NCBI GenBank assembly: GCA_964569385.1 | Contig: CAZMUM010000046.1 | Span: 1-33,167, forward strand | From: an uncultured Acidimicrobiales bacterium | Lineage (GTDB): Bacteria > Actinomycetota > Acidimicrobiia > Acidimicrobiales > Poriferisodalaceae | DNA length: 33,167 bases | Reading direction: 5' to 3' | In this document: one piece after another, positions 1 through 33,167 of the stretch | Layout: the number at the start of each line of letters is the position of its first letter | How positions within the stretch are numbered: position 1 is the first letter of the stretch | Program-made: the position numbers and the translations under genes | The notes under the pieces: generated by a model | Database searches by the model: none | What the model saw: only the letters and a program-made list of their open reading frames with translations | What the model was told of the DNA's origin: nothing

Positions 1-54
1 ACGGCACCTGGAACGTATTCAGACCCGACGGCCAACTAGTCCAATAAACCGACC

Positions 55-84
55 CGAAACCGCCAAGTTCGAAACTGCCGAGTT
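55..84. repeat. Two tandem 15-bp direct repeats (cgaaacYgccRagtt), then a degenerate third copy and a tight hairpin (agttcg-ccc-cgaact, ~81-98)
   Basis: Read directly: cgaaaccgccaagtt / cgaaactgccgagtt are adjacent. They lie in a region with no convincing ORF. Confidence 0.5.
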
Positions 85-623
85 CGCCCCGAACTACTGA
101 GTTTGAAACCAGCCGGTGGTGCCGCCCACCCGTTCCGCTCCCACCGTCGAGCACGGCAGCAGAAAGCAGCTAGCGACGGATGCGCAAGTAAAGCGATCGC
201 GAATTCGACGCGCCTGCGGATCATGCGGCTCTGTCACCACGACGATTGAACCAACAAGACACTCACGGTGGTCCAAGGTCGTTCTGGCGCCTACGAGAAG
301 CCCTACCGATCCACGGGCCTGTCGTGCCAACTGATCCTCGACAACGACGAGGTTGCTGAGTTCGTGGCCCGTGTGCAAGCTGTCATCGACGAATTCGTCG
401 AATCCAATGCCAACCGCTAGCAGCGAAATGCTTCGAGCTACGGGGTCCTGTTCGCCACTCATCGCCTCGCCGACCCCAATGACGCCACTATTGGGCCATC
501 GTCAGCGTCTGCCGATCGGACTCAGCTGTCGAACGCGTCCTCGTGGCCCAGATGCGTTCAAGTTTCGGTGTGGCGACTTCTCGACCGCGAGAACAGTCGG
601 GGCCCAAGTCGTACGCTTGAACC

Positions 624-871
624 ATGACCATGGACCGTTTCTCCCAGCTTGATGTCTTTGCCTCTGACCCGTTTCGGGCAACCCCTTGGCGTGTGTGATT
701 GATGCCGACGGGCTGAGTACCGAACAGATGCAGGAGTTCACCAAGTGGGCCAACCTCTCGGAGTCCTCATTCCTGCTTGAACCCGCGGCTCCCGAGGCCG
801 ACTACCGCGTCCGGATCTTCACCCCGAGCCAAGAACTGCCCTTTGCCGGCCACCCCACCATTGGATCGTGA
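624..871 (+). pseudogene. PhzF-family (phenazine biosynthesis-like) gene remnant. Only the N-terminal ~80 codons remain, with a 1-nt frameshift.
   Basis: ATG at 624 gives MTMDRFSQLDVFASDPFR. After a missing G in the run cgggg (~675) the reading continues as ACVIDADGLSTEQMQEF...LSESSFLLEP...VRIFTPSQELPFAGHPTIGS. This matches the PhzF N-terminal consensus (FxGNPxAVVxDADGLSxEQMQ...LSETAF...RIFTPxxELPFAGHPTxG). It stops at 871 and no PhzF-like sequence follows. Confidence 0.5.
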
Positions 872-1048
872 AGCTTCTCGACCCCACCGAATGAGCCCGC
901 CAAGCGAGCCGACTGGGTGGCTTTCTCACGCCTCATCCAGTATTTGCAGCAGCTTCATAGCAGCCACCCGACCTCTACCCAAGTGCAGCGCCGAGTAATC
1001 GCGGCCAGTACAAGGCGCCAGCGAGCACGGGCGAGTCGGTTGGTCTTT

Positions 1049-1714
1049 CTATGTCGTGGCGGCGGGTTCGGCTAGCGGTAGGCGGAGCGCGGCGAAGAAC
1101 TGGGCTGCGAGTCGTGGGTCGCCTTTGACCTGTAGTTCTTCACTTCGGGCGTTTGTCAGCGTGAGGCGGCCCGACGCGACTCCTAGGAAGGTCTGGGTCT
1201 GACCGGAGATTGTCAGCAGTGGGTTGGATCGGGGTGGGCCGTCGGTGACTGCGGCGGTGGCTCCGGTGATGGCGATGACGTAGTTGCGGTCGTTGAGGTC
1301 AACCTCGTAGGGCCCGTCGGGGAGGTCACCTCGGTAGCCGGCGGTCATTGATTGGATGGCCCAGGAAGCGTCGATGCGATATTGCGACGTTCCTGGTTCG
1401 GGGAGCAAACGCGTGCCCCAACGGGCCAAGTGGCTGATGATCGGCTGAAGTTCACGTCCGGTGTCGGTAAGTTCGTAGACGGTGACCGAGGCGGGGGGTG
1501 GAAGTTTGCGTTTAGTGATCGCGTCGACTGATTCGAGTGCGCGGAGACGTTCAGCGAGCAGGTCGGTGGAGATGCCTGGCAGGCCCTTGAGTAGGTCGCC
1601 GTAGCGGCGCGGGCCCATGAGGAGGTCTCGGACGATGAGCATCGTCCAGCGTCCCCCCACCGCGTCGAGCGCGACGGCGACGCCACAGAACTGGCCGTAG
1701 GAGCGACGTTGCAT
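1049..1714 (-). CDS. HxlR-family winged-helix transcriptional regulator with a C-terminal SCP2-like extension
   Basis: The N-terminus CGVAVALDAVGGRWTMLIVRDLLMGPRRYGDLL is the HxlR signature (C-x-V-x-x-L-x-x-G-x-W-x-x-LI-x-R-x-L). The C-terminal ~100 aa (…LTLTNARSEELQVKGDPRLAAQFFAAL) resembles an SCP2 sterol-carrier fold. ATG at 1712-1714. Confidence 0.8.
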   Translation of the reverse strand: MQRRSYGQFCGVAVALDAVGGRWTMLIVRDLLMGPRRYGDLLKGLPGISTDLLAERLRALESVDAITKRKLPPPASVTVYELTDTGRELQPIISHLARWGTRLLPEPGTSQYRIDASWAIQSMTAGYRGDLPDGPYEVDLNDRNYVIAITGATAAVTDGPPRSNPLLTISGQTQTFLGVASGRLTLTNARSEELQVKGDPRLAAQFFAALRLPLAEPAATT

Positions 1715-1797
1715 TGTCGCATTGTATCATCAAAACTGAAGATGTTACTTCAACTCTACAACTTGTAACTTGGAAAAGCCTGTGCGAAAGTTGAGCC
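1715..1797. promoter_or_regulatory. AT-rich divergent promoter/operator region between the HxlR regulator and the QueG-like gene
   Basis: 83-bp intergenic region with much lower GC than its surroundings (…ttgtatcatcaaaactgaagatgttacttcaactctacaacttgtaacttggaaaag…). It contains the inverted repeat GTTAC-N18-GTAAC. HxlR regulators typically act on a divergent neighbour. Confidence 0.35.
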
Positions 1798-3141
1798 GTG
1801 ACAGATTTCGAAATCTTTCGTGGGACAGAGCATGCGGAGTCGAAACGACGCATTCACGAAGAGGCGTTGGCGAGTCCTCGAACCACTCAGACGCTCGACT
1901 CTGAGTGGTTGAAGGACCTGTGTCGTCGTGCAGGAGCAGCGGACGCGGGTTTTGTGGAGATCGACCGTGTTGAACTCGGGGACGAGTCATCGAACGCCCG
2001 GCGGATCTTCTCTCGTACCCGCACAATGATCGCCCTCGTCGGCGTCTCGAATCCAGAGGCGATCCGTTCGGTCTCGCGGGCCACGGCCAACCTCGCGTGG
2101 CACGCGGGCCACACCAACCTCGACCACGCGGCTGACAAGATCGTCGAAGAGTTGACGTCGCGCGGAATCGGCGCGGTGACCACCGCGATCGGCTTCCCGA
2201 TGGAGGCGCGACCGGAGCCGGGCTCGCCGACCTGGGAGCTAGCGCACAAAATCGTGGCCGTACAGGCCGGCATGGGCCACATGGGTGTAAATCGAAATGT
2301 GATCCACCCGAAGTTCGGCACGTTCGTCCTTCTCGAGACGATCCTGATCGACGCCGACGTGACCACGCACGATCGCCCGCTCGACTACAACCCGTGCAAC
2401 GGCTGCAATCTCTGTGTCGCGGCTTGCCCGGTGGGCGCGGTGCGAACCGATGACCACTTCGACTTCTTTGCTTGCCTCAACCACAACTATCGGGAGTTCC
2501 TGTTCGGCTTCGAGGACTGGGTTCACACCATCACCCAAGCAGATGGCGCCGCCGCGTACGACTCAAAGTTCGACTCCAAGGAGACCCGCAGTATGTGGCA
2601 ATCCCTGGGCTTCGGACCCAACTACAAGGCAGCTTTCTGTCAAGCAGTGTGCCCTGCCGGCGACGACATTATCGGGCCATACATGGCCGACAAGGCAGCC
2701 TGGCGCCGAGAGATCGCCCTCCCGCTAATTCACAAGCAGGAGGATATCTACGTCCAGTCCGGCACCAGAGCAGAGAAGGTTGCTCGACGTAAGAAGAACA
2801 AGCGGATTCGCTACATCGACTACCGGGTGGACGTCTCTTCACCCGCGAACTTTATGCTCGGGCTGAAACATCGTTTCGACCCCGCGCGGGCTCAACAGGT
2901 GTCCACCACGGTCACGTTCGCGTTCCCCGACGGCAGCTCCCAGACCGCATCGATTGCCAACGGTGAGCTGAGAGTTCACGACGTTGCGACCGAGACCTCC
3001 GACGCGACCCTCGAGGTCTTCGGCGAGAGTTACATTCGTGTGCTTCATCCCGACGTGAATCCGAGCGCGTCGCACGCATCGCACTTTGAGCTGGCTGGCG
3101 ACGCGGCGGCGTTCGGCGCCCTTTTGGCCTGTCTGTCGTGA
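1798..3141 (+). CDS. QueG-like / reductive-dehalogenase-like 2x[4Fe-4S] protein (epoxyqueuosine-reductase family) with a C-terminal SCP2-like domain
   Basis: First cluster motif CNGCNLCVAACPVGAV (CxxCxxCxxxCP). Second cluster has CQAVCPAG, as in the QueG CQDVCPWN motif. The N-terminal region resembles the QueG DUF1730 part. The C-terminal ~100 aa (…HFELAGDAAAFGALLACLS) is SCP2-like. Confidence 0.6.
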   Translation: MTDFEIFRGTEHAESKRRIHEEALASPRTTQTLDSEWLKDLCRRAGAADAGFVEIDRVELGDESSNARRIFSRTRTMIALVGVSNPEAIRSVSRATANLAWHAGHTNLDHAADKIVEELTSRGIGAVTTAIGFPMEARPEPGSPTWELAHKIVAVQAGMGHMGVNRNVIHPKFGTFVLLETILIDADVTTHDRPLDYNPCNGCNLCVAACPVGAVRTDDHFDFFACLNHNYREFLFGFEDWVHTITQADGAAAYDSKFDSKETRSMWQSLGFGPNYKAAFCQAVCPAGDDIIGPYMADKAAWRREIALPLIHKQEDIYVQSGTRAEKVARRKKNKRIRYIDYRVDVSSPANFMLGLKHRFDPARAQQVSTTVTFAFPDGSSQTASIANGELRVHDVATETSDATLEVFGESYIRVLHPDVNPSASHASHFELAGDAAAFGALLACLS

Positions 3142-3209
3142 AGAAGACGCCAGTCAGTCGACCCATGCGGGTTGCCGTGCAGGTCTCGGGTGGCGGACCC
3201 AATTGGCCC

Positions 3210-6131
3210 CTAAGGTAAAACCTCGGCTGCCAGTTCGACCGCGGCCTCCACCGAGATCAACTCTGCTGATCTAGCGGCGGCCAGAAGCTGCGCCCGCTCG
3301 GCGGTGCTACCGACCGCCGACCAGCGCAGTCCGCACCGGTCTCGCTCGTGTTGAGCACATCTAAACAGTCGAGCCGCGATGTCTGAGTTGTTCGGCGCGG
3401 CGCCGTCGATAGCCAAAAGTTCGAGCGCGTCGACCACAAGTGGGGTGAATCCACCGTCGACTGCTCTTTTGAGCAACGAGTATGCATGAGTAGCAGCACC
3501 GTTACGATCGCCACTCGCCGACGCGATTTCTGCGCGTCCGAGGCTGAGGTTGCATTCGAGCAACGGCACTTGACGCATCTTGGCCAGTAAGGCTTCGGCT
3601 GTGGTCAGTACTTCGGCGGCGGCCTCTGTCCGTCCGTCGGCGATCATGGCTCGTACCACTGCAGGCACTTGGTGCAACCTGCTCACCGGCACAACCGACG
3701 ACTCGTGCCAGAAGACCTCTGCCGCGTCGGCTGCATCTACAGTGCGTCGGTGAAGAATGGCCCCGTAGAGCCGGACCAGTGGAACTTGGAACTCAAGCAT
3801 CTTTATCGTGCCTGCCCGTGCCCATTGATCGGCAACGGCGTACAACTCAGGATCTTGTGCCGATATCGCTGCCTGAGCAAGGGCTGCAGCTGCGGTAATC
3901 GAGAAGGCGGATCCGAGTGGTTTGGTTTCGTCCAGTTCGCGCGCTGCGATGTGGTCTCCAGCAGCTAATCGATAGAGGATTGCCGCCGCGAAGGCATTTC
4001 CAACATTGTCGACGGTGAACGGTGCGTCATGTCGGCGCGCCATTGAACGGACAGCGTCGAGATTCGACGCAGCGTCGTCAAGGCGACCAACAAGTACTGC
4101 CATATAGGCAGCAAATCCGACGTAGATCGAGGTTTCGGGATCGTCTCGGCGCTCGATCACCGAACTGGCGTAGCGACAGATGGGATCTAGGTCTCCCCTG
4201 TAGGCAGGCCCCATCGAGGCACCTCGAGCTAGCCATCCTCGAGCGCGGGCCGATCCGGGCGCCAGGCGGGCCTCGGCGAGACCGACCAGTCTGGATACAT
4301 CGAAACCAGCTCCGGTAGCTGGTGCTAACAAGGCGGCGATAGCGGTGAGCCATGATTGCTCGTGAGATCCTTCTACCTCCAGCTTGGTGATCCAGCGCCA
4401 GGTCTCAACTAGATCCGAGTGGTATCCGAGTGCGCTTCGGAAACTACTCAGGCCAGAACATATGGCAAATGCAGTCTCGGCCGAATGATTCCGGGACCAT
4501 CGAAGCGCCTCGACGATGTGTGGCATCTCAAGCAGGATTGGGGCCCGCTCGATCCCTCGTTCGCCACGCCCGACCTCGGTGCAGTATTGCGCGAAGTGTT
4601 CCGCGTGACGGCGACGTGTTGCCGCCACTTCCTCGGGCTGCAATATGTGTTTGTTTGCGTACTGTCGCACCGTTTCGAGCATGTGATAGCGGCCATCGAA
4701 GTCATCGAATCGGACCAAACTGTGGTCGACAAGTCGGGTTAGTTCAGGTATTACGTCGCGGGCTTCTATCACCTGACCGTCGGCTACCACGGCTCTTGCG
4801 GTTTCTAGCGTGAACGACGCCCGGAGAACAGTCAGGCGCCCCAACACCACCTGGGTACTTGCATCGAGCAGCCTGATGCTCCAGGCCACTGAAGCCTCGA
4901 TGGTCCGTTGACGAGGCACTGCCCCGGCGGCCCGACCCTGGAGCATTGTCATGGCGTCGTCGAGCCCGGCCTCAATCTCAGACAAAGGCAGATGCCGAAC
5001 TCTCGCCGCGGCGAACTCAATCGCCAGAGCCATACCTTCGAGACGCCGACAGATCGTGGTTACAAGCGAGGTGTCGTCTTTGCTCAGAGAAAGGCCAGGA
5101 CGGGCTGCCCGCGCCCGCAGCATGAACAGCTGGGTCGCGTCGAAGTCCTCGAGCCGAGCGTGGTCACCTGCCTCCATCGGCGGAAGCGACAAGGCAGGCA
5201 CCGAGAACACTGATTCGTTCGAGAGCCCTAGAATCTGTCGGCTAGTCAACACGACTCGACTCCTGGGAGCGCGTGCAAGCACTTCGTCGACGAAATCGGC
5301 GACGGCGTTGACCAGATGCTCAGCGTTGTCGAGTACCAGAACAGCGTTTGGATCAGATGCAAGCGATGCTGTTATGCGATCGAGTTTCGTCGCACCAGCC
5401 TCTACGTCGGCGCCGATAGCTCCGAGAGTCTGGTCGATGACTTCACCGGCCGGGTTCGAGCCACCGCCTCCTATCGAGGCCAGGTCGACCCAGGTGACCG
5501 ACACACCACGATCGAGCAAGGCCACCGCCAGATGCTGAGCGAGGCGCGTCTTTCCGCAGCCGCCTGGCCCGACGAGGGTGACGAGTCGGTTCTGGTCGAG
5601 CTGACGTTCAACTGCTTCTAGTTCGCCTGTGCGCCCGACCAGCGCCGTGGTTGGCCTCGGAATTGCCTTCGGCCAATCGGCGGGAATTTCTTTATGGGCT
5701 CGCACCCTTTGAATGCGGGGTTCCCGTACCGGTGCCTCAGCGGGGGTGTTCTCACCAAGCACGATTTGCCGTTCAAGATCGAACAGTTCGCGAGAAGGTT
5801 CGATTCCGACCTCGTCGAGTAAGAACTGTCGATAGCGGCTGAACTCGCGTATCGCATCGGTCCGACGGCCGACGCCAGCCAACGCCTGCATCAATTGAGC
5901 TCGAGGTTGATCACGGAAAGGCTCAGATTCGATTACCGACAATATCCGATCGATGGCCTCTGGCCACCGAGCCGCCATGAGCAGATGTCCGACTAGCGAT
6001 ACCGACGTTGTAGTGAACAACTCAGACAATCGAGCGGCCTCACCGGCGGCCCAGCCCTCGTGGGCGAACTCGGCGTATGCAGCTCCTCGCCACATCGACA
6101 GCGCCATCTCAAGGCGCTCAATATCGCCCAA
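3210..6131 (-). CDS. SARP family regulator, C-terminal part: BTAD, NB-ARC/AAA ATPase and TPR. It lacks its DNA-binding domain because of an upstream in-frame stop.
   Basis: N-terminal BTAD consensus (ALSMWRGAAYAEF…ARLSEL…QLMQALAGVGRRTDAIREFSRYRQFLLDEVGIEPSRELFDLERQIV). Walker A is VTLVGPGGCGKTRLAQ and Walker B is VLVLDNAEH. A long TPR-like C-terminus follows. TTG start at 6129-6131. Confidence 0.8.
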   Translation of the reverse strand: MGDIERLEMALSMWRGAAYAEFAHEGWAAGEAARLSELFTTTSVSLVGHLLMAARWPEAIDRILSVIESEPFRDQPRAQLMQALAGVGRRTDAIREFSRYRQFLLDEVGIEPSRELFDLERQIVLGENTPAEAPVREPRIQRVRAHKEIPADWPKAIPRPTTALVGRTGELEAVERQLDQNRLVTLVGPGGCGKTRLAQHLAVALLDRGVSVTWVDLASIGGGGSNPAGEVIDQTLGAIGADVEAGATKLDRITASLASDPNAVLVLDNAEHLVNAVADFVDEVLARAPRSRVVLTSRQILGLSNESVFSVPALSLPPMEAGDHARLEDFDATQLFMLRARAARPGLSLSKDDTSLVTTICRRLEGMALAIEFAAARVRHLPLSEIEAGLDDAMTMLQGRAAGAVPRQRTIEASVAWSIRLLDASTQVVLGRLTVLRASFTLETARAVVADGQVIEARDVIPELTRLVDHSLVRFDDFDGRYHMLETVRQYANKHILQPEEVAATRRRHAEHFAQYCTEVGRGERGIERAPILLEMPHIVEALRWSRNHSAETAFAICSGLSSFRSALGYHSDLVETWRWITKLEVEGSHEQSWLTAIAALLAPATGAGFDVSRLVGLAEARLAPGSARARGWLARGASMGPAYRGDLDPICRYASSVIERRDDPETSIYVGFAAYMAVLVGRLDDAASNLDAVRSMARRHDAPFTVDNVGNAFAAAILYRLAAGDHIAARELDETKPLGSAFSITAAAALAQAAISAQDPELYAVADQWARAGTIKMLEFQVPLVRLYGAILHRRTVDAADAAEVFWHESSVVPVSRLHQVPAVVRAMIADGRTEAAAEVLTTAEALLAKMRQVPLLECNLSLGRAEIASASGDRNGAATHAYSLLKRAVDGGFTPLVVDALELLAIDGAAPNNSDIAARLFRCAQHERDRCGLRWSAVGSTAERAQLLAAARSAELISVEAAVELAAEVLP

Positions 6132-6134
6132 GTC

Positions 6135-6476
6135 CTATCCGCCAGCAAACCGCTGCTCGGCTGCAAGTTTCACGAACTCAAGCGCGTCGACCGATTCGGT
6201 GCTCAGCAGATACCCGGGCGAAGATGTGGTTATCGAGTCGGTAGCGATGGTCTTACGAAGCCGACTAATAGCCGTTCGCAAGCCTCCAGGCGACAACGCA
6301 AGAGTTTCCTCGACGAACGCTGACGGCACAATCTGGTTCGCTCTCATTAATAAGATGCTTAGAAGTCGACGCTGGCTGACACTTGGCAGTTCGATCTGCT
6401 GACCATCGGGTGCCCGCACATCGAGAGGACCGAGAATTCGGTAGCTGGGCTCTCCCCGCCGCGCTTCCATGAACAC
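6135..6476 (-). CDS. SARP/OmpR-type winged-helix DNA-binding domain ORF (N-terminal part of the same SARP gene, ending at an in-frame TAG)
   Basis: YRILGPLDVRAPDGQQIELPSVSQRRLLSILLMRANQIVPSAFVEETL…LRTAISRLRK…SPGYLLSTESVDALEFVKLAAE matches the SARP (AfsR-like) DNA-binding domain. It is in the same frame as the downstream BTAD ORF, separated only by TAG (6135-6137) plus one codon. Confidence 0.75.
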   Translation of the reverse strand: MFMEARRGEPSYRILGPLDVRAPDGQQIELPSVSQRRLLSILLMRANQIVPSAFVEETLALSPGGLRTAISRLRKTIATDSITTSSPGYLLSTESVDALEFVKLAAEQRFAGG

Positions 6477-6605
6477 AGGTTACGAACTCAGAGGTGGTCT
6501 CGACACCGAATCTGTTCGGCAACCGAGGTGATGCGGTACTGAAACGCCTCTACGCGAAGGTTGAACCGTGGTGCAGTCCCATGCACCCAGACGAGGGAGC
6601 ATCCA

Positions 6606-6735
6606 GTGAACCGCAGCTGCCAAAACTGCAAAGCCGACATCGCCGCGGAGTCCAAGTTCTGTAGCTCATGTGGAACAGCAGTAGTCGACGCCGCCGCGAC
6701 ACCTTCAGCTTCGGAGGTAGAGACGGCTTGTCACA
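6606..6735 (+). CDS. Zinc-ribbon domain (CxxC…CxxC). Probably the frameshifted N-terminus of the downstream cyclase/AAA/TPR gene.
   Basis: Frame-0 ORF (finder: 6561-6791) encodes …VNRSCQNCKADIAAESKFCSSCGTAV… with a likely GTG start at 6606. The cyclase reading frame (+1) opens at stop 6718-6720 and reads RRLVTVLFSD. The first beta-strand of the cyclase domain therefore lies upstream of the annotated GTG at 6736 and out of frame with the zinc ribbon. Confidence 0.4.
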
Positions 6736-9700
6736 GTGCTGTTCTCCGATGCGTCTGGCTACACCACTATGGCCGAGTCGCTCGATCCTGAGCTCGTTCG
6801 GGAGCTCATGGGTCTCATCTACGCGAAGGCCGACGAGATCGTCTCAAAGTACGGAGGCCGTGTCGACAAGCTGTTGGGCGACGCCGTTCTCGCTGTGTTT
6901 GGCGACCCGGTAGCTCACGAGGACGATGCTGTTCGAGCCGTACGCGCGGCCCTCGAACTACACGAGGCGGTGAAAGAGTTGGCTCCGGTCTTTGAAGAAC
7001 GAGCGGGACATTCGTTCAACATGCATAGCGGCATCAACACCGGTGTGGTCGTGACCAGCGGGCTCGAAAAGGACAGCACGAGCGGCCCGCTTGGCGACAT
7101 GGTCAACGTTGCCGCTCGATTGCAGTCTCTGGCAGGAACCGACGAGATCCTTGTCGGGCCTGACACCACAACACTGCTCGGCAACCAGGTCGAGTTAACC
7201 GACCTCGGCGAGCACGAGCTCAAGGGACGGCGCGAGCCGGTTTCGGTTGCTCGGGTTGAATCTCTAGTGGTTACGACACCAGCGTCGCGTCGGTATGGCG
7301 AGTTTGTCGGCCGGAACGAAGAACTTGGGGTCCTCCTGGGAGCGGTCGAACGACTGAAGGACGGCGACTCCAGCGTTGTTACTGTCTGCGCCGAAGCTGG
7401 AGCTGGAAAGACACGGCTGATCGAGGAACTCAGAAGCCGACTCGGCGATGACGTCAGGTGGCTCGAGGGGCGAGCCTACCCATACTCAGTCGATACTCCG
7501 TACGCATCGGTGATCGACCTATTGAACCGGGTAGCGGGCATCGACGAGAACGACAGTGCCGACGCCGTCAAGTCAAAACTTCGGACCATGATCACCGCTG
7601 TTCTTCCTGGCGACGAGGTCGCAATGGCGGCCATTGGCCAGCTATACGGCCATGTCCAGGAAGAGACTGCGATCGACCTGGAGGCATTTCGCAGTGTTCT
7701 TCTCGATTCCCTAACTCGTCTTCTCGATGTCGTTGGCGACCAAGGACCAACCGTGTTGTGCTTTCAGGATCTTCATTGGGTCGATCCGTCGACTGCGACC
7801 TTGCTGACGGATCTAATCGAGGCTGTGTCTGCGCCCATATTCGCGCTATGTAACTACCGACCAGGGTTCGAACTCGGAGCGTCTGGCGAACGGTCGTTGC
7901 AACTCGGGTTGCTGTCGCCACGTCAAACTGCTGAGTTACTGAAGTCGCTGCTCAACGGCGGAGAGCCACCTGCTGGCCTAACCGACTGGATCTGCACGCG
8001 GACCGACGGCAATCCGTTCTTCATTGAGGAAATCATCAACGATCTACTCGATCGCGCACTCTTGCGGCAATCCGAAGGTAGTTGGGAGCTGACACAGGAT
8101 CTAGACCAGGACACCGTGCCACCGACCATTCAGGGTCTGCTGGCGGCCAGGATTGACGCGCTGGCCCCCGAGAGCAGACGAGTCCTTCGCGAAGCCTCGG
8201 TAGTTGGTCGCGAGTTCCTTCACCGCATCGTGCAATCGGTGACCGACAAACCGACCGACCTCGATGCAAGCCTCGCGGGTCTGTCAGCGGCTGACTTCAT
8301 TCGTGAGAACAACCTCGACCCCGAACTTGAGTACATCTTCAAACATGCACTCACTCAAGAGGTCGCTTATGAAGGCCTCCTGCTCAGAGATCGACAGCTA
8401 CTGCACGAACGTGTTGCGCTCAGCATCGAGAAACATCTTGGCGACCGAATCGAAGAGTTCGTCGAAACCCTCGCCTATCACTATCAGCGCAGCGGCCATA
8501 TCTCCGAAGCTGTCACCTACCTGCGCCGGTCAGCGCAACGGGCACTAGACAGATACGCCATCGAGGAAGCCCACCGCCAATACCAGGCTGCCTACGAGCT
8601 ACTGACGTCGGAGGGCACGGTTGGTGTCGTCATCGATAAAAAGGTGCGTGACCGGCTACTACTCGAAGTGATCATCGAATCTGCGGAGAGCTACTACTAC
8701 AGCGCAAACCTCGGCGAATATCACGATTTGCTGCAGTCGCACCATGACCTGCCCGCCGCGGTAGGCAACGACACCTTGACCGCAAGGTGGATGGGCTGGC
8801 AAGGCATGATTCATTGGTTGCATGAGGTCGAGCACGCCGAGTCAATTGCGCTGCTGGAAGACGCTGTCACGCTCGCGGTTGAGTGCGGCGACGCACAGGC
8901 TGAGGCCTACGCCCTCGCTTGGCTACCTTGGGTGTACTTCACGGCGGGCCGAGCCTCTGAGGCGACTACGTTCTGGCCCAGATTGACCCAACTGCTTCCC
9001 AGTATCACAAGCCCAGCAGTGCGCCAGTACGCTCAAATCAAGGGACTAGGCGGCGCGACAGCAGCTGCAGCTGTGCTTGGCGATGCCACCACGGCACTTG
9101 CGCATGGAGAGGATTTGTTGTCCATAGGCCGTCGCACCGGTAATCGCAGAGCCACCGCAATGGGCCACCAAGCGAGAATCATGAAGGGCTGGGCGCATGG
9201 TGATGTTGAGGCCGCGTTTGCCGCAACTCAAGCAGCGGTCGATGCCAATGCCGATCCGATCTATGCAGAAGCCGCCAACATTTGGGCAACAGCCATCGCC
9301 ATAGCACTCGGTACCGCCGAGCAGGGGCGATCTTGGTACGACGCGACACTGCCGACATCTGGTGGATCTGGTGTCACGGGCGCGTACTACGAGATCATGG
9401 CGTTCCAACTTGACCTGATCGAGGGCCGGCTCAGCCGCGGCTTGCGCGGCTTGAAGGCGCGACGCCAGATCGAGCAAAGTAGAGGCTTCGGATGGGCGGT
9501 CATCCAGATCGACCTGTTCCTCGGGATAGCGCTCGCTCGCGCCGCTACCGGTGAGGTTGAGTCCTCGATATCGAACGCGATACGAAACCCAGCCTTCGTG
9601 ATGCGATACGGGTTCGGCCTAGCCAAGAAAGCGAGGCTGGCACTGGAGGCGGTTCTGTCGAGCGCCGACAATCATGGAAATCGAGCGCTAATCCCGTTGA

Positions 9701-9873
9701 TCGAGAACGAACTAGCCAAGTTGGCGATTCACGACAATCGAACCGATGATGCAGCCGCGCACCTTCGGAATATCTGTCAGAGATTGGCAGACTTTCCCGA
9801 GGCAACGCTGTATTGCGATGCCTCGACGACGCTAGAAGAGCTTGGGATTGGCCCTGCCTCATCGAAGAGTTGA
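6736..9873 (+). CDS. Class III adenylate/guanylate cyclase domain, AAA (STAND-type) ATPase and TPR signal-transduction protein
   Basis: Cyclase motifs (VT)VLFSDASGYTTMAE…KLLGDAVLAVFG…NMHSGINTGVVV…GDMVNVAARL. AAA/STAND P-loop CAEAGAGKTRLIEEL. About 700 aa of TPR-like helical repeats follow. No C-terminal HTH was seen. Confidence 0.8.
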   Translation: MLFSDASGYTTMAESLDPELVRELMGLIYAKADEIVSKYGGRVDKLLGDAVLAVFGDPVAHEDDAVRAVRAALELHEAVKELAPVFEERAGHSFNMHSGINTGVVVTSGLEKDSTSGPLGDMVNVAARLQSLAGTDEILVGPDTTTLLGNQVELTDLGEHELKGRREPVSVARVESLVVTTPASRRYGEFVGRNEELGVLLGAVERLKDGDSSVVTVCAEAGAGKTRLIEELRSRLGDDVRWLEGRAYPYSVDTPYASVIDLLNRVAGIDENDSADAVKSKLRTMITAVLPGDEVAMAAIGQLYGHVQEETAIDLEAFRSVLLDSLTRLLDVVGDQGPTVLCFQDLHWVDPSTATLLTDLIEAVSAPIFALCNYRPGFELGASGERSLQLGLLSPRQTAELLKSLLNGGEPPAGLTDWICTRTDGNPFFIEEIINDLLDRALLRQSEGSWELTQDLDQDTVPPTIQGLLAARIDALAPESRRVLREASVVGREFLHRIVQSVTDKPTDLDASLAGLSAADFIRENNLDPELEYIFKHALTQEVAYEGLLLRDRQLLHERVALSIEKHLGDRIEEFVETLAYHYQRSGHISEAVTYLRRSAQRALDRYAIEEAHRQYQAAYELLTSEGTVGVVIDKKVRDRLLLEVIIESAESYYYSANLGEYHDLLQSHHDLPAAVGNDTLTARWMGWQGMIHWLHEVEHAESIALLEDAVTLAVECGDAQAEAYALAWLPWVYFTAGRASEATTFWPRLTQLLPSITSPAVRQYAQIKGLGGATAAAAVLGDATTALAHGEDLLSIGRRTGNRRATAMGHQARIMKGWAHGDVEAAFAATQAAVDANADPIYAEAANIWATAIAIALGTAEQGRSWYDATLPTSGGSGVTGAYYEIMAFQLDLIEGRLSRGLRGLKARRQIEQSRGFGWAVIQIDLFLGIALARAATGEVESSISNAIRNPAFVMRYGFGLAKKARLALEAVLSSADNHGNRALIPLIENELAKLAIHDNRTDDAAAHLRNICQRLADFPEATLYCDASTTLEELGIGPASSKS

Positions 9874-9924
9874 CAACTTCTCGCGTCGGCTAACGCCACA
9901 GCCATCAGGTAACGGCGTCGACTA

Positions 9925-10626
9925 CTACGTCGAGGCGTCGCCAATCAGCCGTTCGAACAGGGCCAGATGTTCTGGCCGGTAGCGAAGCCACTCTGGATGC
10001 CACTGCACGCCAAGCACTAGATCGGCGCCATCGACCTCTAGAGCCTCGACATAGCCCTCGGGGCTGGCGGCAACGACGCGGCAACCTTCGCCAAGGCGAT
10101 CGACCACTTGATGATGCATTGAGTTCACATCGAGCGTCGTGCTGCCGTATAGCTCGGCCAACCGACTGTTGGCTTCGATACTCACCGAGTGCGCGGTGGT
10201 CTTGTAGAGATCGGTACGCATGTGATCGTCGACGTGTTGCACGAGTGAACCACCAAGCGCAACGTTCAGCGATTGGATTCCGCGGCACAACGCCAGGGTC
10301 GGCGTATTGCGCTCCACAAGGCCGCGGATGAGACCAAACTCGAACTGATCGCGGTCGGTTTGGGTTTCGGTTAGTTCCTCGCTGTTGGCCTGGCCATACC
10401 ACGACGGGTCGACATCGATACCACCGCTGATGACTACTCCATCGAGACGTTCGACCAGAGTCTCTATCTCGTGAACATCGGTGGTGATTGGCAGTATGAC
10501 CGGCACTCCGCCAGCCTTCTGAACAGCACGAAGGTATGAGACGGTGGCCACGTGGGCAGCCATACGGGAATCGTGAATATCGATATCGAGGTATTCGGCA
10601 GTCACACCTATAAGGGGGCGAGTCAT
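9925..10626 (-). CDS. Gamma-glutamyl-gamma-aminobutyrate hydrolase family protein (PuuD-like class I glutamine amidotransferase / peptidase C26)
   Basis: GVTAEY…VVISGGIDVDP…ALCRGIQSLNVALGGSL…MHHQVV…VQWHPE: the catalytic Cys in LCRG and the HPE motif typical of PuuD/C26 hydrolases. Confidence 0.85.
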   Translation of the reverse strand: MTRPLIGVTAEYLDIDIHDSRMAAHVATVSYLRAVQKAGGVPVILPITTDVHEIETLVERLDGVVISGGIDVDPSWYGQANSEELTETQTDRDQFEFGLIRGLVERNTPTLALCRGIQSLNVALGGSLVQHVDDHMRTDLYKTTAHSVSIEANSRLAELYGSTTLDVNSMHHQVVDRLGEGCRVVAASPEGYVEALEVDGADLVLGVQWHPEWLRYRPEHLALFERLIGDAST

Positions 10627-10635
10627 CGACTAGTC

Positions 10636-12039
10636 CTAAAGCGTCTCGAAGTAGCGGTTGATTTCCCACGCGTTCGGCGCGTCGGAGGCACCGTCGCCTC
10701 CGCCAGTGTTAAAGGCCAACCACTCGAAACGGCGCATACCAGTCCAGTACCGAATGAGATCCGCGCCGAGCATGTCGTTCAACAGAGAATCGGCCTCAAG
10801 CGCCTTGGCGGCGGCAACAACCGAAGCCGGGAGCCTGGCGGGCGAATCTACGGTATCGGGAAGACCCCAGGCCATGAACTCGAACTTTGCTGGCGGCTCG
10901 AGTTCGCCTTCAATCCCGGCAAGTCCACCAGCCAACACGACCGCAGCCGCTAGGTACGGATTGAGGTCGCCTGCACCCACTCGGTGTTCTATTCGGGCCG
11001 ACGACACCGACTTGTTGAGAACCCGGATAGCGCTCGACTTGTTGTCGATGTCCCAGGTTGCGTGTGTAGGCACTGCCTTGAAGGGAACAACCCGTCTGAA
11101 GCTATTTGGGTTGGGCGCCATAAATGAGGTCGAGCCTGGGAGAGTCGCCATCAGCCCAGCAAGCCACTGTCGAGCGATCAACGACAGCTGATCCGGGCCG
11201 GTGGGGTCGTACATGACTGGGCCGTCGGCATTGAGTAGAGAGTGGTGGACGTGGAGCCCATTGCCGTAGTCCTCACTGAGCTTGGCCATGAACGTGACCG
11301 ACAAGCCTCGTTCGTGAGCAACTTCCTTGCACACTTGACGGGCTCGGATCACGTGGTCAGACGCGCTGAGTGGGTCATCTGGCGAGACGTTGAGCTCGAA
11401 CTGGCCGGCCGCAGCCTCGGCGTTCCAGGCTTCCCATGGAACTTCAAGACGGTCGAGTCGGCGACAGATCTCGGTCATTATGGGGTCGAGCCTGTGGTGG
11501 TCCTGAGATAGGTAGGCCACATGTGAGTCGACTCCGAAGGGAACCATGTCGGTCCAACCGCTGGCTCGGTTCTCGGCAAATGACCGCTCGAAGAAGTGCC
11601 CCTCGATCTCAAAGGCAAACTTGCTGGTTAGGCCGTGGCTGGCAAGTCGTTCGGTAAGGTGTTTAATGAGCCCGCGCCCACAGATCGGGATACGGACTTT
11701 GTCGACGTCCAAGGCATCGGCAAAGCACGTTGCCAATCCATCAGCCGCAGGGTCGACGCGTAGCGTTGCAAGATCTGGCAGTAGGTAGATATCGCCAACA
11801 ACACGCGACCGCCAGTCGGCGCTGAACCCGAAGCCAGGTTCGCCAGAGCGGTCGGTCCCGAAGACGAAGTCAGCGACAGCTATCCCGCCGTCGAGTGCCG
11901 ACAAGAACTTCCGCGGATGCAGAACCTTGCCTATCGGCAAGGCGTCTGGCTGAATACCGTCCACACGCACACGGGTGATTGAGTTCGCTTCAAGAAAGGC
12001 CGGAACATCAGCAGCGGTCAAGGTTGTCGGCGGTGCCAC
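10636..12039 (-). CDS. Glutamine synthetase family protein (type I GS-like; candidate gamma-glutamyl-amine ligase of the PuuA/GlnA3 type)
   Basis: GS motifs FMAKLSEDYGNGLHVHHSLL, NSFRRVVPF…WDIDNKSSAIRV, and C-terminal NPYLAAAVVLAGGLAGIE. The finder ORF extends to 12327, but the extra 95 aa are low-complexity and overlap the upstream gene. The start is taken as GTG 12037-12039, overlapping the upstream stop (TAGTG). Confidence 0.8.
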   Translation of the reverse strand: MAPPTTLTAADVPAFLEANSITRVRVDGIQPDALPIGKVLHPRKFLSALDGGIAVADFVFGTDRSGEPGFGFSADWRSRVVGDIYLLPDLATLRVDPAADGLATCFADALDVDKVRIPICGRGLIKHLTERLASHGLTSKFAFEIEGHFFERSFAENRASGWTDMVPFGVDSHVAYLSQDHHRLDPIMTEICRRLDRLEVPWEAWNAEAAAGQFELNVSPDDPLSASDHVIRARQVCKEVAHERGLSVTFMAKLSEDYGNGLHVHHSLLNADGPVMYDPTGPDQLSLIARQWLAGLMATLPGSTSFMAPNPNSFRRVVPFKAVPTHATWDIDNKSSAIRVLNKSVSSARIEHRVGAGDLNPYLAAAVVLAGGLAGIEGELEPPAKFEFMAWGLPDTVDSPARLPASVVAAAKALEADSLLNDMLGADLIRYWTGMRRFEWLAFNTGGGDGASDAPNAWEINRYFETL

Positions 12040-12656
12040 TACAGCTCCCCAAACAGATTGTCGATGCCGTATCCGGTGAGTATCGAAAGGTCGCGTAGGT
12101 CGCCGATGAGCGACACATCCTCGCGAAGTACGGCCTCGACCAGTAGTGAAGAACCGGCCATCGAAGACGCAAGGTCGTCCGAAGCCCCGTAGATATCGAT
12201 CGCAGGCTGACCGTCGCCCCCGTACTGGTCGTGAGTGCCATCGTCGGTTGCGTTGACGCGAATCGGCTTGGGACAGTCGGGCCGCTTCAGCGCAGCTTCC
12301 ATGAACCGTTTGGTTTCGACGCGCCACGGGCCGATCGGCGGTTCGAGCAGTTTCCCGACAGTTAGAGCGAGAGCCGGATGCCTGGCCGCGCCTTCAAGTT
12401 TGGGTTTAACCGAGCTGTCGTTCAGGTCGGCGGTGATCACCACTGCAGCGTTCGCCGCCACCCCACGTTCGACCTCGATGCGGTCGCCAAGCAGACGAAT
12501 CGTTACAGCCTGCGGGTCGGTCGCCGATTTGAGCACGGCAACACCTTTCACGCGCGCAGTCCGGCTTGCGACTCCAGCTAGAGCGAGCGAACGTCGGAAC
12601 AGCGCCGCGACCACCTTCACTATCGGCAATGCATCAGCTTCGGTCGTAACCAACAT
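12039..12656 (-). CDS. Hypothetical protein, first gene of the GS-like/PuuD-like operon (possibly a lipid-binding SCP2-like N-terminal fold, weak)
   Basis: 205-aa ORF whose stop overlaps the GS-like start. No recognisable catalytic motif. Codon usage is consistent with neighbouring genes. Confidence 0.45.
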   Translation of the reverse strand: MLVTTEADALPIVKVVAALFRRSLALAGVASRTARVKGVAVLKSATDPQAVTIRLLGDRIEVERGVAANAAVVITADLNDSSVKPKLEGAARHPALALTVGKLLEPPIGPWRVETKRFMEAALKRPDCPKPIRVNATDDGTHDQYGGDGQPAIDIYGASDDLASSMAGSSLLVEAVLREDVSLIGDLRDLSILTGYGIDNLFGEL

Positions 12657-12704
12657 GAAGTCTCCCGACCAACGACGTTAGTTGGCGGCTCATGAACAGT
12701 TGAC

Positions 12705-13000
12705 AATCCCTAGTCTGGGACCTCCACCTCAACAGCTTGATCGCCGAGCGACGCCAAGATGGCATCGGCTTCGTCGCTCGACTTGGTTTTGTCGCCGAGC
12801 ACGGTGTACTTAGGCAGGAAGCGGCCGTCGGCGAAGAACAAGGCCATCAGCCGCAAGCGAAGTCGCAATTGTTGGTAGTCGGCCCACTGCAGCGAGATTT
12901 CCTCGATAGGTACGGCGTCTAGAAGTTCACCTGGTGAGGACCGCGGCGACCAAGGGTTGGGTTTGTGAAACAGCGCACGCTGATTTGTGAGGGTGAACCA
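12705..13000. repeat. Direct repeat copy A (~300 bp, diverged) paired with 14288-14585
   Basis: Compare gtttgtgaaacagcgcacgctgatttgtgagggtgaacca (12961-13000) with gtttgtgaaacatcgcacgctgatcggtgagagtgaacca (14561-14600). Confidence 0.7.
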
Positions 13001-13006
13001 AAGCAA
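12710..13006 (-). pseudogene. Truncated paralogous copy (C-terminal ~97 codons only) of the hypothetical gene at 14293-14832
   Basis: Translation LFHKPNPWSPRSSPGELLDAVPIEEISLQWAD…FFADGRFLPKYTVLG…DEADAILASLGDQAVEVEVPD is ~75% identical to residues 83-179 of the 14293-14832 product. DNA similarity starts abruptly at ~13000, about 30 nt from the MFS stop, with an in-frame TAG immediately upstream of the TTG. Confidence 0.6.
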
Positions 13007-13031
13007 CTACAAGATTGTTCATAGGCGGGTC

Positions 13032-14216
13032 TCAGGGCACATCGAGTGCTCGAGTGGCCAGGACAGCAAGGCCAACTCCAACCAAAGCGGCTGCACCCAA
13101 CACAAACAGGGTTTCGGCGCCGAGACCCGAGATCAACAGAGAGGCTGTTAGCGGCCCTGCGGTCTGACCGGCTCGCATCACAGAAGTGAACACCGACACC
13201 ACCGCGGCTCGGGAGTCCGTATCGGCGGCGCTGCTGACGACTTCTTGCAGCGTGGGGATCAGCATCCCTTCGGCAAACCCATAGACGAGAGAACCCACAA
13301 CAACGACGATCACCGCATCGGCAGTGCCAACAATGGCATAGGCACCCCCAAGAACAATGGCACCAAACCCGACTACGCGACGTGCCCCAAGCCGGGCCCG
13401 GGTACGCGACAACAGAAGCGCGGCAATTGTCGACGACAAGGCCGGGACACCGATAACGAGGCCACGGCTCCGCGCTTCCAAGCCGAAATTGTCTTCGAGC
13501 ATGATGGGAAAGACGGTCAAGAACAGACCGAAGATCATCACGAACACTACGAACGCCATGCCGATTGCAACCTTGACCGATGGCTTAGCGATGACGGTCG
13601 ACGCTTTGGAAATCTGCTGCCGAACCGTCGAGTCCGATGTTGTCGAGTGGCCAGCAAGTTTCCTTGCGACAAGCACCGCAGTCACGAACCCGACCGGAAA
13701 GAGGGCAAAGGACCACCGCCAAGTACCGAAACCGGCCAGCAGACCGCCAAGGGGCGGAAAACCAGCTACGCCAACGGTCAGAACAGCCGAGTTCCACGAG
13801 ATGTAGCGAATCCGGTCCGGGCCTTCCCAGTTATCGGCGATGAGGCTTACAGCCAATCCAATCAAGCTGGCCCCACCTATCCCCTGGAGCGCTCGGGCCG
13901 CGATGAGCGACCACCACGACGGCGCGAACATCGCCAGGGTTCCGCCCAGCGCAAAGGTGGCTAGTGCGGGAACGAGCACCAGTCGTCGCCCATGGCGGTC
14001 GGCCAACACTCCGAACAACGGGGCCAACAAAATGGCTGGTGCCGGACCGGCTGCCACGAATACCCCTGCGTCGCTGTCAGGCCGACCGAAGTGGTCGAGG
14101 ATGTCCGGTATTGAAGGTCCGACCATGGTGTTAGCCATCACTCCAGTGCCGGTGATAGCAAAGATCAGCCACAAGAGTGGACGACGAGTGCTGACTGAAT
14201 CGAGATCGGCTGACAT
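13032..14216 (-). CDS. MFS transporter
   Basis: 394 aa with about 12 hydrophobic segments. MFS-type loop motif GVLADRHGRR between TM2 and TM3. Confidence 0.85.
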   Translation of the reverse strand: MSADLDSVSTRRPLLWLIFAITGTGVMANTMVGPSIPDILDHFGRPDSDAGVFVAAGPAPAILLAPLFGVLADRHGRRLVLVPALATFALGGTLAMFAPSWWSLIAARALQGIGGASLIGLAVSLIADNWEGPDRIRYISWNSAVLTVGVAGFPPLGGLLAGFGTWRWSFALFPVGFVTAVLVARKLAGHSTTSDSTVRQQISKASTVIAKPSVKVAIGMAFVVFVMIFGLFLTVFPIMLEDNFGLEARSRGLVIGVPALSSTIAALLLSRTRARLGARRVVGFGAIVLGGAYAIVGTADAVIVVVVGSLVYGFAEGMLIPTLQEVVSSAADTDSRAAVVSVFTSVMRAGQTAGPLTASLLISGLGAETLFVLGAAALVGVGLAVLATRALDVP

Positions 14217-14287
14217 GTTGTTGCCGACAGTAACGGCAGCCTGCTACTTAACGCGCCCGCCGGGGATTCAGCGACCAAAAGCCACCT

Positions 14288-14585
14288 GTGGCTTAGGCGT
14301 CGGGGACCTCAACCTCGACAGCTCGATCGCCGAGCAACCCCAAGATTGCATCGGCTTCGTCGTGCGACTTCTTCTTCTTACCCAGCGCTGGTCCGAGCAC
14401 CGTGTACTGAAGCAAGAAGCGGTCGTCCGCGAAGAAGATGACCATTAGCCGAAAGCGAAGTCCCGATTCTTTGTGATCGGCCCACTGCATCGAGATCTCC
14501 TCGATAGGTACAGCGTCTAACAATTCGGCTTGTGAGGGTCTCGGAGACCAGGACTTGGGTTTGTGAAACATCGCACGCTGATCGG
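14288..14585. repeat. Direct repeat copy B (paired with 12705-13000)
   Basis: See copy A. Covers the 3' half of the 14293-14832 CDS. Confidence 0.7.
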
Positions 14586-14832
14586 TGAGAGTGAACCACG
14601 TGTCAGCGAGGTCATACCGAAGCCGCGTTTTTAGCTCGGATCCCGGGAGAAACGTATCCAGATAGCGGTACGCATGAGTTCGTCTGTCGGCAGCATCGTG
14701 TGCTCGCGCCATTGAGGCGACACCACCAGACGCTGGGCCGATTGATGAGGTGAGGGCAACTGTCGCCTCGATCTGCTCATTTGGCCGGAGCGAACCCGTC
14801 AGCTTCTTTCGCATCTTGTCGTTCGTCTTCAT
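14293..14832 (-). CDS. Hypothetical protein (possibly bacterial PH-domain-like)
   Basis: 179-aa ORF, the full-length parent of the fragment at 12710-13006. The N-terminus MKTNDKMRKKLTGSLRPNEQIEATVAL weakly resembles bPH-type proteins. No catalytic motifs. Confidence 0.55.
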   Translation of the reverse strand: MKTNDKMRKKLTGSLRPNEQIEATVALTSSIGPASGGVASMARAHDAADRRTHAYRYLDTFLPGSELKTRLRYDLADTWFTLTDQRAMFHKPKSWSPRPSQAELLDAVPIEEISMQWADHKESGLRFRLMVIFFADDRFLLQYTVLGPALGKKKKSHDEADAILGLLGDRAVEVEVPDA

Positions 14833-14917
14833 TTACGGCAGCTTAGGGTCAGCTACGCGTTGCGGAGAAGTGGGATCGATGAACCGGGTGTCCCAACCCA
14901 GTGAAAGACTCTGCCCT

Positions 14918-15511
14918 ATGTCGTCACCACTGCTCATTCTTGCATCGTCGTCACCGCGACGCCGCGCTCTGCTTGCCGACCTCACCACCGAGTTCATCGC
15001 AACCGACATCGACGAGACTCCACGGCCGCACGAAGAGCCAGCAACCTACGTTGAACGTCTGGCGCTGGCTAAGGCCGCGACGGCCGTGGTCACGTGCTCA
15101 TCGGAGTCGGCCATCATCGCCGCCGATACCTGCGTGGCTCTCGACCAACTGATCCTCGGAAAACCATCGTCGAAGGCCCAAGCCGCTCAGATGCTGAGGG
15201 CTCTGTCTGGTCGTGACCACGACGTGTTCACCGGTGTGGCTGTCATCAACACCGATAGAGCAACGAGAAGCTGCGTGGTTCACACGGTCGTGACGTTCAG
15301 CGACCTGTCCCAGGCCGACATCGCCTGGTACGTCGCTACCGGCGAACCAATGGACAAGGCCGGGGCCTATGGCATCCAGGGCAAAGGCGGAGTGTTCGTC
15401 GAGCGCATCAGCGGGTCGGCTAGCAACGTTGTTGGCTTGCCCATGGTCGAAACAATGCGACTGATAACCAGCGCCGGCCTCGACGTAACGACGCTACGAT
15501 CCCAGTCATGA
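14918..15511 (+). CDS. maf: Maf-like nucleoside triphosphate pyrophosphatase (septum formation protein Maf)
   Basis: LILASSSPRRRALL…DIDET…AKA…GADTCVALDQLILGKP…GYGIQGKGGVFVERISGS matches the Maf family signature. Start chosen at ATG 14918. The finder ORF begins at 14750, but the upstream 56 aa are non-homologous. Confidence 0.85.
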   Translation: MSSPLLILASSSPRRRALLADLTTEFIATDIDETPRPHEEPATYVERLALAKAATAVVTCSSESAIIAADTCVALDQLILGKPSSKAQAAQMLRALSGRDHDVFTGVAVINTDRATRSCVVHTVVTFSDLSQADIAWYVATGEPMDKAGAYGIQGKGGVFVERISGSASNVVGLPMVETMRLITSAGLDVTTLRSQS

Positions 15512-16704
15512 CGGCATCAGACCAAGTCGTTTTGGCACCTCGCAGCGAGATCAACGCCGAAGTGAAGCCAGCCCATGCGGGAGAGTTCCCAGCTCCATCG
15601 ATAGGACCCATCGAACTCAGCACCCCAGTGATCTTGGCTCCTATGGCCGGGGTCACTGATGTTCCGTTCAGGGCACTTTGCCGCCAGTTTGGTGCCGGGT
15701 TGTATGTGAACCAGATGATCACGGCGCGAGCCCTCATCGAGAATAACGCCGCCACTTGGAAAATGGCCCAGTTCGGCCCAGACGAGTCGCCTCGAAGCAT
15801 CCAGCTGTACGGCGTCGAAGAGCACAGCATTGGCGAGGCAGTCAGGCGTCTGGTCGACCAAGGCCAGGTCGATCACATCGACATGAACTTTGGCTGCCCC
15901 GTCGCAAAAGTAACTCGCCTCGGAGGCGGCTCAGCGCTTCCTGTGAAACGGCGGCTACTCGACAAGATGATTCGTGCTGCGGTAACGGCTGCTGAGGACA
16001 TCCCGGTAACGGTGAAGTTCCGTAAGGGCATCAACGACGACCATCTCACGTTTCTCGATACTGGACGCATCGCCGAAGAGGCTGGTTGTGCTGCCGTCGC
16101 GCTCCATGGACGCACGGCATATGAGCTTTACAGCGGCCACGCCGACTGGGATTCCATTGGGCAGCTGAAGGCCCACGTGTCCAGCATTCCGGTGTTTGGC
16201 AACGGCGATATTTGGGAATCATGGGATGCTCTTCGGATGATGCGCCACACAGGCTGCGACGGGGTGGTGATTGGCCGAGGTTGCCTTGGCCGACCATGGC
16301 TATTTGGGGAGCTGGCCGCCGTGTTCGCAGGCGAACAGCCCCCGTTGCCACCCGACTTAGCCGCAGTAGGCGAGACCATGATCGACCACGCCGAGCGCCT
16401 CATCGCTTGGCACAATGACCCGACCGCGATTCGCCAGTTCCGCAAACACGCGATCTGGTACGTCACCGGGTTCCCTGTTGGTGGCGCTAGGCGGGCGCGG
16501 CTGGCTTCAATCGAATCAGTAACGGACCTCATCGATGCGGTAGCCGACTTTCCCGAAGCCGACTTTCCCGAGACTGCCCTCAGAACCAAACGCAGCCACA
16601 CGGGCGGTCCAAAACGTGTCGCTCTTCCCGATGGCTGGCTCGACGACATCGACGACACCACACCGCTTCCCGCCGATGCCGGAGCCTTCAACTCCGGTGG
16701 CTGA
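15508..16704 (+). CDS. dus: tRNA-dihydrouridine synthase
   Basis: LAPMAGVTDVPFRALCRQFGAGLYVNQMI…DMNFGCPVAKV…ALHGRTAYELYSGHADWDSI…GNGDI are Dus family motifs. ATGA overlap with the maf stop. Confidence 0.9.
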   Translation: MTASDQVVLAPRSEINAEVKPAHAGEFPAPSIGPIELSTPVILAPMAGVTDVPFRALCRQFGAGLYVNQMITARALIENNAATWKMAQFGPDESPRSIQLYGVEEHSIGEAVRRLVDQGQVDHIDMNFGCPVAKVTRLGGGSALPVKRRLLDKMIRAAVTAAEDIPVTVKFRKGINDDHLTFLDTGRIAEEAGCAAVALHGRTAYELYSGHADWDSIGQLKAHVSSIPVFGNGDIWESWDALRMMRHTGCDGVVIGRGCLGRPWLFGELAAVFAGEQPPLPPDLAAVGETMIDHAERLIAWHNDPTAIRQFRKHAIWYVTGFPVGGARRARLASIESVTDLIDAVADFPEADFPETALRTKRSHTGGPKRVALPDGWLDDIDDTTPLPADAGAFNSGG

Positions 16705-16719
16705 CTTCGCCGATCTACG

Positions 16720-19128
16720 ATGCCAACCATGACATCGGTCAAAGACCCAAGGCCACGACCCACGCGGCAGCCATCCGATGTCTCGCTGTGTGTCGTGTCC
16801 GACAACACAATGCAAGCCTTCGCAACAGCGCTGCGCGACGCCGACCGAGCCGCTATCGACACCGAAACGGTTTACATCGAACCAGGCCCCGGCGCATTGC
16901 GGGTGGTCTCGGCTGCAACTCGGGCCCCCGACGGGACCGAGCAGGCCTGGGTTGTTGATGTCACTCTTGTCGACCGCCTCGATCTCGCCAAGGCTCTTTC
17001 GGGGGTGAAAGCCGATGCCTGGAACGCCGACTTCGACGCCAGGGTCATCGAACGCGACCTCATCGAACCAGCGCGGCTGGCCGGACTCGACGTCGAGCCA
17101 GTCGTGTGGTGGGACGCTCAGCTCGCCGACGCTCTCCTGCACCAGGGCGTTACTGGGTTCGGGTTTTATCACGGGCTCGCCTGGGCCGCTGAGTGGTACT
17201 TAGGTATCCGGGCCGAGGGTAAAGGCACCACCCAACTGTCCTACACCGAGAGCGATCCACTAACCGAAGAACAACTTCGCTACGCCGGCGCCGATGCGAT
17301 CGAGACGCTGTGGGTAGCCGATGTCATCTCGACTCAGATCGACGAATTGGGACTCAATCGGGTGTGCACGCTCGAGCAACTGGCCAGGCCGTTTCTCGAC
17401 CAGATGGAACGGGCCGGTCTGCCATTCGACTGGGATGGCTGGCACGATCAACTTCACGAGATCGAAAAGCTCCGGGTGGCCACACTCACCCGCCTGGCCG
17501 AACTAACTGGGGGCGGACAGGGCTCGCTGTTTTCGGCCGAGCTCGAACCCTCGTGGAACCCAGGCAGCGAGAGCCAAACAAAACAGATGCTCAACGAGTT
17601 CTCACTCGACGAGGTTCTACGCTGGACTGAGGCCTACATGGGCGATCGCCGACCGCTCGAACCCATCGATCCGCTGCGGGCCGACACTCTGGCCGAAATT
17701 GGCGGCGAGCTGTGCACCACCCTGCTCGAGTACCGCGAGCACACCAAGATTCTCACGACATACGGCGAGAACCTCCAAGACCATGTCGGCGACGACGGCC
17801 GAATCCACCCCGAGTACCTTCAGGTAGTGGGTACCAACACCGGCCGCCTGGCCTCACGTAACCCCAACGCCCAGAACCTCTCTCCACGCATGAAGCCGCA
17901 CTTCAAACCAGCCGACGACGAGAAGGTATTCGTCTATTCCGACCTCAGCCAGGCCGAGCTTCGGTTCGTGGCCCAACTATCGGGCGATGAGGCTCTGTGT
18001 CAGGCCTTTGCCGACGGAGTGGACGTACACGCGGCAACCGCAGAGCGCATGTTTGGCATCGACATGACCGCACTTGGCAATGACGACCCTAAGAGTTACG
18101 AGGAGTACCGGGCCAAGTCGAAGCGAATCAACTTCGGCATCGTCTACGGACAACGCGGTGGCGGTCTGGCGCGCAGCCTCTCGCAGTCGGGTGTTCCTAC
18201 TACTCCAGACGAAGGACGCAACCTGCTTGAGGCCTACCTGGCTGCCTACCCAGGCGTGGCCCAATGGTGCGACGATCGCGACCGCATTATCGACCGACTT
18301 GCGACCGATCCTGGCCCGATGGACTGGATTGCAACACTGCGGCTCCATCAACTCCTCCCGACCATCACCGCCAGTCGCCGGGCGTTTCGGGCCGAGAATC
18401 GTCGGTGGCCTTCGGTCGAGGAGGTTCAAGAACAGTTCGATCACTTAACTCTCGACGAGGTTGCTTGGGCGATGTCTTTCCACGCCCCAGTAGCGCTTCG
18501 AGCCGATGGCAAACCCTTCGCGTTCGATAGCTTCACGAAAGCTGGTCGCCGCCAAAGGTTCACTATCCACACCGAGGGGATCCTGGCTAGGGGCGCGGCA
18601 ACCATCATCGCCTCGCACAAACCGAGTCCGGCCCAAATTCGAGTGCGTCTCAACGACAGATTCAACGTCAAGCTGGGTGCCACTCCACCAGACTCCTCCG
18701 ATTCTGGCATTACGAAAATGCTCGAAGATCGTGCTCTGCGGCGGGCCGTGATCGATGAGGTCGCCGATCTGATGGGTGCCGATGCTCTAAGCCGTCTACT
18801 TGATACCTCGCTCCGAGAACGGGTCGCCCGTATGGCCAACGCCTACCGGAATGCGCCGGTGCAGGGCGGAGTCGCCGACGTCATGCTCGACGCATACGGG
18901 CTTCTGCACACACGACTGGCCCAGTTCCCCGACGCTGTTGGCGTTCAGACTGTTCACGACAGCGTGGTTGTCGAGTGCTCTAGAGCCACCGCTAAGGAAG
19001 TCGCAATCGTGGTCAAGGGTGCCCTCGAAGACGCCATGCGAGCCTGGTGTCCCGACGTTGCGGCTGTTGCTGACACCGATGTGAGGTCGTCACTATCGGA
19101 CAGTGACGTCGAGTTCAGCCTTCCATAG
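16720..19128 (+). CDS. Family-A (PolA-like) DNA polymerase with an N-terminal 3'-5' proofreading exonuclease domain and no 5'-nuclease domain. It carries a large insertion between motifs B and C.
   Basis: Exo motifs: AIDTET (Exo I), WNADFDARV (Exo II), YAGADAIETLWV (Exo III). Polymerase motif A is VYSDLSQAELRFVAQLSGDE and motif B is YRAKSKRINFGIVYG. Then YPGVAQWCDD, then ~170 extra residues before MANAYRNAPVQGGVADVM. Motif C is VHDSVVVE (HDS in place of the usual HDE). Confidence 0.85.
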   Translation: MPTMTSVKDPRPRPTRQPSDVSLCVVSDNTMQAFATALRDADRAAIDTETVYIEPGPGALRVVSAATRAPDGTEQAWVVDVTLVDRLDLAKALSGVKADAWNADFDARVIERDLIEPARLAGLDVEPVVWWDAQLADALLHQGVTGFGFYHGLAWAAEWYLGIRAEGKGTTQLSYTESDPLTEEQLRYAGADAIETLWVADVISTQIDELGLNRVCTLEQLARPFLDQMERAGLPFDWDGWHDQLHEIEKLRVATLTRLAELTGGGQGSLFSAELEPSWNPGSESQTKQMLNEFSLDEVLRWTEAYMGDRRPLEPIDPLRADTLAEIGGELCTTLLEYREHTKILTTYGENLQDHVGDDGRIHPEYLQVVGTNTGRLASRNPNAQNLSPRMKPHFKPADDEKVFVYSDLSQAELRFVAQLSGDEALCQAFADGVDVHAATAERMFGIDMTALGNDDPKSYEEYRAKSKRINFGIVYGQRGGGLARSLSQSGVPTTPDEGRNLLEAYLAAYPGVAQWCDDRDRIIDRLATDPGPMDWIATLRLHQLLPTITASRRAFRAENRRWPSVEEVQEQFDHLTLDEVAWAMSFHAPVALRADGKPFAFDSFTKAGRRQRFTIHTEGILARGAATIIASHKPSPAQIRVRLNDRFNVKLGATPPDSSDSGITKMLEDRALRRAVIDEVADLMGADALSRLLDTSLRERVARMANAYRNAPVQGGVADVMLDAYGLLHTRLAQFPDAVGVQTVHDSVVVECSRATAKEVAIVVKGALEDAMRAWCPDVAAVADTDVRSSLSDSDVEFSLP

Positions 19129-19170
19129 AAGTAGTCTCATTCGGATGGGACAACCCGGAAAGAGGAGTCG

Positions 19171-19866
19171 GTGGGCGATCTAACGAGACGAGTCCGCGAC
19201 AGCGCGACCGCAACCAATCACTCTGAGGCTGTCCTATCGCCACGCGCCGCAGCTAAGGCCGAACGCGAGGAACGGGGTCGCGCGTCTCGTCAGCACAGGT
19301 CCGATACACAAGAAGCAGTCCGTATCGAAACTGCCCGACGCACCCAATTGGCCCACATCGTCAACACCTTCAGGGCTTCGGCTCGACATGGCGACGATGT
19401 CGGCACCACCGGATTCTCAAGGCTGAAGACGTTCAAGAAACATCGCCTACGTCTTGGCCGTCGTCCACGTGGTTGGGTTGTTGGTGCTGGCACCGTTCCG
19501 CTCCAGTTTCCCGACGGAGTCCGCCAGTTGGAAGCCCAGCTAATTTTGGGCGCCGATGGTCGGCTGTACGCATCGATCGATGGCGTGATTGGAGCTCGAT
19601 ATCAGGTCGGCCAAGCCGTAGCGCCGACGACGCCGTGGATGCTGAGCGTTCAAGTGTGGCGTTTGGTCGAAGACACCATCCCCGAAACGGTTGGTGCATT
19701 GGTGGGTTACCTAAGCCTCACTTGGCCCGCCGAACGCGAAGCCCAAGCGCAGGCGGGGGCAGCCGAAGCAATAGGGCCAACGCAGGCGGGGGCAGCCGAA
19801 GCAATAGGACCAACGCAGGCGGGGGCAGCCGAAGCAATAGGACCAACGCAGACCCAACTGGGCTGA
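19171..19866 (+). CDS. Hypothetical protein with C-terminal tandem peptide repeats (QAGAAEAIGPT x3)
   Basis: 231-aa ORF co-directional and tightly spaced with its neighbours. The repeat is encoded by the 33-bp tandem DNA repeat at 19741-19850. Confidence 0.5.
   Translation: MGDLTRRVRDSATATNHSEAVLSPRAAAKAEREERGRASRQHRSDTQEAVRIETARRTQLAHIVNTFRASARHGDDVGTTGFSRLKTFKKHRLRLGRRPRGWVVGAGTVPLQFPDGVRQLEAQLILGADGRLYASIDGVIGARYQVGQAVAPTTPWMLSVQVWRLVEDTIPETVGALVGYLSLTWPAEREAQAQAGAAEAIGPTQAGAAEAIGPTQAGAAEAIGPTQTQLG
19741..19850 (+). repeat. 33-bp perfect or near-perfect tandem repeat, about 3.3 copies (caggcgggggcagccgaagcaataggRccaacg)
   Basis: Read directly. Copies 2 and 3 are identical and copy 1 differs by one base (g/a). 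Confidence 0.85.
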
Positions 19867-19871
19867 GCGAC

Positions 19872-20789
19872 ATGAGAAATGGCCGCTACGCGCCTAGCCC
19901 AACGGGCAATCTGCACGTTGGGAATCTCCGAACTGCCATGGTGGCGTGGCTTCGGGCCAGGGCCAGCAAGAGCAGTTTCGTGCTGCGCATCGAAGACCTC
20001 GATCCTGGGTCTCGGTCTGGTCGATTTATCGATAGCCAGTTAGCCGATCTCGAATCACTTGGCCTCGACTGGGATGGCGACCCAATTCGCCAATCTGGCC
20101 GTCTCGAGCAGTATCGGGTCGCGCTCGAAGAGCTAGTTTCGGCTGGTCACACCTTCGAGTGTTTCTGCTCCCGGCGCGAGATTCGAGATGCCACCCAGGC
20201 CAGCCATCGAGCAGGAGCATCGGGCTATCCGGGGACGTGTCGCTCTCTCAGCGCTGCCGAACGGGCCAAACGAGCAGCCTCAGGGCGACCAGCAGCTATT
20301 CGGTTGGCCGGTAGTGGCCTCGAACGCGACTTCGTCGACCGAATTGCCGGACCATTTACCGGGCCTGTCCACGACATCGTGATCAGGCGAAACGACGGCG
20401 TTCCGGCCTACAACCTTGCAGTCGTCATCGACGACCAGTTGCAGATGGTCGAAGAAGTCGTGCGCGGCGACGACCTCCTCGCGTCAACCCCAGCACAGAT
20501 ACGACTCTGCGAACTACTTGGGTTTCGCCGGCTCGCGTATGCCCACGTTCCCCTGGTCTTCGGACCAGGCGGCGAGCGGCTGGCCAAACGAGATGGAGCC
20601 GTCTCGCTACCGAAGTTGGCCAAACTTGGTCACCCGGCATCTCAGATTTTGGCGTGGATGGGTGCATCACTAGGACTATGCGACCGCGACGACGACGTTA
20701 CTGCCGACGATCTGTTGCAGTCGTACACCGACCGCGGACCACTTTGGTCAACCTGGATCCTCGACTCATCCGACATTGGGGGCAGCTGA
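19872..20789 (+). CDS. gluQ: Glutamyl-Q tRNA(Asp) synthetase (GluQ-RS / YadB)
   Basis: RYAPSPTGNLHVGNLRTAMVAW (HIGH-like motif), …CFCSRREI…GYPGTC…, KLAKRDG. About 305 aa, the length of the truncated GluRS paralogue. ATG at 19872. The finder ORF starts earlier at 19473 in the same frame, but the homology begins here. Confidence 0.85.
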   Translation: MRNGRYAPSPTGNLHVGNLRTAMVAWLRARASKSSFVLRIEDLDPGSRSGRFIDSQLADLESLGLDWDGDPIRQSGRLEQYRVALEELVSAGHTFECFCSRREIRDATQASHRAGASGYPGTCRSLSAAERAKRAASGRPAAIRLAGSGLERDFVDRIAGPFTGPVHDIVIRRNDGVPAYNLAVVIDDQLQMVEEVVRGDDLLASTPAQIRLCELLGFRRLAYAHVPLVFGPGGERLAKRDGAVSLPKLAKLGHPASQILAWMGASLGLCDRDDDVTADDLLQSYTDRGPLWSTWILDSSDIGGS

Positions 20790-21375
20790 AGTGACCGCTA
20801 GCGGGATAGGTGCGACGAAACAACAGTGGCGACGATGGCTTCGCCAGATTGCCCGACCGCCATCAGCAACCGTTTCAGAGCAGGTAATTCGCCATCTTTG
20901 CGAGTTTCTGGACAGTAGATCAGGTGCGGTTTTGACGTATCGGCCAATGCCGGGCGAACTTGACCTTGATCGGCTGCTTAGTCGGCCAGACCGCGATCGG
21001 TTTTATGTGACAAGAACTAACTCAGACGACGTCCTTACGGTTCACCGGGCCTCCGCTCCGACCGAACTCCATCGGTATGGGTACGCACAACCAACCGCCG
21101 GCGCCGCGAAGGTCGATCCGGCGACGATCGACATCGTGCTTGTGCCGGCGGTTGCCTTCGGACGAGATGGATCGCGCTTGGGGCACGGAGCTGGTTACTA
21201 CGATCGCCTCCTGCCAAGCGTCAGCGCTGGAGCCGCCGTGGTTGGCGTAGCACATGAGGCAATAGTCGCCCGCACCGTGCCTGTGGGTCAGCACGACGTG
21301 CCGATGACCCATCTCGTTACCGAGACAGGAATGGCTGCTTGTCGTGTTGAGGTGATCGACAACTCTGGCCGATAA
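20776..21375 (+). CDS. 5-formyltetrahydrofolate cyclo-ligase
   Basis: KQQWRRWLRQ…RHLCEFL…DIVLVPAVAFGRDGSRLGHGAGYYDRLL matches 5-FCL family motifs (GxGxGYYDR). TTG at 20776 overlaps the gluQ end. An in-frame GTG at 20791 is an alternative start. Confidence 0.8.
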   Translation: MGAAEVTASGIGATKQQWRRWLRQIARPPSATVSEQVIRHLCEFLDSRSGAVLTYRPMPGELDLDRLLSRPDRDRFYVTRTNSDDVLTVHRASAPTELHRYGYAQPTAGAAKVDPATIDIVLVPAVAFGRDGSRLGHGAGYYDRLLPSVSAGAAVVGVAHEAIVARTVPVGQHDVPMTHLVTETGMAACRVEVIDNSGR

Positions 21376-21385
21376 CGTCCGGCCA

Positions 21386-22219
21386 ATGCGTATCTTGCTA
21401 ACCAACGATGACGGCATCGATTCTGTCGGTCTCCATTTGCTCGCCAAAGCCATGCGGAAACACGGTGAAGTGGTCGTCGTCGCACCAGCAAGTGAGTACT
21501 CCGGCGCGGCTGCGGCAATCGGCTCGTTGTTTATCGACGAGCCCGAGGTGACGGTCGCCGAGGTCGAAGGCATCGACGAGGCGTGGGCCGTTGCCGGGCC
21601 TCCGGCGCTTTGTGTCATGTACGCCCGAATGGGAGCGTTCGGCGGGCCGTTCGACCTTGTGGTGTCTGGCATCAACCCTGGGGCCAACGTCGGTCGAGCC
21701 GTGTATCACTCAGGCACTATCGGAGCGGCAGTCACAGGGCGTATTGGTGGCATCCACGGCATCGCGGTTAGCCAGGCTGTCGATGGTTGGGGTGTTGAAG
21801 GCCAGAGCTGGGACGACATTGTGGCTAAGCAGAAGTGGGGGTCTGCGGTTCGGGTTGCCGACATGGCTGTCGAGGGTTTCCTGGCCGAACCACCGCCGGA
21901 ACCCGTTGTGCTCAACATCAATGTTCCCAACCGTCACTTCGACGACATCGTCGGGTGGCGCCGAACCGACGTGTCCCAGATGACGCCTCGCGCCGAATCG
22001 GTTGCGGAACTAACGCCCAAACCCGGCCACGAGGGCACGTTCTCTATCGCTATGACTTGGGGCGACCCAATCGAGCATGCCGTCGGTACCGATAGTCGCG
22101 CCATAGCCGACGGCGAGGTGTCGATCACTTGGCTCAGTCGCGTCACTGGGACCACACCCGTCGGCATTGATTCGACAGAGAATGCGATTACTCAGTACTT
22201 CAACCGCAACAGCTCGTAG
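21386..22219 (+). CDS. surE: 5'/3'-nucleotidase SurE
   Basis: MRILLTNDDGIDSVGL…VVAPASEYSG…SGINPGANVG…YHSGTIGAA are the SurE signature motifs. Confidence 0.9.
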   Translation: MRILLTNDDGIDSVGLHLLAKAMRKHGEVVVVAPASEYSGAAAAIGSLFIDEPEVTVAEVEGIDEAWAVAGPPALCVMYARMGAFGGPFDLVVSGINPGANVGRAVYHSGTIGAAVTGRIGGIHGIAVSQAVDGWGVEGQSWDDIVAKQKWGSAVRVADMAVEGFLAEPPPEPVVLNINVPNRHFDDIVGWRRTDVSQMTPRAESVAELTPKPGHEGTFSIAMTWGDPIEHAVGTDSRAIADGEVSITWLSRVTGTTPVGIDSTENAITQYFNRNSS

Positions 22220-22262
22220 CATCCCAGGCAAACCGGCAAGATTCGAACCCGTTCAGCCTGGG

Positions 22263-22932
22263 TTACTTGGCAGTCCATCCTCCGTCGACGGCGACAGTTT
22301 CGCCGGTGATGTAGGTGCTCGCCGAGCTAGCCAACAACAGGAGAACACCATCGAGTTCGCCCTCGTTTCCAGGCCGTCGCATCAGTGCACCTCGTTCGAT
22401 GTAGCGCTGTCCGCCTGCGGCCATCTCGCCCACAAACAGATCGCTGGTTAGTTCGGTCTCGAAATATCCGGGTGCAATCGCGTTTACCCGGATTCGGTGC
22501 CGAGCCCACTGCGCTGCCAAGTCCCTCGTGAGGCCGGTGAGGCCAGCCTTAGACGCAACATAGGCCGCTTGATGTATTGATGGCGAACAGGGCAGGGTCC
22601 TCCTCTTCGGCCTTTACCGGCGAATCCGACGTGCCGGCGTTGTTCACCAAGATATCGACCTTCCCGAACTGGTCGATCGACTCGGCGACAAGTCGACGTA
22701 GCTCTTCGTCGTCGGTCACGTCGCAGCGAATTGGCAACGAGTTCGGCAGCCTGGCTGCCAGCTCTGTTAGGCGATCCTCGCGCCGTGCCGCCAGCACAAC
22801 GTTGGCGCCAGCGTTACTTAGTACCTCAGAAAATCGCACCCCGAAACCGCTAGATGCTCCTGTAACGATGGCGACCTGACCCGTCAGGTCGAACAGGGTT
22901 GAGCTGTTGGGTGGTTTAACAACGTTGGGCAT
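22263..22932 (-). pseudogene. Short-chain dehydrogenase/reductase (SDR) gene carrying a frameshift and an internal deletion
   Basis: ORF 22549-22932 has TGASSGFG (the cofactor site) and NNAG. ORF 22263-22520 continues in another frame from …AYVASKAGLTGLTRDLAAQWARHRIRVNAIAPGYFETE (YxxxK and the PG motif). Only ~30 codons separate NNAG from the catalytic Tyr, against ~55-60 in intact SDRs. The two frames overlap between 22552 and 22613. Confidence 0.6.
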
Positions 22933-22994
22933 GGGCTGGTTTTACTCGATCCTCGGTGCGAAGTTTCTCATGCACAGCGAATAGTCTGAAAACC

Positions 22995-23630
22995 ATGACT
23001 GATCTAAGCGGTCTTGACCACTTGGTGTACGCCGCACCCGATCTCGATTCGGGGTGTGCCGCCTTCGAGGCACTCACGGGGGTCGCACCCACCTTTGGCG
23101 GTGCCCACGAGGGCCTTGGCACCCACAACGCTCTGGCTTCACTCGGCGACAAGACCTATGTCGAGATTGTTGCTCCCCAACAACCGACTGGCGGCAAGCA
23201 CCGCTGGATCGACTACTGCCGCACCTTGGCCGAGCCGAAGCTCTTCACGTTCTGTATGCGCCCAAAGACAAGCCTCGACGAGGTGGCCCGTGTGTCTGCC
23301 GATGCCGGTTTCGATGGTGTTGGACCATTCGCGATGAGCCGGGTTCGGCCCGACGGCGTGACGCTCGCATGGCATCTGTTCTCACCAAATCCAGGCCGCT
23401 TCGGAGACCTGAATCCGTTCTACATCGACTGGGGTCAAAGCGAACATCCAGCTCGCTCGACACCAACCGCAGGTGAGATTGTGGGCCTATCGATTCGTCA
23501 TCCCCAACATCAGGCGTTGGCCGACCACTTCGGCAGCCTCGGAGTTGAGGGCGTCCACGTGTCGTTTGGCGACGAACCGTCTATCTCGGCCACCATCGAA
23601 ACGGCTAAGGAACTAGTCACCCTGGCCTAA
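22995..23630 (+). CDS. VOC (glyoxalase/bleomycin-resistance/dioxygenase-like) family protein
   Basis: LDHLVYAAPDLDSGCAAFEALTGV…GGAHEGLGTHNALASLGD…YVEIVAP resembles a Glyoxalase-like (VOC) domain. ATG at 22995 is preferred over the upstream GTG at 22956. Confidence 0.6.
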   Translation: MTDLSGLDHLVYAAPDLDSGCAAFEALTGVAPTFGGAHEGLGTHNALASLGDKTYVEIVAPQQPTGGKHRWIDYCRTLAEPKLFTFCMRPKTSLDEVARVSADAGFDGVGPFAMSRVRPDGVTLAWHLFSPNPGRFGDLNPFYIDWGQSEHPARSTPTAGEIVGLSIRHPQHQALADHFGSLGVEGVHVSFGDEPSISATIETAKELVTLA

Positions 23631-23672
23631 CCAACCACCTAGGATCGAAGCCCAGAGTCGAGGAGCAACCAC

Positions 23673-24554
23673 ATGACCACCTTTGACGAAACACCGCTGT
23701 CCAAATCGTTCGCAACCGTGAACGGCAAGTCGATGGCGTTTCACGAGCGAGGCGAGGGCGACAACACGTTCTTGTTCCTTCACGGCAACCCGACGTCGTC
23801 GTATCTTTGGCGCAACATCATTCCTCACCTCGAACCGCACGGTCGCTGCATATCTCCTGATCTGATTGGCATGGGCGATTCGGCCAAGCTCGACGACACC
23901 GGGCCAGACTCCTACCAATTCGTGGAGCACCGTCGTTATCTCGATGGACTGCTCGACCAACTCGACATTGGCGACAACGTCACGCTCGTCATCCACGACT
24001 GGGGCTCGGCACTGGGCTTCGACTGGGCTCATCGGCACCCCGCCCGCGTCGCGGGAATTGTGTACATGGAGTCGATCGTGCGGGCTATGGACTGGGACGA
24101 CTGGCCCGATGCTGCCACCGCTATCTTCGAAAGTATGCGATCGCCGGCAGGCGAGGAAATGGTCATCGACAAGAACCTCTTCGTCGAAGCAATTTTGCCT
24201 GGCTCGATTCTTCGAACGCTCACCGATGCCGAAATGGCCGAGTACCGACGTCCATTTGTCGATGCGGCCGCTCGCCGACCGACGCTCACTTGGCCCCGTC
24301 AGATACCACTCGGTGGCGAGCCTGCCGACGTCGTCGAAATCGTCAGCGCCTACTCAGACTGGCTCGTTACCGCCGACGTGCCAAAGCTGCTGGTCAACGC
24401 CGAGCCGGGGGCCATCATGACGGGGCCTCAGTTGGCTCACGCCAGAACGTTCGCCAACCAGACCGAGGTGCTGGTGTCGGGCAATCACTTCATCCAAGAA
24501 GACAGTCCTCACGAGATAGGCGAAGCAATCGTTGCCTGGTTGGCCGACCGCTAG
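23673..24554 (+). CDS. Haloalkane dehalogenase (alpha/beta-hydrolase fold, DhaA/LinB-like)
   Basis: FLFLHGNPTSSYLWRNIIPHL…IHDWGSALGF (nucleophile Asp in the HDWG context) …GNHFIQEDSPHEIGEAI is the classic haloalkane dehalogenase motif set (HGNPTSSYLWR). Confidence 0.85.
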   Translation: MTTFDETPLSKSFATVNGKSMAFHERGEGDNTFLFLHGNPTSSYLWRNIIPHLEPHGRCISPDLIGMGDSAKLDDTGPDSYQFVEHRRYLDGLLDQLDIGDNVTLVIHDWGSALGFDWAHRHPARVAGIVYMESIVRAMDWDDWPDAATAIFESMRSPAGEEMVIDKNLFVEAILPGSILRTLTDAEMAEYRRPFVDAAARRPTLTWPRQIPLGGEPADVVEIVSAYSDWLVTADVPKLLVNAEPGAIMTGPQLAHARTFANQTEVLVSGNHFIQEDSPHEIGEAIVAWLADR

Positions 24555-24557
24555 AAG

Positions 24558-27500
24558 TCAGTCGGATCCGATTACAGGAATCGCAGCATTGCCCATGGCG
24601 TCGGCGATTCGGTCGAGAGCGTCGACCACCCCAGCCGCAGGGTCGGCGACCTTGGTCGACCAACGTTTGGTTATGGCACTCCACCGCTTCAACTCGTCTT
24701 CGGCCAGTGTGCCCCGTAAAAAACCCAAAGCCAGAAGGTTCTGCTCGGCGCGATCGGTAAGAGTTTGGGCCTCAGATTGATAGTGATCCTCGACTAGCTG
24801 GTCGAGTTCGTCGTCGGTCATCGCCGGCACCACACTCGAGGCAATACGGGCCATGTTGCGGTAGGAGCCCTGAAGGAGAAATGGCGGTGCATCACGGTCG
24901 GTTTCGGCCGTGGCCGCCGATCGAACGTAGGCATCGTTTACGGCCATGACAGTGTCTTGAGCCCGATCTAGAAGGCCGATCAGTCGAACGGTTTCGGACA
25001 GTTGTGGGCCGTCCCAACGGTGTTCAAGGCCGTCGGTACTAGCGGGCCTGGTGCCTTTGGCCATGCCGAGCACTGCTTCGATGTCGTCGATCAACCGGCC
25101 AGCCGAACCAGCCAGAGCCGGGCAAGCGGTCAGGCTGTTCTCCAGATACGAAAGCGCAAAGTCTTGATCGTGTTCGTCGGCGACATCACCGAGATTGTGT
25201 ACGTCGGCGCGGTTGACCAACATGTCGGGGAGATCGAACCTGCTTCCACCAGACGAATACGGGTTACCGGCCATCACCACGGCAAGACGTTTGCCGCGGA
25301 GGTCGAAGGTAATGGCATCGCCGTCGGCTACGCCTTCGATTCGGCGAGTTGCATCGGCGAGTGGAATGAATCGAGACAAGAACTCCGCAGAGGTGAACTG
25401 CACGTCGTCGATGAACAACATGACGTTGCGACCGAACCGAAGAGCGAGATTGACCTTCTCGACCTCGGCCCGCGCGGCCGCGTTTGGCGCCGCGGCGGGA
25501 TCGAGCGATGTGGTGTCGGTTCCGAGAGCAGGACCATTGACCTTCACCATCAGCATGCCAAGCCGGTCGGCCAGCCAGGCCATGAGCGTTGTCTTGCCAT
25601 ACCCAGGCGGAGATGTCAGTACAAGAAGTCCGCTTCGGCTCAGGTCGGTGGCATCGACGGTGCCGATCTGGCGCGAGAGGTTGGCCCCAACCAACGGCAA
25701 CAGGGCGCGGTCGATGAGCCGATTCCGAACGAACCCAGCCATCACCTGAGGCCGGTGCGAGTCGAGGTCAACCTCGACACTGGCCTGGCTAACAACGGCG
25801 CGCCTTGCCGCCTGATATTGCGGCCACCGAGTCTGCATATCCTCGAACAAGCCGCCGACCCGCTGCGCCATCTCGTCGAATCGGAGGCGCATCTCGCCAC
25901 CGTCGATGCGACGATGTTCACTGACCAAACCGTCGACGTTGAACGCGCCGGCATGGGGTACTTCGCGCTGTCCAACATCGGGAGCCGCCAGCAACGCGGC
26001 CGCCTCGGCAACATCGAACTCAAACTCGGCCAGATTGGAGTCGTTGGCTACGACACCACCGACCCAGTCTTGGGCGGTGGCGAACCTCGAAACAACGTCA
26101 GGTGTCGAGCTAAGAGCCGAGTTCAACTCCTCGAACCCTTCCTTGCCAAGAACATCTTTGATACGAACCAGCAGCTCGGTAGCAGTGGACGGGACAGCGA
26201 GATCGAGCCCACGTACACCAAGATCGTCAGCCAGGTAGCCGGTTACGCCACGACGAGCCCGCGCGTCGAGGTGCGCCAGGACGCCAGCCAAATGTTGGTC
26301 GATCTCGGAGCGGACCCTCTTGATCCCATCAGCGACTCCGACTCGGTCGCGTGCCGATCTAGCCGCGCGAGCCCGTGTGGCGTGAGCAACAACTGCGGCC
26401 GAGTCGATCGATGCCACAAATATACGGCCGAGTGCGCGACTCATCCCCGCGTGTCCGAGGACCGGTTCGTCATTGCCCTGAGCGGTTAACGCGGCCAGAA
26501 GCCTGGTCGCGTCGTGGTCGTGTACGCCAACTTCGTAACCTTCACCGTGTCTGCGCTCGGTAACCGCCCGCACCAGGGCCGCCAGCTTTTCTGGTACCGC
26601 CGCAGCGGTGGACAGTTCGACCCGGCGGTCACCGTCGCCGCGGAGAACAGCCCAAGCTAAGTACTCGGCTCGGCTGACATCGTCGGTCTCTGACGGATAG
26701 GGCCGCGACATTAGATCTGCGAAGTCGCTCAGCTCGGCCGACACGTCCTGGCGATAGTCAGTACCGGTAACAGTCACGTCGACGCCACCCGAAGTCGGTG
26801 ACAGCACAATTTCGAATGGTTGTTCGTTGGGCGCGAAATTGAACCCTCCAAACGCGAGCGAGCCGTCTTCGGCTACAAGATCGGTTCGGTCACGAACCCG
26901 CCGCCGAGCTTCTTCGGCCGCCGCGTTCAACTCTGTACGGACTTCCGACGCTTGACCGACCTCGCCCAACTCTTGTAGTTCGTCGGCCAGGCTCCGCACC
27001 CTCGCCACCATCTGGTCGGCAGCAAAGAAACTGGCGATCTCGGCTTCGTCGGCCGCCTCTCCAGCGCGCTTGACCACGGTTCCAAGCAGACGACGCGCCG
27101 CCTCAACCAGCCGTTGGGTACGGCGGGCTCGCTGGTCGACCAACTCAGAGCGGCGCGCCCCGAACGTCTCGTTCAGGCGGTCTCGAAGTTCGACCATTCG
27201 ATCGATTCGGTCGGGTTCTTCGCCGTAGCGACTGTCGATCCGTTCGAGGTTTACGAGCAAACGCCCTAGCTCGGCATCGCATTCGTCTGGGTTCGTAGTG
27301 CCGACTACCGCAGCAGACATCGACTGCTCCAGCAGCGCGACCTCGGCGTCGAAGGCTTCGTCTGACTCCGAGGACCGCAACTCGCGTACACGGCCGTCGA
27401 GCTGGGCTCTCGCTCGGTTGGTACTAGCAGTGATGTCGGCGATGCGGCGAACAATTCGCGTCCGTGCGGTTGGGTCTCCGGCATCTAGGGCCGACACTGC

Positions 27501-29441
27501 ATCCACCACCGCCTCTAGGTCGCCGGTTACCGCCAGAACCTGTTCCATGATGTGGTTCACATCGAGCGCTGTGGCGCCCGCCAAACCCTCGACTACTAAC
27601 GACTCAAGACGTGTCTCGAAATCGGCGAAGGCCCGATCGTCGTCGAGAACCTCAGCGGCTCTTTCGGCCAGCCCGCTGATGGCATCGTCGAGATCAGAAG
27701 TCAGTTGAGCAACAGCTGTGTCGTCGATCTCGGGCACATCGTTGAGTAGCGACGCTTGTCCTCTGGCCCGACGAAGTAGCCCAAGAGCCTCGACCACATC
27801 GGTGGCCGAGGAGGCCCGGCTGGCCTCGTCGACTGTCCGGCGCGAGTCGCGTTCGGCAGCTTCGAGACGGGCTGCGGCTTCAGCTCGCAGCCGCCGAACT
27901 TTGGCGTACTCGTCGACCAACAGGCCGGCCGTGCTCACGATGTCGCGCAAGCCGCCGCGTAGATCTTCGGCCTCGGGGTCGGCCATCCACAAGTGGGTAT
28001 CCAGTGCGCGCCTCGCGGCAACGATTATGGCTTCCCAAGTGCGCTCGGAGGGGTCGACATCGTCGGCCAGCTGGCCTACGTCGTAGGCGTCTCCCAATCC
28101 AGCTACAAGATCAGCGTTGCCAACTCGATCAACCCAAGTGTCGCCGGTCGAGGTCTCGCTGTCGGCGAACTCGGCATCGACAAACGGTGTGTCCCACCAT
28201 TGGATGGGGTGAACGCGTGACAGCTCGGCATCGTCGGGACCACCTCTGAACAGCATCATTTGGCCGTCGGCAAACATTGCGAATCCGTGGCATGGGATGA
28301 GCTGTGAGATCTCGCGTCGCACCAGGTTGTATGGAGCTAATAAGTACTCGCCACTGTCGCGGTGATGAAAGACGTAGAGCAGGTCTTCACCGTTTGGTGC
28401 CGCGACAACTTCTTCGAACACCATTCCGTCGCTCGAAACGTCGAACAATCGCGTCCCGGTGGTAGCCAGGTGATATCCACCGGGGAAAACCACACCATCA
28501 CCACCAGGCAGAACGCGCGCCGCATCACCGAGAGCGTCGACCCTGGTTCCGCTGCGGGTACGACGACCGAATAAGTAAAAGCGAGGTGGCTCGGAATAGA
28601 GCTCGACGCTGATAGCCAGCTCTTCTCCGAACTCGGCGTAGGAAACCCCGACGTCGGCCAACGACTGACCAGGTACCTCGACCGGTTCGTCGGTTTCGAC
28701 TCGTCCGCCCGGCGTGCCATCTTCGATGCGTAACTGAAGACGACCGCCGCGGAACCCGACGAACACTTCGTCAAGCACCGACACTGTCGGGTGGGTGCCG
28801 GGACGCTGATCTTCGCGGGTGCTTCGCACCCAAGTCATGTCGTGAGAATCTGGCCACGTGTAGTCGCGGTCGCCTCTGGCATCGACGAACGATACTGTCC
28901 CGTCGATCGCTACGGTCCAGCGAAGAACTACAAGGTCATCGACTCGTTCGCCGATCCGGAATGCCGCTAGCAGTTGGTTAGCACCGCGACGCAGGTCGGA
29001 GAATCGGGCTTTGCCATAAAAGCGGTGGAGTTTGTCGAACTCTTCGCGGAATGCCGGCTCGGCTAGGAAATTCCGCTCATCGTCGGCACCAATCGGAGCA
29101 AGCTCGTCATCGGCGCCACGTTCGTACAACCCAAAGACATGTTCGGGCGTCAGCTGAGCCAGCTCTGGAGAGACCCGATAGCCGAGCATCAGCAGGTCGC
29201 CGACACGAACTACGTCTCGAGGCCTGCACGCGAGGTCCGTGCGAAGCCTGTCTGATCCGGCCAGCCGCAACTGCGTGCTGCCAAACGATTCGGTTCGTAG
29301 ACGGTCGAGCGATGTCGCGGCCTCAACCGTGTCGCGGACGCGGCCGCGCAATCGGCGCCTCAGCAGGTCGTAGTTGCCACCTGCTGGGCTGCCGGTGTCA
29401 GCGCTCGTCTGACCCGCGGAGGCGTCGCCGGTATCGGTCAT
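24558..29441 (-). CDS. Giant (1627 aa) protein with one AAA+ ATPase module near the C-terminus and ~1250 aa of unassigned N-terminal sequence. Last gene of the NfeD-flotillin operon.
   Basis: Walker A LVLTSPPGYGKTTLMAWL (~25585-25614). Walker B NVMLFIDDVQ. Sensor-1-like VVMAGNPYS. Sensor-2/Arg-like LLQGSYRNMARIA. The start sits 9 nt after the flotillin stop. From memory only, the overall look matches large proteins annotated as 'ATPase involved in DNA repair' (DUF3686+AAA). This is unverified. Confidence 0.8.
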   Translation of the reverse strand: MTDTGDASAGQTSADTGSPAGGNYDLLRRRLRGRVRDTVEAATSLDRLRTESFGSTQLRLAGSDRLRTDLACRPRDVVRVGDLLMLGYRVSPELAQLTPEHVFGLYERGADDELAPIGADDERNFLAEPAFREEFDKLHRFYGKARFSDLRRGANQLLAAFRIGERVDDLVVLRWTVAIDGTVSFVDARGDRDYTWPDSHDMTWVRSTREDQRPGTHPTVSVLDEVFVGFRGGRLQLRIEDGTPGGRVETDEPVEVPGQSLADVGVSYAEFGEELAISVELYSEPPRFYLFGRRTRSGTRVDALGDAARVLPGGDGVVFPGGYHLATTGTRLFDVSSDGMVFEEVVAAPNGEDLLYVFHHRDSGEYLLAPYNLVRREISQLIPCHGFAMFADGQMMLFRGGPDDAELSRVHPIQWWDTPFVDAEFADSETSTGDTWVDRVGNADLVAGLGDAYDVGQLADDVDPSERTWEAIIVAARRALDTHLWMADPEAEDLRGGLRDIVSTAGLLVDEYAKVRRLRAEAAARLEAAERDSRRTVDEASRASSATDVVEALGLLRRARGQASLLNDVPEIDDTAVAQLTSDLDDAISGLAERAAEVLDDDRAFADFETRLESLVVEGLAGATALDVNHIMEQVLAVTGDLEAVVDAVSALDAGDPTARTRIVRRIADITASTNRARAQLDGRVRELRSSESDEAFDAEVALLEQSMSAAVVGTTNPDECDAELGRLLVNLERIDSRYGEEPDRIDRMVELRDRLNETFGARRSELVDQRARRTQRLVEAARRLLGTVVKRAGEAADEAEIASFFAADQMVARVRSLADELQELGEVGQASEVRTELNAAAEEARRRVRDRTDLVAEDGSLAFGGFNFAPNEQPFEIVLSPTSGGVDVTVTGTDYRQDVSAELSDFADLMSRPYPSETDDVSRAEYLAWAVLRGDGDRRVELSTAAAVPEKLAALVRAVTERRHGEGYEVGVHDHDATRLLAALTAQGNDEPVLGHAGMSRALGRIFVASIDSAAVVAHATRARAARSARDRVGVADGIKRVRSEIDQHLAGVLAHLDARARRGVTGYLADDLGVRGLDLAVPSTATELLVRIKDVLGKEGFEELNSALSSTPDVVSRFATAQDWVGGVVANDSNLAEFEFDVAEAAALLAAPDVGQREVPHAGAFNVDGLVSEHRRIDGGEMRLRFDEMAQRVGGLFEDMQTRWPQYQAARRAVVSQASVEVDLDSHRPQVMAGFVRNRLIDRALLPLVGANLSRQIGTVDATDLSRSGLLVLTSPPGYGKTTLMAWLADRLGMLMVKVNGPALGTDTTSLDPAAAPNAAARAEVEKVNLALRFGRNVMLFIDDVQFTSAEFLSRFIPLADATRRIEGVADGDAITFDLRGKRLAVVMAGNPYSSGGSRFDLPDMLVNRADVHNLGDVADEHDQDFALSYLENSLTACPALAGSAGRLIDDIEAVLGMAKGTRPASTDGLEHRWDGPQLSETVRLIGLLDRAQDTVMAVNDAYVRSAATAETDRDAPPFLLQGSYRNMARIASSVVPAMTDDELDQLVEDHYQSEAQTLTDRAEQNLLALGFLRGTLAEDELKRWSAITKRWSTKVADPAAGVVDALDRIADAMGNAAIPVIGSD

Positions 29442-29449
29442 TGATTGGC

Positions 29450-31471
29450 TCAGCGATCGTCGCCGTCGAGAAGTTCACCAACGGGTCGGTCACTTAAACC
29501 ACCAGCCTCGATGGCTTCTCGCAGCGTGGCAACCAGATCGTTTCCACCAGATCCGAGCCGACCGCCGATTCTCGACACGAGGTCGGCAATGGTCAGATCG
29601 CGGATACCGGCTGCCCCGATTCCGCCAAGGCCATCAGCGACATCGGAGATAATGTTCGAGTCGCCTTCGAGGTATGGCTGAAGCATCCGACGGCCAGCGT
29701 CGCTGCTACCGACAAATCCATCGATGGCTTGGCCGTGGCCCGCAGCCGACAAGATGCGCTCGACAATGCCCTCGTCGGAAACGATTGTCATGTCGGCGTT
29801 CGACAACGACTCACCCAAGGCCGCGGCAGCCGACTTGGCTACGTCGGCCTTGGCGCCGATGGCGGCAAGCTCAACTTCTCGGTTTACGTCGAGCCGCAGG
29901 CGGAACTCCTCGTGGTCTTGCCCGGCGGCAGTCATAGCGCCGACACCTTCGGACTTGGCCTTCAGACCTTCGCCTTCGCCTTCGAGCCGGGCCTTGGTGG
30001 CATCGCCCTCGGCCATTCCTACCTCGCGCAACGCCTCGGCATCAGCCTTTTTGACCTCGACCTCGGCAAGACCGGTGGCTCGAATGGCATCAGCACGTTC
30101 ACGCTCGACCTGAACTTCGGCGAGGCCCTCGGCCGCCGATACAGCCTGGGTGCCTTCGGCACGGCGTTTCGATGCCTGCATTTCTTGGCTGGCAGCATCG
30201 GCTTCGGCGCGGGCAAGGGTAGTGAGCCGTTCGGCCTCAGATCCTGCGGCCTGTTTGTCCGCATCGGCTTCTTTGACTCTGGCTATAAAGGCAGCCTCGG
30301 CTAGGCCCTCGGCCGTCTTAACCTCCGAGGTTGCCTGGCGCTGAGCCTCTTCGACGACACGTAGCGTGGCTATCTCTTCTTCTTTCTCAGCCACTCCCAG
30401 ATCTGCTTCGACCCGGCCCCGAGTCAGCTCGGCGAGAGCACGTTCGCTAGTTTCTTTCTCCTTAGCCGCCTCGGCCACAGCGGTTTCACGCCCGACCTCG
30501 GCTAGAGCTCGATCGCGCTCAATCTCTTCTGTTTGCACGGCAATGACTCGCTGCCTGTTGGCGTCTGCCAGTGCGATCTCGCGATCCTTGTTCTGGTCGG
30601 CAACCCCGATCCCTTCTTCGGCAGCTATCCGGGCTTCCTCGGCGATACGGACTGCCTCGGCTTCGACCTGTTTGGCTTCGGCATCGGATCTGGCTTGAAC
30701 GGTCCGGATCTCCTGTTGCTGACGAGCCAGGGCTTCGGCCCGGTCGCGGTCCATCTCGAAGACGGCTTTGTCGGCATCGGTGGTGCGGCGAGTCGTTTCT
30801 TCGCGCTCGCGCTCTTGGGCGTCGTTGGTGCGAATGTGCTGTTCGACGGTGCGCTCGGTGATCTTACGAATGCCGTCGGCATCGAGGATGTTGGTCGGGT
30901 CGAGCTCTTCGATCGCTGTCTGTTCGAGGTAGTCGATAGCGACATCTTCAAGCACGTACCCGTTTAGGTCTTGGCCGATGATGCCAATGATCACATCCTT
31001 GAATTGTTGGCGTGATGTGTAGAGATCCTCGAAGTCGAATTCCTTGCCTGCCGATTTGAGAGCCTCGGAGAACTTGGCCGCAAACAACTCGCGAAGGGTG
31101 TTGAGGTCGGAGGCTCGAACAGTGCCGACCTGCTGGGCCACACGAATGACGGCTTCTTCGGTTTTGTCGACCTTGACGTAGAAGTCGACGGATATGTCGG
31201 CACGAACGTTGTCCTTGCAGACCAGGCCATCCTTGCCTCGGCGGTCGACCTGAATGTTCTTCACCGAGATGTCCATTACCTCGGCTTTATGGATGACCGG
31301 GATTACCACCTGACCGGTGAAGGTGACGACAACTTCTTTCCACTTCGAGACAACTAGCGCTTGGCCTTGAGGCACCTTGCGGAACAGCCGCGTCACTAAT
31401 AGACCAAACCCGATTGCCACGACCGCGACGATGACGATCACGACACCCACCGCTGTTAGAAGTCCGCTCAT
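29450..31471 (-). CDS. Flotillin / SPFH (band-7) family protein, YqiK/FloT-like, with a long E/A/R-rich coiled-coil region
   Basis: N-terminal TM helix, then an SPFH domain (VVSKWKEVVVTFTGQVVIPVIHKAEVMDISVKNIQVD…VRADISVDFYVKV…). About 250 aa of EA-rich coiled coil follow, then a flotillin C-terminal region. 673 aa. Confidence 0.9.
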   Translation of the reverse strand: MSGLLTAVGVVIVIVAVVAIGFGLLVTRLFRKVPQGQALVVSKWKEVVVTFTGQVVIPVIHKAEVMDISVKNIQVDRRGKDGLVCKDNVRADISVDFYVKVDKTEEAVIRVAQQVGTVRASDLNTLRELFAAKFSEALKSAGKEFDFEDLYTSRQQFKDVIIGIIGQDLNGYVLEDVAIDYLEQTAIEELDPTNILDADGIRKITERTVEQHIRTNDAQEREREETTRRTTDADKAVFEMDRDRAEALARQQQEIRTVQARSDAEAKQVEAEAVRIAEEARIAAEEGIGVADQNKDREIALADANRQRVIAVQTEEIERDRALAEVGRETAVAEAAKEKETSERALAELTRGRVEADLGVAEKEEEIATLRVVEEAQRQATSEVKTAEGLAEAAFIARVKEADADKQAAGSEAERLTTLARAEADAASQEMQASKRRAEGTQAVSAAEGLAEVQVERERADAIRATGLAEVEVKKADAEALREVGMAEGDATKARLEGEGEGLKAKSEGVGAMTAAGQDHEEFRLRLDVNREVELAAIGAKADVAKSAAAALGESLSNADMTIVSDEGIVERILSAAGHGQAIDGFVGSSDAGRRMLQPYLEGDSNIISDVADGLGGIGAAGIRDLTIADLVSRIGGRLGSGGNDLVATLREAIEAGGLSDRPVGELLDGDDR

Positions 31472-31473
31472 TG

Positions 31474-32094
31474 TCAGTTGTCTCCCTTATTGCCGAACAG
31501 TTGGTCATCATTCGTCACGCCGTAAGTGGCAGAGTCGGAATTCCATGACATAAGTCGAATTGTGTCGCCTGGGCCAAGCCCAAGTGCGTTGCCGTCGCGC
31601 ACGTCGATGCGCGACATCGAGCCGTCGTCCCAGATGGCGTCGGCGTAGCCAAAGCCTGCATCTACCCGACCTGAGCGCACCGTGGCCTCTCGGCCAACTA
31701 ACTCCATCGCACTAGGGGCGGTTGCAGTCTCCATTAGGCGCCCGAGAGGTCGGGCCAGCCTTGAGCCGAGAAACAATGCAGTAGCAAGGGCCATCACGAA
31801 CACAGCCGCCGATGCGGCCACAAGGGTCATCCCGCCAAGCGGGTCGAGAAAGAACAGCGCCGCCACCACGGCCAGGAACCAAGCAATTAGCGAGACGATC
31901 GAGAACACAACCAATGGCGGAACTCCACCAAGGCCAAGCGACGCCACTGCGTCCTCGCCGAAGCCGTCGCCTATGTCGCCGCCAATATCGAGGATGCCGA
32001 TCATCGAAACCAGCCACAGAACCAGGCTGACCCCAAGTGGTATGAAGAAGATGATCGCGACTGGAGTGGTCGCCGCATCCCAGAATTCAGCCAT
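31474..32094 (-). CDS. NfeD-like (YqiJ/YuaF-type) membrane protein, first gene of the flotillin operon
   Basis: Three or four N-terminal TM helices. C-terminal soluble beta-rich (OB-like) segment GREATVRSGRVDAGFGYADAIWDDGSMSRIDVRDGNALGLGPGDTIRLMS. It lies directly upstream of the flotillin gene, and its stop is 3 nt from the flotillin start. Confidence 0.75.
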   Translation of the reverse strand: MAEFWDAATTPVAIIFFIPLGVSLVLWLVSMIGILDIGGDIGDGFGEDAVASLGLGGVPPLVVFSIVSLIAWFLAVVAALFFLDPLGGMTLVAASAAVFVMALATALFLGSRLARPLGRLMETATAPSAMELVGREATVRSGRVDAGFGYADAIWDDGSMSRIDVRDGNALGLGPGDTIRLMSWNSDSATYGVTNDDQLFGNKGDN

Positions 32095-32221
32095 GTTGAT
32101 TCAGTTGCTCCCCGCGCTTACTCGTTGTAGTTACCAACGACGACTGGGCGTCTTCGGTTCCCACACCGAGTGAGATCCTTACAGACTTCAGCGGCACAGG
32201 TGACCAGACTAACTCGGAGTC

Positions 32222-33148
32222 TTGCTTGTAACCGCCTCGATGGGCACAAGGCCCCACTCGGTACTACTTTTAGCGTTCCCGCTGATCGAGCACTCGCACT
32301 GCGGCAGATCGCCCAAAATATATCCGGCAGATCGGTCGAATCAAGACAGCTGCTTGTGCGATCTCTCGACCCCGGGTGTCCGCAGAGCGGCAATCGAGGA
32401 CCCAGATGGGATCCTCGCAGCCACTTCCGGCCGCGTGCTGATCGATGAGTGGCAGGAAGCTCCGGAGATTCTCGGCGCTGTCAAGCGTGCCGTCGACGCC
32501 GACCTCTCGAGCACCCCTGGTCGATTCATCGTGACAGGTTCGGTCCGTGCTGCACAACAAGCTGCTACCTGGCCGGGAACCGGCCGACTCATCAGAGTTC
32601 AGATGTCGGGCTTGACCCAAAGCGAACTCGAAGACAACAACACCTACAACCCCATCGACACCCTCTTCGCCGATGAAGCGCCGACGTTCGGCCATTCTGG
32701 CCTCAGCCGCCACGGCTACCTTGCCAGGGTCGTCGCTGGAAGATTTCCCGATGTCATCGGCAGATCAGATCGAAGTCGTTCCCGCTGGTTCGACGGATAC
32801 GTCGAACAGCTCGTCGACCGCGACGCAGCACAGATCGCCACGACCAACCCTCACCCACGAAAGCTCCGCTCTGTGCTGTCATCATGCGTCGCCCGCACCG
32901 GACAAGAACTAAACAAAGAAGCAACCGCCAGAGACGCCGACGTAGCCAAGGGAACAGCCGACACCTACATCACCCTGCTCGAAGACCTCTCCATCATCCA
33001 GCGAGTCCCCGCCTGGCACAACAAACGCCTCCACCGACTCAACCGATCACCCAAGATCCACATCGCAGACCCCGGCCTCGCCGCACACCTGCTCAACGTC
33101 GACGTCACAGCCCTCGGGTCTGCACGGTATATGGTTGATGGTGTGTGA
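32222..33148 (+). pseudogene. Degraded AAA+ ATPase of the DUF4143 family. The N-terminal P-loop region is frameshifted or deleted.
   Basis: The C-terminal part (…RVLIDEWQEAPEIL…FIVTGS…YGYLARVVAGRFP…DGYVEQLVDRD…) matches the 'ATPase + DUF4143' family from the Walker B region (LIDEWQ) onward. The expected upstream LLRQIA segment is in another frame (ORF 32170-32448: …ALALRQIAQNISGRSVESRQLLVRSLDPG). No intact GxxGxGKT is present. Confidence 0.55.
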
Positions 33149-33167
33149 TGCGAGACTGTGTGCTCGT

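Follow-up and report, generated by a model that had tools for sequence, protein, structure and literature searches.

Few enzymes have been studied as thoroughly as the family-A DNA polymerases, which also serve as workhorses of biotechnology, and their active-site triad and the Klenow fold are treated as near-invariant. T7-type single-subunit RNA polymerases are fully active with a motif C of the form (I/V)HDS and possess, between motifs B and C, a large element for DNA recognition that is specific to their lineage. Ordered lineage-specific inserts have been described for other PolAs, i.e. the T7 TBD, the Pol gamma AID, the phiKMV thumb insert, and those of Pol theta and Pol nu (PMC10201439). 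In APEX 1/2 (PolA2), the accessory polymerases of Actinobacteria, the DxE motif is lost and the 3'-5' exonuclease pocket is sealed (PMC10201439, PMC12926913). APEX enzymes have a leucine at motif B position B3, and in APEX 2, TGR is additionally replaced by AGR (PMC10201439). The vestigial exonuclease domain of PolA2 is reported to carry a QxxLF clamp motif in one of its loops (PMC12926913). The CHEAPs, auxiliary enzymes that are mainly proteobacterial, have a bent thumb and carry Leu at B3 (PMC10201439), and survey data indicate that in some species the place of Pol I is taken by a PolA1-like enzyme plus a solo FEN. Loss of the DEDDy residues affects about half of the PolA1 enzymes and is commonest in a few phyla that include Actinobacteria (PMC12926913).

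Here, we analysed a stretch of 33,167 nucleotides from an uncultured Acidimicrobiales bacterium (GCA_964569385.1, CAZMUM010000046.1:1-33167; hereafter the window). It contains a complete ORF for a PolA-like exonuclease and polymerase of 802 aa (16720..19128, + strand, as for all features within this gene); its true start may alternatively be Met4 at 16729, and the P0001 ortholog has 799 aa. Pfam assigned only two domains to the 802-aa protein, namely DNA_pol_A_exo1 (PF01612), corresponding to the 3'-5' proofreading exonuclease domain (residues 28-207, 16801..17340), and DNA_pol_A (PF00476; 174.4 bits vs. a cut-off of 34.3). No match to the Pfam models of the 5'-3' exonuclease (FEN) domain (PF02739 and PF01367) was obtained for the polymerase, and just 27 residues lie ahead of the 3'-5' exonuclease domain. 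The AF2 model (pLDDT 90.1, pTM 0.88) matched Pol I structures in Foldseek with a probability of 1.00 (E about 1e-24, TM normalised to target 0.74-0.80), with Aquifex, Bst, Klenow, and apicoplast PolA as top matches, and hhalign aligned the protein to the canonical PolA profile with a probability of 100% and an E of 1e-84. The protein is a family-A polymerase of the Klenow type, comprising the exonuclease as well as thumb, palm, and fingers, and lacks the 5' nuclease. This agrees with the original prediction, made from the sequence of the window, in which the enzyme was described as an atypical member of family A that has a proofreading exonuclease but lacks the 5' nuclease.

With the Pol I Klenow fragment (PolA1, cluster 1 of Czernecki), this enzyme shares the fold, the DEDDy exonuclease, the steric-gate glutamate in motif A, the phenylalanine at B3, the TGR motif, the N/Q pair of helix Q, and the His-Asp of motif C. 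It differs from PolA1 by the missing FEN domain, a serine instead of the glutamate in motif C, a 12-residue Gly-QxxLF insert, and two inserts (~155 residues together) around the palm hairpin. The NCBIfam models for Pol I scored below their cut-offs (NF004397, 184.3 vs. 720; TIGR00593, 159.2 vs. 600), and classification as a PolA1 ortholog was ruled out by these scores, the absent FEN domain, and the spacing between motifs B and C (271 vs. about 116). The combination of exonuclease and polymerase without FEN and with intact proofreading is common to the PolA1-like group and the CHEAPs; neither a palm insertion nor HDS has been described for these two groups. No description of the HDS-insertion clade, to which this enzyme belongs, was found in two recent PolA surveys, and literature searches covering the family, Poriferisodalis, and the size of the effect of E883 gave nothing usable.

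Motifs were placed by alignment to Klenow (phmmer and BLASTP) and by profile-profile alignment with hhalign. The exonuclease contains Exo I (AIDTET), Exo II (WNADFD), and Exo III (YAGAD) with an intact DEDDy set (D47, E49, D106, Y188, and D192) that is invariant across 65 family sequences. In the wider clade, for which we used 65 representatives sharing under 50% identity, these residues are kept in 64-65 of 65 sequences, with position 106 being D in 50 and E in 15 of them. Motif A (DLSQAELR, 17941..17964) provides the catalytic Asp D408 and the steric-gate Glu E413, which align with Klenow D705 and E710, and motif B on the O-helix (RAKSKRINFGIVYG, 18109..18150) contributes R464, K468, F472, and Y476. 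Helix Q starts with RNAPVQG (18847..18867), whose minor-groove sensors N711 and Q715 align with Klenow N845 and Q849, and the TGR motif is present and conserved in the clade. Motif C reads VHDS (residues 745-748, 18952..18963), with H746 and the catalytic D747 followed by S748, and lies opposite Klenow VHDE (880-883), so that S748 takes the position of E883. The C-terminal part of the polymerase contains no HDE elsewhere. Both the intact Exo motifs and motifs A and B, and the unusual VHDS in place of VHDE, had been noted in the original prediction, and the alignment to Klenow and the invariance in homologs confirm these assignments. The retained E413 and F472 mark the enzyme as a DNA polymerase that uses dNTPs, in contrast to an RNA polymerase. 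Apart from the steric-gate Glu and the Phe at B3, it differs from the T7-type RNA polymerases by its proofreading exonuclease and the absence of an N-terminal RNAP domain.

Between motifs B and C, a single insertion of ~170 aa had been predicted. An insertion is indeed present, but it consists of two inserts around a palm hairpin, and the spacing between the motif B Tyr and the motif C Asp (271 residues vs. 114-116 in 14/14 ordinary PolAs) corresponds to a net gain of about 155 and not about 170 residues. It is located where fingers and palm meet and thus outside the thumb. The first insert (ins1; residues ~526-596, 18295..18507) is a three-helix unit similar to sigma-70 region 3. It is followed by the palm beta-hairpin GKPFAFDSFTKAGRRQRFT (residues 597-615, 18508..18564), which hhalign and the AF2 model equate with Klenow VETLDGRRLYLP. 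Here, T606-x-x-G609-R-R-Q-R-F614 aligns with Klenow T817-L-D-G820-R-R-L-Y-L (GRRQRF vs. GRRLYLP), the AF2 strands span residues 601-605 and 611-615, and in the wider clade, T606, R610, R611, and F614 each show a conservation of 92% or more. The second insert (ins2; residues ~616-699, 18565..18816) is a five-helix unit packing with ins1 in the AF2 model (helices 618-631, 635-648, 661-667, 671-685, and 687-704). When the module of ins1 and ins2 was modelled alone, a pLDDT of 94.9 and a pTM of 0.88 were obtained, and both inserts are predicted to fold jointly as a single extra helical domain of 170 residues at the fingers-palm junction.

The module has a pI of 9.8 within a protein of pI 4.9. Its ins1 half alone is mildly acidic (family mean net charge -3.3), so that DNA binding by this half is not obvious. 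An exhaustive profile search identified the module only within PolA-like proteins (86 clusters at 50% identity), and DTET, D[LY]SQAELR, and VHDS are present in all of these clusters. In family members, ins1 has Pfam matches to sigma-70 region 3 (PF04539; best 2e-6) covering about 48 of the 78 profile positions, with the copy in the window falling below detection, and hhalign places ins1 on RpoD 461-487. By these comparisons, ins1 resembles sigma-factor region 3, although it sits inside the palm of a polymerase rather than within a sigma factor. For ins2, no similarity to sigma factors was detected, and a search of BFVD gave no structure matching the module. The inserts known from other PolAs occupy the thumb or different sites of the palm, whereas none has been described that flanks the GRRxY/F hairpin or is sigma-3-like.

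A further difference from canonical Pol I is the 12-residue insert GGGQGSLFSAEL (residues 264-275, 17509..17544), which lies opposite a gap in the hhalign alignment to canonical PolA and consists of a Gly-rich linker followed by QxxLF (GGGQGSLF). G264, G265, G266, Q267, L270, and F271 are invariant in the family; in the wider clade, [X]xx[LMI]F is found in 51/65 representatives, with the Q itself kept in 33/65. The insert fits the consensus for beta-clamp binding and is thus a candidate clamp-binding motif. AF2 models it as an ordered hairpin (pLDDT about 85), and the Leu-Phe pair could instead be plain structural core.

The family comprises hundreds of 90%-identity clusters and is encoded on chromosomes of uncultured Acidimicrobiia. 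VHDS is found in 120/120 close homologs, and the third motif C position is Ser in 64/65 representatives of the wider clade, always together with the insertion. The catalytic residues are invariant in the 65 family sequences, and D408, E413, R464, K468, F472, Y476, N711, Q715, H746, and D747 are likewise invariant (65/65) in the wider clade. For dN/dS, we obtained 0.045 (whole gene), 0.043 (ins1), and 0.157 (ins2), with the lowest value of the gene in the C-terminal palm (0.011). The values for the whole gene and the palm are the pattern expected of an active enzyme, and the polymerase is well conserved and very probably active. HDS and the insertion, being shared throughout the clade, are not a degenerate one-off. 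We consider it probable that the enzyme is a catalytically competent, proofreading family-A DNA polymerase of a distinct, apparently undescribed HDS-insertion clade, and "specialised polymerase", as originally proposed, is a reasonable description of it. In this enzyme, the extra domain may provide an additional contact to nucleic acid or a partner beside helix Q and the region that handles template and downstream strand, and the Gly linker with QGSLF would be a putative tether to the beta sliding clamp. The polymerase may fill gaps accurately during repair, during Okazaki-fragment maturation, or in both, and would cooperate with a ligase and a 5' flap nuclease encoded by separate genes, as suggested by the gene neighbourhoods of divergent clade members.

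With its fixed Ser, the sigma-like domain, and the insert resembling a clamp motif, this clade offers a natural experiment on the role that the third acidic residue plays in motif C and a new case of a domain grafted onto a polymerase core. It is also a source of a candidate PolA with high fidelity and possibly processivity in a phylum in which Pol I is often devoid of proofreading.

In the source genome, the polymerase is most likely accessory to a canonical Pol I. Alternatively, Acidimicrobiia that carry the family could have lost canonical polA, with the clade enzyme and a stand-alone FEN performing all Pol I functions, Okazaki-fragment maturation included. We consider this sole replacement somewhat unlikely, as about 96% of bacteria encode canonical PolA1, and each of the three surveyed Acidimicrobiia has one PolA1-core (PMC12926913). 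Moreover, tblastn detected no FEN in the window or in 19 Acidimicrobiia loci, with up to 10 kb on either side of the polymerase gene covered, and no FEN is among the Pfam-annotated genes of the L175 locus. A canonical PolA was not found in the window and the 19 loci either, and the one candidate for a canonical acidimicrobial PolA, L066, belongs to the Coriobacteriia. The family is nevertheless widespread and strongly conserved, and the three PolA1-bearing genomes seem to lack it, their counts being explained by the PolA1-core plus one exonuclease-dead PolA2. We infer that the "PolA2" listed for Ilumatobacter is a true APEX, because all PolA2 are called exonuclease-dead in that survey. Solo 5'-3' exonucleases do occur in the class (PMC12926913), and the substitution of Pol I by a PolA1-like enzyme plus solo FEN noted in the survey would provide a precedent.

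The neighbourhoods of divergent clade members (32-44% identity), which fall outside the Acidimicrobiia family, also bear on this question. Among the eight loci examined, a gene for a Toprim or DnaG-like primase is nearby in six (L082-L086 and L173), and a stand-alone FEN gene is next to or near the polymerase in two (L086 and L173), both of which have the primase and one of which (L173) additionally has LigA and an AAA_25 helicase-like gene. HIRAN genes are found nearby in L082, L083, and L085. The primase, stand-alone FEN, and ligase genes beside these polymerases suggest a gap-filling role in which the functions of Pol I are split between separate proteins, but they come from divergent relatives and not from the Acidimicrobiia family, whose other members have chromosomal metabolic surroundings with unrelated metabolic genes as neighbours. 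If the clade does replace Pol I in some lineages, this would bear on Okazaki-fragment maturation in abundant marine, soil, and sponge-associated Actinomycetota.

A bolder interpretation, which we regard as unlikely, is that these enzymes form a separate functional class of clamp-tethered, proofreading polymerases whose sigma-3-like module recognises DNA or a partner, for example by recognising gaps or the downstream duplex or by docking to another machine. Such enzymes would replace the polymerase half of Pol I, with the flap nuclease encoded separately, and the takeover would span many uncultured Acidimicrobiia as well as the small replicons of 0.6-0.8 Mb that carry divergent members.

The original prediction had also considered a polymerase of reduced activity, and the loss of the E883 equivalent could have left a catalytically weakened or non-catalytic protein acting mainly as an exonuclease or scaffold. 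Klenow E883 mutants have a lowered kcat. The metal ligands in ternary complexes of family-A polymerases are the two aspartates and not E883. Both Klenow E883 and Bst E831 are listed among the residues for catalysis (PMC10520511). This scenario is very unlikely given that the other active-site and substrate-binding residues are invariant among the 65 representatives and that the palm is under the strongest constraint. Furthermore, variability of the motif C position would be expected after loss of function, whereas the Ser is fixed, and HDS occurs naturally in single-subunit RNA polymerases. Thus, the invariant active site, the low dN/dS, and the clade-fixed HDS do not support reduced activity, and S748 would be a tolerated, clade-defining variant that does not disable the competent polymerase favoured above.

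Affiliation with APEX/PolA2, i.e. with low-fidelity, clamp-using repair or translesion polymerases, is highly improbable. The polymerase resembles these enzymes in its actinobacterial host, the absence of a FEN domain, its chromosomal and not prophage-like location, and the possible beta-clamp motif, and the best NCBIfam match is PRK14975 ("bifunctional 3'-5' exonuclease/DNA polymerase"), with 223.8 bits falling far below the cut-off of 640. In contrast to APEX, the clade keeps an invariant DTET, Phe472 at B3 (65/65), and TGR, and its QxxLF (residues 267-271) follows the exonuclease domain instead of lying within an exonuclease loop as in PolA2. APEX also lacks a palm insertion; the APEX models have no counterpart to it, because the profile ends about 116 positions past motif B.

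Database searches placed the enzyme apart from mobile elements. With tblastn, the C-terminal half of the polymerase had no match in PLSDB and INPHARED, the full polymerase had only matches of at most 33% identity to PLSDB plasmids, and the best relatives in IMG/VR were about 38% (family) and about 36% (wider clade) identical, mostly over the core only; no close relatives of the family were found in these plasmid, phage, and viral collections. The NCBIfam models for phage DpoZ and phage PolA also scored below cut-off (67 vs. 500 and 38 vs. 350). Although some divergent members are located near genes for a TraG/TrwB-type coupling protein, primase-like and helicase-like genes, and many Pfam-less ORFs, a mobile-element, phage, or plasmid replicase that happens to lie in the window is extremely improbable in view of these searches, the flat GC across the gene (0.58-0.63), the synteny of maf, dus, gluQ, and surE in three relatives, and the fact that no integrase or att-like features were noted near the polymerase. 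A defence-associated PolA (PADLOC RTasPolA/DRT) was rejected as well, as the match (49 bits) covers generic palm and fingers only and the neighbours are maf, dus, and gluQ.

The location of the polymerase amid housekeeping genes was predicted correctly, with the gene order maf, dus, polymerase, gluQ, 5-FTHF cyclo-ligase, and surE. The tRNA dihydrouridine synthase gene dus (15508..16704, + strand), which is probably co-transcribed with the upstream maf (14750-15511), ends 15 nt ahead of the polymerase start. A promoter and terminator scan, uninformative overall, showed no site of either type between dus and the polymerase. As to SOS regulation, no LexA box was found upstream of the polymerase when up to one mismatch was allowed. 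The synteny of dus and the polymerase is common only to close relatives. Downstream, 42 nt past the polymerase stop, lies orf231 (19171..19866, + strand), an ORF with no family match that is conserved in L002, L006, and L175.

The reading frame at 16720-19128 (+) is real and translates into an 802-aa protein, in which the only Pfam domains are those of a 3'-5' exonuclease (PF01612, residues 28-207) and of a family-A polymerase (PF00476, 174 bits). Three methods agree on the motif positions: a phmmer search of PDB sequences, a BLASTP comparison with E. coli Pol I, and a global alignment of two profiles, one of 65 family members (close Acidimicrobiia homologs) and one of 14 canonical PolAs (hhalign probability 100%, E 1e-84); the nucleotide coordinates of all features were verified by translation. 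The exonuclease carries Exo I (AIDTET, D47/E49), Exo II (WNADFD, D106), and Exo III (YAGAD, Y188/D192), and the polymerase carries motif A (DLSQAELR, with D408 and E413 equivalent to Klenow D705 and E710), motif B (RAKSKRINFGIVYG; R464, K468, F472, Y476), and helix Q (RNAPVQG, with N711 and Q715 equivalent to Klenow N845 and Q849). Motif C reads VHDS opposite Klenow VHDE, placing S748 at E883. The original prediction of a proofreading polymerase with these motif positions and HDS instead of HDE is thus borne out, as is the lack of a 5' nuclease, since the exonuclease domain starts only 27 residues from the protein start. The second ATG (Met4, 16729) may be the true start, as a 97%-identical ortholog is annotated three residues shorter (799 aa); no obvious Shine-Dalgarno sequence precedes either ATG (window 16720-16731).

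The clade to which this protein belongs appears to be undescribed and is best regarded as a new subfamily of family-A polymerases, defined by the HDS form of motif C, a two-part, partly sigma-3-like helical module at the fingers-palm junction, an exonuclease intact for proofreading, the lack of a 5'-3' flap nuclease (FEN) domain, and an insert resembling a clamp-binding motif. A literature search for a paper describing the family found none. The best NCBIfam model, a PRK14975 equivalog, scored 223.8 bits (cut-off 640), and the NCBIfam Pol I models scored 184 and 159 (cut-offs 720 and 600, respectively). A 2026 survey grouped bacterial PolAs as PolA1, PolA1-like, PolA2, and PolA3, with PolA2 being exo-dead throughout, and reported one PolA1-core in each of three Acidimicrobiia genomes and PolA2 only in Ilumatobacter (PMC12926913). 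As these A-family counts leave no room for the family, it was apparently not sampled there.

Because ~96% of genomes have PolA1, as do all three Acidimicrobiia surveyed, we consider it likely, judging from these priors, that the window polymerase is an accessory to a canonical Pol I; that it acts as the sole PolA together with a solo FEN is, on the same grounds, rather doubtful. A proofreading PolA would have a distinct niche where the Pol I of Actinobacteria has lost proofreading, a loss that is common in this group (PMC12926913).

The distance from the motif B tyrosine to the motif C aspartate is 271 residues in the window protein and 270-335 in 116 family members, compared to 114-116 in 14/14 ordinary PolAs. 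A large insertion between these motifs is therefore present as originally predicted, but the net gain is ~155 rather than ~170 residues and is not contiguous. Midway through the inserted region, the near-invariant segment T606-K-A-G-R-R-Q-R-F614 is matched in the profile alignment to T-L-x-G-R-R (Klenow 817-822), the palm hairpin of canonical PolAs, and this conserved hairpin in the middle means that there are two insertions, ins1 (~526-596) and ins2 (~616-699). In an AlphaFold2 model built on the family alignment (pLDDT 90.1, pTM 0.88), the helix P equivalent (511-529) is followed by three extra helices of ins1 (536-560, 566-570, and 578-585), the palm hairpin strands (601-605 and 611-615), five extra helices of ins2 (between 618 and 704), and helix Q (706-735). 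Aligned to Klenow and viewed in this model, the additions are predicted to lie at the fingers-palm junction, immediately ahead of the minor-groove-reading helix, and not in the thumb. Folded by themselves, residues 530-705 gave a pLDDT of 94.9 and a pTM of 0.88, a confident result suggesting that ins1, ins2, and the hairpin form one compact domain, here termed the module.

Searching 5.8 billion protein clusters gave 737 relatives, of which the best 120 share 51-97% identity and are ~800-850 aa long. Their names go no further than Acidimicrobiia, Acidimicrobiales, Microthrixaceae, or Ca. Poriferisodalis MAG proteins, and they are annotated as "DNA polymerase" or "hypothetical protein"; VHDS is present in 120/120. 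In the 65-sequence family alignment, the DEDDy residues, D408, E413, R464, K468, F472, Y476, N711, Q715, H746, D747, and S748 are invariant, as are G264, G265, G266, Q267, L270, and F271. An exhaustive search of 1.84 billion representatives with the module profile yielded 86 clusters, whose full-length matches have the size of a PolA and carry the module at the same relative position; in addition, VHDS[IV] and a DTET close to the N-terminus occur in nearly all, and a motif A of the form D[LY]SQAELR in most. Among 65 full-length representatives of the wider clade (family plus divergent members, <50% identity to one another), ten polymerase catalytic or substrate residues as well as Y188 and D192 are conserved in 65/65, and Ser748, D47, and E49 in 64/65. 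Compared to one 97%-identical ortholog (dS = 0.37), dN/dS is 0.045 for the whole gene, 0.032 for the polymerase core, 0.043 for ins1, 0.157 for ins2, and 0.011 for the C-terminal palm containing motif C. Purifying selection thus acts on the two active sites as well as on the two insertions, which argues strongly against the reduced activity originally considered possible after the loss of the motif C glutamate; with the serine fixed and the C-terminal palm so constrained, that reading is not supported. T7-type single-subunit RNA polymerases naturally have (I/V)HDS as their motif C, and the metals of family-A ternary complexes are ligated by the two aspartates and not by the glutamate. The steric-gate E413 and Phe472 mark a DNA rather than an RNA polymerase, and judged by its sequence the window protein is very probably an active enzyme. 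Membership in the actinobacterial groups APEX 1 and 2, which belong to 19 defined PolA clusters and have no DxE, a sealed exonuclease pocket, Leu at B3, and in APEX 2 also AGR in place of TGR (Czernecki et al. 2023, PMC10201439), fails, as DTET, Phe at B3, and TGR are all retained in the window protein.

Part of the module appears sigma-like. Pfam Sigma70_r3 matches 4/22 module sequences (best E 2e-6). In P0005 the match pairs residues 542-587 with positions 3-48 of the 78-position profile (25.8 bits, cut-off 25.3), and two divergent subclades (P0137 and P0208) show it as well. With hhalign against E. coli RpoD and RpoS, ins1 residues 547-573 align to RpoD 461-487 in region 3.0 (E 4.3e-5, probability 69%), and no sigma similarity was found in ins2; ins1 is thus probably sigma-70 region 3-like. 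In a protein with an overall pI of 4.9, only the module is basic (pI 9.8), but ins1 taken alone is mildly acidic, so that an added nucleic-acid or partner contact is proposed with moderate confidence only.

A third, small insert, absent from the original prediction, is GGGQGSLFSAEL at residues 264-275, for which canonical Pol I has no counterpart in the profile alignment. In 51/65 wider-clade representatives, [Q/E]xxLF (Q in 33) comes after a Gly-rich linker at this site, with variants such as QGSLF, QGNLF, QADLF, ELTLF, and QEDLF, which fits the bacterial clamp-binding consensus; QxxLF has also been reported for PolA2 (PMC12926913). However, AlphaFold2 modelled the insert as an ordered hairpin (pLDDT ~85), which counts against this reading and leaves it a candidate clamp-binding motif. 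A rare long subclade (P0154, P0176, P0195, and P0200; 1054-1167 aa) has a further ~150-200-residue insert directly after [Q/E]xxLF, and P0126 (1090 aa) has a GNAT acetyltransferase fused to its C-terminus.

Divergent members (32-44% identity to the window protein) are repeatedly located near replication or repair genes, including Toprim_2 or DnaG-like primases, HIRAN proteins, a SNF2 helicase, and, in locus L086, a stand-alone FEN. Within 10 kb of P0138 (931 aa; locus L173, 19-21084; ENA ERZ26694896 ctg117617_13.98x_c, circular, 601,688 bp), an HD protein and an AAA_25 ATPase are encoded together with an NAD-ligase, a stand-alone FEN, and a DnaG-like primase. These neighbours are an Okazaki-fragment maturation gene set, with the two activities of Pol I encoded separately; a corresponding function of the polymerase is suggested by the neighbourhoods of these divergent relatives, not by those of the Acidimicrobiia family. 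The 0.6-Mb replicon may represent a tiny genome, a megaplasmid, or a huge phage; many small ORFs around its replication genes have no Pfam match, and related members lie on 810-kb contigs (P0224; L090). HIRAN proteins are encoded near members in L082, L083, and L085, and weak Sigma70_r2-like proteins near those in L083 and L085. In L082 (2616-9282; contig GC 42%), P0200 (1167 aa) is two genes upstream of a TraG/TrwB-type T4SS coupling protein.

In the window, the predicted housekeeping surroundings are present as the co-oriented order maf, dus, polymerase, orf231, gluQ, 5-FTHF cyclo-ligase, and surE. As listed, the frames of maf and dus share 4 nt, the dus-polymerase gap is 15 nt with no terminator-like site, and GC is flat across the polymerase region. 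This synteny is kept only in close relatives (L175, 97%; L006, 78%; L002, 62%), and more distant Acidimicrobiia members are surrounded by other chromosomal genes of metabolism, with cinA and pgsA a few kb away in two cases (in L089 also recA); no neighbour is common to the whole family among the Acidimicrobiia loci compared. In a scan of species-representative genomes, full-length members occurred only in Acidimicrobiia MAGs among the matches listed. A phage or plasmid origin of the window gene is not supported, since nothing close was found in mobile-element collections: the C-terminal half has no relative in PLSDB or INPHARED, the full protein matches plasmids at <=33% identity only, and IMG/VR contains none above ~38% (family) or ~36% (wider clade).

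The ORF orf231 (19171-19866, +; 231 aa) lies 42 nt downstream of the polymerase, also in L002, L006, and L175, and matches nothing in Pfam or PADLOC; its 3' end has a 33-bp tandem repeat (3.3 copies, 19743-19851) encoding AGAAEAIGPTQ x3. The long "gluQ" ORF from 19473 is an over-extension with its real start near 19872. A three-gene cluster at 24558-32094 (-) encodes a protein of 1627 aa with DUF3686 ("ATPase involved in DNA repair") and DUF7902, its gene syntenic in L006, preceded by 673-aa and 206-aa ORFs without a Pfam or PADLOC family match. Several signalling or defence-like genes at 3210-9873 and 32222-33148 include a 973-aa BTAD and STAND NTPase, a 1045-aa nucleotide cyclase and AAA_16 protein with weak PycC-like PADLOC matches, and an AAA_14/DUF4143 ATPase matching the PADLOC candidate system PDC-S01 (E 4e-67). 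Strong, local AT-skew spikes lie at 13001-14000 (+0.32), over an MFS transporter gene, and at 30001-31000 (-0.31), over the 673-aa ORF.

Follow-up and report, generated by a model that had tools for sequence, protein, structure and literature searches.

The window, a 33,167-nt stretch of DNA from an uncultured Acidimicrobiales bacterium, carries on its minus strand genes for a predicted YqiJ-type small membrane protein, a YqiK-type flotillin, and a giant AAA+ protein, and these three genes form one conserved unit that occurs in several bacterial phyla. The flotillin gene lies directly upstream of the giant gene in 73/73 assessable genomic loci picked by the giant, and because this gene order recurs in every one of them across phyla, the arrangement is far beyond chance. 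In the window, a PSP-associated membrane module stands in its abbreviated form, with three genes. We consider it an even proposition that the trio works as a membrane-stress machine linked to PSP, with the giant remodelling flotillin or PspA assemblies. The features of the locus are as follows.

24558..29441, minus strand: 1627-aa giant, a soluble AAA+ protein that NCBI calls "DNA repair ATPase" (Pfam, hydropathy, AlphaFold)
24588..25010, minus strand: predicted C-terminal helical extension of the giant, residues ~1478–1618, with a conserved GSYRNM (R1528) as candidate sensor 2 (alignment, model)
25056..25721, minus strand: AAA+ module, residues ~1241–1462, with a beta-hairpin before sensor 1
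25404..25421, minus strand: Walker B MLFIDD, DD replacing the usual DE; D1345 and D1346 invariant across the family
25590..25613, minus strand: Walker A SPPGYGKT, without variation in alignments of 22 and of 46 homologues
25752..26861, minus strand: middle domain, residues 861–1230, helices and a small beta element, with GYERGVHDxDA conserved (AlphaFold model)
26871..28136, minus strand: long antiparallel helical bundles, residues 436–857, with DUF7902 (604–687) inside
28191..29267, minus strand: beta-propeller-like domain, residues 59–417, the DUF3686 core, preceded by a helix at 23–53 (AlphaFold and Foldseek)
29450..31471, minus strand: YqiK-type flotillin, 673 aa (hydropathy, hhalign, Pfam matches of orthologues)
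31474..32094, minus strand: predicted YqiJ/YuaF-type small membrane protein, 206 aa (hydropathy, family alignment, hhalign)
32095..32221, minus strand: upstream intergenic region common to the operon and a divergent DUF4143 ATPase gene (sequence)

The ORF list and the sequence bear out the tight same-strand string described in the first-pass annotation, with three minus-strand ORFs of 206, 673, and 1627 aa, each starting with ATG. The small gene and the flotillin gene meet at TGAcaATG (31476/31471), a 2-nt gap, with GGGAGA 9–10 nt upstream of the flotillin ATG; the flotillin and giant genes meet at TGAgccaatcaATG (29452/29441), an 8-nt gap in which no clear Shine-Dalgarno sequence precedes the giant gene. 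In 13 loci of the family, start and stop codons overlap (−4 or −1 nt). A site scan found no terminator- or promoter-like sites at either junction, but its total site counts stood at the level of shuffled sequence, so that the scan carries no weight either way. GGGGAG lies ~13 nt before the first ATG of the operon, in the intergenic region; since the scan found no sigma-70-like consensus within 32095..32221, we only infer that the operon promoter presumably lies there. The flanking genes encode an alpha/beta hydrolase, a Glyoxalase_3/VOC protein, an SDR in two fragments, and a short DUF4143/AAA_14 ATPase, which are the gene types earlier listed as a dehalogenase, a VOC protein, a degraded SDR, and a degraded DUF4143 ATPase.

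Linkage of the giant to SPFH genes, on which the first-pass annotation had made its proposal depend, holds in both directions. In addition to the adjacent flotillin, a YqiJ-like gene is present in 63/73 of the giant-picked loci, two of the ten loci scored without it having upstream sequence too short to assess; in the reverse test, among metagenomic loci picked by flotillin, the giant gene lies downstream in 66/69. Giant loci come from Actinomycetota, Myxococcota, Gammaproteobacteria, and Acidobacteriota, and also from Bacteroidota and Deinococcus plasmids. Pairwise flotillin distances track those of the giant (r = 0.94, Mantel 0/999), with part of this signal reflecting species phylogeny. The parts of the trio are nevertheless separable, because the YqiJ-like gene is missing from one Streptomyces subclade and the giant from a few flotillin pairs (L104, L112). 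Our neighbourhood survey found no universal fourth gene and only lineage-specific neighbours, such as a PucR-like regulator in Streptomyces and a PspA pair elsewhere.

The flotillin consists of an N-terminal transmembrane helix, an SPFH/band-7 domain, a long Ala/Glu-rich coiled coil, and a family-specific C-terminal region, and its single transmembrane segment (residues 1–33) is followed by RLFRK. Compared by hhalign with E. coli YqiK and YqiJ, both taken from NC_000913.3, the flotillin family aligned with YqiK at a probability of 99.9% (E 2.5e-32, 425 columns), as the earlier designation "long flotillin" had it, and the match ended at YqiK residue 438. The window protein itself has no Pfam match, Band_7 (PF01145) being absent even at E 10, so its SPFH membership rests on this profile comparison; Band_7 was matched by 6/22 orthologues (best 1.4e-11), and among the orthologues that match it are the I. 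coccineus protein (~70% identity) and that of pQBR103. The Pfam scan likewise found no Flot domain (PF15975) in the window flotillin, whereas E. coli YqiK matches Flot at 6.4e-41, and the NCBIfam and PADLOC scans gave no match. Sequence searches of the PDB with the flotillin and the small protein, single and profile, returned nothing useful.

The small protein has three hydrophobic segments (residues ~6–42, 49–95, and 85–114), an acidic loop, and a predicted C-terminal beta (OB-like) domain, in which the family alignment shows a conserved VGxxxxVxxxxVxxxFGxAEV...G motif. It gave no match in Pfam, NCBIfam, or PADLOC scans. By hhalign, its family aligned with E. coli YqiJ at 87.5% probability (E 3.6e-6), spanning TM2–TM3 and the OB region, and with a Hymenobacter "DUF1449 family protein" at 99.6% (E 1.8e-24). 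The YqiJ_N and YqiJ_OB models (PF21001 and PF07290), both of which match E. coli YqiJ, left it unmatched by hmmscan, and the NfeD model (PF01957) matched neither the window protein nor any of 22 orthologues in Pfam. Thus, of the label "NfeD-like membrane protein" given at first, the membrane protein stands and NfeD gives way to what appears to be a YqiJ/DUF1449-type 3-TM protein, recognisable by profile comparison only. The two-gene core shares its order and domain layout with E. coli yqiJ-yqiK and B. subtilis yuaF-floT. Unlike the window operon, those pairs lack a third gene. None of the Pfam models Band_7, Flot, and YqiJ recognises the window proteins, and the window flotillin has a distinct C-terminal region of ~200 aa compared with YqiK/FloT.

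With a maximum KD19 of 1.36, the giant lacks any hydrophobic segment and is therefore soluble. Its Pfam matches are DUF3686 (residues 40–483, E 1e-131), DUF7902 (604–687), and one weak AAA (1274–1347); AAA_5 reached 20 bits, under its cutoff, and Pfam found no peptidase, other effector, DNA-binding, or nuclease domain. Two AlphaFold models of the giant had pLDDT values of 89.8 and 91.7, and full-length homologues of 1550–2040 aa keep the architecture unchanged. The "huge unassigned N-terminal region" of the first reading resolves into the DUF3686 beta-propeller-like domain followed by helical bundles. In a Foldseek search of the PDB, the only compact matches of the propeller-like domain, modelled with ~26 strands, were beta-propellers: Vps11 WD40, WDR91, YncE, the propellers of prolyl and acylaminoacyl peptidases, and Kelch (E 1e-5 to 1e-3, probability up to 1.0). 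Target-normalised TM scores were at most 0.37, indicating that the propeller is divergent. Within the middle domain, G968, G972, H974, D975, D977, and A978 are invariant in the homologue alignment.

As initially noted, a single AAA+ module lies near the C-terminus, at residues ~1241–1462 of 1627 (Pfam, model), and it has the Walker A GxxGxGK[ST] pattern and the alpha/beta plus lid fold of AAA+ proteins. The residues for AAA+ competence (the Walker A Lys, the sensor-1 Asn, a candidate Arg finger, and the candidate sensor 2) are invariant in the homologue alignments. Structurally, the module is nearest to MoxR, dynein, and midasin, the MoxR-type relatives including CbbQ and NorQ; the resemblance to MoxR is structural only, sequence similarity being marginal, and a profile search of the giant against the PDB matched only ~35–60 residues around the P-loop. 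The module lacks an aromatic pore-loop motif, and this speaks against threading in the manner of Vps4. In place of the Walker B catalytic Glu stands D1346, invariant in 46 homologues. DnaA and DnaC-type AAA+ proteins also have a DD Walker B and are slow, switch-like ATPases. This family-wide Glu-to-Asp replacement suggests that the giant may be a nucleotide-dependent switch and not a motor.

The operon had been put forward as an undescribed system, but the trio was already described by Ravi et al. in 2024 (PMC11237479; preprint 2020), in a comparative genomics study of the PspA membrane-stress system that gives it one paragraph, without structure, quantified linkage, or experiments. They reported that the trio often stands behind a CesT/Tir-PspA pair and that "abbreviated operons" without this pair are widely distributed, gave the Dokdonia donghaensis ANH61663.1 neighbourhood as an example, and proposed a role for the operon in sub-membrane assembly and dynamics (PMC11237479). 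In our loci, the CesT/Tir-PspA pair was seen upstream of the trio in Pseudoalteromonas, Pseudomonas, Thiodiazotropha, and Hymenobacter. DUF2170 (YjfI, CesT/Tir-like) and PspA_IM30 genes occur as a pair in 15 of ~162 loci, directly upstream and on the same strand in L059, L067, and L071. On a Hymenobacter plasmid the order is Tir chaperone, PspA, DUF1449, flotillin, giant, and on pQBR103 the trio is fused to a PspA and yjfKLMC-like operon. The window trio has the same gene order and architectures as the operon of Ravi et al., and it differs in having neither the CesT/Tir-PspA pair nor the occasional phospholipase D gene. A tblastn search with three PspA and three YjfI queries found no PspA or YjfI gene in the window, and the upstream neighbour of the trio there is the divergent DUF4143 gene. 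We therefore class the window as the "abbreviated" form, as in most actinobacterial loci, where the operon lacks PspA; the window adds one more instance, in an Acidimicrobiia-like genome. The searchable literature holds no experimental work on the trio.

PspA is a member of the ESCRT-III superfamily, and Vps4, an AAA+ protein, acts as the remodeller of ESCRT-III polymers. Membrane stress is the setting in which we would place the trio, and the first-pass idea of a membrane-associated machine is supported. By the positive-inside rule, the SPFH and coiled-coil bulk of the flotillin would lie in the cytoplasm, where its oligomers could form a dome or ring on the inner membrane face, as with other SPFH proteins. 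SPFH proteins are known to build cages, among them HflK/C with FtsH, QmcA-YbbJ, and flotillin (PMC13086221). The YqiJ-like protein would sit at the membrane-proximal rim of the flotillin, bound via its OB-like domain, and the giant would oligomerise through its AAA+ module, probably as a hexamer of ~1 MDa, with its beta-propeller and long helical arms reaching the flotillin lattice and, where present, PspA polymers. ATP binding and slow hydrolysis, in a module of MoxR-like fold with the DD Walker B and without the aromatic pore loop, might then remodel, disassemble, or reposition the scaffolds in envelope stress, a part that can be likened to that of Vps4 acting on ESCRT-III. Contacts of the giant with flotillin, YqiJ, and PspA are putative. 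The DD Walker B, the missing pore-loop motif, the lack of PspA from the operon in the window and in most actinobacterial loci, and the separability of the parts tell against this membrane-stress reading. We hold only tentatively, and with less confidence than the broader membrane-stress reading, a stricter version: an ATP-driven remodeller dedicated to flotillin cages and, in loci that also encode PspA, to its polymers. Here the giant would be a ring of ~1 MDa that holds the SPFH dome from its cytoplasmic side with propeller-tipped helical arms.

Like HflK/C-FtsH and the prohibitin-m-AAA supercomplexes, the trio pairs an SPFH scaffold with an AAA+ machine at the membrane. FtsH, however, is membrane-anchored and carries a protease, whereas the soluble giant has neither a hydrophobic segment nor a peptidase domain, is from a different AAA+ clade, and would be placed at the cytoplasmic face. 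As in ESCRT-III/Vps4 and PspA/Vipp1, a membrane polymer or scaffold is encoded beside a dedicated AAA+ ATPase, and PspA stands in the operon of the trio in several lineages, although not in the window itself; unlike Vps4, the giant is not of the classic Vps4/meiotic clade, has no aromatic pore loop or MIT domain, and has the DD Walker B. MoxR-type AAA+ proteins (CbbQ, NorQ, RavA) have ~300 aa, so that the giant is five times larger, and MoxR ATPases usually pair with a VWA-domain partner. By contrast, the neighbourhood of the giant has no VWA gene, and its N-terminal propeller and helical arms are unique in comparison with MoxR and dynein/midasin.

Bacteria and eukaryotes alike pose the question of how flotillin/SPFH scaffolds are assembled, turned over, and functionally coupled, and to our knowledge no flotillin has a known dedicated energy-consuming partner. 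The giant is a candidate for this role, with clean linkage (73/73; 66/69), high-confidence predicted structures, and a genomic tie to PspA, an ESCRT-III relative, as its strengths. If confirmed, it would be the first known ATPase to assemble, disassemble, or move a flotillin scaffold and a bacterial functional counterpart of Vps4 for the SPFH lattice. Hosts of the trio include Streptomyces, Pseudomonas fluorescens pQBR103, Proteus, and Myxococcus; these are tractable, and the hypothesis is therefore directly testable.

We weighed the remodelling of scaffolds against a membrane-protein quality-control platform, similar to HflK/C-FtsH or prohibitin-m-AAA without the protease, which we regard as rather unlikely. 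Here, the cage of flotillin and YqiJ would corral client membrane proteins and would not itself be the substrate, and the giant would bind clients via its beta-propeller and then hold, extract, or reassemble them. That SPFH and AAA+ proteins are a recurrent pairing and that FloA-NfeD stabilises unfolded proteins (PMC13086221) would fit such a platform, as would the chaperone-like assembly roles that Ravi et al. (PMC11237479) suggest for band-7 partners. Beta-propellers commonly bind clients, and structurally the AAA+ module comes closest to the chaperone-like MoxR-type ATPases CbbQ and NorQ, but the VWA partner usual for MoxR ATPases is absent, Pfam found no protease or other effector domain in the giant, and the neighbourhood has no conserved client gene. 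The repeated fusion to PspA operons favours scaffold dynamics over generic proteostasis.

An anti-phage or conflict system, with the giant sensing infection via its beta-propeller and the flotillin and YqiJ mounting a membrane response, strikes us as improbable. The family is small and patchy (221 clusters at E ≤ 1e-30 among 1.84 billion representatives), it has megaplasmid and plasmid carriers (pQBR103 and plasmids of Hymenobacter and Deinococcus), and NTPases of giant size that carry repeat sensors typify defence systems. The searches point the other way: the only PADLOC-DB 2.0 match, DruC, lies in a coiled-coil region and is not above noise (E 0.0093, 12.5 bits), the sole NCBIfam defence match, IteA, reached 15 bits against a cutoff of 510, and there were 0 matches in 50,697 phage records. 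A defence island is also unlikely because the other genes around the trio in the window serve housekeeping or metabolism (SurE, folate, Dus, Maf, and PolA-like genes, glutamine synthetase), the local synteny in Streptomyces is stable, with the PucR-like regulator in 16 loci, and no conserved nuclease, toxin, or pore effector occurs in the neighbourhood. Least credible of all, to the point of being nearly negligible, is an SbcC/SMC-like DNA repair ATPase that adjoins the flotillin pair by happenstance. It draws on the NCBI name "DNA repair ATPase", on the Pfam text for DUF3686 ("ATPase involved in DNA repair"), and on a weak similarity to RuvB around the P-loop, but the RuvB match is confined to the Walker A region at 16.9 bits against a cutoff of 282, the giant has no DNA-binding or nuclease domain in Pfam, and nothing in the literature stands behind the name. 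Because no domain supports it and the scores of RuvB and IteA fall far under their cutoffs, we rejected the DNA-repair reading, against which the 73/73 linkage to a membrane flotillin and the recurrent PspA links also speak. The name probably arose from spurious coiled-coil similarity, and our analysis corrects this misleading database name.

Three consecutive minus-strand genes in the ORF list of the window encode a YqiJ-like small protein, a flotillin and a very large AAA+ protein (hereafter the giant), each with an ATG start:

31474-32094, minus strand: YqiJ-like gene, 206 aa
29450-31471, minus strand: flotillin gene, 673 aa
24558-29441, minus strand: giant gene, 1627 aa

The first-pass annotation had described this run with gaps of 2 and 8 nt, and both the ORF list and the junction sequences agree: the YqiJ-like and flotillin genes meet at TGAcaATG (2-nt gap), with GGGAGA 9-10 nt 5' of the flotillin ATG, and the flotillin and giant genes meet at TGAgccaatcaATG (8-nt gap). 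A 127-nt intergenic stretch separates the YqiJ-like gene from a divergent DUF4143/AAA_14 gene and presumably holds the promoter region common to that gene and the trio. At the other end, the stop codon of the giant lies 3 nt from that of a convergent alpha/beta-hydrolase gene (24552-24560), so the terminator of each gene, if any, would be inside the other. A promoter/terminator consensus scan of the window returned counts at shuffle level, with none at the trio junctions.

A genome scan with an alignment of the giant reached at least 588 species, from which the best 80 loci were kept. By HMM searches of their ORFs, the flotillin end adjoins the giant start on the same strand in all 73 loci with at least 3 kb of upstream sequence, and 63 of these also carry the YqiJ-like gene. 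Two of the ten misses have too little upstream sequence to assess, and six of the remaining eight are Streptomyces loci (L054, L058, L060, L064, L072 and L079), in which a divergent PucR/CdaR-like regulator stands upstream of the flotillin in place of the YqiJ-like gene; regulators of this family occur in 16 loci. The existence of a Streptomyces subclade lacking the YqiJ-like gene indicates that flotillin and giant form the invariant core, and no further gene is universally conserved in the giant neighborhoods. In 13 loci, taking longest-ORF start codons, the start and stop codons overlap (-4 or -1 nt).

For the reverse test, 80 metagenomic loci were picked by flotillin similarity alone, 69 of them assessable. 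Using tblastn, we found a giant beginning within 750 nt downstream of the flotillin in 62. Three more loci (L137, L149 and L163) gave a giant match only from 3.3-4.2 kb downstream; L137, the one inspected, carries a diverged 1761-aa giant ORF that begins about 590 nt past the flotillin. No giant was found in L144, which has just 605 nt of downstream sequence, and three (L104, L112 and L133) had no tblastn match across 2.8-7 kb downstream, so that in 66 of 69 a giant was matched or had no room to be found. On inspection, the metagenome contigs L104 and L112 hold plain YqiJ-flotillin pairs, with a flotillin about 41% identical to that of the window; this shows that the flotillin subfamily can occur without the ATPase. 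A lack of conserved linkage between giant homologs and SPFH/NfeD genes in other genomes, one of the findings that the first-pass annotation had named as counting against its reading, was clearly not what the forward scan showed, and pairwise distances of flotillin and giant are correlated at r = 0.94 (Mantel 0/999). Together, the linkage test strongly favors a real three-gene system: a membrane flotillin, a three-TM partner and a giant AAA+ protein, soluble in that it has no hydrophobic segment, are encoded in a tightly packed unit and inherited together.

Even at E 10, the 673-aa protein had no Pfam match, and Band_7 was matched in 6 of its 22 orthologs. A profile of these orthologs matched E. 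coli YqiK (99.9% probability, E 2.5e-32, 425 columns) across the TM helix, SPFH domain and coiled coil, which identifies the protein as a divergent YqiK-type flotillin. Its bulk is probably cytoplasmic, because a single N-terminal TM helix is followed by basic residues. Three hydrophobic segments and a conserved beta domain at the C-terminus characterize the 206-aa protein. Its family profile matched E. coli YqiJ (87.5%, E 3.6e-6) and the orthologous Hymenobacter gene, DUF1449 at NCBI (99.6%, E 1.8e-24); Pfam, NCBIfam and PADLOC gave no match for the protein or any of its 22 orthologs. Its earlier description as NfeD-like holds only in the loose YqiJ/YuaF sense.

Pfam assigns DUF3686 to residues 40-483 of the giant (E 1e-131), DUF7902 to residues 604-687 and AAA marginally. 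Two AlphaFold models built from 46-sequence alignments are confident (pLDDT 89.8 and 91.7) and predict the following:

residues 23-53: helix
residues 59-417: beta domain of about 26 strands
residues 436-857: very long helical bundles
residues 861-1230: helical middle domain
residues about 1241-1462: AAA+ module with a beta-hairpin before sensor 1
after the AAA+ module: helical C-terminal extension

Foldseek matched the beta domain to beta-propellers only, and weakly (E 1e-5 to 1e-3; target-normalized TM at most 0.37). The AAA+ module has a MoxR-like fold. Residues invariant across the family include Walker A K1283, sensor-1 N1393, R1411 (candidate Arg finger) and R1528 (candidate sensor 2). 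In place of the usual DE, Walker B reads DD (D1345, D1346; window 25404-25421), and it is followed by a family-wide invariant Gln (consensus LDDIQHT in the 22- and 46-sequence alignments). DD Walker B motifs are known in DnaA and DnaC-type AAA+ proteins, which are slow switches, and we take the motif of the giant to resemble theirs. The stretch from Walker A to Walker B shows no aromatic pore-loop motif. An invariant GYExGVHDxDA motif in the helical middle domain (residues 968-978; window 26500-26540 region) may serve as a binding site for a metal or ligand. The family is small and architecturally uniform: among 1.84 billion representatives, its N-terminal module defines 221 clusters (E<=1e-30), and full-length members are 1550-2040 aa long. 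Some of its members are encoded on a few megaplasmids and chromids.

Full-text searches of the literature on DUF3686, PF12458 and related terms gave no result. The operon type, which the first-pass annotation had put forward as a candidate for an undescribed system, is nevertheless known from a comparative-genomics study. Ravi et al. 2024 (PMC11237479; preprint 2020) described an operon combining CesT/Tir-PspA with the trio, including its three-TM YqiJ/YuaF protein. In their account, abbreviated operons that lack the PspA pair have a wider distribution and may work with PspA encoded elsewhere. We verified that the window trio belongs to the same family. In loci of Pseudoalteromonas, Pseudomonas and Ca. 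Thiodiazotropha, genes for DUF2170 (YjfI) and PspA_IM30 lie directly upstream of the trio; the pair is present in 15 of about 162 loci, and a Hymenobacter plasmid has the order Tir chaperone, PspA, DUF1449, flotillin, giant. On the Pseudomonas fluorescens megaplasmid pQBR103 (NC_009444.1, 85112-97641; locus L165), PspA, rhomboid protease and yjfKLMC-like genes form an operon to which the trio has been added. The genes ahead of the trio there (PspA, rhomboid protease, DUF2491, DUF350, DUF1190 and one that is glutathionylspermidine-synthase-like) make up a PSP operon of the polyamine-linked yjfJKLMC type. The trio has thus been joined repeatedly to PspA operons. Neither PspA nor YjfI is encoded in the window, which therefore carries the abbreviated form, a further member of the known operon type. 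New here are the quantified two-way linkage, confident domain models, AAA+ clade assignment and invariant DD Walker B, together with two variant forms, one in Streptomyces that lacks YqiJ and one on pQBR103 that is fused to a yjf-type operon.

By analogy with QmcA-YbbJ, HflK/C and flotillin cages (cited in PMC13086221), the flotillin and YqiJ-like protein may form an SPFH assembly on the cytoplasmic face. The giant would oligomerize through its AAA+ ring, engage this scaffold, and PspA polymers where present, through its propeller and helical arms, and remodel them in a nucleotide-dependent manner during envelope stress. Its MoxR-like fold, a pore loop lacking the aromatic residue and its DD Walker B speak for a remodeler or switch rather than a threading unfoldase. 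We give this envelope-stress machine, taken as a whole, about an even chance. A client-directed chaperone or quality-control platform is a possible but distinctly less probable reading. A conflict or defense system is improbable: no PADLOC model matched above noise, the giant family was not found in 50,697 phage records, and the genes in the rest of the window are of ordinary chromosomal kinds (SurE, 5-FTHF cyclo-ligase, Dus, Maf, PolA-like, glutamine synthetase, MFS transporter and STAND-type regulators). Least credible, and very unlikely indeed, is the annotated function of the giant, "DNA repair ATPase", a misleading database name that is probably a coiled-coil artifact; matches to RuvB and IteA fell far below cutoffs.

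The window is identical to a 34.5-kb JGI metagenome contig, and its nearest relatives are Acidimicrobiia such as Ilumatobacter. A short-chain dehydrogenase gene (22263-22932, minus strand) is split into adjacent fragments of 127 aa (adh_short) and 85 aa (adh_short_C2) and is probably a frameshifted pseudogene. The DUF4143/AAA_14 ATPase (32222-33148, plus strand) is N-terminally short or degraded, because only AAA_14 profile positions 51-128 were matched. Two large STAND-type signaling proteins are encoded at 3210-6131 (minus strand; BTAD and nSTAND/AAA_16, 973 aa) and 6736-9873 (plus strand; adenylate/guanylate cyclase and AAA_16, 1045 aa). Extremes of AT skew at 13001-14000 (+0.32; MFS transporter gene) and 30001-31000 (-0.31; flotillin coiled coil, rich in Glu/Ala) appear to reflect the composition of the proteins encoded there.

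Follow-up and report, generated by a model that had tools for sequence, protein, structure and literature searches.

The 33,167-nucleotide stretch of DNA analysed here (the window) encodes a giant AAA+ ATPase directly downstream of a flotillin gene. The ATPase gene is the third of three tightly packed genes that form an operon in the order YqiJ-like three-TM protein, YqiK-type flotillin and ATPase:

31474..32094, minus strand: gene 1, a YqiJ-like membrane protein of 206 aa, recognised by a profile match to YqiJ
29450..31471, minus strand: gene 2, a YqiK-type flotillin of 673 aa, 28% identical to E. coli YqiK
24558..29441, minus strand: gene 3, the giant AAA+ ATPase of 1627 aa, from ATG to stop

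The 1627-aa protein is a full-length member of the uncharacterised DUF3686 / 'DNA repair ATPase' family. The open reading frame described in the initial annotation is real, and every sequence feature listed there is present. The N-terminal 1250 aa, which had been called unannotatable, contain two Pfam domains, both of unknown function: DUF3686 (PF12458; aa 40-483, E=1e-131, 440 bits against a cut-off of 25), which is matched over profile positions 4-447 of 448, and DUF7902 (PF25472; aa 604-687 in a helical region, E=3e-16, 60 bits against a cut-off of 26). The DUF3686 match bears out the association with the DUF3686+AAA family ('ATPase involved in DNA repair') suggested in the initial annotation, and NCBI likewise lists homologs under the product name 'DNA repair ATPase'. 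Many Ala, Arg and Asp residues and an acidic pI of 4.7 characterise the protein, which is predicted to be soluble and has no hydrophobic segment (maximum Kyte-Doolittle average over 19 residues, 1.36); Kyte-Doolittle and Pfam analyses detected neither a TM segment nor a protease or peptidase domain. More than 120 full-length homologs (1600-1950 aa) are collinear with it at 33-73% identity and 96-100% query coverage, which goes well past what chance would give, and relatives are found in at least 588 species genomes from Actinomycetota, Myxococcota, Pseudomonadota, Bacteroidota, Deinococcota and Acidobacteriota. The distribution across phyla is patchy, and some members are located on megaplasmids. 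DUF3686-containing proteins form 531 clusters at 50% identity, with the domain placed N-terminally; the longest of them (~1590-2036 aa) are presumably complete, and many shorter entries are fragment-like. A full-length match to a well-characterised enzyme family, which would have pointed away from flotillin, was found in none of NCBIfam, PADLOC and the PDB: the NCBIfam search gave nothing meaningful, and PDB searches with the whole protein and with family profiles returned only P-loop-level matches (Rpt3, RuvB, p97, NVL and Rix7), which did not identify a clade.

The identity of the two upstream genes was established by several comparisons. The flotillin aligns with E. coli YqiK at 28% identity over 473 aa (E=1e-34) and has a TM segment at its N-terminus, followed by an SPFH domain, a long coiled coil rich in Glu and Ala, and ~200 aa of C-terminal tail. 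It has no Pfam Band_7 match even at E<=1; PF01145 is present in homologs ~70% identical to it, whose database names are flotillin, YqiK or SPFH. The 206-aa protein encoded by gene 1 has about three TM helices followed by a C-terminal beta (OB-like) domain and is of the YqiJ/YuaF (NfeD2, DUF1449) type. Because it has no Pfam match itself and no significant BLASTP match to YqiJ, and a Pfam scan of ten orthologs gave one weak YqiJ_N match only, its relationship to YqiJ had to be established by profile comparison, in which a profile of 17 orthologs matched E. coli YqiJ with a probability of 82% (hhalign; E=1e-5, 128 columns). In addition, the first gene of 31 loci matches an ortholog in Hymenobacter that is annotated as 'DUF1449 family protein'. 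Only short gaps separate the three genes: 2 nt between the stop codon of gene 1 and the flotillin ATG, which has an AAGGGAG Shine-Dalgarno sequence in front of it, and 8 nt between the flotillin stop codon and the ATG of the ATPase. Promoter and terminator scans gave background-level signals. Elsewhere in the window, a PolA-like gene is located ~5 kb from the ATPase gene and is absent as a conserved neighbour in other loci, STAND-type NTPases are encoded nearby, and an AAA_14/DUF4143 gene adjoins.

The linkage between the ATPase and flotillin, which the initial annotation had implied, is strictly conserved. Among the 80 best genome loci, a flotillin homolog is located directly upstream on the same strand in all 72 that have enough upstream sequence, and the same holds for four of four distant members, giving 76/76 informative loci from at least five phyla. 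The annotated loci of plasmid pQBR103, Deinococcus and Hymenobacter also have flotillin upstream of the ATPase. In 58 of 71 loci, flotillin is preceded by a YqiJ-like homolog. When the ORFs of the 80 loci were clustered all against all, with noise from shadow ORFs in high-GC DNA, no fourth widely conserved neighbour emerged; what appeared besides was a PucR-type regulator, found in Streptomyces only, and unrelated ABC transporters. TelA lies downstream in one distant locus. As operon linkage, this shows that the three proteins are functionally connected, but does not point to which component would be the substrate.

A further gene, encoding PspA/IM30, is located immediately upstream of the three genes in Hymenobacter (Bacteroidota), on pQBR103 and in three gammaproteobacterial genome loci, and a PspA fragment is located upstream in a fourth gammaproteobacterial locus. 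Most loci have no PspA beside the three genes; an HMM built from five operon-linked PspA sequences detected none in the window or beside the three genes in Actinomycetota and Myxococcota loci. An operon comprising CesT/Tir, PspA, YqiJ/YuaF, Band-7/flotillin and a 'Betapropeller+Coiled-coil+AAA-ATPase' has been described by Ravi et al. 2024 (mSystems, PMC11237479), together with 'abbreviated operons' without PspA. The window contains the same set of three genes in the same order and, having no PspA match, represents an abbreviated form without the CesT/Tir and PspA genes. That description is based on comparative genomics only and does not name DUF3686; what is new here is the 76/76 flotillin linkage, the MoxR/dynein/midasin class assignment, the invariant catalytic residues and an additional middle-domain motif. 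No experimental work on this operon type was found in the literature. In B. subtilis, PspA is reported to be tethered to the membrane through an SPFH protein (PMC8581546).

The domain organization of the ATPase was examined with AF2 models (pLDDT 90.3 and 93.4), which divide the protein as follows:

27993..29324, minus strand: DUF3686 domain, aa 40-483, divergent and beta-propeller-like, with ~27 strands within aa 59-417
26862..27992, minus strand: helical arm, aa 484-860, with helices of up to ~58 residues
27381-27632, minus strand: DUF7902, aa 604-687, within the helical arm (Pfam)
25752..26861, minus strand: middle region, aa 861-1230 (AF2 pLDDT 93.4, pTM 0.86)
26508-26546, minus strand: EGYxxG[VI]HDxDA loop, aa 966-978, in an all-helical domain, invariant at 25-36% overall identity
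24561..25751, minus strand: AAA+ module, lid and C-terminal helices, aa 1231-1627, with a modelled structure resembling the MoxR/dynein/midasin class

A long N-terminal helix (aa 23-53) precedes the propeller-like strands, and Foldseek supports the propeller assignment of the DUF3686 model. The beta-rich segment proposed earlier for aa ~250-450 is thus present, but that span was too narrow, the strands extending over aa 59-417. An invariant SPNGED motif (aa 348-353) lies inside this domain. The long, acidic, Ala/Arg-rich helical regions noted earlier correspond to long helices at aa 442-855. The middle region, which has no Pfam or PDB match, opens with a small beta domain (aa 862-900); an all-helical domain and a small beta sheet follow, and a long helix then connects to the AAA+ module. 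The GVHDHDA sequence in this region was considered as an HD-phosphohydrolase motif, and this reading was dropped, since it has a single invariant His and no match to an HD domain was obtained.

In the AAA+ module, the following elements were located:

25587..25613, minus strand: Walker A SPPGYGKTT, aa 1277-1285, invariant in all homologs
25398..25424, minus strand: strand beta3 and Walker B VMLFIDDVQ, aa 1340-1348, with D1345, D1346 and Q1348 invariant
25185..25343, minus strand: pre-sensor-1 hairpin, beta4, alpha4 and beta5, including NRADVHNLGD (AF2 secondary structure; model residues +860)
24858..24872, minus strand: QGSYR, aa 1524-1528, invariant, at the start of the lid helix in the model

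The initial annotation had reported a single P-loop, a Walker B of the hhhhDD type and a conserved-looking stretch after it. Indeed, the 1627 aa contain exactly one P-loop, the Walker A motif listed above; Walker B ends in Asp-Asp, not Asp-Glu; and the stretch LAVVMAGNPYSSGGSRFDLPDMLVNRADVHNLGD (aa 1386-1419) is almost entirely invariant across homologs, with N1393, P1394, P1405-L1408, N1410, R1411 and D1413 fully so. The NRADVHNLGD segment, which had been singled out as unusual, turned out to be the arginine finger of an ordinary AAA+ box VII, running on into beta5, with the sensor-1 N1393 upstream. In the AF2 model, a hairpin (aa 1367-1380) precedes beta4, N1393 ends beta4, R1411 ends helix alpha4, and beta5 spans aa 1413-1416; the beta2-alpha2 interval is occupied by a conserved 18-residue loop (aa 1303-1320), not by a clear hairpin. 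R1411 is accordingly placed in the model as an arginine-finger candidate, and R1528 of QGSYR may be the sensor-2 arginine. The catalytic set K1283/T1284, D1345/D1346, N1393, R1411 and R1528 is invariant and is unchanged even in members from Deinococcota, Bacteroidota and Pseudomonadota with 25-36% overall identity. The Walker B form DD[V/I]Q is that of E. coli DnaA (LLIDDIQF in the alignment), and with DD in place of DE, hydrolysis may, as in DnaA, proceed slowly or have a regulatory role. Comparison of the AAA+ profile with single E. coli sequences gave probabilities of 12% for RavA and 28% for DnaA (hhalign), which are useful only for this Walker B comparison. The AAA_5 match is weak (20.0 bits, under the Pfam gathering cut-off of 22). 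In the models, the AAA+ core and lid resemble MoxR-class members (CbbQ, NorQ and RavA) and the dynein and midasin modules, which places the module in the MoxR/dynein/midasin class by structure. Unlike in those proteins, ~1230 residues of unrelated domains stand N-terminal to it. With a normal NRADVHNLGD segment and a DnaA-type Walker B, the module is ordinary in anatomy, though divergent by sequence.

The strict flotillin linkage makes the remodelling of membrane scaffolds the most likely role of the ATPase, rather than DNA repair. We propose, with a probability of roughly 0.55, that it belongs, as the ATPase subunit, to a conserved membrane module encoded by the three genes and uses ATP to remodel membrane assemblies of flotillin and possibly of PspA. 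With its catalytic residues intact and its gene never found without a flotillin gene in the 76 informative loci, it is an obvious candidate for the energy-consuming part of flotillin/PspA assembly turnover. The AAA+ modules would assemble as a ring, which we infer from the invariance of R1411, the putative trans-acting arginine finger. The propeller and the helical arm may bind the flotillin assembly on the cytoplasmic side, with the family-specific C-terminal tail of flotillin as a possible docking site. The energy of ATP hydrolysis would then go into building up, taking apart or otherwise reshaping the flotillin scaffold, its client proteins or PspA polymers associated with it, and the purpose of this activity may be membrane maintenance or the handling of envelope stress. 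Several observations weigh against the proposal: sequence similarity to known AAA+ proteins is confined to the P-loop region, with AAA_5 under its threshold; Walker B has DD; the VWA partner usual for MoxR-class ATPases is missing; and PspA does not adjoin the three genes in the window or in Actinomycetota and Myxococcota loci.

Four other explanations were weighed against this proposal. By analogy with CbbQ, which acts with Rubisco, NorQ, which acts with nitric-oxide reductase, and RavA, which acts with its own partners, the ATPase could be a MoxR-type assembly chaperone, with the flotillin microdomain as a platform on which a specific client membrane complex would be matured or inserted. We regard this as unlikely. 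MoxR-class ATPases usually have a VWA partner, but the conserved neighbours include none and the window has no VWA gene; with only three genes conserved, there is no conserved client gene either. Furthermore, the AAA_5 match falls below the Pfam cut-off, and Walker B is DD whereas that of RavA is DE.

A membrane-acting anti-phage or conflict system, in which flotillin and the YqiJ-like protein would sense perturbation of the envelope and the ATPase would be the effector or switch, appears very unlikely. The patchy spread across phyla, sometimes on megaplasmids, would suit such a system, as would the STAND-type NTPases and the adjoining AAA_14/DUF4143 gene in the window and a UvrD-like helicase and a DNA methyltransferase upstream on pQBR103. 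However, the neighbours are mostly housekeeping genes and depend on the lineage, the domain searches turned up no effector such as a nuclease or toxin, and no relatives were detected among 2.9 million viral contigs. PADLOC gave nothing meaningful, only a DruC match (E=0.009) in the coiled-coil region, and the recurrent partner, PspA, is an envelope-stress protein.

The layout of a propeller followed by helices recalls membrane-coat proteins, and in a mechanical or coat-like machine the dynein/midasin-like AAA+ module would be an arm that generates the force for bending or shifting patches of membrane. This, too, is highly improbable, since TM-scores to coat proteins are very low (0.07-0.17), the AF2 models have long single helices and bundles, not an alpha-solenoid, and each chain has one AAA+ module, not six. 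Finally, a role in DNA repair, to which the Pfam description, the NCBI product name and the PolA-like gene of the window would point, is hardly credible, since no DNA-binding, nuclease, helicase or SMC/ABC motif was found, every region past the first 39 residues has a pI of 4.5-5.0, the conserved partners are membrane proteins, the PolA-like gene is not conserved beside the ATPase in other loci, and the weak RuvB matches cover the P-loop only (NCBIfam RuvB, 16.9 bits against a cut-off of 282). The name 'DNA repair ATPase' is a historical label without support in these data; it is probably misleading as an annotation and should not serve functional inference.

Streptomyces, Pseudomonas fluorescens plasmid pQBR103, Proteus mirabilis and Vibrio campbellii are tractable hosts carrying the ATPase. 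The remodelling of flotillin assemblies by a dedicated ATPase can be compared with several known systems. In HflK/C and FtsH, an SPFH cage is paired with an AAA+ machine, and the present module would similarly couple an SPFH scaffold to a ring-forming AAA+ enzyme, a pairing suggested here by operon structure alone. FtsH, a member of the classic AAA clade, differs in being anchored in the membrane and in having a protease domain, whereas the ATPase has neither a TM segment nor a protease domain and is of a different structural class. Related two-gene arrangements are the SPFH2-NfeD2 operons yqiJ-yqiK of E. coli and yuaF-floT of B. subtilis (Hinderhofer et al. 2009, PMC2636767), which have a homologous flotillin, a YqiJ-like upstream protein and an identical gene order. 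In contrast to the window, E. coli has no third ATPase gene, yqiK being followed by sibD/ibsD, and the window flotillin is ~120 aa longer than E. coli YqiK, with a different C-terminal tail.

In the ESCRT system, Vps4 recycles ESCRT-III polymers. The likeness to Vps4/ESCRT-III (Snf7/CdvB) lies in an AAA+ gene linked to the gene for a membrane-remodelling polymer, which here is PspA in several lineages; the ATPase is not homologous to Vps4, as it has no MIT domain and is of a different AAA+ class, and PspA is missing from most loci, including the window. A Vps4-like ATPase appears to be absent in bacteria according to one review (PMC7619361). It is tempting, if rather doubtful, to picture the ATPase as dedicated to recycling bacterial membrane scaffolds at the expense of ATP: six propeller-tipped helical arms on a hexameric dynein/MoxR-class ring would grip and disassemble flotillin cages, as well as ESCRT-III-like PspA polymers where PspA/IM30 shares the operon, and the enzyme would be a functional analogue, not a homologue, of Vps4 or NSF.

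The window carries a new member of an operon type known from comparative genomics, in which a YqiJ-like protein, a flotillin and a giant AAA+ ATPase are encoded successively. The ATPase gene is the last of the three, and the intergenic gaps are only 2 nt and 8 nt:

31474..32094, minus strand: gene 1, 206 aa, three transmembrane helices and a C-terminal beta domain
29450..31471, minus strand: gene 2, flotillin homolog of 673 aa with a transmembrane segment, an SPFH-like region and a long Glu/Ala coiled coil
24558..29441, minus strand: gene 3, the giant ATPase, 1627 aa from ATG to stop

The giant-ATPase ORF is real. A protein identical to it is present in public metagenome data, and more than 120 full-length homologs were found (33-73% identity, 96-100% coverage), the closest named relatives being Acidimicrobiia (Ilumatobacter, 54% identity), which makes an uncultured actinobacterium the probable source of the window. 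A composition scan gave a pI of 4.7 and revealed a protein that is acidic throughout, abundant in Ala, Arg, Asp and Leu, and devoid of hydrophobic segments.

Gene 1 was linked to YqiJ by a profile of 17 orthologs, which aligned to E. coli YqiJ with an hhalign probability of 82% (E=1e-5), and its Hymenobacter ortholog is annotated as DUF1449, the YqiJ family. Gene 2 shares 28% identity with E. coli YqiK over 473 aa (E=1e-34), and its homologs at ~70% identity, which go by the names flotillin, YqiK or SPFH, contain Band_7 (PF01145). Searches with gene 2 itself gave neither a Pfam Band_7/Flotillin match at E<=1 nor, by sequence, a PDB match at E<=10; this is a detection gap, and its probable cause is sequence divergence together with the compositional bias of the Glu/Ala coiled coil. 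The region encoding this coiled coil also shows an AT skew excursion of -0.31 (window 30001-31000), and another of +0.32 lies within an MFS transporter gene (13001-14000), both being probably codon-composition effects.

Two AlphaFold2 models of the giant ATPase, each built from 67-sequence alignments, were confident (aa 1-870, pLDDT 90.3; aa 861-1627, pLDDT 93.4 and pTM 0.86). Together with the Pfam matches, they give the following layout, with all motifs encoded on the minus strand and secondary structure and motif positions from beta4 onwards taken from the models:

aa 23-53: long N-terminal helix (model)
aa 40-483: DUF3686 (Pfam, E=1e-131)
aa 59-417: domain of ~27 beta strands (model)
aa 442-855: very long helices, ~400 residues (model)
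aa 604-687: DUF7902 (Pfam, E=3e-16)
aa 861-1230: small beta domain, helical middle domain and long connecting helix (model)
aa 1231-1627: AAA+ core with an enlarged lid (model)
aa 1277-1285: P-loop SPPGYGKTT, single copy
aa 1340-1348: Walker B VMLFIDDVQ
aa 1367-1380: beta-hairpin before beta4 (model)
aa 1386-1419: stretch LAVVMAGNPYSSGGSRFDLPDMLVNRADVHNLGD
aa 1386-1392: beta4, ending in invariant N1393 at the sensor-1 position
aa 1406-1411: helix alpha4 (DMLVNR), ending in invariant R1411, which immediately precedes beta5 and is at the box VII arginine-finger position
aa 1413-1416: beta5
aa 1524-1528: QGSYR at the start of a lid helix, the sensor-2 position

The initial annotation had tentatively associated the protein with the DUF3686 family, and the Pfam search for this domain bears that out. 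It had also regarded the N-terminal three quarters as unannotatable; since DUF3686 and DUF7902 both match there, the region is annotatable, though solely as domains of unknown function. Within DUF3686, the propeller motif SPNGED is invariant, including in members from Deinococcota, Bacteroidota and Pseudomonadota at 25-36% overall identity. In the all-helical middle domain, the loop EGYxxG[VI]HDxDA (aa 966-978; window 26508-26546) stays invariant even where homologs share only 25% identity; it has no Pfam or PDB match and may bind a metal, a ligand or a partner. Reading this loop as an HD-phosphohydrolase motif was rejected because only one His in it is invariant.

The single P-loop, the double-Asp Walker B and the conserved-looking stretch following it were all present as first described. 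The Pfam AAA match is marginal (23.6 bits vs a cut-off of 21.2), and AAA_5 stays below its cut-off. Sequence-only matches to known AAA+ proteins are confined to the surroundings of the P-loop; therefore, the assignment to the structural class of MoxR, dynein and midasin rests on predicted structure. The motif residues of the module are invariant even in the members at 25-36% identity, with Walker B being an invariant Asp-Asp-x-Gln. E. coli DnaA, which hydrolyses ATP, has the same Walker B motif (LLIDDIQF), whereas RavA has DE instead of DD. The segment NRADVHNLGD, initially considered unusual, proved to be ordinary AAA+ anatomy: the modelled positions of N1393, R1411 and beta5 indicate that this region is what normally links sensor 1, by way of the arginine finger, to beta5, family-specific in sequence and normal in position. 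An invariant arginine that acts in trans would point to an enzyme that is catalytically active and forms rings.

In a genome scan with one genome per species, at least 588 species carried a relative of the giant ATPase, and the matches listed come from Actinomycetota, Myxococcota, Gammaproteobacteria and Acidobacteriota. Of the best 80 loci, 72 have sufficient upstream sequence, and in every one of these the gene directly upstream encodes a flotillin homolog (37-75% identity) and has the same orientation. The YqiJ-like gene was detected in 58/71 loci at E<1e-3 and a small hydrophobic ORF in a similar number, and comparison of loci found no further widely conserved neighbour. The trio recurs at the loci of four distant members (25-29% identity), as well as in annotated loci of pQBR103, of a Deinococcus megaplasmid and of a Hymenobacter plasmid. 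E. coli has yqiJ-yqiK but lacks the ATPase gene, whereas the ATPase never occurred without flotillin in the loci examined; this asymmetry suggests that the giant ATPase serves the flotillin system as an accessory factor. In ~20 Streptomyces loci, a divergent PucR-type gene (GGDEF_2 + HTH_30; 3926-5206, minus strand, in homologous locus L011) lies upstream of the operon and is a candidate lineage-specific regulator.

In several loci from Bacteroidota and Gammaproteobacteria, including Pseudomonas, Pseudoalteromonas and Thiodiazotropha genomes, the three genes are immediately preceded, on their own strand, by a PspA/IM30 gene, often with a gene for YjfI or a Tir-like chaperone beside it. The gene orders and PspA-linked homologous loci are:

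Hymenobacter: Tir-like chaperone, PspA, DUF1449, flotillin, ATPase
pQBR103: YjfI, PspA, rhomboid, DUF2491, DUF350, DUF1190, GspS-like, then the three genes
Marinibactrum: PspA fragment and YjfI homolog upstream
L092, 896-10209; L091, 5438-11312, with L089; L065, 3704-5018; L057, 3627-4313; L069, 4012-4695

An HMM whose sensitivity is limited because it was built from only five sequences found no PspA close to the operon in the window, nor in the loci of actinobacteria and myxobacteria. At a single locus, L083, a distant family member has TelA (PF05816, toxic-anion resistance) directly downstream (11001-12221) and FtsH a few kb upstream.

Other genes in the window were as follows:

3210-6131, minus strand: BTAD + STAND/AAA_16 protein, 973 aa
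6736-9873, plus strand: adenylate/guanylate cyclase + AAA_16 protein, 1045 aa; with the former, two large divergent signalling NTPases ~600 nt apart
16720-19128, plus strand: family-A DNA polymerase, 802 aa, including a 3'-5' exonuclease domain; it lies ~5 kb from the operon, no other DNA-metabolism gene is close by, and the association is not conserved in other loci
22549-22932, minus strand: 127-aa ORF whose match to short-chain dehydrogenase models is limited to their N-terminal half (positions 1-95 of 195); it may be a truncated gene or pseudogene
32222-33148, plus strand: AAA_14 + DUF4143 ATPase, divergent from the operon, not conserved beside it in other loci, its ORF ending ~20 nt short of the window end

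No ATPase partner is mentioned in the classic survey of SPFH operons, and literature searches on DUF3686, PF12458 and flotillin-plus-ATPase returned nothing relevant. Ravi et al. 2024 (PMC11237479) described exactly this gene arrangement, giving the gene order for Dokdonia (Table S3) and reporting that abbreviated operons without PspA are more widely distributed; therefore, the system is already known at the comparative-genomic level. No experimental study of the operon was found in the literature. According to a 2025 review (PMC7619361), bacteria appear to have no Vps4-like ATPase.

We propose, with a probability of roughly 55%, that the giant ATPase is an ATP-driven remodeller or recycler of flotillin assemblies, of PspA assemblies where present, or of their clients. 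The protein would assemble into an AAA+ ring, it would bind the cytoplasmic flotillin assembly through the propeller and the helical arm, possibly docking on the family-specific C-terminal tail of flotillin, and ATP hydrolysis would drive the remodelling or recycling. That it is instead a MoxR-like chaperone for an unspecified client seems unlikely. A defence role for the operon is quite improbable, as there was no meaningful PADLOC match, no relatives were found in viral contigs, and the family occurs on only 13 of 72,556 plasmids, all large replicons; little credence can likewise be given to a coat- or motor-like machine. The name 'DNA repair ATPase' carried by named homologs is unsupported, and true DNA repair is highly improbable because no DNA-related domain was found in the protein.

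If the ATPase does supply the energy with which bacteria turn over their flotillin or PspA scaffolds, the interest of this operon would rise sharply. HflK/C with FtsH and Vps4 with ESCRT-III are established pairings. The former, an SPFH and AAA+ pairing, parallels the proposed partnership of flotillin with the giant ATPase, and the latter parallels the proposed remodelling of flotillin or PspA by it.
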